Source: a virus
Lineage: Duplodnaviria > Caudoviricetes
Strand: one strand, 5' to 3'
Length of the DNA stretch: 61,504 nt
Virus record (IMG/VR): IMGVR_UViG_3300022074_000039
Span: 1-61,504 of that record
The notes beneath the pieces are model-generated. The model saw only the letters and a program-made list of their open reading frames with translations. It was not told where the DNA came from and did not search any database. Made by a program: the position numbers and the translations under genes. Of the stretch, positions 1 through 61,504 are shown one piece after another; position 1 is the first letter of the stretch; each line of letters opens with the position of its first letter.

Positions 1-62
1 TGATTCCATAGCTTACACCACAGGTAATGGTCTTCCTGGTGATTTAACGTGTCGCTCAGTGG

Positions 63-106
63 TCCTGGTATCGACTTAGCCCACCTACCAGATTTAATTG
101 GTGGGT
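63..106 (-). ncRNA. H-type pseudoknot element
   Basis: Minus-strand stems CCCACC/GGTGGG and TCTGGTA/TACCAGG are interleaved. Both show compensatory changes in the right-hand copy. Confidence 0.6.
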
Positions 107-110
107 ACCG

Positions 111-276
111 TTGTAGCGATAGTGGGATTCGAACCCACCTTCGGACTTGTCCGCCCCTCTGCCGAGGTTATCGAAGGCTACCTTTGAACCTTTCAGGTGA
201 GTTAAACCCACCAAGACCTTCGAGGCGAATTGCTTCTGACGCCATCCCCTGTGTTCATGCAGGGTCGTTATCGCTA
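111..276 (-). ncRNA. tRNA-like structured RNA (left copy)
   Basis: 5' TAGCGATA pairs with 3' TATCGCTA-CAA, directly after T-arm GTGGG-TTCGAAT-CCCAC. Several internal hairpins; downstream of a consensus promoter. Confidence 0.65.
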
Positions 277-336
277 TGTGTCGGGGACTCATCCACCGTC
301 TTGAGTGGACAGCTCAACCATCAATCGGTTGCCCTA

Positions 337-369
337 CAAAGGTAAGGAATAAAATCGTTAAGTTCCAAA
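337..369 (-). promoter_or_regulatory. Bacteroidota sigma-A type promoter
   Basis: TTTG-N21-TACCTTTG on the minus strand with an upstream AAAAATAAA tract. Confidence 0.85.
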
Positions 370-384
370 TTTATTTTTGTAACT

Positions 385-645
385 CTATGAGTTAGAGTCG
401 TTTACAACCACCCCATCGACCTGATGAGAGTAGCACCAATGACCATCGTCAAGTGTGAGTACGTAGTTGTCTTGTAGGTGTAACACCTCATCCACTTCGT
501 TTCCGTATTTCTCGCTTGGATGGTAGGTTTTTTCGATGGCTACAACGCCTGCTACGGTTCTAGCGTCACGCCCAAATCCTCCGCGATACACGACTTTAGT
601 GCCTATGCGGATTGGTAATCGTTCGTTCAAAAATTTTGTTTTCAT
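385..645 (-). CDS. Hypothetical early protein
   Basis: ORF; start moved to MKTKFLNER because the upstream part is occupied by another small gene; conserved in the repeat copy. Confidence 0.75.
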   Translation of the reverse strand: MKTKFLNERLPIRIGTKVVYRGGFGRDARTVAGVVAIEKTYHPSEKYGNEVDEVLHLQDNYVLTLDDGHWCYSHQVDGVVVNDSNS

Positions 646-646
646 C

Positions 647-763
647 TTAGATGTCGTTTTCATATTCATATGCTCGGTCTGCTTCTTCCATGATGTCATA
701 CTCATATGCATCATCGTCATCGCTTGGGTAGTCATACCCCTCTCGCCATCGAGTCAATTTCAT
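647..763 (-). CDS. Small acidic protein (38 aa, MKLTRWREGYDYPSDDDD...)
   Basis: Not in the ORF track. Differences between the repeat copies are mostly synonymous in this frame (CGA GAG to AGA GAA; TAA to TGA stop). Confidence 0.65.
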   Translation of the reverse strand: MKLTRWREGYDYPSDDDDAYEYDIMEEADRAYEYENDI

Positions 764-929
764 TGTCTCTGATTATAGTTAGGTCAAAACGTGTTCCCTT
801 GAAAGCATCCTCCAATATCTTGGAGTTACCGCCATCGGCTTGCATATATGCGCAGATCAATGCGTTTTCGAATCCGCCACACGTCTTGCGCCGTTCGTAC
901 AAGGCGTCGATTTGTTCTTGAGTTTTCAT
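732..929 (-). CDS. Hypothetical early protein
   Basis: ORF with ATGA overlap to the upstream gene; 6 aa shorter in the right copy. Confidence 0.7.
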   Translation of the reverse strand: MKTQEQIDALYERRKTCGGFENALICAYMQADGGNSKILEDAFKGTRFDLTIIRDNEIDSMARGV

Positions 930-1078
930 TGTATTGAGTAGTTAACAAGGTTAATATTCGTTTTGTTTGAGAATGCTTCTGCGACTAAGGCACAGCCCCC
1001 GTAATCACGAGTATCTGTGAAGTATGCATATGCATCAATGAGTTCGGGAATCGTGAACTCCATAAAGTGGTTTATCAT
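926..1078 (-). CDS. Hypothetical protein (50 aa, MINHFMEF...)
   Basis: Read by hand; fills the gap, TAACAC-G-ATG start context, stop overlaps the next ATG. Confidence 0.6.
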   Translation of the reverse strand: MINHFMEFTIPELIDAYAYFTDTRDYGGCALVAEAFSNKTNINLVNYSIQ

Positions 1079-1089
1079 CGTGTTAGGCG

Positions 1090-1485
1090 TTAGCAGTACA
1101 TTACTTCTCCGAAGAGCGACAGCTGAAGGAATACGTCTGCCGTAGTGGCATCGTCATTCTCCTGAATCAAATCATCGAGATGATGGGGGTAATCGTTAGC
1201 CATCAGTTGCATTGCCTTACACATGGAGTCCCAATTCAAGGGATAAACACCATCGGAGAACTCATCGGCTATCAGCACTTGGTGCTTTGCGTTACCCCTT
1301 AGGTATGCAAACACCTGAGGCTCCCAACATTCGGGAATATCCAAGTCAGCCAACGCTTCGGGGTTCTCTTTAGCCCACTTGTAGGCTTTTTCAAGTTCAC
1401 CGTCGAGGGCGGTGTAGTCACGGTATGATGCATTACACATCATGTTAAGCATATGCGTATCGGGGATTTCAACAGTCAATTTCAT
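1090..1485 (-). CDS. Hypothetical early protein
   Basis: Start MKLTVEIPD overlaps the previous stop (ATGA); C-terminal DATTADVFLQLSLFGEVMY resembles a recurrent phage early-protein motif. Confidence 0.75.
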   Translation of the reverse strand: MKLTVEIPDTHMLNMMCNASYRDYTALDGELEKAYKWAKENPEALADLDIPECWEPQVFAYLRGNAKHQVLIADEFSDGVYPLNWDSMCKAMQLMANDYPHHLDDLIQENDDATTADVFLQLSLFGEVMYC

Positions 1486-1796
1486 TTGATTGGGATTTCG
1501 AAGTTTGGAACGCCTAAGGTGTAGCCTTGGCGTGAGTCGTGGAGAATGAGCATCGGATGGATGTCGATGGGATTGCCATCGCCCCAAACGTCGATGCCCT
1601 CTCCAATCACACCTTTTTCTTGTAGGTATGTATATGCTTGTGTCAGGATATTGCCTGTCGCATAATCGTAAGGCAAGAACTTGGTGACGTTGTTACGTTC
1701 ATCCTTGATTCTAACCCTTGCACCTCTGGTGTTAGTCGGACCGTAGAACTGAACGTGTATGGAACGGAGTCGGGGGATTGAAGCATTAAAAGGCAT
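1482..1796 (-). CDS. Hypothetical early protein
   Basis: ORF with YGPTNTRGARV motif; follows a promoter and AATCAAAATCTTTAACAC leader. Confidence 0.8.
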   Translation of the reverse strand: MPFNASIPRLRSIHVQFYGPTNTRGARVRIKDERNNVTKFLPYDYATGNILTQAYTYLQEKGVIGEGIDVWGDGNPIDIHPMLILHDSRQGYTLGVPNFEIPIK

Positions 1797-1840
1797 AGTG
1801 TTAAAGATTTTGATTGGACAGCGTCGTTGCTGTCGCGTTA

Positions 1841-1873
1841 ATAAGTTAAGGATGAAAATTCGGAACTTCCAAA
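1841..1873 (-). promoter_or_regulatory. Bacteroidota-type promoter (variant -7 element)
   Basis: AAAAATAAA-TTTG-N21-TAACTTAT. Confidence 0.65.
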
Positions 1874-1882
1874 TTTATTTTT

Positions 1883-2509
1883 TTACCCTATGGGTATCGA
1901 TTCGGTTTTTAGCCATCGGTTACGCATCACGACCCATACGATGGCCTGAAGCTCGTAAGGCTTATAATCAAGGCGTAACGCGACATTCACGAAGTGAGTT
2001 TGGAATCGGTCGTACTGCTTTAGGGTGAAGGTCTCAGGCGTTTTCCTTGGCTTCAACGAAGTTGTGCTGAAGGCTCTTGCCATCCACTTGTCAAGCGTTA
2101 CGACTGACTCGTCACGATCCCCCACGTTTAACGCAAAGGCATACGTCTTAGGCGAGTCCTTGGTGATGGATACAGCTCCACCACGAATACCCCAAGCCCT
2201 GACCTTGTTAGCGTTGTAAGTGCAAACCTTGAAGTCGTCAAGCGTCAGGCCATCTGCATATGCCTGACACAAAGTCCAAGCGTCAACCTTGTTGCGAGGC
2301 CACTTGTTGTTTGGTGATAATGCCGAGATGATAGCGGCGGCCATTACTCTGGTAATGCTGAAATCATCTGACAGCAACTGAGCAAAGGCCATCGCGTCAT
2401 CGTACCACTCGATTCCATCGCGTAACTCCTGAGGCGTGGCTCGCCTTAGGTGTACTGCAATGCGCTTCGTGGCATCGTTGAGTTTGATGTTTGAGATTGA
2501 TGTTACCAT
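1883..2509 (-). CDS. Conserved phage protein, possibly DNA-glycosylase-like fold
   Basis: Motifs WY...SALSP..W..N, KT.AF..N, VTLDKWM, ELQAIVW; start taken at MVTSISN. Confidence 0.6.
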   Translation of the reverse strand: MVTSISNIKLNDATKRIAVHLRRATPQELRDGIEWYDDAMAFAQLLSDDFSITRVMAAAIISALSPNNKWPRNKVDAWTLCQAYADGLTLDDFKVCTYNANKVRAWGIRGGAVSITKDSPKTYAFALNVGDRDESVVTLDKWMARAFSTTSLKPRKTPETFTLKQYDRFQTHFVNVALRLDYKPYELQAIVWVVMRNRWLKTESIPIG

Positions 2510-2531
2510 GTTATGGTGATTTAATGGCAAC

Positions 2532-2554
2532 AAAAAAGCACTCCGTAGAGCGCC
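2532..2554 (-). terminator. Rho-independent terminator
   Basis: GGCGCTC-TACG-GAGTGCT followed by a T run on the minus strand. Confidence 0.7.
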
Positions 2555-2584
2555 TTTTCGTGTGCCGTGTTATACATATACGCC

Positions 2585-2740
2585 TTACTCGTCTTCTAGA
2601 TGTTCATTGAGCAAATCAATAGCACCTTGGACTGCTTCGTCATCTTGACTGAAGAATTTTGAACTGCTGTCTAAGTTGAACAATTGGAATTCTTCCAATT
2701 TATCAACTAACTGCTGAATTTGTTCTTTTGATAATTGCAT
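2585..2740 (-). CDS. Small acidic protein (51 aa, MQLSKEQIQQ...)
   Basis: Read by hand; fills the gap before the terminator. Confidence 0.65.
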   Translation of the reverse strand: MQLSKEQIQQLVDKLEEFQLFNLDSSSKFFSQDDEAVQGAIDLLNEHLEDE

Positions 2741-2778
2741 AGCAAAGAAATTTTTGAAGGTTTAATATTAATCTACGA

Positions 2779-3465
2779 TTAGAAATTCAATTCGATTTGA
2801 CCTGTTGTTTCATCCGTGTTGATTGACGCTAACAACTCCGCTTCTAACGCCTCACGCTTGGCTTGCTGGATGGCTTGTCGTCGGACGGCATCCTGAGGTG
2901 ACTCCCCTTCGTTTAGGCTGAAAGCACATTCATTCGGAATCGAGCCGTTATGTTGCTTCTTTTGAGCAACCTTAGCAGCCTTGGCTGCCGCATTACGCTT
3001 ACCAAGGCTTTCAACAGCCTTCCTCGCCTTAGGCACTGAGGCCGTCTTACGCTTCGACTTGGTGATGGGGCCGACCTCCTTCGGTTGGCGCTTCATCTCA
3101 TCGGAATCGGCGACAATCTCAGAAGGGGTACGTTTGGTTGACGTGGCCTTCTTCGCCTTACGCTTCGCCTTACGCTTGGCTTTCGGTTTCGGCTCGGCTT
3201 CCGTAGGGATTTGAACCAAACCCTGCTCGACAAGGAACTCGACAACAGCCTCCAAATCCACAGGAACTGAAGGTGCGGATTTCGCCTTAGGCTTCGCGGC
3301 CTTCGGCTTGGGTTGCTCCATGAACTTGACATAGTTCCATAGGGCGTTGATAGCTTTCAAGGCCTCGTCCTTCCTACCCTTGGTAGGATTGAAGGCGACT
3401 TTGTTGACTGACTTGGTTACTTCCTGAAGTAACTGTACACGGTTGGGTTGCTTGGCGTTTGCCAT
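2779..3465 (-). CDS. Lys/Ala-rich basic protein, first gene of the early arm
   Basis: PKPKAAKPKAK and KAKRKAKRKAKK tracts; start MANAKQP lies downstream of the promoter at 3510-3542. Confidence 0.8.
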   Translation of the reverse strand: MANAKQPNRVQLLQEVTKSVNKVAFNPTKGRKDEALKAINALWNYVKFMEQPKPKAAKPKAKSAPSVPVDLEAVVEFLVEQGLVQIPTEAEPKPKAKRKAKRKAKKATSTKRTPSEIVADSDEMKRQPKEVGPITKSKRKTASVPKARKAVESLGKRNAAAKAAKVAQKKQHNGSIPNECAFSLNEGESPQDAVRRQAIQQAKREALEAELLASINTDETTGQIELNF

Positions 3466-3509
3466 GACATAGAGATTTTGATGAACCAACAACGGCGTCG
3501 ATTCGGGGC

Positions 3510-3542
3510 CAAAGTTACTGCGACGAATCCTATAAATCCAAA
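3510..3542 (-). promoter_or_regulatory. Bacteroidota sigma-A type promoter
   Basis: TTTG-N21-TAACTTTG. Confidence 0.85.
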
Positions 3543-3549
3543 TTTGATT

Positions 3550-4000
3550 TCGCTGATATAAGTTATCCCCCTAAAGGGGAGATAGGTCGGCATCAGAACC
3601 ATGTATGCGTATGCGGTGTGCATACGTGTATGCATATGCGAAGCTTCCTGCGTGAAGGGGAGCCGATTCTGTTCCGATGGCCCGACCGATAATGCCAACA
3701 CAAAAGGTTCGACTACTGTCGAAAGCAAAGCCAATACTAACACAAAACAGCAAACAAAAAGCTGGAAATGTGTGCAGAAACTGTACGTCAAGCAAGGCAC
3801 GGGGTTTCCATGTGCGATTTCCTATGTGTGTGCGTAGCGTGTGTATATATATATAATCCCCCAGATCTGTACTTCTGATCAAAAACCAAAAAAAAGGAGA
3901 AGGAGCGGGGGTAAAAGGAGGGGGGGTATATATGTGTCCACTTTTTAAACACACCTTTCCCTAAATATCGTCTAAGGAACTGTACATTTTGTTTCAAGGG
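3550..4000. other. Non-coding divergence region; candidate genome end/packaging site or origin
   Basis: Lies between divergent promoters; alternating purine-pyrimidine tracts, A runs and G runs. Confidence 0.45.
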
Positions 4001-4032
4001 GTTGACTTTTTAAAAAAAAAGCTGTAACTTTG
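4001..4032 (+). promoter_or_regulatory. Bacteroidota-type promoter
   Basis: GTTG-N20-TAACTTTG at the start of the plus-strand arm. Confidence 0.7.
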
Positions 4033-4165
4033 CCTTACATTGTTAGTGATGACGCTCAACAAGTTGTTTTAAACATTACAGTGGTTCTTATTTGAGTGCG
4101 TGTACGCACTTTAGAACAAACTCACGTCAATCAAACTCAGTGGCTGTAAAGGCACAAGGACTGTC

Positions 4166-4300
4166 ATGATAGTAAAGAGGAAGAATACCTACGAGATCCG
4201 CAGCAAAAAGGGGAAGTTGCTAGGTAAGTTCTTGACTGAGAAGGCTGCTAAGAAGAGATTGCGGCAGATTGAGTTCTTTAAAAACAAAAAAAATAAATAA
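4166..4300 (+). CDS. Small basic protein (44 aa, MIVKRKNTYEIRS...RLRQIEFFK)
   Basis: Read by hand; below the ORF track cutoff. Confidence 0.7.
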   Translation: MIVKRKNTYEIRSKKGKLLGKFLTEKAAKKRLRQIEFFKNKKNK

Positions 4301-4302
4301 GC

Positions 4303-4310
4303 TATATTTG
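4303..4310 (+). promoter_or_regulatory. -7 element TATATTTG
   Basis: TAnnTTTG 4 nt before ATG 4315. Confidence 0.6.
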
Positions 4311-4314
4311 TGGC

Positions 4315-4740
4315 ATGGCAGTATTGACAGTCACAATTAAAGAGGAGGTTACTTTGAATGGTAGCCTCAAGACGTTTGAGAACGTCCACACTGAAACAGT
4401 AGATGACATCTTCCATAGGATCTATGGGGTGCTGCACACGGCTGAGTCCGAGCTGTTGAACTTTGCCACAGCAGATGCTGGTGGTGTATTCTCTGATGCA
4501 GACTTAGATTACTTGAGAATAACCAATCTAGACTCAACTAATTTCATAACTGTTCGTGTTCTTGGGAGCTCCAAAGAGTATTTTGTAAAGATCGAGGCGG
4601 GGGACAGCCTTATTTTAAATAACTCTATTATAGATGCAAACGCAACAGGATCTCAATCCTTTAGTTCGGGCAACATTGATAGCATAAAAGCTCAAGCAGA
4701 CAGCGCCACAGTAAACGTAGAAATACTAGCATTAGCATGA
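4315..4740 (+). CDS. Putative virion structural protein
   Basis: Beta-rich; shares YL.(I)TN/KN and K..AG(D/E) motifs with 24969 and 25370. Confidence 0.7.
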   Translation: MAVLTVTIKEEVTLNGSLKTFENVHTETVDDIFHRIYGVLHTAESELLNFATADAGGVFSDADLDYLRITNLDSTNFITVRVLGSSKEYFVKIEAGDSLILNNSIIDANATGSQSFSSGNIDSIKAQADSATVNVEILALA

Positions 4741-5573
4741 AGCACATTAAGAAGCACGGTGGTATCCACACCATGAAAAAAGGAGGTATGTATGACGCCA
4801 TCATGAAGTTCATGGGTGGTGGCAACATGGAATACATGCAGGAAGGTGGTAAGCCCGATTTTTTGGACCTAGACAAAGACGGTAACAAGACAGAATCCAT
4901 GAAGTCTGCCGCTGCTTCTGCTAAGGAGATGGGTAAGGGTGGCCGCATGTACAGAATGGGTGGTATGAATGAGATGGGCCACGGAGGCGTACACAAGTAC
5001 CCACATGGTGGCGTTCATAACGACGATTCTTCTTCAGATATTCAAGTCATGGCTAAGGACAGCTATAAAACAGCTGATGATCCTCAACCAGGAAGAGACT
5101 TCATATATTTGGTAGATGGACAGCCTACTGATTTCACTCACTCCGACATAGCTAACTTGCTTCAGTCTGAAGGTATTACTGGAAAAAACCTGAACACCAG
5201 AATGAGCGAACTCTTCACTAGCTTTCCCTCAAGAGGTGGAAGCGTCGAAGAGGAGAGAGCTTTCAGGAAAAGACAGATGGACAAGGTTTTGAAAGATGTG
5301 GAGAGTATCGCCTTGGCTGAGAAACGTGTTGAAGGCGGAGGGCAGTACATAGCACCCACAATGGGAACGGGAGCAATGGGTAAGGTAGGACTGGGTAGAT
5401 TAATAAAAAGTGTTCGAAGAGGAGATGAGGCCAAGGCTACTGACGTTGGATTCATGTCCAATGAGGATCAAATGAAAATGACGAAGCTTGGGGAAATGCA
5501 AGAAGGAACCCCCAAGAATGTCAATACCGACGAATTCTTGAGGGCCCTTGCTCGAAACTTTCGAGGAAGTTAA
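4737..5573 (+). CDS. Hypothetical protein with xxGG repeats and a DxDxDG motif; putative internal head protein
   Basis: KKHGG, KKGGM, MGGG, QEGG, GKGG, GHGG, YPHGG; DLDKDGNKTE. Confidence 0.75.
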   Translation: MKHIKKHGGIHTMKKGGMYDAIMKFMGGGNMEYMQEGGKPDFLDLDKDGNKTESMKSAAASAKEMGKGGRMYRMGGMNEMGHGGVHKYPHGGVHNDDSSSDIQVMAKDSYKTADDPQPGRDFIYLVDGQPTDFTHSDIANLLQSEGITGKNLNTRMSELFTSFPSRGGSVEEERAFRKRQMDKVLKDVESIALAEKRVEGGGQYIAPTMGTGAMGKVGLGRLIKSVRRGDEAKATDVGFMSNEDQMKMTKLGEMQEGTPKNVNTDEFLRALARNFRGS

Positions 5574-5977
5574 TATTCTTCTAGTAAAAAGTCTGTGTAG
5601 TTATCCTGTCCCCCTACAGTAAGGGACACGATAGGAGATGGTTCTACGACCTGTGCGCTTACATTTCCAAGCCCGTCCTGCACTACGTAGGCACTAAAGC
5701 TGTGAGTGAACTCGCCGTCTCGGTTGTACATATCTACAATCACGAGAGATCCTAAGGCGAGGGCGGTGCTGTTCCTTCCGCACATCTGACCACCAGGAAG
5801 CAGCTGAGTTTTATTGGCTCGTTGATTTACGTTTCCGTCACGATCAACGAAGAACACATCAGCGAATGTGTAATCCAAGTAATTGAACGGGGCGATATCG
5901 ATGTTGTACTGGACAGCATCTTGTGCGCTGAGCGCTGTTGTGGCGATTAAGCCGAAGATTAAAATAAGATTTTTCAT
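5570..5977 (-). CDS. Secreted hypothetical protein
   Basis: Signal peptide MKNLILIFGLIATTALSA-Q typical of Bacteroidota; antisense to its neighbours. Confidence 0.75.
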   Translation of the reverse strand: MKNLILIFGLIATTALSAQDAVQYNIDIAPFNYLDYTFADVFFVDRDGNVNQRANKTQLLPGGQMCGRNSTALALGSLVIVDMYNRDGEFTHSFSAYVVQDGLGNVSAQVVEPSPIVSLTVGGQDNYTDFLLEEY

Positions 5978-6065
5978 AGCAAATAACTGTTTTTGATTGT
6001 TTTGTAAATTCGGTTTGCTGATCTCAGTATAGGGGTAAAAAACCATTGCCTCCAAATTTTTTACA

Positions 6066-6073
6066 TAACTTTG
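6066..6073 (+). promoter_or_regulatory. -7 element TAACTTTG
   Basis: Intergenic, upstream of the endolysin. Confidence 0.5.
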
Positions 6074-6154
6074 CTATATTCAATCATAGATTGAAAAAAT
6101 ATTACCACAACCCTCGTATCAAACGAATAGACCCCTCTTGGGTAGCCAATCGAA

Positions 6155-6625
6155 ATGCAGTTAAGCAAAAACCTATCACTGAAAGAAGTCGTGAAATCCA
6201 ACACGGCCAGCCGCCTTGGGATCGATAACACGCCCGAAGACTGGGAGATCGAAAACCTCAAGGCTGTAGCAAAGAATGTATTCCAACCTATCCGCGATCA
6301 CTTCGATGTGCCGATTGCTGTAAGCTCTGGATACAGAGGAAAGGAGCTGAACAAAGCTATAGGAGGGAGCAAGTACTCTCAGCACATGGTAGGGGAAGCC
6401 CTCGACTTAGATGCCGACGTCTACGGTCGTATCACGAATGCAGATATCTTCAACTTTGTGAAAGACAACCTGGTGTGGGACCAGATGATCTGGGAGTTTG
6501 GAGATAACGAAGAACCCAACTGGGTGCATATCTCCTACAAGTCTATAGGGAAAAACCGCAAACAGATTAAGAGAGCCCACAGAGACAAAAAGAATAGAGT
6601 TTATTACACTGTAGAAAATGCCTAA
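6155..6625 (+). CDS. Endolysin, peptidase M15 family
   Basis: SSGYR, SQH..G.A.D and WVHIS zinc-peptidase motifs. Confidence 0.9.
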   Translation: MQLSKNLSLKEVVKSNTASRLGIDNTPEDWEIENLKAVAKNVFQPIRDHFDVPIAVSSGYRGKELNKAIGGSKYSQHMVGEALDLDADVYGRITNADIFNFVKDNLVWDQMIWEFGDNEEPNWVHISYKSIGKNRKQIKRAHRDKKNRVYYTVENA

Positions 6626-6752
6626 GCAAGTATTTAACTATTCCCCTGGGGACAGCAAGCGTAAGCGCCCAGGAGTACATGCCAAGACAAAGACGTCTAG
6701 CAACAAACAAAGCAAAAGCTACAAGAAGGCTTATCGCGGGCAGGGCCGTTAA
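6618..6752 (+). CDS. Small basic protein (44 aa, ends YKKAYRGQGR)
   Basis: Read by hand; overlaps the endolysin stop. Confidence 0.7.
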   Translation: MPKQVFNYSPGDSKRKRPGVHAKTKTSSNKQSKSYKKAYRGQGR

Positions 6753-7168
6753 AGTGAGTTGTAGAAGCGCTGTACCGCTAGCCTGCCTTTCTGCGACATC
6801 GCATAACGAACTCTGTAGTTATATTTTGTTTCATCACGGAACAAATGATCTTCCATTGTTTGAGAAGGACTAAGCTTGTCGAAGTGCTTGTACAGATATC
6901 CAGCATTTACTAGCGGGTATATGATTCTATCCGACATGCTGTTCCTGTTTATCTGATAGTTTTCTGCTGCCCACGATATAGTAAAGAATTCTAGGTCGTA
7001 TGCGAACAGCAAAAAGTGCAGATACGATTTGGTTAAGTCTGGGTTAGAATCAATAAAGCTGTCTGTTGCCGATCTTAAGTTTTTGAGGTGGTTATGCTTG
7101 ACATATTTCTTGGGCATAAAAGAAACATCTCTGAACATCCTCTTCTTAGTAACTGTCGATTTCGGCAT
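6749..7168 (-). CDS. Putative winged-helix DNA-binding protein
   Basis: I.PLVNAGYL...Y.MSQKGR pattern typical of MarR-like wHTH. Confidence 0.6.
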   Translation of the reverse strand: MPKSTVTKKRMFRDVSFMPKKYVKHNHLKNLRSATDSFIDSNPDLTKSYLHFLLFAYDLEFFTISWAAENYQINRNSMSDRIIYPLVNAGYLYKHFDKLSPSQTMEDHLFRDETKYNYRVRYAMSQKGRLAVQRFYNSL

Positions 7169-7181
7169 CTATGATATGTTG

Positions 7182-7189
7182 TATATTTG
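7182..7189 (+). promoter_or_regulatory. -7 element TATATTTG
   Basis: Intergenic, before ORF 7209. Confidence 0.55.
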
Positions 7190-7208
7190 ATTCAAACGAA
7201 TTTACAAC

Positions 7209-7514
7209 ATGAGCCCTAGCGACACCCTCTTCTTTGCTGAAATGTATTCTCTAGTCAAGAAGATGGAGGAGACGATAGATGAGTTCGATATGAAGGATCG
7301 AACGATGGCATCAATCGTCATAGGCGTACTCGACTTAGACGCAATAGAATACGGAGAGACAGAGACAGAAATGAAGACCATGTACAGCTTTAACCTTCAA
7401 GACAGGGCAGAGCTAGAAACCGTAAAGTCGGTCATGGACAATGCGTACAAAGACGATGACGACGACGTCGATCTCGATGACTTCTTGGGAGGCTTGGGCA
7501 TATCCCTAAACTAA
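7209..7514 (+). CDS. Hypothetical acidic protein
   Basis: ORF coupled to the next gene. Confidence 0.75.
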   Translation: MSPSDTLFFAEMYSLVKKMEETIDEFDMKDRTMASIVIGVLDLDAIEYGETETEMKTMYSFNLQDRAELETVKSVMDNAYKDDDDDVDLDDFLGGLGISLN

Positions 7515-7750
7515 TGGAAGGACTTATTAGAAAGATCGTGGTTGGTCTCGATCCTAAAAACGGCATGGCATATTATGTGGGCATGCGAGCAGGAAGCGGA
7601 GAGATATCTGCAATAGTGGAAGACGAAAGGCACCTGCATAAATTTGGTAAGCAGAGATATCTGATCTACATTGAGAACGAAGATGGAACTATGCTTTGGA
7701 AAAGCATAGATGAAATGTCTTGTATCCTTGAATTTGATCTAAACTTCTAA
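7514..7750 (+). CDS. Hypothetical protein
   Basis: ORF; IRKI.VG.D.K..M.Y.VG motif; TAATG coupling. Confidence 0.8.
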   Translation: MEGLIRKIVVGLDPKNGMAYYVGMRAGSGEISAIVEDERHLHKFGKQRYLIYIENEDGTMLWKSIDEMSCILEFDLNF

Positions 7751-8061
7751 TGAATAGAAACAATCTTCTAACTGAAGGCAACGAGTTTCGACTCCCCAAC
7801 GGAAACCTTTACACTGGTCAGTACCATGTCCATATATCAAAAGGAGCTATGGTAGGGGCAAGGCATGTAAACGCGCCCCATGATCTGCTGACTCCAGTTA
7901 ATGAAACCGTAGCAGAAAAAGTATCTTCGATTCAAGAAGAGCTAACAGCTCAGCGTCAGCGTCAGTTAAATCTAGCAATAAATTCAAACAATCAAGCTTC
8001 TGCTCAATCGTCTTCCACCCCTCCTCCTTCTGGAGGAAGCAGTGGCGGTGGGGGCTACTAA
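7750..8061 (+). CDS. Hypothetical His-motif protein
   Basis: Y.G.YH.H...G.M.G..H....H motif; Ser/Gly tail. Confidence 0.75.
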   Translation: MNRNNLLTEGNEFRLPNGNLYTGQYHVHISKGAMVGARHVNAPHDLLTPVNETVAEKVSSIQEELTAQRQRQLNLAINSNNQASAQSSSTPPPSGGSSGGGGY

Positions 8062-8071
8062 ATTTTAATTA

Positions 8072-8656
8072 ATGAAAACATTCAATTTGTTTATTGTCGA
8101 GTTAGAGAAGACAGTAAACGACACCATCACAACGTCTGGTGGTTTAGAGTTATACATAGACAATAGATTCAATGAGTTTGAAAACAGAGTTACAGAAGGC
8201 CCTGTCGTGGCTGTCCCGTTCAAGTACGAAACTTGCGTCGAGCCTGGCGACACGCTTTACTTCCATCACCTCGTGGTTGTCAACGAAGGTCAGCCACTTA
8301 CTGGTAATGATAATCACTACCTTGTCAGGTACGATGAAGACCACGCTATCAATAATCAAGCTATTGCTTTTAAAAGTAGCAGTACTGGGGCTATCTATCC
8401 TCTTGCGGGTTGGAGCCTTCTTGAACCCGTCGAAGAAGAGAAAGTTCAAAAATCGGAACTTATCGAAGTTGTCAAACTTAAGCAGAAACCAACAACAAGA
8501 GGTAGAGTCGCATTTACGTCTCCTGGGGTTGAAGCGCTAGGCTTGGAGGTTGGTGACGTAGTTGGCTTCAAAGAAAACAGAGACTATCGGATTAGGATAG
8601 ACGGCAAGGAATACTACAGAACCCGCACTGAAGACCTTATGTATGTTGAAAGATAA
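8072..8656 (+). CDS. groES: Co-chaperonin GroES-like protein with two tandem domains
   Basis: G.VVAV...VEPGDTLYF and PL...L.EP...GRV...LEVGDVV.F...IDGKEY...EDL. Confidence 0.75.
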   Translation: MKTFNLFIVELEKTVNDTITTSGGLELYIDNRFNEFENRVTEGPVVAVPFKYETCVEPGDTLYFHHLVVVNEGQPLTGNDNHYLVRYDEDHAINNQAIAFKSSSTGAIYPLAGWSLLEPVEEEKVQKSELIEVVKLKQKPTTRGRVAFTSPGVEALGLEVGDVVGFKENRDYRIRIDGKEYYRTRTEDLMYVER

Positions 8657-8666
8657 TTTATTTAAT

Positions 8667-8978
8667 ATGACCATGATGGCATCTAAAGAACGAGCAGCAG
8701 AACAACTAATGTCTACCCTAGAGCAACACGAATGTTTGATTGCTGATGGTTTTGACGAGGCTATAATAGGCATGAGTCACGGAGCTGTCCCCAAGGCCGT
8801 GTACGATATAGACCAGATTATCGACATCCTTTGTAGGGACGATGAGATGACTCGTGAAGACGCTATTGAGCACTTCGAGTTCAATATCGGGGGATCATAC
8901 GTTGGTGAAAAAACACCGCTCTTCGTTTATTGTAACGAGGGTGGATCTTACTGGATAGGTGATGAGCCGTTCGAATAA
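8667..8978 (+). CDS. Conserved phage hypothetical protein
   Basis: ADGFDEAIIG...VYD...FEFNI.GSYVG..TP; start uncertain. Confidence 0.75.
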   Translation: MTMMASKERAAEQLMSTLEQHECLIADGFDEAIIGMSHGAVPKAVYDIDQIIDILCRDDEMTREDAIEHFEFNIGGSYVGEKTPLFVYCNEGGSYWIGDEPFE

Positions 8979-9255
8979 GTTCACTACGGTCAGCGCTGCT
9001 CGACGCCTTATGTCAAGCATGGAAGTAGCCATCAACAATATGATTGAAGAAATCAAAAAGCCTGTCGATCCAGAGGCTGGTGGGTCTGCTAGGAAGGCTG
9101 AGCTCCAATCGATTAAGCAAACAGCAATAGACTGCAAAGAACTTCTGGTAGAGCGCCAGAGATTAGAACAAATGGTTAAAGAGTTACAAGCAAATGGAGA
9201 AATCGAACAAGACAAAGACTACTCAGGAGGATTCGCAGAAAAATTCTCAAAGTAA
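8959..9255 (+). CDS. Putative terminase small subunit
   Basis: Helical/coiled-coil ~98 aa upstream of terL; positional inference. Confidence 0.5.
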   Translation: MMSRSNKFTTVSAARRLMSSMEVAINNMIEEIKKPVDPEAGGSARKAELQSIKQTAIDCKELLVERQRLEQMVKELQANGEIEQDKDYSGGFAEKFSK

Positions 9256-9336
9256 TCCTACTGGGTTGATATACTGGTGCGACTATGACTTTAAAAGTGA
9301 AAACACCGTATCTAGTAATTTGCGCGTAAACTTCAA

Positions 9337-9408
9337 GCTCTCTTAGCTCAGCGGTAGAGCAGCGAACTCATAATTCGTAGGCCATTGGTTCGAATCCAAT
9401 AGGGAGCA
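9337..9408 (+). tRNA. tRNA with CAT anticodon (Ile2 or elongator Met)
   Basis: Acceptor GCTCTCT/AGGGAGC, D-arm, loop CT-CAT-AA, T-loop TTCGAAT; lacks initiator features; CCA not encoded. Confidence 0.92.
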
Positions 9409-9412
9409 CACG

Positions 9413-9757
9413 GTGCCATACAAAGACAAAAAAGATCAGGCTAATGCGGCAGCTAAACACTACCGAGAAAACAAGGGGAAAATAATCTCTAGAAGCTCTG
9501 CTAGAAACAAAAGGCAAAGAAAGAAAAACAAAGCATTTGTAGACCGAGTAAAAAGAATGTTTAACTGTGTGGACTGCGGGGAGTCAGATCCAGTAGTTCT
9601 TGATTTTGATCACGTAAAAGGGGAAAAGAAAAAAGCGATAGCTGATATGGTTTCTAACTACTACAGCATAAAAACAATAAAGGAAGAAATGAGGAAGTGT
9701 GAAATAAGATGTGCAAATTGTCATCGGAAAAAAACACATGAAAGAATGCACTCGTAG
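9413..9757 (+). CDS. HNH endonuclease
   Basis: CVDC...LDFDH...C..RCANCH; GTG start; stop lies inside tRNA-Arg. Confidence 0.85.
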   Translation: MPYKDKKDQANAAAKHYRENKGKIISRSSARNKRQRKKNKAFVDRVKRMFNCVDCGESDPVVLDFDHVKGEKKKAIADMVSNYYSIKTIKEEMRKCEIRCANCHRKKTHERMHS

Positions 9758-9821
9758 CTCAGTTGGATAGAGCATCTGCCTTCTAAGCAGACGGTCACAG
9801 GTTCGAATCCTGTCGGGTGTA
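9748..9821 (+). tRNA. tRNA-Arg(TCT)
   Basis: Acceptor GCACTCG/CGGGTGT, loop CT-TCT-AA, T-loop TTCGAAT. Confidence 0.95.
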
Positions 9822-9834
9822 CAAATTAAATTCA

Positions 9835-11952
9835 ATGTCTGTACTTGTAGATATAGATGGCTATGAAACTAAAGGGATTAAGATCGACCCTAACGGCACA
9901 GAGGGAGGTCACTTCGAATCGAGTGGGCTACTTATTGTGCTACCAAAAAAACCGAAGCGATCTGAAATACTCTTCCATGAAGAGCCAAAGAAGTTGCAGC
10001 TGTGGAGACGCTTGCCTATGCCCGAAGAACTGCAAAGGATTCGAAGTATGGATGAGTGGTTCGAGAAACCTTCCGAGTTTCGGTCAAAGTTTCGTGTATA
10101 CATCGAGAAAGAGTTTCAACGCAGGAGGGACGGCGTTTGGTTTTACAACCATGGGGAGCCTACGTATATTACAGGGAGACACTATATGTTTTTACAGTGG
10201 TCTAAAATTGATATCGGATACCCATCATACCTTTCTTTCCAAAGAGAGATCTTTCTTCACATGGCCGCTTGCGAAGTTGATCCCCGTTGTTTCGGTCAGC
10301 TATATACTAAGTGTCGTCGTTCTGGCTACACTAATATATGCTCTGCTGTACTTGTTGACGAAGCTAGTCAAGTTAAAGACAAGCTTTTGGGCATTCAGTC
10401 AAAGACTGGTAAAGACGCTCAGGAAAACATCTTCATGAAAAAAGTGGTCTCTATTTTTAGAGGCTACCCCTTCTTCTTCAAACCTATCCAGGACGGTACC
10501 ACAAACCCCCGCATGGAGCTGGCTTTCCGTGAGCCGTCTAAACGAATCACGAAAAACAACAAGACGTCTTACCGAGGTGATGCATTGAACACAGTCATCA
10601 ACTGGAAGAACACTACAAACAACGCATACGACGGTGAGAAACTACATATCCTGTACCTCGACGAAGCGGGCAAATGGGAGAAGCCTACGGATATCCGTGA
10701 AGCGTGGAGGATAGAAAGAACCTGCTTGATTGTCGGTAAGAAGATTGTAGGGAAAGCCATAGTAGGGAGCACCGTAAACCCTATGGACAAGGGCGGTAAA
10801 GAGTACAAAGGTCTTTGGCATGACTCTGATCCAAACGAAAGAAATGCTAACGGTAGAACTAGGTCGGGCCTTTACAGGATATTTATTCCTGCTTACGAAG
10901 CCTTAGAAGGATTCTTTGATGAATATGGTAATCCTGTCATTGAGGACCCTGCCGAAAGCGTACACATACATGGTATAGATGGTGAGCTGATAGAGAGCGG
11001 AAGTAAGTCTTACTTAAAAAACGAAAGGAAATCTTTTAAGGATGACCCTTCAGAGCTGAACGAAATAACTAGACAGTTTCCCTTTACTGAGGACGAGGCC
11101 TTTAGAGACAGTATTGAAAGCAGTCTATTTAACATTGGGAAGATATATCAGCAGATAGAGCATAACGATGAGCTGTACCCCAACCCCGTAGTAACAGGAA
11201 ACTTCCTGTGGAAGGAAAAGGACAAAGAGGTTGTTTTTTCTCCAACGCCTAACGGTAGATTTAAGGTGTGTTGGATGCCAGACCCCCCAGACAGGAATAT
11301 TATAAGGTTAGAAAGGGGTAAGCCAGTTCCTCCGTTTCCAGAATATGGTTGCGGAGGTGTTGACTCTTACGATCTTGACGCCACAGTTGACAACCGAGGA
11401 TCAAAAGGTGCGCTTCACATGTACAATAAATTCAACATGAATCGCCCTGCTAATATGTTCGTCGTTGAGTACGCTTCTCGTCCAGATCTAGCTAGCATCT
11501 TTTACGAAGACGTCTTGATGTGTGCTTTCTTTTATGGCTATCCTCTCCTCATAGAGAACAACAAGTATGGCATCGCAAGGCATTTTGAGGCCAGGGGTTA
11601 TGACGGTTATCTTTTAGGTAGACCATCCCACCTTATGAGCAGGACAGCTCCTAATAACTCTGTAAAGACGAAAGGAATACCTTCTAACTCTCAAGACGTA
11701 ATTCAGTCTCACGCTCAATCTATTGAATCATTTATTCATAGTCATGTTGGAATCAATCACGAAACAGGAGAAGTAGGCACTATGTATTTTAATAGAACCT
11801 TAGAAGATTGGATAGGATTTAAGATAGATAAAAGAACAAAGTTTGACCTTACCATAAGTTCTGGTTTAGCATTGTTAGCTGCACAAAAAGCAAAACCTAA
11901 AAAAGAAAGCAACTTTAAGGAAAGGGTATTTTTCAGAAAATATAACGTCTAG
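9835..11952 (+). CDS. terL: Terminase large subunit
   Basis: Walker A-like KCRRSGYT, Walker B LYLDEAGK, GSTVN, nuclease GGVDSYD; start moved to the ATG after the tRNA. Confidence 0.92.
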   Translation: MSVLVDIDGYETKGIKIDPNGTEGGHFESSGLLIVLPKKPKRSEILFHEEPKKLQLWRRLPMPEELQRIRSMDEWFEKPSEFRSKFRVYIEKEFQRRRDGVWFYNHGEPTYITGRHYMFLQWSKIDIGYPSYLSFQREIFLHMAACEVDPRCFGQLYTKCRRSGYTNICSAVLVDEASQVKDKLLGIQSKTGKDAQENIFMKKVVSIFRGYPFFFKPIQDGTTNPRMELAFREPSKRITKNNKTSYRGDALNTVINWKNTTNNAYDGEKLHILYLDEAGKWEKPTDIREAWRIERTCLIVGKKIVGKAIVGSTVNPMDKGGKEYKGLWHDSDPNERNANGRTRSGLYRIFIPAYEALEGFFDEYGNPVIEDPAESVHIHGIDGELIESGSKSYLKNERKSFKDDPSELNEITRQFPFTEDEAFRDSIESSLFNIGKIYQQIEHNDELYPNPVVTGNFLWKEKDKEVVFSPTPNGRFKVCWMPDPPDRNIIRLERGKPVPPFPEYGCGGVDSYDLDATVDNRGSKGALHMYNKFNMNRPANMFVVEYASRPDLASIFYEDVLMCAFFYGYPLLIENNKYGIARHFEARGYDGYLLGRPSHLMSRTAPNNSVKTKGIPSNSQDVIQSHAQSIESFIHSHVGINHETGEVGTMYFNRTLEDWIGFKIDKRTKFDLTISSGLALLAAQKAKPKKESNFKERVFFRKYNV

Positions 11953-11963
11953 CAGCGATTTCT

Positions 11964-11971
11964 TATATTTG
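11964..11971 (+). promoter_or_regulatory. -7 element TATATTTG
   Basis: Between terL and portal. Confidence 0.6.
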
Positions 11972-12000
11972 CGAGATATCGAGTATAGTGCCAGAAAAAT

Positions 12001-14442
12001 ATGAATTATACAAACAAAAAAGGTAAGAGTTCTTTTCCCGATCCTCTGGCGAGCACGGAAGCTAAAAGCACAAAGGAGTACGGAATCGAGTATGCAAAAG
12101 CTGTTGAGTCTCAATGGGGTAAGATGGGCGCAACTAGCTCTTTGTTTGGCAGAAGAAACTTAGTATTTGATAGAAGTAGGGACTACGCAAACGGCACCCA
12201 AAGCACAGATATTTACAAAAAGCTGCTTAGATCTTTGAACCCTAACGATGGGGATGGCAGCTTGATGAATTTGGATTACACCCCAGTCCCTGTTCTTCCT
12301 AAGTTTGTTCGAGTTGTAGTAAATAAAATTCTCTCTAGGTCTCCGTATCCCAATTTAGAGGCTGTCGATCCGTTATCTTCTTCAGAGAAGAACAGAAAAA
12401 AAAGAAAGATAGAGCTTCAGATTCAGCAAAAAGAACAGCTGATGAAGCTCAAGCAAAGCACTGGTGTTGTCTTTGATATAGATCCAGATCAGCTTCCAGA
12501 TAGCGAGGAGGAGTCAGAGATCTTTATGGGCACAAACACCAAGACTGACGCGGAAATCGCCGCTCAGATTGGAACGAATCTAACTCTGTCTTGGAATAAC
12601 TTCGTTGACGGCACGTTTAGGAGATGCGTAAATGATCTTGTTGCTTTGGGCATGGCTGTCGTAAAAAGATCCAATGACCCTAACCAGGGCATTAAGACTG
12701 AGTACGTAGATCCTACTAGGTTTATACATAGTTATACAGAGGACCCCAACTTTGAAGATCTCATTTACGCTGGTCATGTAAAGACCATATCTATTCAGGA
12801 GCTGAAGAGGCTTGCTGGTCATGAGCTTGATGAAGACGATTTTAAAAAGATCGCTGAGTCCGCTAAGAACAGCTACGGTAATGACTCTGCTAGCTTGCAC
12901 AAAAGCTCTTACAACAAATCGCGTATGCGTCAGGAGTATGGGTATGATGAGTATATGGTTGACGTACTTGATTTTGAGTTCATCTCCGTTGATTGCATAC
13001 ACTTTGAAGAAAAAGAAAATCGTTTTGGTAACGTAAACTTCTTTATGAAGGGCTTTGATTATGAGCCGAAGCAGGGAAGCGTGTACCAGAGAACCCCACA
13101 CAAGATGGAGGTTGCAACGCTCTACGGCGGGAGTTACATCATGGGCGCTGGAAAGATATTCAACTATGGTATGTCAAATAACATCCCAAAGAATATTCAT
13201 GACCTGACTCGTTGCACTCTTTCTTATTCGGCTACTGCAACAAACATAAGTAACATGATGCCTAAGTCAATGGTGGATAGCTGCACTGGTTTTGCAGATA
13301 TGCTTCAGTTGACGCATCTTAAAATACAGCAGGCCATAGCTAAGGCAAAGCCTGACGGTTTGATTATTGACATCGAAGGTTTGGAAAACGTACAGCTCGG
13401 AAAGGGCGGTGAACTTCAGCCTTTGGATCTTCACGATATCTATGAGCAGACGGGTGTCTTCTACTACAGGAGCAAAAACCCAGAGGGTGGATTCCAGAAT
13501 CCTCCAGTAAGAGAAATCGGAAACAGCATTAGAAATATTAATGAGCTTATTGGGCTGTACAATCATTACTTGAGAATGATTCGTGACGCGACTGGCATCA
13601 ACGAAATGATGGATGCGTCTACTCCGAAAGGTGATACCCTGGTTGGTGTTCAGCAACAGGCGATCGCAGCTGGAAACAATGCCACTTATGATATCACAAA
13701 TTCTTCTATGATTCTTTTCAAAAAGGTCTGCTCAGATATCGTGAAGTGTTTGCAGATCTTACCCAAGGACTCTGTTATCTATTCGGCCTACGCCAATGCT
13801 GTAGGTAAAGAAAACATGGATGTTCTTGCTTCCTTCGACAGTTTACCTATGTACAACTTTGGCGTTCAGGTGGTGAAGGAGATGGAGGACAAGGATAGAG
13901 CATATCTTGAGCAAAACATACAGATGTCTATTCAGCAACAAGAACTAGACATAGAGGATGCAATTGCCATTAGGCAGTTGAAAGATGTGAATCAGGCAGA
14001 GAGGCTGCTTGTTGTTAGAAGAAAGAAGAGGATTGCTCAGAGACAACAAGTCGCAATGCAAAACTCTCAGCAGCAGGCTCAGATACAACAGGCTTCTGCA
14101 CAGGCTACTTCTCAGGCAAAGATGCAGGAGATGCAAGCGCAGGCTCAGATAGATGCTCAAAAGATGCAGCTAGAGGCGCAGCTTGAGTCTCAACTTGAAC
14201 AAATAAAACATCAGTTCAGAAAAGAGATTGAGATCATAAAGGCTCAGGCAATCTTAGGCGTTAGATCTGATGACCAGGAGTTCAAGGAAAAGCTAGAGGT
14301 TCTGAAAGAAGACAGAAAAGACGACAGGGTGAAGAAGCAAGCAGTAGAGCAAAGCAAGCTAATATCCCAAAGGAAAGGGTCTAGAGGTGAGATACAGGAT
14401 TCTCCCGTTGGCTTAGGTATAACAAATCAGTTGATGCAATAA
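12001..14442 (+). CDS. Portal protein
   Basis: 813 aa after terL; PVPVLPKFV and TGINE..D motifs; Gln-rich C-terminal coiled coil as in podoviral portals. Confidence 0.85.
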   Translation: MNYTNKKGKSSFPDPLASTEAKSTKEYGIEYAKAVESQWGKMGATSSLFGRRNLVFDRSRDYANGTQSTDIYKKLLRSLNPNDGDGSLMNLDYTPVPVLPKFVRVVVNKILSRSPYPNLEAVDPLSSSEKNRKKRKIELQIQQKEQLMKLKQSTGVVFDIDPDQLPDSEEESEIFMGTNTKTDAEIAAQIGTNLTLSWNNFVDGTFRRCVNDLVALGMAVVKRSNDPNQGIKTEYVDPTRFIHSYTEDPNFEDLIYAGHVKTISIQELKRLAGHELDEDDFKKIAESAKNSYGNDSASLHKSSYNKSRMRQEYGYDEYMVDVLDFEFISVDCIHFEEKENRFGNVNFFMKGFDYEPKQGSVYQRTPHKMEVATLYGGSYIMGAGKIFNYGMSNNIPKNIHDLTRCTLSYSATATNISNMMPKSMVDSCTGFADMLQLTHLKIQQAIAKAKPDGLIIDIEGLENVQLGKGGELQPLDLHDIYEQTGVFYYRSKNPEGGFQNPPVREIGNSIRNINELIGLYNHYLRMIRDATGINEMMDASTPKGDTLVGVQQQAIAAGNNATYDITNSSMILFKKVCSDIVKCLQILPKDSVIYSAYANAVGKENMDVLASFDSLPMYNFGVQVVKEMEDKDRAYLEQNIQMSIQQQELDIEDAIAIRQLKDVNQAERLLVVRRKKRIAQRQQVAMQNSQQQAQIQQASAQATSQAKMQEMQAQAQIDAQKMQLEAQLESQLEQIKHQFRKEIEIIKAQAILGVRSDDQEFKEKLEVLKEDRKDDRVKKQAVEQSKLISQRKGSRGEIQDSPVGLGITNQLMQ

Positions 14443-14894
14443 TGGCAAGTAAGGTAAACTTAGACGTAGCAGAAAAACTAGACATCACCTGTAGAAGGGG
14501 TGATACTTTTTCTTTGACCTTGACTTTGAAAGATTCGAGCGGAACTGCTTTGCAGCTTAGTACTTTGGGATATGAGTTCTTGATGGATGTAAAGACGAAT
14601 AGCACTAAGGTGGTTGGTGGCATAAAGCAGCGCGATACGATAGCCTCTAGTAATAAGTCTGCATCTAAATCCGACGCTAAGTCTTTAACGCAGGCTCAAC
14701 AGGATCAGCTCTCTAATGCTTTTGTTTTTAGCGATGGGACTGACTCTGGAGTTGTTACTGTCACCGCTTCGGCTAGCGTTATGAGTCAGTTTCCTGTTGG
14801 AGTTTTTACATATGACATTCAACAAAATGTTGGAGGTGTTGTAACTACAATACTGCGTGGTTCATTTAGAGTAAAAGAAGATATATCGAACTGA
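14442..14894 (+). CDS. Virion structural protein (fibre-anchor-like)
   Basis: RGDTF...YDIQ...TILRG.F.V pattern; position before fibre genes. Confidence 0.6.
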
Positions 14895-14895
14895 T

Positions 14896-15351
14896 ATGCC
14901 TGAGTCAATAACAGTAACTATACCTGACGCTATTTCCCTTAACGTCACGTCCCCCAGCCCAGCTGGGGTTTCTGTGCTGTCTCCAGGCGCTAGCTCGCTA
15001 ACAGTTACCGAGAAAGGCATTAAAGGCGATACTGGAGCCACTGGAGCTACTGGCCCAACAGGTCCTCAAGGAATTCAGGGGATTCAAGGTCCAGCAGGAG
15101 CTGACGGATCTGACGGAGGCACAGATATTTCTCTTGATTCAAGTCCACAGCTAGGGGAAAACCTCGACGTACAGGCTAGGTCTCTTTTTACTAGTACTAC
15201 CGATGGCGACATACAGCTTACTCCAAATGGAACTGGAAGCATAAACCTAGACGGAACTGTTAAGTTTAAAAGATTCTCATCTGCTCCCGCTGCATTTGAA
15301 GGCGGCATGTACGCAGACAATGCTGACAATTTATACTTCGGGGTTTCTTGA
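14896..15351 (+). CDS. Collagen-repeat fibre protein
   Basis: (G-X-Y)n: [34 protein letters not shown]. Confidence 0.8.
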
Positions 15352-15381
15352 TAAATTATTACTTTTACAAAAAAAATATAG

Positions 15382-16848
15382 ATGGCTACTTGGAAGAAAA
15401 TATTAACGGAAGCAGATGCTCAAAGAGATCTTATAGCAGGCGCTGGTCTTTCTGGAGGAACAAATAATAATGTTCTTATTGGTTCTGATGCTGATGTTAC
15501 TATCGCAGTTGATATTAATGGAGCCACGGATTTAGGCAGCAGTGTTGCATCTGCGGATGAGCTTTTGGTCTCTGACGCTAACGACAGCAACAACATTAAA
15601 AAAACTACGGTAGGCGATATTGTAAACCTTGCTAGTAGCGGGGTTAGCGGAAATACGTTTGCTAGTGATTTAAAGATTGGTAGAGATGCAGACAACCTGA
15701 TTGACTTTGCCACCACTGATAATGAAATTACGTTTAGGGTTTCGGCTGCTGATGTCTTAGAGCTTACAAATGCCAGCAGTGACGTTGTTCTAACGGTGTT
15801 GACGGCAGATAAGAATTTCACAGTTAAAGGAACTGACGGTTCTTCTGCAATCACGGCCCTTGATATTGACATGGCGGCGGCTGGTAAAGCCACCTTTAAC
15901 GGAGAGATCGTTGCCCCATCTCTAGATATTGAGAATGACGTCGATATTAACGGAACTTTAGAGGCTGATGCCATCACCATCAACGGTACGGCTATTGCCT
16001 CTGTATTGAGCCCAGTTGCTGGTAACACTAGCCTTGTAACTACTGGCGCTCTTGATACTGGTTCTATTACTTCTGGGTTTGGAAACATTGACATTGGAAG
16101 CAGCAACTTAACAGCCACTGGTACTATATCTTTAGGGGCTACCTCTTTCAATGACAACAACATCACTAATGTCGGTGATATTAACGCTGACTCTATCTCT
16201 GTTGATGCGGCGTCAGTGGGTTTGAATATTGATTTTTCTGGAGCCAATACAGCAAAGAGTTTTATTACGATTGGTGATAACCTTGCGGAGGCACTGGTTA
16301 TTCAAGAGGGGAGTAATGATTACCTTCAGATTGTTACTACAAACAGCAGCGAGGCTGTAAAGATTGGTCATGGCGTTTCTGGTACCGCAATTACGATCGG
16401 CCACACTACGTCAGAGGTTACCATTGGAGATAACCTGACCGTGACGGGTGACTTAACAGTTAGTGGAACAACTACTACGATAAACACCACAAACCTTGAA
16501 GTTGAGGATCACATTATCCTGTTGGCAACGAATGCAAGTCCAACTCCAGATACTGGTGATGATGCAGGTATTTCCGTAGAGACAAGCAGCACTGCTGGTG
16601 ATAGGGCTAGAATTACTTGGGCAAAAGACCAGGGTGCATCAAATGATGGAACGTATGATGGTAGCGGCACAGCCACTGGCCTCACTGGGTGGTCATGCAC
16701 AAACCACCAAGAAAGCAATCAGGCCTCTTTCCCGATTGCCATCATGGAGTTTAGTACTAACTCAACTGCACCTACCAACAACTCTGCTGGTGTTGGCAGT
16801 TTTCACTATGATACTGGAGATGATAAATTGTACATTAGAACAGCTTAA
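15382..16848 (+). CDS. Tail fibre protein 1
   Basis: Gly/Ser/Thr-rich beta repeats, GDLTVSGTTTTINTTNL.VED motif. Confidence 0.75.
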   Translation: MATWKKILTEADAQRDLIAGAGLSGGTNNNVLIGSDADVTIAVDINGATDLGSSVASADELLVSDANDSNNIKKTTVGDIVNLASSGVSGNTFASDLKIGRDADNLIDFATTDNEITFRVSAADVLELTNASSDVVLTVLTADKNFTVKGTDGSSAITALDIDMAAAGKATFNGEIVAPSLDIENDVDINGTLEADAITINGTAIASVLSPVAGNTSLVTTGALDTGSITSGFGNIDIGSSNLTATGTISLGATSFNDNNITNVGDINADSISVDAASVGLNIDFSGANTAKSFITIGDNLAEALVIQEGSNDYLQIVTTNSSEAVKIGHGVSGTAITIGHTTSEVTIGDNLTVTGDLTVSGTTTTINTTNLEVEDHIILLATNASPTPDTGDDAGISVETSSTAGDRARITWAKDQGASNDGTYDGSGTATGLTGWSCTNHQESNQASFPIAIMEFSTNSTAPTNNSAGVGSFHYDTGDDKLYIRTA

Positions 16849-17027
16849 TGAGCGCCATATTGAAAAAGCAGGGCATTGACGTAAAAGACTTCAATGCTCA
16901 AGAATTAAATTACCTGCTCTCTCTTATTTCTAAATCTAATTTTGAGGGTAGGGATGTCTTCGTAGTTGCAGACATTGTAAATAAAATTAACTCAAAAATT
17001 AAATCTAATGAAGCTCGAAATCAATGA
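16848..17027 (+). CDS. Small protein, putative fibre chaperone (59 aa)
   Basis: Read by hand (MSAILKKQG...); paralogous to the next ORF. Confidence 0.65.
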   Translation: MSAILKKQGIDVKDFNAQELNYLLSLISKSNFEGRDVFVVADIVNKINSKIKSNEARNQ

Positions 17028-17163
17028 GGTTCAGATCTTAAATCAAGCAATATCAAATTCTACGATTAAAGGTTCTGACGCAAAAACAGTTTCTGTAATT
17101 ATCACCAAGCTGGAGAAAGAGTTCGAAAGGCTGTACAAGCTCCAGGAAAAAAAAGTAAGCTAA
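17008..17163 (+). CDS. Small protein, putative fibre chaperone (51 aa)
   Basis: Read by hand (MKLEINEVQIL...); abuts fibre 2. Confidence 0.65.
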   Translation: MKLEINEVQILNQAISNSTIKGSDAKTVSVIITKLEKEFERLYKLQEKKVS

Positions 17164-18723
17164 GTGGCAACCTGGAAGAACATATTAACAGAAGCTAGCA
17201 CTTCCGCCACTAACCTCACAAGTGTTGGTACCCTTACGACTTTGAGCGTTGACAATATTACTGTTAACGGTAATACGGTAAGTTCCACGAATACTAACGG
17301 CAATATTTTATTGGCGGCCAACGGAACTGGCAAAATAGAAGTAAGAGGTAATACTAATTCTGGTGCTGTAATTCTAAACTGCGAGGATAATAGCCATGGT
17401 GTAACATTACAGGCTCCAGCTCACGGCAGCTTTGCTGGTAGCTACACCCTAACGCTTCCTATCAATGATGGGGATGCAAATCAGTTTTTGCAAACCAATG
17501 GTAGCGGTGTGCTTTCTTGGGATGACCCTGCTGCCCTTACTGTAGCACAGGGTGGAACTGGGGCTACTTCCTTTGCTGACAAGGCGGTTCTTATCACGCA
17601 AGATAGCGGAACCGACACGGTAGCGGCTGCGGCTATGTCTACTAACGGTCAGCTACTGATTGGCGGAACAAGTGGTCCTGCTGTAGCTACCTTGACAGCA
17701 GGCAGCAACGTTACAATCACCAATGCTGATGGAGCCATAACGATAGCATCTAGTGGCGGCGACGGCAGCGGCGGAATTGCTAGCCTCTCTGAAGATAGCA
17801 ACCCAACGCTTGGCGGTGATCTCATTGTTGGGAGTAATGATATCAAGTCTGTTGGTGATGTAGAGATAGTCGTGGATAGCGACAACAACACTACGGATAG
17901 TTCCTTTACTGTTAAGAACGGAGCTGGAACTGTTTTATTTAACGTTAATGAGTCTGGGGTTACCAGCGGCTTGTTAACTACTACTACCCCTACAGCCACC
18001 TTGGGGAGCAGCTTTCAACAGGGGGCTTCTGTTACTGGCACGGTAGATAATTTTGATTCTGGCGCAACATACGTTGCAAAAATATTTAATAGCGGTGGCA
18101 CCGAACAAACGAGCAACGCAGTTACCATAAGCAGTAGCGGAGCAATAAGTTTTACCGCACCCAGCACGGTAGCTTCAGGATATGAGCTCAGGATATCTGC
18201 GACAGGAACTGGCAAGCTTATTAGCGATGAGGTGGTAAAAACTTTTGCCATAACCGCTGCCACGACTTTTGCTCACTGGAGACTTCAAGGAGTTGATTCA
18301 AGCGGTAACAATACCGCTAATAAGTGGTTTTTGCTCGACGTTGTGTTTTGGACTGGTCAGAACGCAAGCGGAACTGAATACCCTACGTCTCATTTATCAT
18401 CAGATTCAGGCGGTGGAATAAATGTAACTAGTGGTTATGCTCACAGCAGTACATACGATGATTGGAAAGCATTTGATGACAACCAAGGCAGTGGTCACTG
18501 GACCCTAGGCAATAGTACCGCAAATAATAACTGGCTTCAGGTTGAGTTTACTGCTGGAGCACTTAATGTACAAAGTATATACATAAAATCGAACACAACC
18601 TACACTGACATGCATGGCATAAAGGTTATGGGAAGCTCAAACGGGAATTTCTCTGGCGAAGAGGTTACCGTCACTACGATTACTGGTAACGATTCTACAG
18701 CTGTTACAACAACTAACCTATAA
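17164..18723 (+). CDS. Tail fibre protein 2 with C-terminal discoidin/F5-8C-like domain
   Basis: LTLP..DG...Q.L.TNGSG.LSW fibre motif; WKAFD...W...NWLQVEF; GTG start. Confidence 0.75.
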   Translation: MATWKNILTEASTSATNLTSVGTLTTLSVDNITVNGNTVSSTNTNGNILLAANGTGKIEVRGNTNSGAVILNCEDNSHGVTLQAPAHGSFAGSYTLTLPINDGDANQFLQTNGSGVLSWDDPAALTVAQGGTGATSFADKAVLITQDSGTDTVAAAAMSTNGQLLIGGTSGPAVATLTAGSNVTITNADGAITIASSGGDGSGGIASLSEDSNPTLGGDLIVGSNDIKSVGDVEIVVDSDNNTTDSSFTVKNGAGTVLFNVNESGVTSGLLTTTTPTATLGSSFQQGASVTGTVDNFDSGATYVAKIFNSGGTEQTSNAVTISSSGAISFTAPSTVASGYELRISATGTGKLISDEVVKTFAITAATTFAHWRLQGVDSSGNNTANKWFLLDVVFWTGQNASGTEYPTSHLSSDSGGGINVTSGYAHSSTYDDWKAFDDNQGSGHWTLGNSTANNNWLQVEFTAGALNVQSIYIKSNTTYTDMHGIKVMGSSNGNFSGEEVTVTTITGNDSTAVTTTNL

Positions 18724-18725
18724 TT

Positions 18726-18956
18726 ATGACGCTAAAGGAAGGAGCTACACAGGAGATAAACTCTAGGTGGCCTGAGCACAAACAAAGAAACTGTGCTCTT
18801 GTAAGAGATTTTTATGGAGATCAATATTACAAGAATATGTCCTCTGGTATTAGGCTTGTAGTTGACTTATATCAAGCCTTAAAAGAATCTGGAGCATCTA
18901 CTTGGTCTATATCTTCTTCTGACTCTTCTATACTAGACGATTTGGCTGAAACCTGA
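18726..18956 (+). CDS. Hypothetical protein, possible fibre assembly factor
   Basis: I..RWP..KQRN motif, immediately after the fibre gene. Confidence 0.6.
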   Translation: MTLKEGATQEINSRWPEHKQRNCALVRDFYGDQYYKNMSSGIRLVVDLYQALKESGASTWSISSSDSSILDDLAET

Positions 18957-18971
18957 CACTTTTGTTTTTAT

Positions 18972-18979
18972 TACCTTTG
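18972..18979 (+). promoter_or_regulatory. -7 element TACCTTTG
   Basis: 4 nt before ATG 18984. Confidence 0.6.
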
Positions 18980-18983
18980 CTAA

Positions 18984-19280
18984 ATGTCTTTGACTAAAAG
19001 CGAAAAAGCAAAGCTGAAGCGACTTGGCCTGTCTGGTTTAAGCAAGCCAAAGAGGACCCCATCACATCGTACAAAGTCGCATGTAGTAGCTGTAAGAGTC
19101 GGAGGCAAAATTAAAATTATTCGTTTTGGACAACAAGGCGCTAAGACAGCAGGAAAACCAAAGCCTGGTGATAGCGCTAAGACAAAAGCCAAACGCAAAT
19201 CATTCAAGGATCGACACAGAAAAAATATAGCTAAAGGACCATCCAGTGCTGCGTACTGGGCAAACAAAGTAAAATGGTAA
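18984..19280 (+). CDS. Conserved basic phage protein
   Basis: IRFGQQG...RKSFK.RH...SAAYWANKVKW. Confidence 0.85.
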   Translation: MSLTKSEKAKLKRLGLSGLSKPKRTPSHRTKSHVVAVRVGGKIKIIRFGQQGAKTAGKPKPGDSAKTKAKRKSFKDRHRKNIAKGPSSAAYWANKVKW

Positions 19281-21346
19281 GACTAATTCTATTTTTATTA
19301 CTGTTACCATTATATGCTTTTGCTCAACCTAGCTGGGTAAACGTCACCATACTTAGCGATCTCTACAGCGGAGAAACTACTTGGGAGATATACAATGGGC
19401 CACAAGTTGTGGCTCAGTCCTCTATACCTTACCAGAGCAATAACCTATCTAACGAGATGGTGTATCTCCCGTCTGGGGATTACGAGTTTGTAATCTATGA
19501 CTCTTTCGGAGATGGAATTTGTTGCGAGTTTGGTGAAGGGTGGTTTGCTCTTAGTAACACGTGCGGAGTTGACACGGCGGTATTCGATTTCAACATCGAT
19601 CAGTTAACAATTCCGTTTGTACTTGAGCCATGTGAGCCTCTCATCCCTGGCTGCATGGATGAATCAGCAAACAACTATAACCCTTGGGCTAGCGTAGACA
19701 ACGGAAGCTGCAACGTAAGTGAGTGCCCAGAAGGCGAGGCATTTGTATCTATGGAGCTCACGCTAGACAACTGGCCTAATGAAACTGGTTTTACTCTCGT
19801 TGACTTGGCCGTTGGTGAGTTCTATGAACAGGTGCTTCCAGGGCAGTTTAACTTCGCTGATCAATTAGCTACGTACACCTACGACTTTTGCGTGGCTCTA
19901 GGTTTTGAGTTAATCCTCACAGATACGTATGGCGACGGGCTCAACGGTACCTCTACAGGGGGCGTGGCTGATGGAGCTGTCACTATTACTGCCTGCGGTG
20001 ATTCTGTTATATGGGAACTAGAGGACTTGGGATTTACTGAGAACGGTGGAAACGTAGCTTACTCTGGCGCCGTGTTTGTAGAGCCCTGCGAAACGGACAG
20101 CGTAATCATGGGCTGCATGGACGACGACTACGTAGATTACAACCCAGAGGCCACAGAGCCAGCAGACTGCTTGACATTACACACCTGGGGTTGTATGGAT
20201 ACAGCAGCATTCAACTACGATGTAAACGCTACTATCTCCGATCTGAACAGCCCCTGCGTAACGACCATTACCCTTGAAGATGATGCAGGAGATGGATGGG
20301 GCAACTCACACGTAGGCGTAAAGCAAGGAGACTTGCAATGGATATTTACCGTCGGGCCAGGAGAGTTCTCTCAGTCATGGGATTTAGTGTTAGACTCTGA
20401 CGAAGAGGTAGATGTATACTACTTCGAGATCGGAGGACCACAACAGCCTCCACAAGAGACGCAGTTTCAGACGCTTCACAACTCTATTATTATAACCAAC
20501 GAGGCTGGGGACACCCTGATGGTTGAGGGGGACAATCCATTTTTTGATAACGGGCAGGGTGCCCTACAGCCATTTGGTAATCCTGAGTGGAACGTATATC
20601 ACTTTACCCCGTACTGCGGAACTAGCTGTTTACCATACGTTTACGGATGCTTAGATGTAGACGCACAGAACTACATTGACGAGGCTAATACAGATGACGG
20701 AAGCTGTTACTATGCTGCTGGTTGTACACAAGCTGGATACCTAGAATATTATACACAAGGCTACGAGGCAGATTTTGACGACGGCAGCTGCGAAGTGCTA
20801 GCAGTATTCGGATGTACAGACGCCGAAGCCCTGAACTATAATGAAGAAGCAAATGTTGATAACGACAGCTGTGTCCCCGTGATCGTAGGATGCACAGATA
20901 TCAATGCTTTCAACTACGACGAGGAGGCCAACACGCCAGACAACGAGTCTTGCCTGTACGATGCTGACTGCGTAGGAGAACCAGGCGATCCGTACTGGGC
21001 CAACGACGAGTGCTACATGTGGGTGATTGATGTTGACCCGTACTGCTGCGAGTCTGAATGGGATAACACCTGCGTAAGCCTGTACAGCTATTGCCAAGAC
21101 GGTACCGCCACATACATCCCTTACTTCGATTCTGAAGTAAAAGTGTTCCCAAACCCCGTGGCTAGAACCTTGACTGTGAGATCTAGCAATCCTGTAACCA
21201 TTGAGGTTTACAATTCTCTAGGAGCTCTTGTTGTTCCGCAAACTACTGACAATCAGATTGATATGTCTGCTATGCCAGTAGGAATGTATCAAGTTGTTAT
21301 TAGACATGACGGTAGATCCATCGTAAAAAACATATCTAAGCAATGA
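19274..21346 (+). CDS. Secreted Cys-repeat protein with T9SS type A C-terminal sorting domain
   Basis: Signal peptide ...YAFA-Q; seven GCxD...NY...C repeats; C-terminal VFPNP...YNSLG...GMY.V...K. Confidence 0.88.
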   Translation: MVRLILFLLLLPLYAFAQPSWVNVTILSDLYSGETTWEIYNGPQVVAQSSIPYQSNNLSNEMVYLPSGDYEFVIYDSFGDGICCEFGEGWFALSNTCGVDTAVFDFNIDQLTIPFVLEPCEPLIPGCMDESANNYNPWASVDNGSCNVSECPEGEAFVSMELTLDNWPNETGFTLVDLAVGEFYEQVLPGQFNFADQLATYTYDFCVALGFELILTDTYGDGLNGTSTGGVADGAVTITACGDSVIWELEDLGFTENGGNVAYSGAVFVEPCETDSVIMGCMDDDYVDYNPEATEPADCLTLHTWGCMDTAAFNYDVNATISDLNSPCVTTITLEDDAGDGWGNSHVGVKQGDLQWIFTVGPGEFSQSWDLVLDSDEEVDVYYFEIGGPQQPPQETQFQTLHNSIIITNEAGDTLMVEGDNPFFDNGQGALQPFGNPEWNVYHFTPYCGTSCLPYVYGCLDVDAQNYIDEANTDDGSCYYAAGCTQAGYLEYYTQGYEADFDDGSCEVLAVFGCTDAEALNYNEEANVDNDSCVPVIVGCTDINAFNYDEEANTPDNESCLYDADCVGEPGDPYWANDECYMWVIDVDPYCCESEWDNTCVSLYSYCQDGTATYIPYFDSEVKVFPNPVARTLTVRSSNPVTIEVYNSLGALVVPQTTDNQIDMSAMPVGMYQVVIRHDGRSIVKNISKQ

Positions 21347-22578
21347 AAAAACTATTAGCTATTGCAATGACGGCAATGAGCTTTTGCTCGTTATCTCAGC
21401 CAGACCTGGTTGTAAGTGAGCTCTACACGGACAGCCTTTGTGTTAGTAACATACCCTACTACTCTGTTCACTTCGTTGTAACTAACGAGGGTGATGAGGT
21501 CAGCGATTACTTCTGCTACGAGCTAGACGGAAACGAAGCCTGTCCAGACACCTCTAACGGTAATTACCCGTTGAGTCCAGGCGGCAATAGATCCTTCAGT
21601 GTGGGCTGGCTTAATTTCAATAATTTTGGTGAGCCTCTAACTGTTGAGGTTGTAAACGATGAAGATGAAGTAAACACGTTAAATAATTCATCAACCATTA
21701 TTATACCAGATCAACATGAGTGTCCTCCCCTTGAGGTTGATCTTAGCGTAGACACAGTGCTTTATGATTTTGGTTGCGACGTGCTTGGCCCGTATCTAGA
21801 ACCGCAGATTTTTATGTCCAATCATGGCACTGAAGACATAACCGAATTCTGTGTAAAGTTTCAGATACTCGGACAAACAAATGATACTGTTTGTTTTACT
21901 GGTCAAAGCTATCTTCCCCTAGCGTCTGGCTCTATGGCTGTCCAACAGTGGCCTAGGATATATGTAGATGGAGTTCTTAGTCTTCACCTTCTAGATGTAA
22001 ATGGGGAGGGTGGATTTTGGTGGATGGATTTTGGTATTGATGAGAACACATATAACAACACTTATGTGGAGGTGCTGCCTAACATAGACACTTCTTGGTG
22101 TACGTCTGGATGTACAGATGAGATGGCTTGTAATTATATAGGTGATGTATTTATAGACGACGGTTCATGCGAGTACCCAGAGCTGTACTACAATTGCGAA
22201 GGTGAGTGCGAGTACGATACAGACGAGGACGGAATCTGTGATCAGCTTGAGATCCCTGGCTGCACTGATCCGCTAGCTAACAACTACAATGCAGACGCAA
22301 CAGACGATGATGGTACTTGTGAGTATACAGTAAATGTAGCTCGTGAGGTATACGATATAGAACAGTTAAATGTCTACCCCAACCCGTTTGATGATGTAAT
22401 CTACGTGTCAAACATTCCTGGATCTCTTTGTAGAGTAAGAGATTTAAACGGAAGAGTTGTGGTAGAAAGAACTACTTCTGCTGTGATAAGCATGAACTAC
22501 CTAAGTGAAGGAACTTACTTGGTTGACTGGATCGTAGAGGGAAAAGTAATTCTAACTAAAAAGATTATGAAGAGATGA
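21343..22578 (+). CDS. Secreted CARDB/Ig-like Cys-repeat protein with T9SS type A sorting domain
   Basis: Signal peptide; PDLVV...N.G...E.N..NN CARDB-like pattern (twice); two GCTD repeats; YPNPF...DLNGR...GTYLV...KKIMK. Confidence 0.85.
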   Translation: MKKLLAIAMTAMSFCSLSQPDLVVSELYTDSLCVSNIPYYSVHFVVTNEGDEVSDYFCYELDGNEACPDTSNGNYPLSPGGNRSFSVGWLNFNNFGEPLTVEVVNDEDEVNTLNNSSTIIIPDQHECPPLEVDLSVDTVLYDFGCDVLGPYLEPQIFMSNHGTEDITEFCVKFQILGQTNDTVCFTGQSYLPLASGSMAVQQWPRIYVDGVLSLHLLDVNGEGGFWWMDFGIDENTYNNTYVEVLPNIDTSWCTSGCTDEMACNYIGDVFIDDGSCEYPELYYNCEGECEYDTDEDGICDQLEIPGCTDPLANNYNADATDDDGTCEYTVNVAREVYDIEQLNVYPNPFDDVIYVSNIPGSLCRVRDLNGRVVVERTTSAVISMNYLSEGTYLVDWIVEGKVILTKKIMKR

Positions 22579-23615
22579 GGCTGATTGCTGCTTTGATTTT
22601 TGTGATGTTCAGCTTTACTGCTGAAGCTCAGTTCTTGAAGAAGACATTCAAGTTCGCTACTTTCTACACAGCTTTCAGCGGGAACAACTCTGTGTCTGAC
22701 GTAGATGTTTACTCTGTAGCCAACGGACCACTGCAAGTAGACGTCATCGAGACCCCGTTTGACTACTCGCTCACAGCGGGCGTAAGAAAGATCGCTAGGT
22801 TCTCATACGAGAACAGAGCTAACAACTTCTACAGTGGCAACGAGCAGTCATATAGCGATGCTGCTACAATCGGAAAGGTCAAGGGCTTTGAGTTTCTATT
22901 TCAAGGCTCGTACCAAAGGCAGCAAGGAGTACAGTTCCTAAACCAAGATCACTTCCTTAGATACGTAGCGAACAACTGGATCGCAAAAGTTGAGTACCTG
23001 CAAGACGGGTTTGCTGACGTTAGTTACTTTGAGGGATCGCAAAGAGGCAGGTTGAACTTAGGTAAGAAGCTTTCGCTTAACCTTGGCGTAGTGCAAAGGC
23101 TGTCTGAGCCATACGGCTATGATCCGCTCGCAGATTGGACGCTAGAAAACAACAGCATCCACTATACACAACTAGCCATCGAGGAAGGTTACAACGTAGA
23201 CTTTGACTCTGGAGAGTTCCTGAGCCCTGACGGAGACTTAGTTGCAGAGAACGTACAAGTATGGGAGTCTGTGGTAATACCACAAGTTTTGATTGACTAC
23301 ACAGATAGAAAGCGTAGCGAACTACCCAGCCAGTGGAATTACTCTTTGATTGCTGGTTTTGACTTCTACCATTTCACGCAGGACTTCTGGCTTCACAGCT
23401 GGGCTAACGTATTGCCATATCACCTAGATTCAGAAAGCGAATACTCTTATCAAAACTTTCTAGATGGAGACCAATGGATTGACTACTCAGGAGGGTTGGT
23501 ATTCGGGTGGAAACTAAACAAGAGCCTGGGGATGTTCCTAGAAGGCAGATACCATAAATACTGGAACAGAGAGTGGCACAACTTCTCTGTCGGTGTGAAC
23601 TACGTAATTATTTGA
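22575..23615 (+). CDS. Putative outer-membrane beta-barrel protein
   Basis: Signal peptide ...AEA-Q; aromatic alternating strands; terminal FSVGVNYVII beta-signal-like strand. Confidence 0.7.
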   Translation: MRLIAALIFVMFSFTAEAQFLKKTFKFATFYTAFSGNNSVSDVDVYSVANGPLQVDVIETPFDYSLTAGVRKIARFSYENRANNFYSGNEQSYSDAATIGKVKGFEFLFQGSYQRQQGVQFLNQDHFLRYVANNWIAKVEYLQDGFADVSYFEGSQRGRLNLGKKLSLNLGVVQRLSEPYGYDPLADWTLENNSIHYTQLAIEEGYNVDFDSGEFLSPDGDLVAENVQVWESVVIPQVLIDYTDRKRSELPSQWNYSLIAGFDFYHFTQDFWLHSWANVLPYHLDSESEYSYQNFLDGDQWIDYSGGLVFGWKLNKSLGMFLEGRYHKYWNREWHNFSVGVNYVII

Positions 23616-23616
23616 T

Positions 23617-23901
23617 ATGGCAAAAGAACTAAACGAAGACACAGGATTTCACGTAAGCGTCAAAACGCTTGCAGGTATTGGCGCTGGAATGGCAGCCATC
23701 ATCAGCATGTGGTTTGTGCTACAGGCAGACATTGCAGAAGCAAAGGAGCTTCCCGTGCCACCAGACCCAGAGATTACACGTATGGAATTTGATATGAAGG
23801 ACCAATTAATTCGACAGACTATTATGTCTACTCAGGAAGATGTCACTGAGATTAAACAGGATATGAAAAGGATCGAAGAAAAAATCGACAAACTAAAATG
23901 A
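23617..23901 (+). CDS. Single-TM coiled-coil membrane protein
   Basis: Hydrophobic LAGIGAGMAAIISMWFVL, then a coiled coil. Confidence 0.75.
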   Translation: MAKELNEDTGFHVSVKTLAGIGAGMAAIISMWFVLQADIAEAKELPVPPDPEITRMEFDMKDQLIRQTIMSTQEDVTEIKQDMKRIEEKIDKLK

Positions 23902-23904
23902 GGA

Positions 23905-24270
23905 ATGAAAACTCTTGCCATTGTATTATTTGCGCTATTATCGGCAACTGCTTTTGTGGCTGTTGTAACGGCTGAGGAAACGGAAGTCTGTCAGTCAGGA
24001 ATTTGTGTTGTTGAATTCAATGCTGCTTTCAACGCACAGAATAGCGTAGATTGGATTGATAAACTTAGCGACTGCGAAGTGGCTAGGGTTGATATCCTTG
24101 AGCGCCCCGATATGCAAAAGGATCACAATATAGTTGTGGTTCCTACGATCATTGTTTTTAATGAAGGCGAAGAAGAAAAGCGCTTTCAGGCTAACATTAT
24201 GATGACCGTTGACGCAACAAAAAAAGATGTGCAGGGTGTGATAGATGAAATTATAATGAGCTCTTTCTAA
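23905..24270 (+). CDS. Secreted thioredoxin-fold protein lacking CxxC
   Basis: Signal peptide; VVEFNAAFN replaces V.F.A.WC..C; VD and I..VPTIIVF..G.E..R are retained. Confidence 0.75.
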   Translation: MKTLAIVLFALLSATAFVAVVTAEETEVCQSGICVVEFNAAFNAQNSVDWIDKLSDCEVARVDILERPDMQKDHNIVVVPTIIVFNEGEEEKRFQANIMMTVDATKKDVQGVIDEIIMSSF

Positions 24271-24464
24271 TGAAAACTTTGAAATACAAAAAGGGTGGTA
24301 AGTTCAGCATCACCAACAAGAAGATGTCAATCGATCCCCCTAAGGGCTATCACTGGATGGAAGAAGGAGGTAGATACTATCTGATGAAAGGAGACTACGC
24401 TCCACACCCTGGAGCTGTAGAGAAGGCTACTTTTAAAATGGCGGACCACCCAAAGAAGAAATAA
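24270..24464 (+). CDS. Small hypothetical protein
   Basis: YKKGGK N-terminus; PPKGYHWM motif. Confidence 0.75.
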   Translation: MKTLKYKKGGKFSITNKKMSIDPPKGYHWMEEGGRYYLMKGDYAPHPGAVEKATFKMADHPKKK

Positions 24465-24730
24465 TGGCAAAGAACGCAGCACAACAGGCAGCTATTGCTA
24501 TCTCTAAAAAAGAAAGAGGCGAAGCGCCCAAAGCCAAAAAGGGCATGAAGTTCAACCCGAAGTATACTCGTGGCAGTTCAGACGTGTCCAGAAGAAAGAA
24601 GCTTATGGCACAGATCTCTGCTATTTACAAAAAACACAGAGGCACAAAACAAAAAAGAAAGAAGAAAGGATTTCCACCAGCCGTTGCCGCTCGACTGAAG
24701 AGGCTCATGGCACAAAGAGATAAGATATGA
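24464..24730 (+). CDS. Small basic protein
   Basis: AQQAAIAISKK motif; Lys-rich. Confidence 0.75.
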   Translation: MAKNAAQQAAIAISKKERGEAPKAKKGMKFNPKYTRGSSDVSRRKKLMAQISAIYKKHRGTKQKRKKKGFPPAVAARLKRLMAQRDKI

Positions 24731-24936
24731 AAGTATTAAAGAAGGGCGGCATGTCAGGTTTGGATGCTGCTCAAAAACAAGTGTATCGTAGAGGGCTTGC
24801 GGCATACATGTCTTCTGGCAACCGACCAAAGGTTTCTCAACATGCTTGGGCTATGGCTAGAGTAAAGTCTGCTTTTGGCAAGAGGGAGGCGGCTAAGATC
24901 AGGGCTGGCAAGGGTAAAAAGAAGAAGAAAAAATAA
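24727..24936 (+). CDS. Small basic protein (DUF5824-like)
   Basis: VYRRG.AAY..SG.RP...AWAMARV. Confidence 0.7.
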   Translation: MKVLKKGGMSGLDAAQKQVYRRGLAAYMSSGNRPKVSQHAWAMARVKSAFGKREAAKIRAGKGKKKKKK

Positions 24937-24940
24937 TGGT

Positions 24941-24948
24941 TATATTTG
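24941..24948 (+). promoter_or_regulatory. -7 element TATATTTG
   Basis: Upstream of the head operon. Confidence 0.6.
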
Positions 24949-24968
24949 CATTTATATAAAGAATAATT

Positions 24969-25370
24969 ATGGCTACAACCACTGCAACAATTACACTTTC
25001 GAGTAGTGACCTTACTGGTGACGCTCTTGCGCTGTCTACTACAGCGACACTAACCAAAGCTGGAAACTCAACTGGTTTAACTCAGACTACTGGTATCGGT
25101 AGAAAAACCACATCTGCCACCTCTCAATACGTTTTGTTTGATGGGTCCAGCTATGGTAACGGAGCTCACAAAGTTTATTTAAAAAACACTAGCACTATTG
25201 CTGGGGAGTTTTTAACTATTGAAATTAATTCTGAGCAGATGGGTAAGCTTTATGCTGGTGACTGGGCTTTCTTCCCTTGGGAGGCAAACGCTGACACTAA
25301 CGACATTAAGATTGCGCCAAGTGTTTCTACAGCAATAACCTTGGAGTACGCTTTGTTTATTGACGAGTAA
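24969..25370 (+). CDS. Putative virion structural protein
   Basis: Paralog of 25370; in the head cluster. Confidence 0.7.
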   Translation: MATTTATITLSSSDLTGDALALSTTATLTKAGNSTGLTQTTGIGRKTTSATSQYVLFDGSSYGNGAHKVYLKNTSTIAGEFLTIEINSEQMGKLYAGDWAFFPWEANADTNDIKIAPSVSTAITLEYALFIDE

Positions 25371-25789
25371 TGGCAACAGTACGCGCTTCACTCAGCCTGA
25401 ATAGTGCTGACGTGCTTACAAGCGCGTTGGCCTTAACTACGGTGGCTAATCTTAACTGTGACTCTGGCGCTTTGATCAGAGCCAAAGTAAAAGCTACCGA
25501 TCACGATACTACTGCTCTCCGTATTTACGCTGCCAATCAGTGTAACGAAAGGGCTTACGTCTACTTAAAAAATCTTGATACTGAGCTTGAGCAATACGTT
25601 TACATATACAACGACTCTGAAGCTGATGCTCTTGTAGCCAAGATCGGAGGCGGTGAGTTTGCTTTTGTCCCCGTTGCAGTGGACAAAGCTTACGTAGTTT
25701 ATGCAACCAAGGTAGACACGATGGTCGAGTACGGTGTATTCGGTAACGACAACTCAACTGTTCCGTTCACTGGAGCTGGAATAGATTAA
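25370..25789 (+). CDS. Putative virion structural protein
   Basis: Paralog of 24969 (MAT..A...L.S.D....AL.L; YLKN; EY..F). Confidence 0.7.
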   Translation: MATVRASLSLNSADVLTSALALTTVANLNCDSGALIRAKVKATDHDTTALRIYAANQCNERAYVYLKNLDTELEQYVYIYNDSEADALVAKIGGGEFAFVPVAVDKAYVVYATKVDTMVEYGVFGNDNSTVPFTGAGID

Positions 25790-25799
25790 TAGATAAGAC

Positions 25800-26522
25800 A
25801 TGGCACAAACGAAGGGTTTTTTAGAAAAGCTAGTTGGTCAAAGCATGGCTGCTCCTGGCACCTACAACAAAGCCACTGGCGGACAGGGCTACGCCGTTGG
25901 GATTACAAATGGTCAAAAATTTTTTGCTGGGTTGGGCTTTGATGGAAAAACCATTAATGTTGATGGTGCTGCCTCACACGGCTATGTGTACACGGACAAC
26001 GATGAAGATCTCGAAGTATTCGTAGACACAGCCGCTAAAATTGTTTACCCTACAGGAGAAACTGAAACTCTAATATCTATGGATGACGCTGAGATTATCA
26101 AAGGCTCATTGGTCTTAATCGAAGGTCACGTTGATAGCGATGGGCTTAGCAATGACGGGCTGTACAAAGTTAAGAGCTTTGATGCCAGTGCGTCTTCTTT
26201 TCACCTTGAAAACATCAACTTTGAAGGGTTTTTAGACGACATCAAGGATGGGGTGTCTGACGCAGACGACTCAGGATCTGTTTATGGAACAATGACGTTG
26301 CTTCCGTTTCCCCCTACGTTTAAAATAGTTCCGCTTGACGATGGAGGAATTGCTTCTATTCAGGCTAACAACTGGGCTGGAACAGACGATATTGTAGCAG
26401 ATATTCCAGCGGGAACAGAGCTTCTGGTTGAGGCATTCCAGGTTACTTCTGCTGGCAGCAATGCTTCTTGTATCTGTTACTTGCCCTGCTACCCCAGCCT
26501 CAAGTTCCATCCGCAGAAGTAG
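25800..26522 (+). CDS. Hypothetical protein, probably structural
   Basis: ORF in the head cluster. Confidence 0.7.
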   Translation: MAQTKGFLEKLVGQSMAAPGTYNKATGGQGYAVGITNGQKFFAGLGFDGKTINVDGAASHGYVYTDNDEDLEVFVDTAAKIVYPTGETETLISMDDAEIIKGSLVLIEGHVDSDGLSNDGLYKVKSFDASASSFHLENINFEGFLDDIKDGVSDADDSGSVYGTMTLLPFPPTFKIVPLDDGGIASIQANNWAGTDDIVADIPAGTELLVEAFQVTSAGSNASCICYLPCYPSLKFHPQK

Positions 26523-26552
26523 ACTTTACAAGACACAATTAAATAAACATAA

Positions 26553-27689
26553 ATGAATAATCAACCTGATCAAATCGCAGGAATGAAGGTCTTCAGTAAT
26601 CCTGAGGACCTTGCTGCATCTATGAATACCGCTTCAGAAACCACAACTGAGGCGCCTGTACAACAAGAAGAAGCTGCCCAAGAGCAGCCCGTAGAACAGC
26701 CTGTAGTCGAGCAACAGCCCCCACAAGAAGCTGCTCCAGTACAGCAAGAAGAAACAGTTCAGGCTCAACCACAAGCGGTTGAACCTACAACAAATACAGA
26801 ACCTGAGTATACAGAGCAAGACGTCGAGTCTGCTGTGTTTTCTTTCCTGAGTAATAAGCTTGGTAGAGACGTCACTTCACTCGATGATTTGTCTGTTACT
26901 CAACAAACAGAAGCAAAAGCTTTAGACGAAAGGATCGAGGCCATCGCAAAGTTCGTAGAGGAAACGGGCCGCGCACCAGAAGATTGGTTTAGGTTTCAGT
27001 CATTGAATCCAGAGGGTATGGATGATATGACGGCTATCCGTATTCAGGTAGCTAATGAGCACCCAAACTTGTCGTATGATGAGCTCAATCTATTAGTCAA
27101 CAGCAAGTACAAGTTGGACACAGACCTCTACACAGAGGACGAAGTAAAGCTTGCACAGCTTCAGTTAAAAATGGATGGTGACAAAGCCAGAAGCAGCATT
27201 GAGGGAATCAGAAGTAGCTATTCTGCCCCTGCGTCTCAGGACAGCTCCCCATCCGAACCAGAATCTTTGATTGACGATGCGTGGATCGCAGAGATGTCCA
27301 AAGAGGTTGACGCGCTTGACGGTTTAGAGTTTGACCTGGGCGACGAAAACACTCTTGAGTTTGGACTAGATGCCAACTACAAATCGCAATTGAAGGATCG
27401 CAATGCTCGTCTTGACGAGTTCTTTGACCCATATGTTCGGGATGACGGTAGCTGGGATCACGACAAGCTGTCGGCCCACATGGCAGTTATCGACAACATC
27501 GACAGGATTGTAAAGTCGGCTTACACCAGAGGATTAGGTGACGGCCAGCGGACTCTTGTTGATACAGCCGCTAACGTCTCTACTGAAAGTCCGCAACAGG
27601 TGGTTCAAAACCAACAAACCAATCCGTTGGCTGACCAGCTAAAAAATATTCTCGGCAGTCAGTCCAACAGACTAACTTTTAAAATCTAA
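26553..27689 (+). CDS. Capsid scaffolding protein (putative)
   Basis: Acidic, Q/E/P-rich N-terminus, helical, directly before the major capsid gene. Confidence 0.65.
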   Translation: MNNQPDQIAGMKVFSNPEDLAASMNTASETTTEAPVQQEEAAQEQPVEQPVVEQQPPQEAAPVQQEETVQAQPQAVEPTTNTEPEYTEQDVESAVFSFLSNKLGRDVTSLDDLSVTQQTEAKALDERIEAIAKFVEETGRAPEDWFRFQSLNPEGMDDMTAIRIQVANEHPNLSYDELNLLVNSKYKLDTDLYTEDEVKLAQLQLKMDGDKARSSIEGIRSSYSAPASQDSSPSEPESLIDDAWIAEMSKEVDALDGLEFDLGDENTLEFGLDANYKSQLKDRNARLDEFFDPYVRDDGSWDHDKLSAHMAVIDNIDRIVKSAYTRGLGDGQRTLVDTAANVSTESPQQVVQNQQTNPLADQLKNILGSQSNRLTFKI

Positions 27690-27695
27690 AAAATT

Positions 27696-29117
27696 ATGGC
27701 TACTACAGCTACTACAACCGTAGACCATACAGCATCTGGTGCTCAGTATAGACTGACACCTGAGAAGTATACTACGATTGATACATTGCTAGATCCTACA
27801 AAGGATTTTGTAATTCCTCAACTTGTTGAGACTTACGGTGATCAAGGTATCACTGGATTCATGAAAATGACTGGCGCGGTTATCGCTGGTGGAACTGCCG
27901 ATCAAGTTGATTGGTGGGAAATCGGTCGTCGTCACAGAACCATCCTTGGTACTTTGGACGCAACATCTGGTCAGTCTGATGTCTTTGTTCCTGATGGAAC
28001 TGCTGAAACTGCTGGAGCCAACGAGGATCCTGCTACTATTAAGCACTTGCAAAACAACGACATCATTATGAATGTCGCTAATGGCGCGCGCTACTTGGTT
28101 ACTGATGATCAAAGAACAGAAACCTCCACTTTGGATGGTGATGCTGTGACTGTTGTTCGCTTGGACGGTGCAGCCTTTTCTTCTGCTGACCCAGTAGTTA
28201 CAGGAACTTTTGCCGTCGTTGGTAACATGTACGCTCAGGGTTCTGATCAGCCTAACCGCTTTGTAACTCAAGACCTCAAGAGACGTCAGTCTCCGTTTGC
28301 GATTGTGAAGGGTCGTTACGAAGTCAACGGCTCACAAGCAACCAACATCGGATGGATTGACATCGGAGGCGGTGACTTCCGTTGGTTCATGTACGAAGAG
28401 GCTAATGCTCGTAAGCGCTTTGAAGATCAGCGTGAGTTGACTATGTTGTTTGGTGAAAAGCAGGCAGATACTTCTACTGCTGTAGCTAAAGACATCGCTG
28501 GTACTGAGGGTTACTTCTCTGCTTTGGAAAACAGAGGCATTCAGGTGAGCAACGCCAATGCTAACCCTCTCGATTCTTTCGCTGAGTTTGACGACATCAT
28601 CATCGAGCTCGACCGTCAAGGCGCTCCTGCTGAGTACGCTATGTACGTAAACAGAAAGCAAGACCTCGCTATCGACGACATGCTCGCATCTGGTATCGCA
28701 ACTAGCGTTACTGCTGGTCTCCCAGGTCAGTTCGGTGCATTCCAGAACTCTCCTGACATGGCTGTACAGCTTGGATTCAAGAGCTTCACTCGCGGTGGTT
28801 ACACTTTCCACAAGCACGACTGGAGATTGTTGAACGATCCTACTTTGGCTGGAGCTGGCGTAGCATTCCAAGGCGTTATGTGCCCTATGTCTCAAGTGGC
28901 TGACCCACGAACAGGATCTAAGGCTCCTGCTTTGGCGATGTACTACAAAGAGGCAAACGGATACTCTCGTGAAATGGAGCACTGGGTATCTGGTGGCGGT
29001 GTATTGGGTCACACCAACAACGGTGACGCAGGTACTGACCAGGCTGTATTCCACTACAGATCTGAAATTGCTATGTGTGTCCGCGCTGCTAATCAGCACG
29101 TACTCATCAAGGGATAA
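27696..29117 (+). CDS. Major capsid protein
   Basis: 473 aa after scaffold; strongly biased codons; GTEG.F..LE.RG and LGF.SF.RG.Y.F motifs; followed by a hairpin. Confidence 0.85.
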   Translation: MATTATTTVDHTASGAQYRLTPEKYTTIDTLLDPTKDFVIPQLVETYGDQGITGFMKMTGAVIAGGTADQVDWWEIGRRHRTILGTLDATSGQSDVFVPDGTAETAGANEDPATIKHLQNNDIIMNVANGARYLVTDDQRTETSTLDGDAVTVVRLDGAAFSSADPVVTGTFAVVGNMYAQGSDQPNRFVTQDLKRRQSPFAIVKGRYEVNGSQATNIGWIDIGGGDFRWFMYEEANARKRFEDQRELTMLFGEKQADTSTAVAKDIAGTEGYFSALENRGIQVSNANANPLDSFAEFDDIIIELDRQGAPAEYAMYVNRKQDLAIDDMLASGIATSVTAGLPGQFGAFQNSPDMAVQLGFKSFTRGGYTFHKHDWRLLNDPTLAGAGVAFQGVMCPMSQVADPRTGSKAPALAMYYKEANGYSREMEHWVSGGGVLGHTNNGDAGTDQAVFHYRSEIAMCVRAANQHVLIKG

Positions 29118-29130
29118 TAATTTGAAGTGA

Positions 29131-29158
29131 GAGAGTGGACCCTTCGGGGTCTACTCTC
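29131..29158 (+). terminator. Stable hairpin after the capsid gene (terminator or mRNA stabiliser)
   Basis: GAGAGTGGACCC-TTCG-GGGTCTACTCTC; no clear T tract. Confidence 0.6.
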
Positions 29159-29181
29159 AATCTTCATAATAACAAACTATT

Positions 29182-29616
29182 ATGGCTATTAATAAATCAT
29201 ATCCAGGACCTCAGGTTGTTTCTAGGCGATTTATCGTTGATGATGGATTGACTGGAAGCGGAGACACTGCTATTTACGGCGTTACTCAGCCCGCAAACAG
29301 TGTTCTTGAAAAGGTTTTTGTCAGAGTTTTGGCGGCTCCTACGCTAACATCTGGAGACATTTCACTTGAGGTAGGCACTGAGTCAGATGATCCTGATGAC
29401 ATCATTAACGATACTACCGCCCTGAATAATGTTCTTGATGGTGCAGTTACGATTGCGGTTAATACTGTTAAGGACATGACTTCGGAACTGGAGTCGGGTG
29501 TTGCCACTACCTTGAGGACAGACGATACTCAAGTCAACTTTAGGCTGAGAACATCCACTGCTGTTAGTGTGGCGGGCAAGTTTGAAGTTTCTTTTGTCTT
29601 TAGAGTCTTCGAATAA
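29182..29616 (+). CDS. Putative capsid accessory protein
   Basis: Beta-rich, 144 aa, after the major capsid gene. Confidence 0.65.
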   Translation: MAINKSYPGPQVVSRRFIVDDGLTGSGDTAIYGVTQPANSVLEKVFVRVLAAPTLTSGDISLEVGTESDDPDDIINDTTALNNVLDGAVTIAVNTVKDMTSELESGVATTLRTDDTQVNFRLRTSTAVSVAGKFEVSFVFRVFE

Positions 29617-29627
29617 TCTATTATGAG

Positions 29628-29652
29628 AAAGGGGGCTTCGGCCCTACTTTTT
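29628..29652 (+). terminator. Rho-independent terminator
   Basis: GGGC-TTCG-GCCC followed by a T run. Confidence 0.7.
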
Positions 29653-29690
29653 ACTTTGTATGATTTGTTTTACTACATAAACTAAAAAAA

Positions 29691-30512
29691 ATGGCTGCAA
29701 AATATTTGTACTTTAATGCCGCTGCTGATGACGCTGTTACGCTTCCAGTAGAAGCATTACAATCAATGAACCACAACGGTGCTAACACCGTTGTGTTTGA
29801 ATTCCTTACCGACAAGGTAAACGGTAACGTATCAATTACGATTACTACCGCTACTGATAAGGAAAAAGAATTTATGGAGGACGTTTCAAATGCTATTGCT
29901 TTTGGAAAGGATCAGTTTCTTGTTATTGCAGATGACGAGGACGGAAAATATATTTCCACTAACGTAGGAACTTCAGGATCTGTAGTCGCTGCTATTGGCA
30001 GAGATGTAGGGCCAAAAAGAAAAGTTGAAGATGTGACTGGAGCAACTAATGCTTTGACTGCTGCTCAGTCTGGAACAATCTTTACAGTTAATGTTGCTTC
30101 TAACGCGGCAACTACTTTGACGCTTCCTGCAATTACTGCTATTAATATTGGCACGTACTACGAGTTCTTTATTGGAACAGAGAATACTGGAGGCATTGAC
30201 ATCTTGACTGCAAGCACTGACGACACAACTGGTGACGTTTTTGTGGGGGCTTTAGGCATTGGCATCAATGGTGCATGGGGTGCTGACACGGCGCAAGACG
30301 GAGGTGTTTTCTACTTAGTTGCTGGCGCTGACGACAACCAGATTAACTTGACGGGAACTGAAGCTAATGGCGCTGGAGAGGTAGGCTCTTACGTGCGTTG
30401 CGTTGCTGTAAAGCATGATGGCTCAGCTCACAGTCAATGGCAAGTAACTGGTTGGATTGGAACCGACGATCCTAACGGAACTGGAGCACAAGTCTTCTTA
30501 GACAGAGATTAA
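29691..30512 (+). CDS. Putative structural protein
   Basis: LTAAQSG...TLTLPA...G..YEF motif seen in fibre/decoration proteins. Confidence 0.7.
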   Translation: MAAKYLYFNAAADDAVTLPVEALQSMNHNGANTVVFEFLTDKVNGNVSITITTATDKEKEFMEDVSNAIAFGKDQFLVIADDEDGKYISTNVGTSGSVVAAIGRDVGPKRKVEDVTGATNALTAAQSGTIFTVNVASNAATTLTLPAITAINIGTYYEFFIGTENTGGIDILTASTDDTTGDVFVGALGIGINGAWGADTAQDGGVFYLVAGADDNQINLTGTEANGAGEVGSYVRCVAVKHDGSAHSQWQVTGWIGTDDPNGTGAQVFLDRD

Positions 30513-30531
30513 TATCTTTATGTGTTATAAG

Positions 30532-30556
30532 AAAGGCTCCTTCGGGGGCCTTTTTT
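30532..30556 (+). terminator. Rho-independent terminator
   Basis: AAAGGCTCC-TTCG-GGGGCCTTTTTT. Confidence 0.85.
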
Positions 30557-30564
30557 ATTTTCAT

Positions 30565-30572
30565 TATATTTG
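30565..30572 (+). promoter_or_regulatory. -7 element TATATTTG
   Basis: After the terminator, before ORF 30593. Confidence 0.6.
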
Positions 30573-30592
30573 CACTACTAATTCAATTTAAT

Positions 30593-31426
30593 ATGACTAC
30601 ACAAACTAAGAAGTCTCCTGGGAGACCTAAAAAAGCCCAGGCACCTGCACAGGCAGTAGCACCTGCTGCCCCTGCAAAGAGGAAAGCTCCAATCCGTAGA
30701 AAAGAAAAGGTTAACGAGCATAAAGAGTATCAGATTGTTCGCGGTGGAGGAATTGTGTATATGCTGCCGCAGAAGGGAGTTACCATATACGACAAAGAAA
30801 CGGACAGCGTAAGAGAGATTAGGTATTGCCCTAATGAACAGTCTATCTTTAGAGATGAGCAATCAGACAACGCACGTCGTGAATCTGTAGCCTTTCGTGA
30901 CGGTAGACTGTTTGTCCCAAAGGAAAAGCCTAACCTAAGAAAGTTTATAGAGGCTCATCCGCAAAACCAAGCAAATGGAGGGTCTGTCTTTAGGGAAGTG
31001 AACAAGAAGAAGGATGCTGAAAAGGAGCTCAATAAAGAGTTCTTGGTAAACGAAGCGGTCATGATGGTGCGCGACAAAAGCATTGAAGAGCTGCTACCTA
31101 TGGCCCTGTACTTCAAAGTAGGCATTAATCAGCCAACCACTGAAATCAGATTTAACTTACTGCGCATTGCAAAAAGCAAGCCCAGTGAGTTTATGGAGGC
31201 ATTTGATTCACCGCAGGTTCAATGTCGAGCGACTGTAACTCAGGCGGCAGACTATCAAATCATTAATGTAAAGTCTAATGGTGTATACTGGTTTGACGCC
31301 AACAGCCTAATTGTTTCGGTACCTGTAGGTCAAGATCCTTTAGATGTAATGGTTAGATTCTGTTTGACAGAAAAGGGCGCCTCCGTCTTGTCGTCCCTAG
31401 AGGAACGGCTTGAACGTCTAGCATAA
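30593..31426 (+). CDS. Conserved hypothetical protein of the capsid cluster
   Basis: RE.RY..N..SIF.DEQ...F.DG.L.VP...L..F...HP.N; GRPKK basic N-terminus. Confidence 0.8.
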   Translation: MTTQTKKSPGRPKKAQAPAQAVAPAAPAKRKAPIRRKEKVNEHKEYQIVRGGGIVYMLPQKGVTIYDKETDSVREIRYCPNEQSIFRDEQSDNARRESVAFRDGRLFVPKEKPNLRKFIEAHPQNQANGGSVFREVNKKKDAEKELNKEFLVNEAVMMVRDKSIEELLPMALYFKVGINQPTTEIRFNLLRIAKSKPSEFMEAFDSPQVQCRATVTQAADYQIINVKSNGVYWFDANSLIVSVPVGQDPLDVMVRFCLTEKGASVLSSLEERLERLA

Positions 31427-31428
31427 AG

Positions 31429-31455
31429 AAAAGGCCACCGAAGGGTGGCTTTTTT
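31429..31455 (+). terminator. Rho-independent terminator
   Basis: GGCCACC-GAAG-GGTGGCT followed by a T run. Confidence 0.85.
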
Positions 31456-31461
31456 GTTTCG

Positions 31462-31469
31462 TATATTTG
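31462..31469 (+). promoter_or_regulatory. -7 element TATATTTG
   Basis: 4 nt before ATG 31474. Confidence 0.6.
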
Positions 31470-31473
31470 TTTC

Positions 31474-32775
31474 ATGGACAGAAAGTTTTTCTTCTTTCGT
31501 AGGGAGCCAGAGTCAGAAACCAGTTCATCTTTTTCTGATACGGGTGTAGGGCTGAGCACGGTGGCTATACCATCTGAAAATCTGACGTTTATAACGGCGG
31601 GTAAAAAGAAGGTTACGTTCACATTTAAAGATTGCAACGGATTTGAAGATTCTTTGCTTCAAGAGGGCGAGTCGATCCCAAAAGCAAACATTACTGTATC
31701 GTGTAAAGAAGGAGAGGAAGCTAGCCTTATTGAAAGCGTCATAAACTTTTTGTCTAGAAACACGCCCAAAAACATCATGAAGTTTGATGTGGTTGCTGGT
31801 GAGTCTACTTTCAATCAAGCTGTAGTCGATAACATTAGCGACGTGACCTCTGTCATCCCTGCTAATCCTGTCAACACCTTTACTAAAGAGGTTTCATTGG
31901 GTGAAACCAAGCTGAAGTTTCAAAATACTATAGCTGGTATTACGTTTCCTGGAGAGTTGCCTGTATTAGATTTTAACCACGAGCTTATTTCTGGAATAGC
32001 AGAAGGCGGTGGTGCAATTAGCTCAATACCAAATGCAGGCACGGCTGCTGTAGATACTGGTAATTTTACTTTTGTAAGCAGCGGTGTATTTGGCCCCTCT
32101 GACGAAAGCTCTCTAAAAGAAAAGGCTGTCACTATTGGATCTACCGCTAGATTTAAGATGGCGTCTAATCTTAATGTTACCTCAGGGGATTACACGGTTT
32201 ATGCAGCTATTAATTTTGGCTCTTTTACTGATTCTAATTTATACGGTATAGGCGTTTTATATTCAGATTCTGCTGGAGAGTGTTTTGGGTTTGGCGGCAG
32301 ACATAAAAACAATGGTGCTATTAATCAAGGTAATGATGAGTTAATTTCAAGAAGAGACGTGTTTTCTGTCAGGCATGCTGGGATCACTGGTATAGCTCCC
32401 TTTGCAAGCACTGTTTCTACTGAAGACGGAACTAAATCTACCCGAATACCAGATTCAAATGTAGATGCTAGCAATTACGATGCGAATCACGTATTTATCA
32501 TAAGAAGAGATAAAAACTTCAATATATTTCTTCACGATAGAAGCGGAAATATTATATCTAAGATACCTGCTAAAACAAACATAACCGACCCTTCTCTGGT
32601 GGCTTCTTCACCAGGAAGAACGGATGGAGATTTTGTTGTTAATGGTGTAGGTTCAATAAGGAACAACATAGGTAGGTTTTACTTAAACAGGTTTGGAATT
32701 ATAAGTAGCGACATTGGTGCAAACAACGCTGCCAACCTGGCAAAGCAACTACACAAGTTTTACGGCACAAAATAG
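31474..32775 (+). CDS. Putative structural protein with lectin/LamG-like C-terminal region
   Basis: N-terminus resembles that of 29691 (K.(L/F)(Y/F)F...V..P.E.L); beta-rich C-terminus. Confidence 0.6.
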   Translation: MDRKFFFFRREPESETSSSFSDTGVGLSTVAIPSENLTFITAGKKKVTFTFKDCNGFEDSLLQEGESIPKANITVSCKEGEEASLIESVINFLSRNTPKNIMKFDVVAGESTFNQAVVDNISDVTSVIPANPVNTFTKEVSLGETKLKFQNTIAGITFPGELPVLDFNHELISGIAEGGGAISSIPNAGTAAVDTGNFTFVSSGVFGPSDESSLKEKAVTIGSTARFKMASNLNVTSGDYTVYAAINFGSFTDSNLYGIGVLYSDSAGECFGFGGRHKNNGAINQGNDELISRRDVFSVRHAGITGIAPFASTVSTEDGTKSTRIPDSNVDASNYDANHVFIIRRDKNFNIFLHDRSGNIISKIPAKTNITDPSLVASSPGRTDGDFVVNGVGSIRNNIGRFYLNRFGIISSDIGANNAANLAKQLHKFYGTK

Positions 32776-32792
32776 CTGCCTTTTGTTTTTTG

Positions 32793-32800
32793 TATATTTG
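32793..32800 (+). promoter_or_regulatory. -7 element TATATTTG
   Basis: 4 nt before ATG 32805. Confidence 0.6.
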
Positions 32801-32804
32801 TGTT

Positions 32805-33584
32805 ATGGTAAGCGTAATACAAGTATATAATGCTTTGAAGGACCTAATGAATAAGGAGCAGAAGGGTTTTATCACCCCTGCTGTATTTAATTCGTTTGCC
32901 CCACTTGCTCAAATCAATATATACAACGAGATATTCTCTGAGCTCATAACTTCTAAGCGGCTGTCTCGTCAAAACTTCGATCCAGGTGGCAATGTATCTC
33001 AAAGAAAGCAAAAGCTAGAGGATCTGTCATTTTTTGTTAGAAGAGAGACGATTAGTGTTGGGAGTGCATTTGATGCAGACGAAACAATTTCTATATCTGG
33101 CTTAAGTCCAGATAGCTTTCAAAAGCCTGACGACTTATCAAAGATCATATCTATATCTGCTGTTGCCACAACAGATGAGAATGTTCTTATCGATATCAAC
33201 CCCTGTGAAATAGTTTACAATCCAGCGGATTTAGATAATCTTTTGGTGAGCAATTTGTCTTCACCAACCAATATGTTTCCTGTTGCGTTTGTGTCTAACA
33301 CTACAATAGAGCTGTTCCCAGAGGATGCAAGTGGGGACATAGAAATAACGTACTACGCCAAGCCCACCTCTTTTAATGCTGATGGAGGGATTGAATCTGG
33401 TCAACCAAACATAGATGTGCTTTTAGTCGGAGGCACAGAGCTTCCTGGGCCTTCAAGTAGAAACTTTATGTTGCCTGCTCACTACTTAAATGAAGTAGTT
33501 GTAGAAATGGCTAAGCTAGTAGGGGTTAGATTAAGAGATCCCAATGTAACAGTATTTGCAACGAGAGAAGAAGCTTCTGAATAA
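32805..33584 (+). CDS. Head-tail adaptor / tail ring protein (putative)
   Basis: VY......NKEQ.G.ITP..FN..A..AQ motif; start MVSVIQVY. Confidence 0.6.
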   Translation: MVSVIQVYNALKDLMNKEQKGFITPAVFNSFAPLAQINIYNEIFSELITSKRLSRQNFDPGGNVSQRKQKLEDLSFFVRRETISVGSAFDADETISISGLSPDSFQKPDDLSKIISISAVATTDENVLIDINPCEIVYNPADLDNLLVSNLSSPTNMFPVAFVSNTTIELFPEDASGDIEITYYAKPTSFNADGGIESGQPNIDVLLVGGTELPGPSSRNFMLPAHYLNEVVVEMAKLVGVRLRDPNVTVFATREEASE

Positions 33585-34492
33585 TGGCACAGCATAAAGT
33601 AAAACTTAGTCAAGTCATTGGTGATTTTAAACTCACGATGGACGGAGATGATTACGCTAGTAACGTCTCTGATGTGGCGCTCAGAAACTTTGCTTTGAGA
33701 GGGGTGAGAGAAATAGGTTTTGATTTAGGCAAAAAAATCAAATCTATAAAGCTTCCGATTGCTTCAAACAATAGCGTTGCTCTGCCCAACGACTTTGTAG
33801 ATATGTCTAAAATTGGCATTGTAGACACGGATGGGGTGTTGAGGGTGTTTGGCAATAATAAGTACATCAACTACTCTCGCAAGTATTCTGCCAATGCTGA
33901 TGGCGTTGCAACAGTTCTTTCGATAGACAATCAATACGTAACACCTACTGATTTATCAGAATCTGGTTCTGATAGCACATCGATTTACGATGGTGGTGAT
34001 CATGCGATTGCCAGCAACAAAGTTTTAGATACGGAATCTAGCAAGGGGTCTACTACTGGTGCTTCTGACGATCCAGATGCTGGCGACCTGAGCTTCTATA
34101 TATTTGAAAACTATCTGTACCAGGGCGGAACAGGCAGGCTTTATGGCTTTGGAGGGGGGCATACGCCAGGCGAGTACAGGCTAAATCTTGATGAGAACAG
34201 AATCGAGATAGACACCAATAACGACTACACGGAAGTGGTGTTAGAGTATGTGGCTGATGAAGCTAGGTCGGTAGACCCTGAGGTCCACGCATATGCAGAA
34301 GAAGCCCTGAGGTCTTACATGTACTACAAGATCGTAGAAAGAAAGGCATCTGTTCCGTCTAACGAAAAAGCTAGAGCTAGGGCAGAGTATTACAACGAGA
34401 GAAGAAAGGCCAACGCTAGACTCAGCAACTTCACAAAAGAAGAAGCACTTAAGACGATTCGTAAAAACTTTATGCAAGCACCTAAGTACTGA
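33584..34492 (+). CDS. Tail ring / tubular protein (putative)
   Basis: LP.DFV...KI, V.LEY.AD, EEAL..Y..Y motifs. Confidence 0.6.
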   Translation: MAQHKVKLSQVIGDFKLTMDGDDYASNVSDVALRNFALRGVREIGFDLGKKIKSIKLPIASNNSVALPNDFVDMSKIGIVDTDGVLRVFGNNKYINYSRKYSANADGVATVLSIDNQYVTPTDLSESGSDSTSIYDGGDHAIASNKVLDTESSKGSTTGASDDPDAGDLSFYIFENYLYQGGTGRLYGFGGGHTPGEYRLNLDENRIEIDTNNDYTEVVLEYVADEARSVDPEVHAYAEEALRSYMYYKIVERKASVPSNEKARARAEYYNERRKANARLSNFTKEEALKTIRKNFMQAPKY

Positions 34493-36264
34493 TGCCGATA
34501 GATAAGATTACACCTAGGCAGCTTGATTCTGATGCGGACTCAAAGCTGGTCAAGAAGTCGTCTTTTCTAGACGCTTTGAACCTGTATTCTGGCGATTCAG
34601 AAGAAGGGAATAGAGGGGTGCTTAAAAATATCAAGGGCAACAAGGAGTTGGAATATGGCCCCGTACGGCCCTTTGAAGGCTCAAGGATTGTGGGCAGCGT
34701 AACGGATAAAAAAACAGACATAGTATATCTTTTTGTTTTTGCTTCAGATCCAACTTATCATGGCGTTTGGGCTTATGACTCTAGAGGAATTCTTGCGGGT
34801 GATGGTATAGAAATAGTTAGGTGCATATACAGAAGCAATCAGTTCAATTTTCCTTCTCAGGGTTTTGTAAAAGGAGATGTGGTTCACATCAACAAAAAAA
34901 CCCTGAATAGCGATGATCCTGACTTAGAGAAAGACGCTATACTATACTTTACAGACAACGTCAATGAACCAAGAAAGTTAAATGTATACCGAGCATATGA
35001 CTTTGTGATTGGTACAAATAACATACACGGGTATACTGGAACACAAGAGGAAATATATGACGAAGCAGACTTCATAACTGCCTGTCCTAAAGCGCCCGTA
35101 GAGCCGATAACTTTTTCGTTCTCTAACGACAGCTCCAGAAAAACAAGCAACTTCAAGACCGAGCCTGGCTTCCAGTTTGCGTATCAGAACGTGTATCAAG
35201 ACGGCTTTGAGTCAGCAATATCCTGCTACTCTGATATAGCCTTTCCGCCTACAATTATTGGTCAGGGAGCTCAACAGGTAGATCACTCTTTGTTCAATCA
35301 ATGCGACCTAGTGATTCCAGCCCAGGGCAAGGAGATAGCAAAGGTGAAGATCTTAGCGCGTAAGGGCAATACATTTAACTTCTTTGTCATAGATGAGGTA
35401 GACGTTGTGCCAGGTGTGGCAACGACATTTCCATTTAGAAATGACAGAATTACTAAAGGTGTCCCTGAGTCAGAAGTAAATAAGCAGTTTGACAACTTGC
35501 CAAGAAAGGCGCAGTCACAAACTGTGGCTTCTAACAGGCTTATGTACGGCAACTATCTAGACGGGTACGACAACGTAACAACTTCATGTATTGCCACTTT
35601 GCAGTATGCCGACAGGCCAAAAGACTTCGTTGATTTGAACATCAAAGTGAAGCCTGCTTTGAGCTTGCACGGAGTGGGTCAGAAATCAACTGGATTCGAA
35701 TTAGACCTCTCTGAGATCCCTGATGTTTACAGCGCAGGAGACACTGTGAACTTTACGATTACTATAGCTCCAGAAGGCAACTGGCATCTTTACAATTTCT
35801 CAGGCAACGAAACTTCTTACCATCAGACAAGATTGGTTGGAGCTGTAGAACAAGAGGCCCCCGATGGGCTAATAGATGGCATCAATGAAGAAATAGGGCT
35901 TTTCGTTCAAGAGGCTGGTACGGCTGGAGAGGCTTATCTCGCTGATAATGATTTTGCTTTTGGTAGCGGAGGAGGTGTAAATAATTCAACGCAAGTAACG
36001 TGGAAATCAGGAGGTGGTAATGTAGATGTAGATGGGGATACAACTCTCGCTGTATATGGAAGCAGCGCAGGTGCGCCTTTGATACTGAAAGGTGCGCCAG
36101 TTACCTTTACTGCTAACTTTAGTTTTGGGGTTGACTACCCTGATGGCGGAAGAAATGCAGTCGCTAGGGCTATAAGTTTGATTATATCGCCAGGTCCAGG
36201 CAGCGGGGCCGAAGACGATGCTGGAGGCGATGGAGACTTTACAGAAAACGGAGATAACGTATAG
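34492..36264 (+). CDS. Tail stabilisation/nozzle protein, N-terminal part
   Basis: LD.D.D..LV...DALN, LYFTDN.NEPRK.N, FD..P.KA..Q....NRL.YGNY..GY; ends in TAG in frame with the next ORF. Confidence 0.7.
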   Translation: MPIDKITPRQLDSDADSKLVKKSSFLDALNLYSGDSEEGNRGVLKNIKGNKELEYGPVRPFEGSRIVGSVTDKKTDIVYLFVFASDPTYHGVWAYDSRGILAGDGIEIVRCIYRSNQFNFPSQGFVKGDVVHINKKTLNSDDPDLEKDAILYFTDNVNEPRKLNVYRAYDFVIGTNNIHGYTGTQEEIYDEADFITACPKAPVEPITFSFSNDSSRKTSNFKTEPGFQFAYQNVYQDGFESAISCYSDIAFPPTIIGQGAQQVDHSLFNQCDLVIPAQGKEIAKVKILARKGNTFNFFVIDEVDVVPGVATTFPFRNDRITKGVPESEVNKQFDNLPRKAQSQTVASNRLMYGNYLDGYDNVTTSCIATLQYADRPKDFVDLNIKVKPALSLHGVGQKSTGFELDLSEIPDVYSAGDTVNFTITIAPEGNWHLYNFSGNETSYHQTRLVGAVEQEAPDGLIDGINEEIGLFVQEAGTAGEAYLADNDFAFGSGGGVNNSTQVTWKSGGGNVDVDGDTTLAVYGSSAGAPLILKGAPVTFTANFSFGVDYPDGGRNAVARAISLIISPGPGSGAEDDAGGDGDFTENGDNV

Positions 36265-36267
36265 GCT

Positions 36268-39200
36268 ATGGCGCAACTTACTGATCAAGAAATACAAAAT
36301 CTCATAAACAATGATGAGATAATTGGAGCAACAGAAGATGGCGTTTCAAAAATAGTTTTGCAGCCTAACGGCCACCGATCTATTTCTGAGGTGAGCGTTA
36401 ACATCCCTCTGTCCGACGGCCAGATAATACCTCAAAGCCGTATTGCTGACCCCAATGACGAGACTAGCCCTCTGTCTAAACTTATTGTCGCCGTCCAGGA
36501 ACAAGGCGCTAGCCCAGTTGACCCAGAATCGATGGTGCCTATAGGCTTTTTCATAGTCAATGAATATAAAGCTGACTTTGATCTTGAGATAACAAATGAA
36601 GATGTAACAAGGCCAAGGTTCATTATAGCTATAGATAGGTTGTTTGATGTTCAAACTGTTACCTGTTTGCATGCTCCTCCCAATCAATTCGTTAATAATT
36701 TAAATACTGATGAGTTTGTTCTTGGATCTCCAGTTACAGAGAATTTGGGGTGGATTGTCTTGACTCGTCCGACAGCAGAAGCTTTATTCAATGGTATTCT
36801 TGCGGGAGAATCTTACACCTTAAACACTTTTTTAAGTGAGACGGGTGTAGGCACATACCTTGAGACGTTACTCACTACCCCATTTAATTTAGACGTTGAA
36901 GGAATTGATAGTTCATTAGACACATTGCCTAATTATTTGCGTCAAGTTGGTTATTTAGATGCTTTTAATTTAGTTGCCTTGACTGGATCAGACGCTCCAT
37001 CTTCTTTTTCTTTGTTAGACGGTGAGGGTGGTCCAGGAGGCGGCAGGGCAAGGGGTGTGGTGCAGCATACCAATGAGGAGGGCGAGCTGGTTGATGTCGG
37101 TCAGGTTGATTTCGATGATGCCCTTATGTTTAATCAGGGTTCGGTAACGGTAAACCCAGATCCCGATTACACGGGAAATGAGGCCAATAACAGGTACGAA
37201 AGCTTGTTTTTTTACACTGGCACAAAAAGCGTTTTGTTCAAAAAAGATCTCTCTGATGGAGTTAGCTTTAGGTATCAATCTTCTCTTCCTCAAATAAACA
37301 GGAGAAATGTTGAAGTAGGAAGTGGCGACACCGTTTCATTATTTCCCCTTAACGGTACAGAAGGTGAGTTGCCTGAATTCCCGCCTGGTCAAATTGCTGT
37401 GGGTATTGTAGATTTTAAGAGGCTTCACTCTTTCGCTGAAATATCTACGCTTCTTTTCTTTATAAACAACAGGAACATAGAGGATAGGTCGTTCAAGACT
37501 AACGCGAACCACGACTTCGGAATCATATACTACGATCAAAGGGGCAGGCATGGCTTTGTAAATCCTTTGGTGACTACGTATGTACCTGGGTACTCAAATG
37601 ATGAAAGGCAAGGCCCTCCTGGCTCTGTATCTGTAGAACTACAGCTCAACCATACTCCTCCAGACTGGGCACACAATTACAAGATTGCGTACTCTAGAAA
37701 TACTAGCGTAGGAAACTTCGTGCAGTATTCTTCTGGTGGCGCTTTTATCCAAGAGATACAGGATCAAGAAATTTCTGAATCAAACCAGAACATCTATGTG
37801 TCTCTTAATTACTTGCAGCAGCACCCTATATCTTACTCTACTGCTTACGGAGCAAGAGGCATTGATGGCGGGCTAAATATCTACAAGTATCAAGAGGGCG
37901 ATAGGCTGAGAGTTATATCTTTTGATAACGGAGGAAACGAAAATAGAGAATACGTTCCTTCTAGCTTTGAGTTCGAGGTGGTTGATTACAGAATACTAGA
38001 GGACAACGTAGATAATCCTTTGGCAAATGTGCCTGTTCCTACGAATCAACTTGGAGCTTTTGTTGTTTTGAAAAATAACCCCTCGGCATATGGATTTAAC
38101 TATTCTGCTGTTTCGGCATTGTCAGACAATTGGGGGAAGAACTGCATCTTTGAGCTGTACAGCCCCTTGAAGTCTGCCGAAGAAGAGGATAGGATCTACT
38201 ATGAAATCGGTAGCACTGGAGCTGTGCAGTATAACGCTGACGCTACGGCCCTCGTTCACGAGCCTCAAACTATTACGCTAACAAAGGGTGATGTGTGGTT
38301 TAGAAAGGTGCCTGTCAACGTAAGAGAGTTTTCTTCTGGTCAATTCAACGACTTAATTTTTGACCAAGATGGAGAGATAGGTAACCCCACACCCAACTTC
38401 AAGTCTGTTTACCTAGAGACCATGTCGGTTAGCGATCTTTTCAGATCTAACTCGCACTCTATAGGCAGGCCAAACGTAGTATCTGAGTCGGCTGGACAGG
38501 TAATTAGAGAGTCATCAATCACTTACTCTGATCCTACCGACCCTTCGTCAAAGAAGCCTAAGTTTTCTTCCTTTAATCTGTTCAATATAAACTTCAAGGA
38601 TCTGCCTGAGGTGTATGGCAACCTGACGTATCTCGCAAACTTCGGTGAGTTCCTGGTTGCGCTACAGAAAGACAAGGTAAGCCTAGTCCCCTTGAATAGA
38701 AACGTACTGTCTGACGCTTCAGGTGGGCAAAATATCATCGCTTCAAAAGAGATATTGGGCAGTGCAATCTTTGTAGATGAAGAGAAAGGCTCTGATTCTC
38801 CAAGCTCCGTAATCGAGATAGATAGCAAGATATACTTTGGTAGCACGGGATCTTTTTCTATTTGCAAAATGGAGAAGTCCAAAAGAGGCTTACTTACTAT
38901 TTCTGATAAGAACGTAACTGCTCTAATTAGAGATGAGATAATCGCAAAGCAGGGAGGGGCTGGCGTGGTTAGGCTGGTGGGCGGATACGATCCCCTAAAA
39001 GAAGAGTACCTCATAACTATTTTATCTGTTGAAGAGATATCATTTGATGACGGCACTAATCCGCAACTTGTTGAACAACCAGGAGGTCCTGTTCAAGACC
39101 CTGGCCCACAGATAGCGGATAGCTTGATTGTTCCAGACTCCAACCTAGACGGTGTTATAACCATCGAGGATCTATTGGCTCTTGAGCTTTATCCGCCTTT

Positions 39201-39966
39201 GATTACGATAGATGCGCTGGAAGAAAATGGCTTTACTGTTTTGGTTGAGGGCCAAGTAGCGGTTGACCCAGACGCAACGGTAGAGGACCTTATAGAAGCG
39301 GGCTTGCTTACCGTTGCAGATATTTTGAATTCTGGCGTGATAGATGTAGAAGACCTATTAGTTGAGGGTCAAGTAGTAGTGGATGACCCAACCCTGGTTG
39401 CTAATCCAGGCGACTTTATTGTCCCAGACCTGAACGAAGATGGTGAGCTTACTATTAATGAGATACCTGGAATAAATGCTGAGAATTTTGTAACTCAGGC
39501 TGCATCTTATTTGAATAATCAAGTAGGCACATTTGAGGTGTTTATGCAATTGTTTGACGCTTTAGGAATAGACATCAATGATGTCGCTGAGGAGTTAGGT
39601 GTAGAAGTTGGTGGCGGACTGACAAGTTCAATCACAGACCTCAATCAGGATTCAGTTATTAGCGTAAACGAAGCGCTTGATTTTGCCTCTGATAAAAAAG
39701 TAATTAGCGCCCTTATCCAAAAGCTTTCTTCTCCCTCGCAATCTGTTAGTGGCGACAATCTAGATGGAGAGCTGGTAGATTTGGGAGATATTAGAAGCCT
39801 TTTGTTAAAGCTAAAAGCAATAGACTTAAATACTTTAAAAAAATTGCTTAGCGATTCTAACGTCGATAGTCTTACTGGCACTGATGATTTGCTTACCATA
39901 TTGGCAAACTATGGTCAATATACAACCGACCTTGACTTAGGTGTAACATTTGATCCAGACGAATAA
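36268..39966 (+). CDS. Tail stabilisation protein, middle part, with EF-hand/dockerin-like C-terminal repeats
   Basis: GIIYYD..GR, PP.WA..YK, S.FN....NFKDL...YG, GGYDP...EY; DxNxDG repeats. Confidence 0.7.
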   Translation: MAQLTDQEIQNLINNDEIIGATEDGVSKIVLQPNGHRSISEVSVNIPLSDGQIIPQSRIADPNDETSPLSKLIVAVQEQGASPVDPESMVPIGFFIVNEYKADFDLEITNEDVTRPRFIIAIDRLFDVQTVTCLHAPPNQFVNNLNTDEFVLGSPVTENLGWIVLTRPTAEALFNGILAGESYTLNTFLSETGVGTYLETLLTTPFNLDVEGIDSSLDTLPNYLRQVGYLDAFNLVALTGSDAPSSFSLLDGEGGPGGGRARGVVQHTNEEGELVDVGQVDFDDALMFNQGSVTVNPDPDYTGNEANNRYESLFFYTGTKSVLFKKDLSDGVSFRYQSSLPQINRRNVEVGSGDTVSLFPLNGTEGELPEFPPGQIAVGIVDFKRLHSFAEISTLLFFINNRNIEDRSFKTNANHDFGIIYYDQRGRHGFVNPLVTTYVPGYSNDERQGPPGSVSVELQLNHTPPDWAHNYKIAYSRNTSVGNFVQYSSGGAFIQEIQDQEISESNQNIYVSLNYLQQHPISYSTAYGARGIDGGLNIYKYQEGDRLRVISFDNGGNENREYVPSSFEFEVVDYRILEDNVDNPLANVPVPTNQLGAFVVLKNNPSAYGFNYSAVSALSDNWGKNCIFELYSPLKSAEEEDRIYYEIGSTGAVQYNADATALVHEPQTITLTKGDVWFRKVPVNVREFSSGQFNDLIFDQDGEIGNPTPNFKSVYLETMSVSDLFRSNSHSIGRPNVVSESAGQVIRESSITYSDPTDPSSKKPKFSSFNLFNINFKDLPEVYGNLTYLANFGEFLVALQKDKVSLVPLNRNVLSDASGGQNIIASKEILGSAIFVDEEKGSDSPSSVIEIDSKIYFGSTGSFSICKMEKSKRGLLTISDKNVTALIRDEIIAKQGGAGVVRLVGGYDPLKEEYLITILSVEEISFDDGTNPQLVEQPGGPVQDPGPQIADSLIVPDSNLDGVITIEDLLALELYPPLITIDALEENGFTVLVEGQVAVDPDATVEDLIEAGLLTVADILNSGVIDVEDLLVEGQVVVDDPTLVANPGDFIVPDLNEDGELTINEIPGINAENFVTQAASYLNNQVGTFEVFMQLFDALGIDINDVAEELGVEVGGGLTSSITDLNQDSVISVNEALDFASDKKVISALIQKLSSPSQSVSGDNLDGELVDLGDIRSLLLKLKAIDLNTLKKLLSDSNVDSLTGTDDLLTILANYGQYTTDLDLGVTFDPDE

Positions 39967-40925
39967 TGACCATAGCATACTCAGACAAATACAATTTGTG
40001 GACCACCAGGTACAGCTTTGAGCCTACCTGCTATGGCACCGTAGGGAACACCATGATTTCGTCAAAAGAAAATGGTATATACAAGCACGACGTCAACGAG
40101 ATTAGGTGTAACTTTTATGGCGATAGCTTAGGTTGTAGCCTTGAAGTCGCTTCGAATCGAGACCCTTCTGCCATCAAGTCGTTTAACTCAATCTCTTTAG
40201 AAACCAACAGTCCCGATTGGACGGCAACTGTATTTACGAATGATGAATACAGCTCAGCGAGTCAAGAAGCGCCTGTCGGTAATTTAAACCCCGTCAGCGG
40301 CCGTAGTTTTAGATCTAGAGAGGGCTTTCAATATGCTGCAATACGTAGAGACACAAAGAACTCAACTAAAAATATTTTTTCTATAGGTCAAAGAGTTTCT
40401 AGTGTAGATGTCATTGGGCTCGAACAAACAATTGCGACTGTTAGGCTCAACTATAACTCTAGCATACCGCCTAATATTCCCCATACTACTAATTTGCTTA
40501 ACAATACTTCGGTAAAAACTATTGAGGGTGCGGTAGGATCAGAGCAATTAGTCAATGTCATAGAGGGTGCTACCATGAAAGCTGTTGGTTTGGGGGATCG
40601 TAGCCTTACGGTTCAATTCCCAAACAACAATTTCTATTATAATGAAGATTCTATTGACGCTATTTTTCTTCCAGAAGATGATGGTGTTTCCTTGGGTTTA
40701 ATTTTAGTTGTTGAGTCTACTTCTGCCTTAAATGGAGACAAAATGAGGGGGCCATATGCAAGAGTATCGTTAAGCACTACTACTACCGAGGCTATTGAGC
40801 TGCATGCCATAAACTTGGACTACAGCCTTTCTCATTTGGACGCTAGCTTGAGTCAAAATGTTACAAAAAAGAAGCAGTCAGCCCAGCAGCCGCGCAGTAA
40901 TTCACGTTTAAGTCAAAATCGTTAA
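39966..40925 (+). CDS. Tail stabilisation protein, C-terminal part
   Basis: TIAYS....W.TRYSF.P, N..PS..K.F.SI.LE, G..MRG.Y. Confidence 0.65.
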   Translation: MTIAYSDKYNLWTTRYSFEPTCYGTVGNTMISSKENGIYKHDVNEIRCNFYGDSLGCSLEVASNRDPSAIKSFNSISLETNSPDWTATVFTNDEYSSASQEAPVGNLNPVSGRSFRSREGFQYAAIRRDTKNSTKNIFSIGQRVSSVDVIGLEQTIATVRLNYNSSIPPNIPHTTNLLNNTSVKTIEGAVGSEQLVNVIEGATMKAVGLGDRSLTVQFPNNNFYYNEDSIDAIFLPEDDGVSLGLILVVESTSALNGDKMRGPYARVSLSTTTTEAIELHAINLDYSLSHLDASLSQNVTKKKQSAQQPRSNSRLSQNR

Positions 40926-40930
40926 ATTTG
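40923..40930 (+). promoter_or_regulatory. -7 element TAAATTTG
   Basis: Just before ORF 40937. Confidence 0.5.
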
Positions 40931-40936
40931 TAAATC

Positions 40937-41848
40937 ATGATGGATTTATTTTGGTTCGACTTCCCAGGATTGAGTTATGCGATTGATCCCATAACTATAG
41001 CACTTCTTGCTGGTAGCGCAGCAGCGGACTATTTTTCTGCTGAGTCAGCGCGTGATGACGCTCAATCAGACGTGAATCGAGCACAAGCTGAAGCCAGGGG
41101 GTCAGTAGCTGATCTGGCTAAAGAGAGATACAAGAAGAGTCAGGACGATGCAAACTTAGAGGCCATGATGACTGGCTTCCGATCTGTTGGTATGGAGCCC
41201 TTGCAGACAGTTCAGGCTCAGACCCTAGAGGCCCTTAGTACTGGAGGTGAGCGAGCGCTTATGGCGGGGGCTACACCTCTTGCGAGTCAAAGTGTACAGG
41301 CTCAAACTGCCACCCAGGACATGGACTTTGTTAGGGAGCTACAAGGAAGGCAGGTTGCGGCTGAACGGACCGCAGAGATAGATGCTGCTAACGCGGCTGC
41401 TTCTCAGCAGGCTGCATTGCTCCAGGCACAATTAAATCAAGATGCTTTGACGCAAGCTCAGGCTAACCTTGGACAAACAGAGGCGGATCTTGCTTCTTCG
41501 CTTCCAGAGAGCTTAGCCGCTGGGCTTCAGCTTGCTCAGGTTATGGAAGATGGGGGTAAGCCCGTAGTTCAAAAGCTCGATGGCCCAGAAGACCACGACA
41601 AAAAGAAGTTCGCTATTATGGAAAGCGGAGCTGTCATAGACGAGGACAATGGTGAGAAAGTAGCAGAAGCTACGGGTCAGGAATACATACTTAATTCAAA
41701 GCAGGCAAAGGGTATTCACGATGAGTACGATACAGTAACAGAAAAGATTAAGTCTGGTAAAGATCTCAGCGAAGAAGACTGGATGGTTTTTTACAAAGCT
41801 GTAGACGCTGTATTTAGCTTGCCACAATTCAATGAAGAAACAGCGTAA
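40937..41848 (+). CDS. Putative internal virion/ejection protein
   Basis: DP.T...L.G.AA start, Ala/Gln-rich helices, MEDGG...G..H...E.TG.EYILN motif. Confidence 0.6.
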   Translation: MMDLFWFDFPGLSYAIDPITIALLAGSAAADYFSAESARDDAQSDVNRAQAEARGSVADLAKERYKKSQDDANLEAMMTGFRSVGMEPLQTVQAQTLEALSTGGERALMAGATPLASQSVQAQTATQDMDFVRELQGRQVAAERTAEIDAANAAASQQAALLQAQLNQDALTQAQANLGQTEADLASSLPESLAAGLQLAQVMEDGGKPVVQKLDGPEDHDKKKFAIMESGAVIDEDNGEKVAEATGQEYILNSKQAKGIHDEYDTVTEKIKSGKDLSEEDWMVFYKAVDAVFSLPQFNEETA

Positions 41849-43719
41849 TGTCAGAAAGTGTAACACCTTACGTTCAGAGAACTACTTTTGCTGATGCTAT
41901 AAGAAGTGTAGTTCCTCTCATGGCGCAACAACAGGCGCAAGCACAGAGGCAAGAACAGTTTGAGCAATCGCTGGCTTTGAGGTTGGCTCAAGAGCAGAGG
42001 CTAAGCGCCAAGAATCTTTACGATGCTCAACAAGATCAGTTGAAAGCGGGCCGCAAAGCACAGGCAGAGCTTGCTGGATTGAGTGGCGATTTCAATTACG
42101 ATGATGCAGAGGTGGCCGTAAAAGCTTTTGCTCAAAAGGAATTTGAAGAAAACCCTGAGCTGTTGACTAGTTTCAAAGATCAGCTAGGGACTTTTTACTC
42201 CAGGGCTCAAGCAACACATGATTTCTTGGACGAAAGACAAGGCGAGTTTGCTGATTACACATATGGAATCAAGAGCATCGATGGTCAACAATGGACTGGC
42301 AAAGAGCAAGATTTGAATAACATTGTAAAGCGATTAAACTTTGGTGCTTTTGATCCTACAAGCCTTACTCGTGACGGAAATACCATCGTAGCTTCATACT
42401 ACGGGCCTGAGATGGATGAAAATACTGGTAAGCCAACCATTGTTGGCACGGGTCCAATCGAAGATGCCCCTTTCTATGACAGAGAGATACAGATGGGTCA
42501 ATTTAGCCTGTCTGCATATACAGCTCCACTTGCTAGTAGAGATCCGCTAACCTTCTATGAGAATAACATAGATAGCATACTTGATAATGTAGTATCGCAA
42601 AGGGTTCAAGGTCAGCTTTCAGATTTAGAAGCTGAAAGAAAATACATTCAAACATCTCTCATCAGTGCTTTGAGCCCCCAAACTGGATTAAGCCCTGAAT
42701 TAGAAGAGGCTAAAAACACGGCCATAGAGATGTATGCTAACGCTAATGGCAAGCAACTAAGTGAAATCAGAGGCAATCAAGATGAAATTGACAAAGCTGT
42801 TGCAGCGTATGCTGGAGGCGTATCAGAGCTTCACGTTGGCGGATCTAGTGACGATCAGAGGTATGCTGGTGTTTCAACTCTATACAACAAAGACTTTGGC
42901 ACTATATACAGGCAAATAGAGAAGTTGCCTATTTCAGAGCTTGAAAAAGAATCAGAGTTTAGACAACGTGTTCACAACATGGTTTTTAATGAGGCAATAG
43001 GTAATAGCAATGCCATGAGGGGTGCTAGAAACTTTGCCAAGAATGATTATTTAACTGAAAACAGCGGTAACGTATCGGCTGATACTTTAGATGACGATGA
43101 TCGAAACAATTATCTCCAGGACCTCGAAGACGCGCTGATTGGGATTGCCCCACCCTTTACTGATTCCGCTAAATCTAAGGCGACCTCTACTGAAGTTAGG
43201 AAGGGACAAGAGGCTAACGCAATTTTGGAAAGCGCTTCTCAAATCTCTTCTTTACCGCTTTCAGACTTTGATGCTGAGATCTACGAAGGGGCTGGGGTTG
43301 AGGTTGGAGAAGATTTTGATGTAAGCACCTTTGAAATGCCTACATTAAATGTTGGTTTTGAATTGACTCAATACCTTACGGATCAGTACACAAGAGAGCC
43401 AGGAAAAAGGATAAAGAGAACGATCGATGAGGATGGTAAGCCAATACCAAAGAGTCAACAGGTATATGAAGAGCTTCCAGGTGATGCCAAAGAAATAGTT
43501 GAGGCACCTAAAAAAATATCTGCCTTCATAGATGAACAGGGTCAAAAGATCATTATGCTTCATGGGTTTGCAGATCCAAGCATACCTGCTGTTTTCATTA
43601 ACATCACTCAAGACCAGCAATCTAAAAACAGAATTGATCAGTTGCTTTCAAGCCCATTTGGGGGTAACATATCGATTGATGAGTTGTTTTTAATTCACAA
43701 CAAAAATTTATTTAAGTAA
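41848..43719 (+). CDS. Putative internal virion/ejection protein
   Basis: 623 aa, helical, between tail genes and the largest ORF. Confidence 0.55.
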   Translation: MSESVTPYVQRTTFADAIRSVVPLMAQQQAQAQRQEQFEQSLALRLAQEQRLSAKNLYDAQQDQLKAGRKAQAELAGLSGDFNYDDAEVAVKAFAQKEFEENPELLTSFKDQLGTFYSRAQATHDFLDERQGEFADYTYGIKSIDGQQWTGKEQDLNNIVKRLNFGAFDPTSLTRDGNTIVASYYGPEMDENTGKPTIVGTGPIEDAPFYDREIQMGQFSLSAYTAPLASRDPLTFYENNIDSILDNVVSQRVQGQLSDLEAERKYIQTSLISALSPQTGLSPELEEAKNTAIEMYANANGKQLSEIRGNQDEIDKAVAAYAGGVSELHVGGSSDDQRYAGVSTLYNKDFGTIYRQIEKLPISELEKESEFRQRVHNMVFNEAIGNSNAMRGARNFAKNDYLTENSGNVSADTLDDDDRNNYLQDLEDALIGIAPPFTDSAKSKATSTEVRKGQEANAILESASQISSLPLSDFDAEIYEGAGVEVGEDFDVSTFEMPTLNVGFELTQYLTDQYTREPGKRIKRTIDEDGKPIPKSQQVYEELPGDAKEIVEAPKKISAFIDEQGQKIIMLHGFADPSIPAVFINITQDQQSKNRIDQLLSSPFGGNISIDELFLIHNKNLFK

Positions 43720-46700
43720 TGGAGGATAAGTTTTCACAGCTGTATGATTACTTGAGTAAGAATCAGAACTACTCCTCCCTTTTCCCTGAGGGCACTACGC
43801 AAGACTCATTCAAGCAGATGTATGTTTCTGGAGAGCGCCCCATCGGTAGATTGTTTCAAGGACTTTCTATGGAAGAACAGCTCCCTTTCGATTTGGGCAA
43901 CCTGTCTCAGTTTTCTGAGGACTACTTCGGCGTAAAAAAAAAAGAATCGACCGTACCGTTCGAGGGGGTCGCGGGGGATCAGGAATTACAGCAGGCTTTT
44001 CCTTCGGCCCGTCCTTCTACGGTTGCTTCGTCACGCGCAGATCAGCTGGTAAGTCAAGGCGATGGAGCCTTGGACTTCACTGTAAGACCTGGCCTGTTCG
44101 GGTTTAATGATATTAGTATCAAGCCAGAGAGGCAGTTTCTTCAAGGCAATCTTGGAAATAATGTAAACAAAACACCAATTGTTGGCGGTCTATTCGATCA
44201 ATACTCAAGGGCTCTAGCTGTAGGCTTCAGCAACTTCAAAACGATAGACGAAACCAGGGCTATGTTTGCTGGTCCTGATGAAGAAACAGTAGAGGCGTAT
44301 TATAATTCTATGCTTGAGCACCAGCAGAGAATTGATCAGTATGGCGAGAGCGCAGCGATGAAAGAGTTTCTAAAGAGTGCAAGGGAATATGTTGATGGAG
44401 GGAATGCATTTGGTGGGCTAAAAGCAATGCTAGAAAATCCTAGCGTAGTGCCAGAGTTTTTGTTGCAGAGCGGTCTAAACATGATCGACCCTGAGGCTAT
44501 AAAATCTGGCTTAAAGGTTTTAACCACGGGCGTTGTAGCAGGCGGAGGAATAGGCATGTCATTTGGCGGGCCCTTAGGCGCTGTGCCTGGAGCTCTCGCT
44601 GGAGGTGCAATGTCAGTCCCATTTGCTATGGCAGCGATCAATGGAGAAGTCGATATAGTTATGTCATCAGCTGAGTTCCTCAATGAAGAACTAGAAAAAG
44701 CTGGCTTAGATTTTGAGCCAGAAGCTATACTTCAGATCCTTTCAGATGACGAAAAGTATAAGTCGATTAGGAATAGAGCTGTAGCTAGAGGCAATACGGT
44801 TATGACTGTGGATGCCGCATTTGGCGCTGTAGCTAGCAACGCTTTGAGGGCTTTAAGAGTTGCAAACAGAATTAGCGATAAAGTTCTTGTGGCTAGCGAG
44901 CTTGCAGGCGAGGTTGCGGCTGGAGCTGGAGGGGAGTCACTCGCTCGATCCGTGGCTGGTCAGGAGCAAGACCCTCTTGAAACAGGCATAGAGGCTGGTG
45001 TTTCGTTATTCACGACTGGCCCTACTAATCTTGCTTCTACCTATGTAGGAATGAGGCGAGATAAAATGTTGAATGGAGAGATTGAACGATTGGTATCAGC
45101 CAACAACACTAAAGCCTATTTCATAAATGATGGCAGGCTTGACGCCGATGGCTTTTCTGACTTCATAGAAACTGCCACCAATGAACAGCTCCTAAACACA
45201 AACATAAGGGTAGACAACGATCCAAGGATGCTTGGATTTGTAGAGGGTAAGTTGGAAAGAGCTCAGATAGAAAACGGTTTGCCAGAAGGTGTTTCTGATC
45301 AACAGAGAGCACAGCTTATAGAGTTGGAGACTAGGCTGAAGAGATTGGATGGTAGCACTAATCGTAGCGCTGAATCAGTAAGAAAGAAGTTGAGGTCGGA
45401 GATAGACGATATAGTTGAAAATATAGAAGCCCCCACTACAGCTCCCGTAGAGCCATCCTTAACAGGAGATCCCGCCTCACCAGAAGCTACTGTAAGCCAA
45501 GCGGAGATAGACGCTGCTCAGGCAGCAGATCAACAGCAAGCAGCTGAAACTCAAACCATGAGATCTCAGCAGACTCAAGAGGCTAGGTCTTTGAGGCAAA
45601 GACAAGAAGCGGAGGGTGTGTACTTTGAAAAGTCATACAGCTTTAGTAACCCTAAAGAGTTTCTTGCCGATGTTTTAAACAACAAAACGAAGCTGCAACG
45701 CAAATGGCTTCGTGCTAGTAGGTTAAACCCTAGGTCGGTGTTTGATGCAGTAGAAGCTAAGCAGGCTTTTATCAGCTCAGAAATGAGCAAGGTGCAGGCT
45801 CACGCAAAAGAATTTGGAAGGATAGAAGCTTCTATTGCTAAAGAAAGCAGAAATGATTGGGCGCAGCAGTTTGATGCTTTACTCAGAGGCGGAGAGCCTG
45901 GGGAGCTTATGAACTCCCAGTCTATTTCTCTTGCGAGAGAGATGAGAACCAACGTAGACAACCTGTCTTTGCGGCTTGTAAATGAAGGAGCTGTAAAGAT
46001 GAGCGAGGTGGACAAAGTATTGTCAAACCTTGATACATACCTTACGAGATCCTACAAGCTTTTTGAGCAGAGGGGATACAAGAATCAGCTTGCTTCTGCC
46101 GAGGGGCAAGAGATAGTCAACAAAGCAAAGCTGAGGCTTAGAGCTGATAACTACGAAGGAGTAGTAGATCTCGCTCAAAGAGATGCTTTTGGCTCTGAAA
46201 CCTACACAGCAGAAAACAATCCTGATCAACTAAAGTTTGAGGAGTTGCTTGAGCAGCGTCTTGACGCTAAAGTGTCGGGCATTCTCAACAGAGACGGTAA
46301 TTCGTTTGCTGGTAACCCCAAGCTTGCTAGCAAGGACTTAAACGTCTTAAAGGAAAGAAAAGAAATACCTGTAGAGATTAGGGCGTTGATGGGGGAGTTC
46401 AGTGATCCTCTTCAAAACTACGCTCAAACTATTCTTCGACAATCTCAACTTGCAGAGAACCATAGAGCGCTAACGACAATAAGAGACAAAGGCAAGGGTG
46501 TTTATTTATTTGATCAACCCCAAGGAGCTTTTGACACATTAATAGCATCTGAAGGTAGCGAATCCTTGAGCCCGTTGAACGGTCTTTATACCACAAAAGA
46601 AGTCGCCGAAGAGTTCAATAAAGCTGGAGCCAATATGGACTTTAGCGGTCCATCAGAAAAGATTATGGGCAACTTTTTTAGCGGATGGCTTAAAGTTACT

Positions 46701-48293
46701 GGTTCGGTTAAATGGGCAAAAACGATTGGATCTGTTGGAACTCACTTTAAGAACGTATTGGGCAACCTGGGCTTTATGTGGTCCAATGGTCACACAGATC
46801 TTACGATGATTCGTGAGACGTTCAATACCGTGAGGAATGATTTAGGCAGCATGTCTGATGCAGATTTAAATGCAAAGATGCAGAAGTACATATCCTTAGG
46901 TATTGTAAAGCAAAATGTGGGGCTGGGAGAGGTAAGATCTATGCTTGGTGAAGAAGGCAGCTTTGACGATATCGTTTCCTCTAGGCTTGACAGCAGAGGA
47001 AAAAAAATGGCTCAGTCAGGCAAAAAGTTTGCCGAGGATTTGTATCAGGCTGAGGACGATTTCTTTAAAATAATTGCATACGAAAACGAAGTATCCCGTT
47101 ATTCAAATGCGGAGTACGGGGTCGAGCCATCCAAGCTTACAGGGCAGCAATCACAAGAGTTGGATGCTAAAGTTGCAGAAATAGTAAAAAACACCTATCC
47201 AACTTACAGCAGGACACCCGAAGCTGTTAGATTCTTGAAGTTGAATCCCGTCATAGGAAACTTTGTAAGCTTCCAGGCTGAGTCATACAGAACTGCCTTC
47301 AACATTATTGATACGGCTCAAAAGGAAATAAGATCAGATAACCCAGAGATAAGAAAGATAGGGGCCAAAAGACTGGCTGGCGTTACTACCTACCAAGGCG
47401 CAAAGACTGGATTGATAGCATATGGCGGTTCGGCTGCGGGTGCTGGACTTATGGGTGTAGCAGGAGCGTTAAATCCAGGTGCTACCGAGATAGAAAAACA
47501 AAGAGAAAAGGACATTAGGATGTATTTACCTTTTTGGTCTGAAAACAGCGACCTTTATGCTAGCAGCGGAGTTGAAAATGGAAAGTTCCGATACAGAGAC
47601 CTATCCGCTTCAGATCCTTTTGGCGGCATATCAAAAGTCATGAACGCTATCGCCCTGTCAGAGGGTGGCATAGACGGAGAGGTTAGCATGAACGCCTTTA
47701 TAGACGGGTATCTAGCTGTGCTTGAACCTTTTGTTGGCGTTGACATTGCTACGAGAAGAGGATTTAATTTGCTGAAAAACGAAGATGATTATGGTCGGCA
47801 GATATACAACCCAGAAGATTCTTTCTCAAACCAAACAAGAGAGATACTGAGCTATGGGTACGAAGTGCTAGAGCCTGGTACGTTTACTTCTTTGCGTAAA
47901 ATCTACAATTCTGAAGAAAAACTCAATGAGTTGTTTGGTCAAGCTACTGGCTTAAAAGAGTTTGAAGTGGACTTTGAAGAGCAATTTGGCTTCAAAGCCA
48001 AGGCTCTGGGCGAGCGTATGGCTGATGCAAGAGACCTTAGAAAGAAGAACGCTGACTATGAAACAGACTTTTATGAACAAGAGTCTGTTGATTTGGCAAA
48101 CGATGCGCTAGAAAAAATAGAAGAAGAGATTAGAGAGTTCGCAAGAGCAGCAAATAGACTGGGTGTTCCAGAGGAGTTTCTTATAGAAAAGATGCGTCGC
48201 ATGACAAAGTCTGAAGGCAACGTAAGCCTTTCAGAAGAAAGAGCAAGAGATATATACAACGGTATATTTGTACCACTAACAACAGAGAGATGA
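43719..48293 (+). CDS. Large internal virion/ejection protein
   Basis: 1524 aa with Gly/Ala hydrophobic segment; YQAEDDFFK and GNFVSF.AE..R motifs of large phage core proteins. Confidence 0.6.
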   Translation: MEDKFSQLYDYLSKNQNYSSLFPEGTTQDSFKQMYVSGERPIGRLFQGLSMEEQLPFDLGNLSQFSEDYFGVKKKESTVPFEGVAGDQELQQAFPSARPSTVASSRADQLVSQGDGALDFTVRPGLFGFNDISIKPERQFLQGNLGNNVNKTPIVGGLFDQYSRALAVGFSNFKTIDETRAMFAGPDEETVEAYYNSMLEHQQRIDQYGESAAMKEFLKSAREYVDGGNAFGGLKAMLENPSVVPEFLLQSGLNMIDPEAIKSGLKVLTTGVVAGGGIGMSFGGPLGAVPGALAGGAMSVPFAMAAINGEVDIVMSSAEFLNEELEKAGLDFEPEAILQILSDDEKYKSIRNRAVARGNTVMTVDAAFGAVASNALRALRVANRISDKVLVASELAGEVAAGAGGESLARSVAGQEQDPLETGIEAGVSLFTTGPTNLASTYVGMRRDKMLNGEIERLVSANNTKAYFINDGRLDADGFSDFIETATNEQLLNTNIRVDNDPRMLGFVEGKLERAQIENGLPEGVSDQQRAQLIELETRLKRLDGSTNRSAESVRKKLRSEIDDIVENIEAPTTAPVEPSLTGDPASPEATVSQAEIDAAQAADQQQAAETQTMRSQQTQEARSLRQRQEAEGVYFEKSYSFSNPKEFLADVLNNKTKLQRKWLRASRLNPRSVFDAVEAKQAFISSEMSKVQAHAKEFGRIEASIAKESRNDWAQQFDALLRGGEPGELMNSQSISLAREMRTNVDNLSLRLVNEGAVKMSEVDKVLSNLDTYLTRSYKLFEQRGYKNQLASAEGQEIVNKAKLRLRADNYEGVVDLAQRDAFGSETYTAENNPDQLKFEELLEQRLDAKVSGILNRDGNSFAGNPKLASKDLNVLKERKEIPVEIRALMGEFSDPLQNYAQTILRQSQLAENHRALTTIRDKGKGVYLFDQPQGAFDTLIASEGSESLSPLNGLYTTKEVAEEFNKAGANMDFSGPSEKIMGNFFSGWLKVTGSVKWAKTIGSVGTHFKNVLGNLGFMWSNGHTDLTMIRETFNTVRNDLGSMSDADLNAKMQKYISLGIVKQNVGLGEVRSMLGEEGSFDDIVSSRLDSRGKKMAQSGKKFAEDLYQAEDDFFKIIAYENEVSRYSNAEYGVEPSKLTGQQSQELDAKVAEIVKNTYPTYSRTPEAVRFLKLNPVIGNFVSFQAESYRTAFNIIDTAQKEIRSDNPEIRKIGAKRLAGVTTYQGAKTGLIAYGGSAAGAGLMGVAGALNPGATEIEKQREKDIRMYLPFWSENSDLYASSGVENGKFRYRDLSASDPFGGISKVMNAIALSEGGIDGEVSMNAFIDGYLAVLEPFVGVDIATRRGFNLLKNEDDYGRQIYNPEDSFSNQTREILSYGYEVLEPGTFTSLRKIYNSEEKLNELFGQATGLKEFEVDFEEQFGFKAKALGERMADARDLRKKNADYETDFYEQESVDLANDALEKIEEEIREFARAANRLGVPEEFLIEKMRRMTKSEGNVSLSEERARDIYNGIFVPLTTER

Positions 48294-48727
48294 GTGAGAA
48301 GAAGAAAATAAAAAACACGAAGCTTGGGGCTTGGCTAAAGAGTAAGGCGCCTAACGTACTCGACACGGTAGGGGAGCTGTTGCCAGACCAGGGGGCTCTG
48401 GGGATAGTAAAGAATCTGATTGACAAAGATCCCGAAGTAAATACCGATGAAGGTGCAGCTATGGTAGATGCAGAGATAGAGTTCCAGAAGAACGTAACCG
48501 AGCGATGGAAGGCAGACATGGGCAGCGATGTAAAGCTTGCTAAGTTGATTCGTCCCATCACCCTGATCGCTTTGATGAGCATGTTCATGATTACCATGAT
48601 CCTCGACAGTCTGGATAACTGGCCGTTCAATGTAAAGGACAGCTACATAGACTTGTTGCAAGTGCTCATGCTCACAGCTTTTGGTGCATACTTTGCAGGT
48701 AGAACGATTGAGAAAGCGAAGCGATGA
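48290..48727 (+). CDS. Holin-like membrane protein
   Basis: RW.ADM.SD..L.K.IRP followed by two TM segments and AYF.GR..EK (3TM-holin-like family). Confidence 0.7.
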   Translation: MSEKKKIKNTKLGAWLKSKAPNVLDTVGELLPDQGALGIVKNLIDKDPEVNTDEGAAMVDAEIEFQKNVTERWKADMGSDVKLAKLIRPITLIALMSMFMITMILDSLDNWPFNVKDSYIDLLQVLMLTAFGAYFAGRTIEKAKR

Positions 48728-49566
48728 AGATAAAGAAGTATCCACATGGCGGTGTCCACCGACCAGTAGCGGAGTCAACATCTGTTCAGATGCCTGACCC
48801 TAAAGCATTGCAGGCCCTTGAGGATGCGGAGAGATTGAGCTCTGTAAGAAGACAAGAGGAAATAAATACATTGGGCTACCCTGCTAGTCATGGTGGTTCG
48901 GTAAGGTCAGTAAACCCGTTGTTTGACATCCTCTCGATTGGCGGACCAAAGTTTTTTTCTCAAATAGGTAAAGCTGGGATCAAGCAAATAGCCAAGTTTA
49001 TAGGCAACACACCCAAGACTCAGCTTGACAACATGGCGCCAAGAGATATCGTGCTCAAGGCGTTAGACCCTATGGACGAGCTGGCTGAACGCAGAGCCAA
49101 AGAGAACCTTGAGTTTGTATCTGAAAGAGCGATTAAGCAGGCTGGTGCAGAAGACTCTGGGGCGCTAATAAACTTGCAATCTAGATCCGATGCTTTGCTT
49201 GATGACGCCATGGCAAAAGAGATTTCAGAAAGACTCAGGCTTGGCAGGAAAGCAGATGATATATTCAGTCAGGCTTTGGTGGATGACGTGACTAGAGTTC
49301 GAAATGTTGGTAGCGCTAAAGATGTTTCTAGAATTGAAAACTTGCCTGGTTACGACAAGGCAGATGAGTACGCAAAGCTTTTTGAAGAGCTGGGGTTGAG
49401 CAAGGATCAGGCTATGACTCTGCTAGAGGAAAGATTCATGATGGACCCAGACGCTGTAAGATTGCCTTTGAGCGCATATGGTAAGCAAACTAAACGTCTG
49501 AACAGATACGGCGGTGTTGTGCCAAAGAAGAAGAAGAAAAAAGGCATGAGGGTCAAGAAGAGATGA
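48724..49566 (+). CDS. Hypothetical protein with xxGG motifs
   Basis: KYPHGGVH identical to ORF 4737; NRYGG; basic tail. Confidence 0.75.
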   Translation: MKIKKYPHGGVHRPVAESTSVQMPDPKALQALEDAERLSSVRRQEEINTLGYPASHGGSVRSVNPLFDILSIGGPKFFSQIGKAGIKQIAKFIGNTPKTQLDNMAPRDIVLKALDPMDELAERRAKENLEFVSERAIKQAGAEDSGALINLQSRSDALLDDAMAKEISERLRLGRKADDIFSQALVDDVTRVRNVGSAKDVSRIENLPGYDKADEYAKLFEELGLSKDQAMTLLEERFMMDPDAVRLPLSAYGKQTKRLNRYGGVVPKKKKKKGMRVKKR

Positions 49567-49859
49567 GAACTAAAAAGAGAGACCCCAAGGTGGGTACGGG
49601 CAAGAAGCCCAAGGGATCAGACAGGAGGCTGTATACTGACGAAAATCCGAAGGACACTGTTCGGATAAAGTTTGCTACCCCCGCTGACGCTAGGGCTACG
49701 GTAGCCAAAGTGAAGAGGGTCAATAAACCGTTTGCTAGAAAGATACAGATCCTTACAGTTCTTGAGCAACGAGCTAAAGTCGCTAAGAAGCTAGAGCAAG
49801 CTAGGATAGCTAAGGCTGGTAAAGAAGCCATACGCAGAGCACACAACCGTAAGGCTTAG
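49563..49859 (+). CDS. Conserved basic phage protein
   Basis: GTGKKPKGS.RRLYTDENPKDTV.IKF.T. Confidence 0.8.
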   Translation: MRTKKRDPKVGTGKKPKGSDRRLYTDENPKDTVRIKFATPADARATVAKVKRVNKPFARKIQILTVLEQRAKVAKKLEQARIAKAGKEAIRRAHNRKA

Positions 49860-50350
49860 TAATCCGTCTTGTACTTCCAGGTCCTGTAAGAGCTAATAGA
49901 CTTTAGGTCGGACAGATTAATTCTAGTGATTACATCCTCCCTGTTTTTTCTCTGATATTTCTTTTTGTATGCGTCAGCTTTGTCTGTAACCATAACGTCC
50001 TCTACGTGATCTTCGCAGTACTTCCTTAGGTCTTTGGTATCTACTACGCAGAAGCCTCCCTCTTCAGGCATATCAAATGCTACGATGCTGGAGTAGCCGT
50101 ACATCCATCCAGGATTCCCATTTACGTTTCTGAACTCGCACCATATCTCGTCAGGTAGATTGTTTCCTTTCACGTCCACCCCGTGATTTGACCCACCCTC
50201 AAAGCTCAACCAATAGTCTACATGCATGTGTATGTCTTCCGAGCTGCGGCTCTTCATGACTTTTAGTCCGAGCTCTTCTGCCGCTCTTTTGAAGCGCGTT
50301 TCAGCTACCCAGCCCGTCTTCGAAGAGTATCTTCGCCTGCTCTCCTTCAT
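49856..50350 (-). CDS. PD-(D/E)xK-type nuclease-like protein
   Basis: G..AE..F, D...H.DY, VDVK, W.E..N..G..GW. Confidence 0.6.
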   Translation of the reverse strand: MKESRRRYSSKTGWVAETRFKRAAEELGLKVMKSRSSEDIHMHVDYWLSFEGGSNHGVDVKGNNLPDEIWCEFRNVNGNPGWMYGYSSIVAFDMPEEGGFCVVDTKDLRKYCEDHVEDVMVTDKADAYKKKYQRKNREDVITRINLSDLKSISSYRTWKYKTDY

Positions 50351-50582
50351 CGTAATTTGATTCAAAGTGTTCGTAACATGCATCTTTTACTAAGTCTAAT
50401 TCGTGATCAAGCATAACTTTCATGACGATCAGCATGTTGGCGACAACGCCTGGGTTTATGCAGGGGCTACCGTTTTTGTCATGCAGATCTTCGTAGAAGT
50501 CTGTTACTATACTATGCAGCCTTATCGTCGCTATTAAGTAGCTTTCGGCTAGCTGCTCTTTTGTTAGCTCTTTGTTTACCAT
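50301..50582 (-). CDS. Hypothetical protein
   Basis: ORF overlapping its neighbours in the replication operon. Confidence 0.65.
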   Translation of the reverse strand: MVNKELTKEQLAESYLIATIRLHSIVTDFYEDLHDKNGSPCINPGVVANMLIVMKVMLDHELDLVKDACYEHFESNYDEGEQAKILFEDGLGS

Positions 50583-51030
50583 ACCCTAGTTCTTTAATCT
50601 TTTCTATCGCCTGTTCTATCTGACCTTTGTTTTTGCAAATGAACAAAGCTGGGACTGGTTTTCCTGAGTCTATCAAGTGATTGAGGAACAGCTTCCAACG
50701 CATCGGAAAATCATGATGCGAAGGAGTGTACCCCTTGGTTTCGATTATCCATCCCTCGCCTGGTCCAACGAAGTCTGGTGTGTATTTAATTGGTAAAACG
50801 ACTCTATTGCTCCTGTCGGAGAGGTCTTTCGCCTTGGACGTCATCTTCAAGTACGTGCCTGGGTATCTGAACTTATCAAGCAGGACGTATTCGTGTTGCT
50901 CGTAAGAAAACTTAAGTCCAGATCCAGACAAAAGATCAGCGCAGGTCTTCTCTAAACCGCTTTTGTACTTTCCTAAGTTCTTTTTTTTGGCGGTTTTGCG
51001 TCTAGCAGTTCCTTTTTTGCTACGCTTCAC
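50512..51030 (-). CDS. Endonuclease I-like Holliday junction resolvase
   Basis: YKSGLE...YE...YTPDF...IIETKG as in T7 gp3; GTG start uncertain. Confidence 0.8.
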   Translation of the reverse strand: MKRSKKGTARRKTAKKKNLGKYKSGLEKTCADLLSGSGLKFSYEQHEYVLLDKFRYPGTYLKMTSKAKDLSDRSNRVVLPIKYTPDFVGPGEGWIIETKGYTPSHHDFPMRWKLFLNHLIDSGKPVPALFICKNKGQIEQAIEKIKELGYGKQRANKRAASRKLLNSDDKAA

Positions 51031-51046
51031 GACCAAAATATACACC

Positions 51047-52864
51047 TTATTCGTTCAAAAACGAGTCGTTTCTAGGAAAATTAAAGTTTGATTGACTTCC
51101 ACCATCTAAATCTAGGCTACCGAACAGATCCTTCTGGGTCTTGTACATCCTAAATCCTGTGCGTGAAGTATTCATCTCAAATCTGACTGGCTCTTCGATT
51201 GGCGTTGGCTCTCCGCCCGTTTCTACGTCGCGCACTTTACGTATGTGAAGTTCTGTAATCTTTCTATCAGACGGAATGGGATGCTGCACCTTTCTGTGAA
51301 TCGTCATAAAACAATCCGACCTGTTTACAAACTTTCCACCACCTTCTGTGTCCTCTGCATACGGTGCAATCGGCAAGCCATCGCTTCCTTTCCTGCGTTG
51401 CGCTTCTGTCACGGCATGCATGTTCAGCCAGACTGCTACGTTCTGAGAGGTAGATAGAGTCAAAAACTCTGAGGCAGCTTCATAGTGGTAGTCATGCACC
51501 CCAATAGAGCTGTTCTTCATGTCTAACTTCAGGCTGTTGTATGGATCAACAAAGACCCCGTCCACTGGCTGCTGCTTAAGTATCTTTTCTAAAAACAGGA
51601 TAATATCAGAGTAGCTGTATATCTGCTTGTTGCTGATAATCGTAAAGTGTTTGCCCAGCCACTCGTATGCCTTCTTGCGTTCGGCATGAGTCATAGAAGA
51701 TATGTTCTTATTTAAGGCAAACTGAATTAATGACATCTTCAAAGAAGCCGTTCTATTTTCCGAAGAGTACACCACCCAGTTCCATTTGTGGCGCACCGTG
51801 GAGTTGATCATCATGTACAATGCCATCGTGGTTTTACCTACGTTGCTGTGACCATTGATGATTACAAACTCCTTCTTGTATCTAAAGTATTTATCTAGCT
51901 CAGGGTCTCCTGTATCTAACCCTATGGGTATTTTACCTTCAGCAAAATCCTCAATCCACCTGAAGTCTTCGTCATCGGATGATATGAAGGACATATCCCC
52001 GTCGTTAATCAACAGCTCCCTTCTGACTTTCTTTTCGTCATCTATGGTGACCGTGATGGGATCTTGCTTTCCTTTATCTAAGGCCTCACGTATTGTGCGT
52101 ATAGTGTGCTCCTCATCCTCAACGTCGCGCTTAAGTATTTCCCTGGTGAGTACGCGAATGACCTCCTGCTCCTCCATCCTGCCAGCAGACACGAACCCAC
52201 CACATAGCCTAGCCGCACGTAAAAGCGTATTGTGTTTTTCCCCGTCGGGAGCTTGACGTATCATCTTCGCCGCTAAGTTTAGCTTGACGTAGTCGGTATA
52301 GTCTATCGCTTGAGATGATGCTACTTGTTCTTTCTTTTCTTCAGATGCAAAGGCGCCAAAAAGATGACTGCTCTCGTTTACTACAATGTCAGGGTCGTAT
52401 GACTCGTAGCAGGCTCTAGATTCGTTTATTCCCGTGCTGTCTACATCTAGCTGGTATTGCTTGTCGAAGTAGTCTACAAGGGCTCTAAAATGGTCCCTGT
52501 GGCGTTCAGGATTGGTAATCCTTACCAAAGCCTTTAATCCATCACCTGATGGAGATATCCAACACGAATACACGTATGGATCAGTTGCAAGTATTGGCTT
52601 TGATTTTACTACATCAATGTGGTCAAAGTCTAACACCACAAAGGAGCTGTGCTTTTCAATCCCCTCGTCTTTCCTATCACCAAACTCTCCGCTAAACAAG
52701 ACAACTGGCAGGCTTTTCTTAAAACTCTTGTCCCCTCCCCGTATCTTTTTTATTGTCTCTTCAGAACTCCCTTCTTTGATTCTTCTTAAAGCATCTGCAA
52801 TAGCGACTGTGTATGCATCGTTCTTCGCCTTCTTGAAGATGTTTTTATAGATGGTTACTCGCAT
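51047..52864 (-). CDS. Primase-helicase: BT4734/VirE-N-like N-terminus fused to DnaB-like (SF4) helicase
   Basis: K..LP...FSG.F, LDFDH, SPSGDGLK; Walker A GHSNVGKT, SSEN, VDPYN, H.RKVR. Confidence 0.85.
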   Translation of the reverse strand: MRVTIYKNIFKKAKNDAYTVAIADALRRIKEGSSEETIKKIRGGDKSFKKSLPVVLFSGEFGDRKDEGIEKHSSFVVLDFDHIDVVKSKPILATDPYVYSCWISPSGDGLKALVRITNPERHRDHFRALVDYFDKQYQLDVDSTGINESRACYESYDPDIVVNESSHLFGAFASEEKKEQVASSQAIDYTDYVKLNLAAKMIRQAPDGEKHNTLLRAARLCGGFVSAGRMEEQEVIRVLTREILKRDVEDEEHTIRTIREALDKGKQDPITVTIDDEKKVRRELLINDGDMSFISSDDEDFRWIEDFAEGKIPIGLDTGDPELDKYFRYKKEFVIINGHSNVGKTTMALYMMINSTVRHKWNWVVYSSENRTASLKMSLIQFALNKNISSMTHAERKKAYEWLGKHFTIISNKQIYSYSDIILFLEKILKQQPVDGVFVDPYNSLKLDMKNSSIGVHDYHYEAASEFLTLSTSQNVAVWLNMHAVTEAQRRKGSDGLPIAPYAEDTEGGGKFVNRSDCFMTIHRKVQHPIPSDRKITELHIRKVRDVETGGEPTPIEEPVRFEMNTSRTGFRMYKTQKDLFGSLDLDGGSQSNFNFPRNDSFLNE

Positions 52865-53096
52865 CGGAAGTAGTTCCTACTTGTTTGATTGATTCTATCC
52901 CTTGTATTATTATTCTTCTGTTCTTGGCCTTGGGAGGCAACAGCTCCCTATCAAGACGCGCCATGGTCCACTGGTCGTAAGCCATGATATCTTTTGGGTT
53001 ATCGTACCTACTTACGATCCATACCGATCTCTTCTGTAAGAATTTTTTCTTGTGGAATCTGACCGTAGCGGTCATGTAGTATATAGGCTTGCCCAT
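52845..53096 (-). CDS. Hypothetical protein
   Basis: ORF overlapping the primase start. Confidence 0.65.
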   Translation of the reverse strand: MGKPIYYMTATVRFHKKKFLQKRSVWIVSRYDNPKDIMAYDQWTMARLDRELLPPKAKNRRIIIQGIESIKQVGTTSDASNHL

Positions 53097-53106
53097 GCGT
53101 AAGGGG

Positions 53107-53140
53107 AAAGAAAGGGGGTGGAGCTCAAGCCCACACCCCC
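53107..53140 (-). terminator. Possible terminator after ssb
   Basis: GGGG.GTGG...CCACCCC hairpin followed by a pyrimidine tract. Confidence 0.5.
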
Positions 53141-53170
53141 AATCGATGCGTAAACCCTTTTACTCCTATG

Positions 53171-53473
53171 CTAGAACGGAAGGTCAGTAGCCTTACCGTT
53201 TTTTGCCTGATTGTTTCGGCGCTCCTGAGCAGCTTCGCTGTTCGGGTCCCACACGCTAAGGCATGCCTTACCCGCTTGAGACATAAATAGTTTGAAGCGC
53301 ACATTACCGCCTTGACCATTCGCATCACGCTTGGTGGTGTACTGGTCAACGCAGTCTTTCAGTTCGTTGTCCTTGAGGCGGAAACTCCACCCCATCAACT
53401 CACCGTTTTCATTGTAGCTGGGCTCATCAGCCCAACCTACGAGAACACTCTCGTACTTTTTCTTTTCACTCAT
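53171..53473 (-). CDS. ssb: Single-stranded DNA-binding protein (putative)
   Basis: C-terminal DLPF tip; next to exonuclease and SSAP. Confidence 0.6.
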   Translation of the reverse strand: MSEKKKYESVLVGWADEPSYNENGELMGWSFRLKDNELKDCVDQYTTKRDANGQGGNVRFKLFMSQAGKACLSVWDPNSEAAQERRNNQAKNGKATDLPF

Positions 53474-53551
53474 GATTAGAGGATTATAAAGATTAAAATA
53501 AATAGAATTACTGGTATGAGACCTTCAAAAATCTCTTCCGTGTGTTTGTCA

Positions 53552-54334
53552 TTAAACTTCATACTGTAAGTAATCTTTTGTTGGGTCGTAGTCTTCTCTC
53601 AAGAAGGTTCTGATCCTGTTTATTGCATCATTGAATTTCATTTCTCCCACAAAGATTGTCTCGTCTGTACACTTGACAAGCGCTGGAAGGTACGGATAAG
53701 TTTTCTCCTGCACAACCCAATAGAAGTCTTTTATTCCAAAAACCTTCGTGTATATGTAAGCCTGTATGTCGTAACAGAAGTCTCTCACGGCGTACCGAAA
53801 CTTCTCTGCACTGCGAGCAGACTTGCTGTCGCTGATGAATCCGTTACCAAGGCAGTCGAGGAATCCTTTTACTTGTATTCCATTTATCTCTTCGAGAAAG
53901 CCTACTTGGTAGTCGCCCGCTAGGTAGGTGTCAAGTAAGCCACATGTAGCAAGGCGGTCAATCATATCGTTTGCCATCTTCCAATCATCGTGTGATACGA
54001 TTGTCTTTCCCTCCTGAAGGCTTTGCGTTTTCAAGAGCTGTACTGCCGCCTTATACTCTGAAGTCATAGATGGTTTCTTGGTATTTTTCGCTCTGTCAGA
54101 TAGCTGTGCCATGATGTGTGTCTCTGACATTACCACGTAGTGATTCATTGCTTTTTCTCTTTCGAAAAGCAGCATGTCGTACAACGTACCAAAATCAAGC
54201 GCGTCTGATTTGTACATAAGTTCACCTTTCATGTATCGGTCAAACTGAGCCATATCACCTAACGCCTGTTTTACTGATGAGTAGGACAGGTGTGACTTGT
54301 CGTATCGTTTCTTTAGTTCTTCGGGTATATTCAT
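53552..54334 (-). CDS. PD-(D/E)xK exonuclease (RecE/exonuclease VIII-like)
   Basis: LSYSS.K, A..FGT, KG.LD...I.D.KS, Y..QA..Y. Confidence 0.8.
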   Translation of the reverse strand: MNIPEELKKRYDKSHLSYSSVKQALGDMAQFDRYMKGELMYKSDALDFGTLYDMLLFEREKAMNHYVVMSETHIMAQLSDRAKNTKKPSMTSEYKAAVQLLKTQSLQEGKTIVSHDDWKMANDMIDRLATCGLLDTYLAGDYQVGFLEEINGIQVKGFLDCLGNGFISDSKSARSAEKFRYAVRDFCYDIQAYIYTKVFGIKDFYWVVQEKTYPYLPALVKCTDETIFVGEMKFNDAINRIRTFLREDYDPTKDYLQYEV

Positions 54335-54627
54335 TAGTCGTAAATTGCTCTTCCTTCTTCGTCTTTGTATTCGTATGTTTCAATCTCCGCCCAATGCGTG
54401 GGATCGCTTGGCGTAAGCCAAAATTTCTTGCCCTTGGAGTTGATGAAAAACTCTGCGATATCTATGTCACCCACGAAGTCTTTGTGCTTTATGAAAAAGA
54501 GGCCAGAGAAGTCTGGGTTACTATCTGATGTAGCAACCCATGACTTCTTCATCTTTAGCTTCAACGCAGATGCTCTAAATGCAGCATACTCTTTCGGGTC
54601 TGTCCTGACCCTATCAACTTTATTCAT
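54334..54627 (-). CDS. Hypothetical protein
   Basis: ORF with PTHW motif. Confidence 0.65.
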   Translation of the reverse strand: MNKVDRVRTDPKEYAAFRASALKLKMKKSWVATSDSNPDFSGLFFIKHKDFVGDIDIAEFFINSKGKKFWLTPSDPTHWAEIETYEYKDEEGRAIYD

Positions 54628-55136
54628 CTAACAAACTTCTTCAGCCCTGCTATTTGCTTCTCTGTGAGCTGATCGCCTTTCTGCTTTATGATTAAATCAA
54701 AGGCTTTTTTCTTGTCTGTTTGAGACTTCAGGTATGCCACGGCCTTGTCCATCATATTCTCTTCGGGCTCTGACTTCTCTTGCTTTGCGATAGCATCTGA
54801 CACTTCGTTGGCTGAAGCGATAGAAGTTTCTATGCCTATGCCCAGCATTGCTAATGCTCTGCCTATGGCTGATGTCTCGCAGTTTTCTATGAAGCTCGTC
54901 TTGTTAATCATGCTGCTTCCATGCACTTCGTGTGCGTGACCTGTAGCTATAATGCGATGCTCTGTGTCTGCTACTGATGCCTTGCACACACATTGATCGG
55001 ACTCAAGCAACGGGAACTCCGTTATTAGACTCCAGTTTTTGTATTGGTCTTCTTGCCTAAAGAACTTGATTCGCTCGTTGACTTCTACGTAGTCCTTGCC
55101 TTTAATCTTCGTTGTTTTGAACTTGTAGTTGCTCAT
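54624..55136 (-). CDS. Single-strand annealing protein (Rad52/Sak-like)
   Basis: KGK.YV.V.ER, ATG.A.E, ENCETSA.GRAL..LGIG. Confidence 0.75.
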   Translation of the reverse strand: MSNYKFKTTKIKGKDYVEVNERIKFFRQEDQYKNWSLITEFPLLESDQCVCKASVADTEHRIIATGHAHEVHGSSMINKTSFIENCETSAIGRALAMLGIGIETSIASANEVSDAIAKQEKSEPEENMMDKAVAYLKSQTDKKKAFDLIIKQKGDQLTEKQIAGLKKFVR

Positions 55137-55506
55137 TTGTTAACCTTTGATTTAATTGTTCTGCTACACCTTGTAGCGTTTTAATTCTTCTGTTTACCCG
55201 CGATATAGCGGATTGTATTTTTTCTCTCTTCAGCCAAGTGTCACACAGCGACCTCGCTAGGTCGTAGTTGTCTTTGTATCCTGCCCAATGCTCTAGGTTC
55301 GCCTTATGCTTGCGCTTGTGATGCAGCACGGTTGCGTGGTTCATCCCGAAAGACCTTGCTACGTTTACCACGGGCATCTCTTTGGTCATGGCAACCATCA
55401 TGGCTGCTCTGGGCTGTACTTGATAGGCTAATCTGCTGTTGTTTCTTGGGATGAGGTTGAGTTCTTTGTAGTACTCACTAAGCATCTTCTGAACTTTCAG
55501 TTCCAT
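55102..55506 (-). CDS. DnaA C-terminal-like HTH protein
   Basis: PR..MM...VARSFGMNHATVLH matches the DnaA domain IV signature. Confidence 0.65.
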   Translation of the reverse strand: MELKVQKMLSEYYKELNLIPRNNSRLAYQVQPRAAMMVAMTKEMPVVNVARSFGMNHATVLHHKRKHKANLEHWAGYKDNYDLARSLCDTWLKREKIQSAISRVNRRIKTLQGVAEQLNQRLTNEQLQVQNNED

Positions 55507-55524
55507 GAATTGAATTTTGTCCAC

Positions 55525-55556
55525 CAAACGTACAATCGAATTGTTAATAATCCAAG
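55525..55556 (-). promoter_or_regulatory. Bacteroidota-type promoter for the replication operon
   Basis: CTTG-N20-TACGTTTG. Confidence 0.7.
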
Positions 55557-55635
55557 AACAGGAGGAACTTTGTTTCTCAACGCTCTCTAACAGCGTGTCA
55601 CGGGATCTCCCCGCGCACCATGCGTCCCTCCCTGG

Positions 55636-55950
55636 TCAGCGTTCTGACCTCTTCTTCAAATCGTGATGTATCTGAGCGTACCTCACCATGCTCTCGGATA
55701 TGTTCAGTGTTGCTTCCATAAACTTACGCTGATATTCTTTTGTCTGCATTGATTCTTCGAAATGTTCTTCGGCTACGTTTGTGCCGTGTTTTACGAACTG
55801 TTCAAGGTGCTCGTGTACGGGCGTGTTAACCCAAAACTCTACGTCGAAGTCAACAATGTCTTGTATGGCAAATAAACGTGCTAGACGCGCTGGTGGCGAA
55901 TCATTTGGGTATTTTCTTTTAACAAATACTACGGCTTCGTGATTGGTCAT
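55636..55950 (-). CDS. Hypothetical protein
   Basis: ORF. Confidence 0.65.
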   Translation of the reverse strand: MTNHEAVVFVKRKYPNDSPPARLARLFAIQDIVDFDVEFWVNTPVHEHLEQFVKHGTNVAEEHFEESMQTKEYQRKFMEATLNISESMVRYAQIHHDLKKRSER

Positions 55951-56230
55951 TAAGTATTTTTTTTCGGTTTCTTGCGTGTCGTGGAAATCTCCACCTGAGT
56001 TCCCGTATCTCTGTCATGTCAAGCATCTTGCTCATGGCGTTTTGCACCCTAATAGGTTTGACCCTCTGTGATTCTGCAATCTCTCGCTTTGTGAAGCCTG
56101 ATGCCCACAGCGTCAGGTACGTGATCAATTCGTCTTTGGTTACGATAGAGCCTTTGGTTGCTCTGAAATGGTTGGCCTCGTTTATCACCAAGTCAACTTG
56201 GTCGAGGGTGTTTTGGGAGAGCTGTATCAA
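55919..56230 (-). CDS. HTH protein (LuxR/sigma region 4-like)
   Basis: L.ASGFTKREIAE...V....V.N; start uncertain (TTG). Confidence 0.55.
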   Translation of the reverse strand: MIQLSQNTLDQVDLVINEANHFRATKGSIVTKDELITYLTLWASGFTKREIAESQRVKPIRVQNAMSKMLDMTEIRELRWRFPRHARNRKKILNDQSRSRSIC

Positions 56231-56390
56231 TGTTATTGAGTTTACGTTTGTAATTAATTTTAACTTGTGAGTAGACGTGTTGTATCCACTCGTTGTAATC
56301 CTTCGCGGGATCTTCGTTTGCACTACTCCTCACACAGATGGTCGAGGTAGTCAATCCATTCGAGGCCGTAGATTTCTTGGAGTTGTTCAT
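56193..56390 (-). CDS. Hypothetical protein
   Basis: ORF; DYNEWIQHV; start uncertain. Confidence 0.4.
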   Translation of the reverse strand: MNNSKKSTASNGLTTSTICVRSSANEDPAKDYNEWIQHVYSQVKINYKRKLNNIDTALPKHPRPS

Positions 56391-56393
56391 GTG

Positions 56394-56801
56394 TCATGCT
56401 GCTTTTTCTGTTCCAATCTTTTCTATGGTTTTGTCAATCAGGCTATCAAGCATAGCTCCGAGGTCTTTGTGCCAGTGGTCCGCACCCAAGTCCTCCACCT
56501 TCATCTTGACTAAACGCACGTTGTCGTGGTCCCCCGTGAATTGGGCAACAGTATCAAAGAAGCTACCGTAGAACGAGGAGATTGAATGCTCGTCGCACTC
56601 GTAGTTGCCGTCATCGTCGTACATCTCTTCGCTCTCGATGATGTTGCATCCACCGTTGTTGTAGACGTCGTAGTAGATTCGGCTGATGGCTCGGAGTGCC
56701 TCGCCTTCGCTAGTGGCTGCTCTGCCTGTGTCGGGTACAAGTGCCTTCCAGTATGCGTTGTACTCCTGTTGGTATCGTCCTTGTTCGTTCCAGTATTTCA
56801 T
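56394..56801 (-). CDS. Conserved hypothetical early protein
   Basis: YWN..G.YQ, LVP..G.A.T..GE.LRA..RIYYD.YNNG. Confidence 0.8.
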   Translation of the reverse strand: MKYWNEQGRYQQEYNAYWKALVPDTGRAATSEGEALRAISRIYYDVYNNGGCNIIESEEMYDDDGNYECDEHSISSFYGSFFDTVAQFTGDHDNVRLVKMKVEDLGADHWHKDLGAMLDSLIDKTIEKIGTEKAA

Positions 56802-57043
56802 TGCTCTAAGTTTTTGATTAGTTTTTCTTCCAACAGGTAGTACATAGTTTCTGTAATGGCATCCGAGATTTTCTCCATCAGCCAGTCATTGTCATCGAGC
56901 GCACTTGTAAGAACCTTCTTCATGTCTTGCTCGCTCAGGGTGATGCCCGTCTGTCCTGTCAATCTTTCGACATCTCGTATGTCCCATTGCATGGACGGAC
57001 CTACAAAGACACCTGCGTCATTAATTAGAGGGTATTTATTCAT
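56798..57043 (-). CDS. Hypothetical protein
   Basis: Start MNKYPLIN overlaps the previous stop. Confidence 0.7.
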   Translation of the reverse strand: MNKYPLINDAGVFVGPSMQWDIRDVERLTGQTGITLSEQDMKKVLTSALDDNDWLMEKISDAITETMYYLLEEKLIKNLEQ

Positions 57044-57240
57044 TGTTGTGAAGGCATTTGAATGTTGTCTTGTTCGAAGAACACGAGGCTGTAATGCTCG
57101 TCCCACGTAGTACCGCAGTTGTGGCACTTGACGTCGAAGTACACAGCATCGGGGTCGTACTGGTCTTTCAGCGTGCTGTAACTGATGTGGCTGTCAGCCT
57201 TGCAGTTTGGGCATACGCCTTGTAGTGGGTCTTTTATCAT
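57040..57240 (-). CDS. Zinc-ribbon protein
   Basis: CPNC...CHNC. Confidence 0.75.
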   Translation of the reverse strand: MIKDPLQGVCPNCKADSHISYSTLKDQYDPDAVYFDVKCHNCGTTWDEHYSLVFFEQDNIQMPSQQ

Positions 57241-57434
57241 CGGTCTATTATTACTTCTTGTATTGCATCTGAAAGGGCGTCTTCCATCTTAGCTACCACA
57301 GTTTCAATTTCACTGAATGAAAGTTCCTGTTGACAAGCATATAGTATGGCAGTCAGCCTCTTGTATGCACCTGTGTCATTGAATGCTGTGCTGATGCGCT
57401 CCAGTAATTGGTCGGTTTGTTTTTTTGTCATCAT
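57237..57434 (-). CDS. Hypothetical protein
   Basis: ORF coupled to the next gene. Confidence 0.65.
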   Translation of the reverse strand: MMTKKQTDQLLERISTAFNDTGAYKRLTAILYACQQELSFSEIETVVAKMEDALSDAIQEVIIDR

Positions 57435-57453
57435 GTCTTGTAGGTTGAGGTTA

Positions 57454-57660
57454 TCATTTCTCGTTGTGGTTTATAGCGCATAAGCGCAGTTCATGCATTT
57501 CTTGTTCTGTATTGGCTTTGAAGTCAAAGCGTTTCCATGATATTCCGTCGAATGTAAAGTCATAGAGGTCTTCGTGAAGCTCGGTATCATGCACCTCGAT
57601 TACTACGAGTGCATCATCGGGGTATCCCGCCATCAGGTCAATTAGTTCTTTCTTTGTCAT
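57454..57660 (-). CDS. Hypothetical protein
   Basis: MT.KELI..L..YP.D..V N-terminus common in phage early genes. Confidence 0.75.
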   Translation of the reverse strand: MTKKELIDLMAGYPDDALVVIEVHDTELHEDLYDFTFDGISWKRFDFKANTEQEMHELRLCAINHNEK

Positions 57661-57824
57661 AGTCGTGGTAAAAAGTGTTCGTCATTAGCCAAGATTCCCA
57701 AGATGTCGTGTACGATATCCTGTGATCGTATGTTTGTGTCTGTGTCGTTGGCTGTGTTAGCCACACGCTGTGCCCATTGGCGGAAGATTTCGAATTGTTC
57801 GTAGCTCATAGTGTTGCTATTCAT
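57657..57824 (-). CDS. Hypothetical protein (55 aa)
   Basis: Read by hand; ATGA overlaps at both ends. Confidence 0.6.
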   Translation of the reverse strand: MNSNTMSYEQFEIFRQWAQRVANTANDTDTNIRSQDIVHDILGILANDEHFLPRL

Positions 57825-57976
57825 GTGTTAGAGATTGGTTGAATGTTGTCCCAATCGCGGTTTATCTCAATCGGGAGTTTGTAGTAAGTATTGGTCACGG
57901 GGTCTACCCAAGTTTCGTATTCACCTGCAAAGGTTTCTTCTACGTACTCAAGTCTGTTGCGGATGTATTGTTCCAT
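57821..57976 (-). CDS. Hypothetical protein (51 aa, MEQYIRNRL...)
   Basis: Read by hand; TAACAC-ATG start context. Confidence 0.6.
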   Translation of the reverse strand: MEQYIRNRLEYVEETFAGEYETWVDPVTNTYYKLPIEINRDWDNIQPISNT

Positions 57977-58128
57977 GTGTTAGAGTTTTGAGTTAATGTG
58001 GTCGGCTTTGTTTATCCCTTCTATCCACGCCACGCAGAGTTTCTCTCTCGTAGGTGCAAGCCTCATGATTCCATAGCTTACACCACAGGTAATGGTCTTC
58101 CTGGTGATTTAACGTGTCGCTCAGTGGT

Positions 58129-58170
58129 TCAGGTATCGACTTAGCTCACCTACCTGATTTAATGGTGAGT
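58129..58170 (-). ncRNA. H-type pseudoknot element (right copy)
   Basis: CTCACC/GGTGAG and TCAGGTA/TACCTGA; compensatory relative to the left copy. Confidence 0.6.
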
Positions 58171-58174
58171 ACCG

Positions 58175-58341
58175 TTGTAGCGATAGTGGGAGTCGAACCC
58201 ACCTTCGGACTTGTCCGCCCCTCTGCCGAGGTTATCGAAGGCTACCTTTGAACCTTTCAGGTGAGTTAAACCCACCAAGACCTTCGAGGCGAATTGCTTC
58301 TGATGTCCATCCCTTGCGTTCATACAAGGACATTATCGCTA
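58175..58341 (-). ncRNA. tRNA-like structured RNA (right copy)
   Basis: Same closing stem; T-loop TTCGACT; hairpin CCTTG/CAAGG versus CCCTG/CAGGG in the left copy. Confidence 0.65.
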
Positions 58342-58348
58342 TGTTTGA

Positions 58349-58588
58349 TTATTCTGAAGGAAGACCATTGCATACGTTGTCCCACTCGTCCTTCGGGATG
58401 TCGTGCCAATCAGTCCAGTACATAAACTCGTCTTCGAACGCCTCATGCAGTGTGGTGTATTCGTGTTCTTGACAGATGCGGAGGGCGTCCTTTTCGTACT
58501 TGACGTAGAAGAATCCAATTCCTTCGAAATACCAACCCTCCCACATGGGTTCGTTGGTGATTGAGCAGTATCGGGGTGCGTTTTCCAT
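58349..58588 (-). CDS. Hypothetical acidic protein, present only in the right repeat copy
   Basis: R.CSIT...M.EG...Y.TDW motif; between promoter and ncRNA. Confidence 0.8.
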   Translation of the reverse strand: MENAPRYCSITNEPMWEGWYFEGIGFFYVKYEKDALRICQEHEYTTLHEAFEDEFMYWTDWHDIPKDEWDNVCNGLPSE

Positions 58589-58620
58589 GTGTTAAAGATT
58601 TTGATTGCTGAATTGCCCCA

Positions 58621-58652
58621 CAAAGATAAGGCAGAGTTTTCGTTATTCCAAA
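58621..58652 (-). promoter_or_regulatory. Bacteroidota sigma-A type promoter
   Basis: TTTG-N20-TATCTTTG. Confidence 0.85.
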
Positions 58653-58667
58653 TTTATTTTTGTAACT

Positions 58668-58928
58668 CTATGAGTTAGAGTCACTTACAGACACCCCATC
58701 GACCTGATGAGAGTAGCACCAATGACCATCGTCAAGTGTGAGTACGTAGTTGTCTTGTAGGTGTAACACCTCATCCACTTCGTTCCCGTACTTCTCGCTT
58801 GGATGGTAGGTTTGTTCGATGGCTACAACGCCTGCTACGGTTCTGGCGTTACGCCCAAAGCCTCCGCGATACACGACTTTAGTGCCTATGCGGATTGGTA
58901 ATCGTTCGTTCAAAAATTGTGTTTTCAT
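58668..58928 (-). CDS. Repeat copy of 385-645
   Basis: Near-identical protein. Confidence 0.75.
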   Translation of the reverse strand: MKTQFLNERLPIRIGTKVVYRGGFGRNARTVAGVVAIEQTYHPSEKYGNEVDEVLHLQDNYVLTLDDGHWCYSHQVDGVSVSDSNS

Positions 58929-58929
58929 T

Positions 58930-59046
58930 TCATATATCGTTTTCATATTCATATGCTCGGTCTGCTTCTTCCATGATGTCATACTCATATGCATCATCGT
59001 CATCGCTTGGGTAGTCATACCCTTCTCTCCATTCAGTCAATTTCAT
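58930..59046 (-). CDS. Repeat copy of 647-763
   Basis: MKLTEWREGYDYP... Confidence 0.65.
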   Translation of the reverse strand: MKLTEWREGYDYPSDDDDAYEYDIMEEADRAYEYENDI

Positions 59047-59212
59047 TGTCCCTGATTATAGTTAAGTCGAAACGTGTTCCCTTGAAAGCATCTTCCAATA
59101 TCTTGGAGTTGCCACCATCGGCTTGCATATATGCGCAGATCAATGCGTTTTCGAATCCGCCACACGTCTTACGCCGTTCGTATAAGGCGTTGATTTGTTC
59201 TTGAGTTTTCAT
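59033..59212 (-). CDS. Repeat copy of 732-929 (59 aa)
   Basis: Earlier TGA stop. Confidence 0.65.
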   Translation of the reverse strand: MKTQEQINALYERRKTCGGFENALICAYMQADGGNSKILEDAFKGTRFDLTIIRDNEID

Positions 59213-59361
59213 TGTATTGAGTAGTTAACAAGGTTAATATTCGTTTTGTTTGAGAATGCTTCTGCGACTAAGGCACAGCCCCCGTAATCACGAGTATCTG
59301 TGAAGTATGCATATGCATCAATGAGTTCGGGAATCGTGAACTCCATAAAGTGGTTTATCAT
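59209..59361 (-). CDS. Repeat copy of 926-1078
   Basis: Identical sequence. Confidence 0.6.
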   Translation of the reverse strand: MINHFMEFTIPELIDAYAYFTDTRDYGGCALVAEAFSNKTNINLVNYSIQ

Positions 59362-59372
59362 CGTGTTAGGCG

Positions 59373-59768
59373 TTAGCAGTACATTACTTCTCCGAAGAGC
59401 GACAGCTGAAGGAATACGTCTGCCGTAGTGGCATCGTCATTCTCCTGAATCAAATCATCGAGATGATGGGGGTAATCGTTAGCCATCAGTTGCATTGCCT
59501 TACACATGGAGTCCCAATTCAAGGGATAAACACCATCGGAGAACTCATCGGCTATCAGCACTTGGTGCTTTGCGTTACCCCTTAGGTATGCAAACACCTG
59601 AGGCTCCCAACATTCGGGAATATCCAAGTCAGCCAACGCTTCGGGGTTCTCTTTAGCCCACTTGTAGGCTTTTTCAAGTTCACCGTCGAGGGCGGTGTAG
59701 TCACGGTATGATGCATTACACATCATGTTAAGCATATGCGTATCGGGGATTTCAACAGTCAATTTCAT
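59373..59768 (-). CDS. Repeat copy of 1090-1485
   Basis: Identical translation. Confidence 0.75.
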   Translation of the reverse strand: MKLTVEIPDTHMLNMMCNASYRDYTALDGELEKAYKWAKENPEALADLDIPECWEPQVFAYLRGNAKHQVLIADEFSDGVYPLNWDSMCKAMQLMANDYPHHLDDLIQENDDATTADVFLQLSLFGEVMYC

Positions 59769-60079
59769 TTGATTGGGATTTCGAAGTTTGGAACGCCTAA
59801 GGTGTAGCCTTGGCGTGAGTCGTGGAGAATGAGCATCGGATGGATGTCGATGGGATTGCCATCGCCCCAAACGTCGATGCCCTCTCCAATCACACCTTTT
59901 TCTTGTAGGTATGTATATGCTTGTGTCAGGATATTGCCTGTCGCATAATCGTAAGGCAAGAACTTGGTGACGTTGTTACGTTCATCCTTGATTCTAACCC
60001 TTGCACCTCTGGTGTTAGTCGGACCGTAGAACTGAACGTGTATGGAACGGAGTCGGGGGATTGAAGCATTAAAAGGCAT
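59765..60079 (-). CDS. Repeat copy of 1482-1796
   Basis: Identical translation. Confidence 0.8.
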   Translation of the reverse strand: MPFNASIPRLRSIHVQFYGPTNTRGARVRIKDERNNVTKFLPYDYATGNILTQAYTYLQEKGVIGEGIDVWGDGNPIDIHPMLILHDSRQGYTLGVPNFEIPIK

Positions 60080-60123
60080 AGTGTTAAAGATTTTGATTGG
60101 ACAGCGTCGTTGCTGTCGCGTTA

Positions 60124-60156
60124 ATAAGTTAAGGATGAAAATTCGGAACTTCCAAA
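60124..60156 (-). promoter_or_regulatory. Repeat copy of promoter 1841-1873
   Basis: Identical sequence. Confidence 0.65.
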
Positions 60157-60165
60157 TTTATTTTT

Positions 60166-60792
60166 TTACCCTATGGGTATCGATTCGGTTTTTAGCCATC
60201 GGTTACGCATCACGACCCATACGATGGCCTGAAGCTCGTAAGGCTTATAATCAAGGCGTAACGCGACATTCACGAAGTGAGTTTGGAATCGGTCGTACTG
60301 CTTTAGGGTGAAGGTCTCAGGCGTTTTCCTTGGCTTCAACGAAGTTGTGCTGAAGGCTCTTGCCATCCACTTGTCAAGCGTTACGACTGACTCGTCACGA
60401 TCCCCCACGTTTAACGCAAAGGCATACGTCTTAGGCGAGTCCTTGGTGATGGATACAGCTCCACCACGAATACCCCAAGCCCTGACCTTGTTAGCGTTGT
60501 AAGTGCAAACCTTGAAGTCGTCAAGCGTCAGGCCATCTGCATATGCCTGACACAAAGTCCAAGCGTCAACCTTGTTGCGAGGCCACTTGTTGTTTGGTGA
60601 TAATGCCGAGATGATAGCGGCGGCCATTACTCTGGTAATGCTGAAATCATCTGACAGCAACTGAGCAAAGGCCATCGCGTCATCGTACCACTCGATTCCA
60701 TCGCGTAACTCCTGAGGCGTGGCTCGCCTTAGGTGTACTGCAATGCGCTTCGTGGCATCGTTGAGTTTGATGTTTGAGATTGATGTTACCAT
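60166..60792 (-). CDS. Repeat copy of 1883-2509
   Basis: Identical translation. Confidence 0.6.
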   Translation of the reverse strand: MVTSISNIKLNDATKRIAVHLRRATPQELRDGIEWYDDAMAFAQLLSDDFSITRVMAAAIISALSPNNKWPRNKVDAWTLCQAYADGLTLDDFKVCTYNANKVRAWGIRGGAVSITKDSPKTYAFALNVGDRDESVVTLDKWMARAFSTTSLKPRKTPETFTLKQYDRFQTHFVNVALRLDYKPYELQAIVWVVMRNRWLKTESIPIG

Positions 60793-60867
60793 GTTATGGT
60801 GATTTAATGGCAACAAAAAAGCACTCCGTAGAGCGCCTTTTCGTGTGCCGTGTTATACATATACGCC

Positions 60868-61023
60868 TTACTCGTCTTCTAGATGTTCATTGAGCAAATC
60901 AATAGCACCTTGGACTGCTTCGTCATCTTGACTGAAGAATTTTGAACTGCTGTCTAAGTTGAACAATTGGAATTCTTCCAATTTATCAACTAACTGCTGA
61001 ATTTGTTCTTTTGATAATTGCAT
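60868..61023 (-). CDS. Repeat copy of 2585-2740
   Basis: Identical sequence. Confidence 0.65.
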   Translation of the reverse strand: MQLSKEQIQQLVDKLEEFQLFNLDSSSKFFSQDDEAVQGAIDLLNEHLEDE

Positions 61024-61061
61024 AGCAAAGAAATTTTTGAAGGTTTAATATTAATCTACGA

Positions 61062-61504
61062 TTAGAAATTCAATTCGATTTGACCTGTTGTTTCATCCGT
61101 GTTGATTGACGCTAACAACTCCGCTTCTAACGCCTCACGCTTGGCTTGCTGGATGGCTTGTCGTCGGACGGCATCCTGAGGTGACTCCCCTTCGTTTAGG
61201 CTGAAAGCACATTCATTCGGAATCGAGCCGTTATGTTGCTTCTTTTGAGCAACCTTAGCAGCCTTGGCTGCCGCATTACGCTTACCAAGGCTTTCAACAG
61301 CCTTCCTCGCCTTAGGCACTGAGGCCGTCTTACGCTTCGACTTGGTGATGGGGCCGACCTCCTTCGGTTGGCGCTTCATCTCATCGGAATCGGCGACAAT
61401 CTCAGAAGGGGTACGTTTGGTTGACGTGGCCTTCTTCGCCTTACGCTTCGCCTTACGCTTGGCTTTCGGTTTCGGCTCGGCTTCCGTAGGGATTTGAACC
61501 AAAC
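61062..61504 (-). CDS. Partial repeat copy of the Lys/Ala-rich protein (truncated by the window end)
   Basis: Identical to the 3' part of 2779-3465. Confidence 0.75.
   Translation of the reverse strand, partial: LVQIPTEAEPKPKAKRKAKRKAKKATSTKRTPSEIVADSDEMKRQPKEVGPITKSKRKTASVPKARKAVESLGKRNAAAKAAKVAQKKQHNGSIPNECAFSLNEGESPQDAVRRQAIQQAKREALEAELLASINTDETTGQIELNF

Follow-up and report, generated by a model that had tools for sequence, protein, structure and literature searches.

Why should a phage carry, in the midst of the genes for its own particle, a set of genes whose products look as though they were addressed to the envelope of its host? The question is raised by an IMG/VR record of a complete virus, all 61,504 nucleotides of which make up the stretch of DNA analyzed here (the window). 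TerL, portal and capsid genes are present in it, and the phage is a complete podophage of ~58 kb, uncultured, marine and lytic-looking; neither a tyrosine integrase nor a serine recombinase was found in the window, in keeping with the initial annotation, which had described a phage without a recognizable integrase. The ORF list likewise confirms the coordinates of the five packed or overlapping genes that had been placed between the fibre and head genes (Table 1). These genes, P1 to P5, occupy positions 19274-24270 of the plus strand inside the late operon, within the structural gene block. Overlaps of 4 nt join P1 to P2 and P2 to P3, gaps of 1 nt and 3 nt separate P3 from P4 and P4 from P5, and the outermost genes, P1 and P5, each overlap the adjoining gene. 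The answer to which we incline, on balance, is that the block is an accessory module whose products are sent to the host envelope and not to the virion.

The host is most likely a member of the Bacteroidota, to judge from the relatives of the window's TerL: 94 phage records matched, 89 are named for Bacteroidota genera and 6 are without a host name, and all hosts named among these relatives are Bacteroidota. Three Bacteroidota MAGs with related contigs encode PorV, PorQ and PorP/SprF; four further MAGs with related contigs are not Bacteroidota.

Table 1. Position of the five genes, their sorting domains and the surrounding landmarks in the window
Feature	Position	Strand	Description
Endolysin candidate	6155-6625		Peptidase_M15_3; 17 kb from the P3-P4-P5 trio
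Fibre-like gene	17164-18723		Upstream of the block
P1	19274-21346	+	690 aa; signal peptide, GDG-motif domains, Cys repeats, Cys knot, T9SS type A CTD
P1 sorting domain	21143-21343	+	Residues 624-690; six-frame HMM match 21143-21331
P2	21343-22578	+	411 aa; signal peptide, 2 Cys repeats, T9SS type A CTD
P2 sorting domain	22372-22575	+	Residues 344-411; six-frame HMM match 22372-22566
P3	22575-23615	+	346 aa; signal peptide residues 1-18 (AEA/Q)
P4	23617-23901	+	94 aa; one membrane helix, short Pro-rich linker, coiled coil
P5	23905-24270	+	121 aa; signal peptide residues 1-23, thioredoxin fold
Scaffold-like and capsid genes	26553-29117		Downstream of the block
Holin candidate	48290-48727		24 kb from the P3-P4-P5 trio

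Export signals and architecture of P1 and P2

Judged by sequence, P1 and P2 carry both of the signals that define type A cargo of a type IX secretion system (T9SS). As to the sorting domain, P1 scores 38.1 bits against PF18962 (residues 624-686; curated cut-off 27 bits) and 38.7 bits against TIGR04183 (curated cut-off 23 bits), and P2 scores 28.1 bits (residues 344-408) and 28.8 bits, so that the HMM search proposed in the initial annotation places both proteins above both cut-offs. The matches reach the last residue or stop at most 4 residues before it. PF18962 is found at E<=0.01 in 21 of the 24 P1-like/P2 proteins of divergent loci, and the profile of the cargo family matches the solved T9SS CTDs 7pzj, 8glk_D, 8glj_D and 5jvk and that of RgpB (5hfs). 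Signal peptides were judged by a heuristic (a hydrophobic N-terminal core, then a small-residue/Gln site), which predicts them at residues 1-17 of P1 (AFA/Q) and 1-18 of P2 (SLS/Q), and in each of them a basic n-region and a hydrophobic core precede a small-x-small/Q site; the N-termini of P3 and P5 are hydrophobic as well. The heuristic picks out 23 of 24 cargo proteins, 26/32 of the P3 family and 14/20 of the P5 family, and Q18 is invariant across all 24 aligned P1-like/P2 proteins. Gln after the signal-peptidase cut is the Bacteroidetes Q-rule, as outlined in PMC5837995. Heuristic and HMMs agree with the Sec signal peptides and type A CTDs first assigned to P1 and P2, and export of the two proteins via Sec and T9SS is a well-supported prediction; the surface-remodelling reading holds up in respect of these predicted signals, whereas the biological role it proposed is something that we infer.

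The sequence between these signals is highly acidic and rich in cysteine. P1 contains three GDG-motif domains and a conserved 8-Cys knot at residues ~566-607, which is nearly invariant in the alignment of P1-like/P2 proteins (n=24), and it has 30 Cys and 113 D+E vs 9 K+R; P2 has 18 Cys and 69 D+E vs 15 K+R. The repeat GCxD..(N/D)(Y/F)..C had been counted seven times in P1 and twice in P2: the count for P2 stands, and that for P1 resolves into six strict copies and a seventh, degenerate one near residue 484 (translation read by eye). The N-terminal region of P2 is CARDB-like, with a match below the cut-off, and no enzymatic domain was found in either protein. The P1 family has 1940 matches, with PF18962 in 107 of 120 among the matches listed; P1 is the most variable member of the block, and a full-length match to P2 is confined to close relatives (L003-L007 and L024). 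Of 151 genomes taken as a sample of the class of G002, 43 have P1's domains in large ORFs, and the cargo is therefore built from host-type domains. In one locus (L053) the P1-like protein has a short, atypical tail, and the MAG to which that locus belongs is without any PF18962 match.

Phage-encoded T9SS cargo is already published. As presented in the relevant parts of the two reports, 'Cryophage' (Bellas et al. 2020, PMC7468147) encodes such cargo, crAss-like gut contigs (de Jonge et al. 2019, PMC6949934) contain ORFs with a T9SS sorting domain, and the authors suggest that the host T9SS is hijacked. P1 and P2 resemble these cargoes in their type A domain, in their place near head genes and in varying between variants. 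The cargoes described there, however, are an endoglucanase, a GH39 protein, a PA14-domain protein or BACON-repeat proteins, in contrast to the acidic Cys-repeat proteins of the window, and those parts of the reports describe no conserved companion genes, whereas three phage-specific envelope proteins accompany the cargo here. It is this obligate module of cargo plus trio that appears to be new. Like cellular type A cargo (RgpB of Porphyromonas gingivalis, and cargo of Flavobacterium johnsoniae; 5hfs, 8glj, 8glk), P1 and P2 combine a Sec signal peptide with a beta-sandwich CTD; unlike it, they have their genes in the structural operon of a lytic-looking phage.

The companion proteins P3, P4 and P5

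P3 belongs to a phage-specific family that is predicted to be secreted, and is possibly an outer-membrane protein. It has no Cys, 18% aromatic residues and a C-terminal G(I/L)NY.. motif, which is conserved at the C-terminus of the family with a variable final residue. Profile searches of Pfam and NCBIfam found no known family, and a Pfam domain is present in 0 of 120 among the matches listed for the family (3324 matches in all). The hints of a barrel are slight: in the ESM Atlas the closest clusters with a name are autotransporter and OmpG barrels (0.94-0.95, as a lead only), a TDE1717 outer-membrane barrel model weakly matches 1 of 32 family members (E 0.009), and the beta-moment count is 9 vs 6.7 +/- 2.7 in shuffles. 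HMM and hhalign results rule against a PorP/SprF, PorV or PorQ protein. The window's P3 gave no match to the corresponding models (PF11751, NF033710, NF033711); in the three MAGs these HMMs found the host genes and missed the co-resident P3 homologues; none of the 32 family members matches a T9SS family in NCBIfam; and the hhalign probabilities came to 18.9% (signal peptide only), 1.1% and 1.3%, where the PorV-PorQ control reached 97.4%.

P3 shares with PorP/SprF proteins the linkage of its gene to a cargo gene. As in the accounts of type B cargo and PorP/SprF that bear on this pair (SprB-SprF; PMC12618676, PMC9143113), a secreted, probably outer-membrane product of ~310-350 aa is encoded directly after the cargo, and cargo and partner are conserved as a unit. 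In contrast to SprB-SprF, the CTDs here belong to type A rather than type B, and P3 goes undetected by PorP_SprF models; SprF, moreover, is described as using C-tail cysteines (PMC12635249), where P3 has none.

P4 is the one-TM coiled-coil protein of the initial annotation. Its single internal hydrophobic segment spans residues 17-35 (nt 23665-23721), and residues 52-94 form a coiled coil in a single heptad register, with ILMVF at 0.75 of a/d positions as against <=0.42 in the six other registers; no family was found for it in Pfam, NCBIfam or PHROG profile searches. P5, likewise, is the secreted thioredoxin fold that had been noticed there: it scores 24.0 bits against Thioredoxin PF00085 (cut-off 23.5), and the profile of its family finds solved thioredoxins, with 2vim_A in first place (E 1.7e-6). 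It shares with the thioredoxin superfamily the fold and the cis-Pro loop (motif V79-P80-T81, invariant in the family), and differs in its predicted secretion and in the family-wide loss of the WCGPC loop, which lies opposite a 5-residue gap in the alignment to thioredoxins; F-N-A-x-x-N takes the place of the CxxC loop in 20 of 20 family members. C57 is nearly invariant and the C-terminal Phe invariant. Because the catalytic loop is deleted, P5 would be redox-inactive, and the usual disulfide oxidoreductase is ruled out.

Conservation, linkage and phage origin

That the block is real, beyond chance, is confirmed by the HMM E-values, by dN/dS values of 0.03-0.14, which denote purifying selection, and by conservation across many independent contigs. 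P3 is present in 43 of 47 non-duplicate loci, and at least 4 kb of flank lies on each side in 26 of these 43. All 26 (18 of them retrieved by P3 alone) also contain P4, P5 and a P1-like gene, with the cargo gene no more than ~2.3 kb from the P3-P5 genes; the stop of the cargo ORF falls within the 200 nt upstream of P3 in 13 of 25 loci, the two frequently overlapping by 4 nt. The initial annotation had proposed one system of five genes; the conserved linkage covers P3, P4, P5 and a P1-like gene, and P2 is restricted to the nearest relatives.

The module is found in at least three phage backbones, among which gene order varies (it is rearranged in L050 and L053). TerL is 80% identical to that of the window in G159 and 27-28% in G157 and G158, and G154, a 178-kb record that is complete and carries direct terminal repeats, yielded no TerL match. 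Among 185,579 species genomes there are 7 matches to P3, all on MAG contigs and in discordant taxa, and the block was found in no cultured phage or isolate genome. The comparison of viral contigs with host chromosomes advised in the initial annotation thus comes out in favor of a phage module: the gene set is kept in viral contigs though its order varies, and P3 is in no isolate genome.

Proposed roles of the module in the host envelope

If the block is indeed an accessory module aimed at the host envelope, P1-P5 would be co-transcribed with the late structural genes, as their shared strand and overlapping stops and starts suggest. P1, and P2 too in this lineage, would pass the inner membrane via Sec, with signal peptidase I cleaving ahead of Gln in the usual Bacteroidota pattern, and would fold in the periplasm, disulfides and calcium presumably playing a part; the type A CTD would then deliver them to the host T9SS, and they would reach the cell surface or the medium as acidic adhesin-like proteins. 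P3 would be secreted and possibly an outer-membrane partner of the cargo, P4 an inner-membrane anchor with its coiled coil in the periplasm, and P5 a periplasmic, redox-inactive thioredoxin fold, perhaps a holdase that serves the Cys-rich cargo. By analogy with PorP/SprF, encoded after type B cargo, P3 might be the cognate outer-membrane cargo partner, its gene lying directly after the cargo gene. Our preferred reading is accordingly that the P3-P4-P5 trio handles or docks the cargo. Candidate benefits to the phage are the masking or blocking of T9SS-dependent receptors, the exclusion of other phages, or the adhesion of infected cells. A bolder and decidedly tentative version holds that the trio is a phage-built envelope apparatus (shuttle, anchor and holdase) plugged into the host T9SS, which displays the cargo or jams the system. 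If true, infected cells would bear a variable, adhesin-like phage cargo, or their T9SS-dependent receptors would vanish, and the trio would be the first accessory machinery of viral origin for a bacterial secretion system, one widespread among uncultured marine Bacteroidota phages.

PorV is described in PMC12618676, in the part concerned, as recognizing all type A CTDs, so that type A cargo is not known to require a dedicated partner. Also counting against the explanation are the unlikeness of P3 to T9SS outer-membrane proteins, the lack of catalytic cysteines in P5, the lysis genes that adjoin the trio elsewhere, the position of the module within the structural block and the atypical cargo tail of L053, with a MAG devoid of PF18962.

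Lysis offers another reading, absent from the initial annotation, which we regard as unlikely: the trio would disrupt the envelope in spanin-like fashion, with P4 as inner arm, P3 as outer partner and P5 as adaptor, and the cargo would be a linked passenger. Rz/Rz1 of phage lambda exemplify two-component spanins. P4 has the layout of an i-spanin (an N-terminal membrane helix, then a predicted periplasmic coiled coil), no lipobox ORF or other spanin candidate was found among the real genes of the window, and it is the proximity of the trio to lysis genes in two other lineages that keeps this rival alive: P5 is followed directly by an Amidase_2+PG_binding_1 endolysin gene in L051, and 1.5 kb later by a Phage_holin_4_1 gene in L052. 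The gene that follows P5 at ~3.7 kb in L008 encodes a DUF5675 protein of unknown function. In the window itself, however, the endolysin and holin candidates lie far from the trio, with no lysis cassette around P4; the periplasmic part of P4 has just ~58 residues; and the place of an outer-membrane lipoprotein would have to be taken by P3, a highly conserved non-lipoprotein of 346 aa unlike o-spanins, together with a thioredoxin-fold protein. A spanin also leaves unexplained why a cargo gene stands beside the trio in every well-flanked locus, frequently in translational coupling to P3.

Considerably less probable is that P1 and P2 are fibre or decoration proteins of the virion, their CTD an Ig-like structural domain, their N-termini unused for export and P3-P5 assembly factors. 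The module does lie between portal/fibre-like and scaffold/capsid genes, it is interleaved with small structural-looking proteins in other backbones, and the variability of P1 recalls that of receptor-binding proteins. Yet canonical signal peptides head four of the five proteins, and the Gln at +1, specific to Bacteroidota, is conserved from family to family; the CTD forms the extreme C-terminal end and scores above curated cut-offs; the 30 cysteines of P1 speak for a protein that folds oxidatively, outside the cytoplasm; and no PHROG virion-protein family matches any of P1-P5.

Misassembly of host chromosomal DNA into a viral contig, one of the outcomes by which the initial annotation would have had its claim fall, may be dismissed as the source of the block despite the resemblance of P1's domains to cellular proteins, since G+C is even across the region, many independent viral contigs carry these genes at the same position, P3 occurs in no isolate genome, and the stretch is present in runs labelled as viral metagenomes. 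In independent runs the block is joined to phage genes, with contigs from other studies bridging both edges: X4 records at 18610-19588 and 24032-25310, and X5 at 24058-24621.

Cargo proteins and their probable route of export

All five ORFs of the block (P1 to P5; positions in the table) are present and are as closely packed as the initial annotation had it, with overlaps or gaps of 1-4 nt. The type A C-terminal sorting domain of the T9SS (type IX secretion system) that it had proposed for two of them was sought by HMM search and found, P1 and P2 both reaching the curated Pfam (PF18962) and NCBIfam (TIGR04183) cut-offs with a match at the very C-terminus of each. The Sec signal peptides claimed for the same two proteins are supported by a heuristic: P1, P2, P3, and P5 each start with a basic residue, then a hydrophobic core and a site of the small-x-small type, followed in P1, P2, and P3 by Gln. 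This residue follows the predicted cleavage site in 24/24 aligned cargo proteins (the P1-like and P2 proteins) and in at least 90% of 24 P3 relatives. Substrates of Bacteroidetes signal peptidase I show the same preference for Gln behind the cut, called the 'Q-rule' (PMC5837995), and it has been noted earlier for Porphyromonas phage proteins (PMC10367356). A simple script detected the signal site in 23 of 24 cargo proteins, in 26 of 32 members of the P3 family (three of the exceptions being truncated entries), and in 14 of 20 members of the P5 family, its pick in the window's own P5 being probably wrong. Among the 24 cargo proteins of related loci, 21 match PF18962. Export by Sec, with the host T9SS as the second stage, is for P1 and P2 the best-supported step of the reading developed below, and we consider it likely.

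P1 is highly acidic (113 D+E versus 9 K+R) and contains 30 cysteines. The GCxD..NY..C repeat, for which seven and two copies had been counted, does occur twice in P2, whereas in P1 six copies are strict and the seventh is a degenerate one read by eye. P1 also has three GDG-motif domains and, immediately before the sorting domain, an eight-cysteine knot. When P1 stripped of this domain is compared with 151 genomes drawn from the class to which G002 belongs, 43 of them show short matches at domain level; these involve the Cys repeats and the GDG domain at the N-terminus, and they sit within large ORFs, the longest of 5377 aa. For the GDG region there are in addition four repeat matches, all sub-threshold, to the extender region of the solved RTX adhesin 6xi3. 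No enzyme is shown by the domain matches of P1, and PF26780 is present on 3 among the 120 P1 relatives listed. To judge from its domains, the cargo appears to be pieced together from surface-protein modules of host type, which would fit an adhesin-like or calcium-binding surface protein. Variants occur among the relatives. One of 24 cargo proteins scanned has a Peptidase_M43 domain, and at one related locus (L037) a 586-aa ORF with 29.5% identity to P1 and without a sorting domain lies about 1 kb downstream of the module. At L053, a contig in a 1.8-Mb MAG labelled Rickettsiales, a short, atypical tail replaces the full sorting domain of the P1-like protein, and the MAG holds no PF18962 match; this is either a mis-binned phage contig or a variant no longer using T9SS.

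The cargo gene and its three companions

Pooling of IMG/VR and a species-genome collection gave 47 non-duplicate loci, 43 with P3, of which 26 have at least 4 kb on each side. P4, P5, and a P1-like gene are present in 26/26 of these flanked loci, and because 18 of them had been retrieved by P3 alone, finding a cargo gene in those 18 does not follow from the way they were selected; several loci are near-identical, however, and independent lineages number fewer than 26. Conservation of gene order, raised in the initial annotation as a check, holds for company and fails for arrangement: among 25 loci tabulated, the order is cargo-P3-P4-P5 in 11 and P3-P4-P5 followed by cargo in 8, with P4 and P5 lying upstream of a cargo-P3 pair in 2 (L050, L053) and the contig end cutting the remaining 4. 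In the first and the rearranged groups, 13 loci together, the cargo gene ends less than 200 nt from the start of P3. The backbones differ widely, with identity of the large terminase (TerL) to that of the window at 80% in one related record (G159) and 27-28% in two others (G157 and G158). A fourth, G154, has no detectable TerL relative; it is complete at 178 kb, has direct terminal repeats, and carries the module and exactly one sorting-domain ORF. Since the company of cargo gene and trio (P3, P4, and P5) is strict through rearrangement and across backbones, and the cargo gene is frequently coupled to P3, gene neighborhood argues that the four genes work together. All five genes of the window are under purifying selection (dN/dS 0.027-0.063 against L003 and 0.039-0.140 against L005, the remaining comparisons being saturated).

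Two of the trio are as the initial annotation described them. P5, put forward as a secreted thioredoxin fold, matches thioredoxin and has a signal-type N-terminus, although alignment to a solved thioredoxin leaves a five-residue gap in place of the WCGPC loop. F-N-A-x-x-N occupies this site in 20/20 P5 relatives, and conserved features of the family are the cis-Pro motif, a single cysteine (C57), and Phe at the C-terminus. Because the loop is absent, P5 is predicted to be a secreted thioredoxin fold that is redox-inactive. Two fused forms of P5, a P4-P5 read-through on a 701-bp contig and a HATPase_c chimera, were not convincing. P4, described as a one-TM coiled-coil protein, indeed has a single hydrophobic helix at residues 17-35, which a short linker rich in Pro joins to a stretch of about 43 residues in a single heptad register. 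P3 has a signal peptide, no cysteines, and 18% aromatic residues; it matches nothing in Pfam, NCBIfam, PHROGs, PADLOC, or PDB sequences, its profile returns zero matches against the PDB, and 32 divergent relatives are likewise unmatched, except for one marginal match to an outer-membrane barrel model. In a language-model search P3 falls into clusters that are purely viral, and outer-membrane barrels are the closest clusters with a name, at scores of value only as leads; hhalign against DUF481 gives 4.5%, in a setting where unrelated barrel families used as controls do not cross-match either, and a crude beta-strand moment test of P3, which counts 9 against 6.7 +/- 2.7 in shuffled sequences, does not discriminate. 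A mean-field DCA (Neff 41) is dominated by alignment artefacts. PADLOC has no match for any of P1-P5; in PHROGs the one match is a faint hit to P4 (E 0.005), with P1, P2, P3, and P5 assigned to no family.

The layout of cargo gene and P3 is the same as that of type B cargo and PorP/SprF shuttle genes in the available text of PMC12618676, where type A domains are said to use PorV. P3 nevertheless failed all tests of membership in the PorP/SprF, PorV, and PorQ families, and the likeness is consequently one of layout only. We favor, at somewhat better than even chances, a phage accessory envelope module in which P1 and P2 would be exported by Sec and the host T9SS while the trio would serve as their partners, handling or docking the cargo. 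The main competing explanation, that the trio disrupts the envelope in lysis and the cargo gene is a separate passenger, draws real support from the i-spanin-like build of P4, from the lack of any other spanin candidate seen in the window, and from two other lineages in which the trio adjoins an endolysin or holin gene, with a DUF5675 gene (function unknown) about 3.7 kb away in a third. Yet in the window the candidates for endolysin and holin are both distant from the module, and the link to the cargo is left unexplained, and we regard this explanation as unlikely. A role of the proteins in the virion is more doubtful still, and is given little credence.

Occurrence, precedent, and implications

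That the block might be host DNA misassembled into the contig, the case that would have undone the initial annotation, can be taken as excluded, because contigs of two other studies span both block edges into the adjoining phage genes; the stretch itself is present in runs of 10 studies, labelled viral, marine, or seawater metagenome. P3 occurs in only seven species genomes, all on MAG contigs, assigned to Parvibaculum, Nitrosopelagicus, Sphingobacteriales, Flavobacteriales, Winogradskyella, Rickettsiales, and Maricaulis, a scatter expected from mis-binned phage contigs. Metagenomes hold 3324 protein relatives of P3 and 1940 of P1, while none of the five has a tblastn match in 50,697 GenBank phage records, and blastn with the whole block gave none either. 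Given families of this size with none in cultured phages, the module appears to be a common feature of marine flavobacterial phages that has so far gone unstudied.

Phage-encoded T9SS cargo is a known idea. Bellas et al. (2020) described three variable T9SS cargo genes in a glacier phage and proposed hijacking of the host system (available text of PMC7468147), and in crAss-like contigs de Jonge et al. (2019) noted ORFs with a sorting domain that lie upstream of head genes (available text of PMC6949934). What appears new is a widespread, unstudied four-gene module that includes three proteins of no known family. A literature search found no paper on the trio or on a conserved set of companions, which, the trio having no name to search by, is weak evidence that it is unpublished.

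Bacteroidota owe their surface coat, their gliding adhesins, and many of the enzymes they secrete to the T9SS. Mutation of genes for gliding motility acts as a phage defence in Flavobacterium (PMC9804748). If the preferred reading is true, a module feeding phage proteins into the T9SS would be a new viral route to altering host surfaces at sea, with possible effects on particle adhesion, on whether other phages are excluded, or on what becomes of lysing cells. Were the trio a lysis device instead, disruption of the outer membrane would be its candidate role, no other gene seen in this phage being a candidate for that lysis step.

The phage genome around the module

The window, of 61,504 bases, is a single virus record of IMG/VR that CheckV rates as 100% complete. 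The same sequence stands at both ends of the record, at 94.6-98.7% identity and with an indel of about 220 bases, a non-exact terminal repeat that probably reflects an assembly wrapped round a permuted genome via two strain variants and that sets the genome unit at about 58.1-58.3 kb. Its genes include those for the large terminase (phrog_6681), the portal (phrog_6547), a capsid-type protein (phrog_13704), and a series of virion proteins; a search for tyrosine integrase and serine recombinase found none in the window, in agreement with the initial annotation. The terminase matches 94 GenBank phage records, every one below 60% identity; 89 bear Bacteroidota genus names (Flavobacterium 68, Cellulophaga 15, Tenacibaculum 2, Azobacteroides 2, Maribacter 1) and the remaining six name no host. 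Scaffold-like and capsid genes directly follow the portal gene in the two closest records, which have no sorting-domain ORF; in the window an accessory island intervenes, holding a collagen-like gene, fibre-like genes, the five-gene module, and several small basic proteins. A sigma-70 promoter scan found 24 sites (25.3 expected), and a scan for a Bacteroidota-type motif 5 sites (1.86 expected), none beside the module. No RNA sequencing runs are listed among the runs holding the stretch.

Features of the window and of related loci
Sequence	Feature	Position	Strand	Remark
Window	End repeat	1-3221; 58066-61504
Window	Gene beside endolysin candidate	5570-6055	-	Divergent; internal signal-like segment in protein
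Window	Endolysin candidate	6155-6625		Peptidase_M15_3, 68.8 bits
Window	Cpn10/GroES match	8072-8656		C-terminal half of protein
Window	tRNA-Met (CAT)	9337-9409		Just upstream of large terminase gene
Window	tRNA-Arg (TCT)	9748-9822		Just upstream of large terminase gene
Window	Accessory island	14442-26522		About 12 kb, between portal and scaffold-like gene
Window	Very basic small proteins (four)	18984-19280; 24270-24464; 24464-24730; 24727-24936		Flank module
Window	P1	19274-21346	+
Window	P2	21343-22578	+
Window	P3	22575-23615	+
Window	P4	23617-23901	+
Window	P5	23905-24270	+
Window	Small paralogous proteins	24969-25370; 25370-25789		About 130 aa
Window	Muzzle C-terminal domain (PF25729)	39966-40925		27.7 bits, cut-off 27
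Window	Holin candidate	48290-48727		145 aa
L037	P1-related ORF	15006-16766	-
L048	Small paralogous proteins	6175-6995
L050	Small paralogous proteins	11457-12728
L053	Small paralogous proteins	4174-4985
L053	P1-like protein	5341-7578

One of the four basic flanking proteins matches phrog_7595 and one DUF5824. The small paralogues resemble one another at both termini and are found again next to the module in backbones that are unrelated, and in L053 they lie between P4 and P5. The holin candidate, whose gene closes the structural operon, has two hydrophobic segments near its C-terminus and no Pfam match, and by eye resembles 131-140-aa proteins adjoining the module in L008, L010, L013, and L053. 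GroEL and GroES genes are both present in the nearest GenBank relatives. The crAss-virus muzzle domain, a match just over its cut-off, would link this marine podophage to crAss-like tail architecture.
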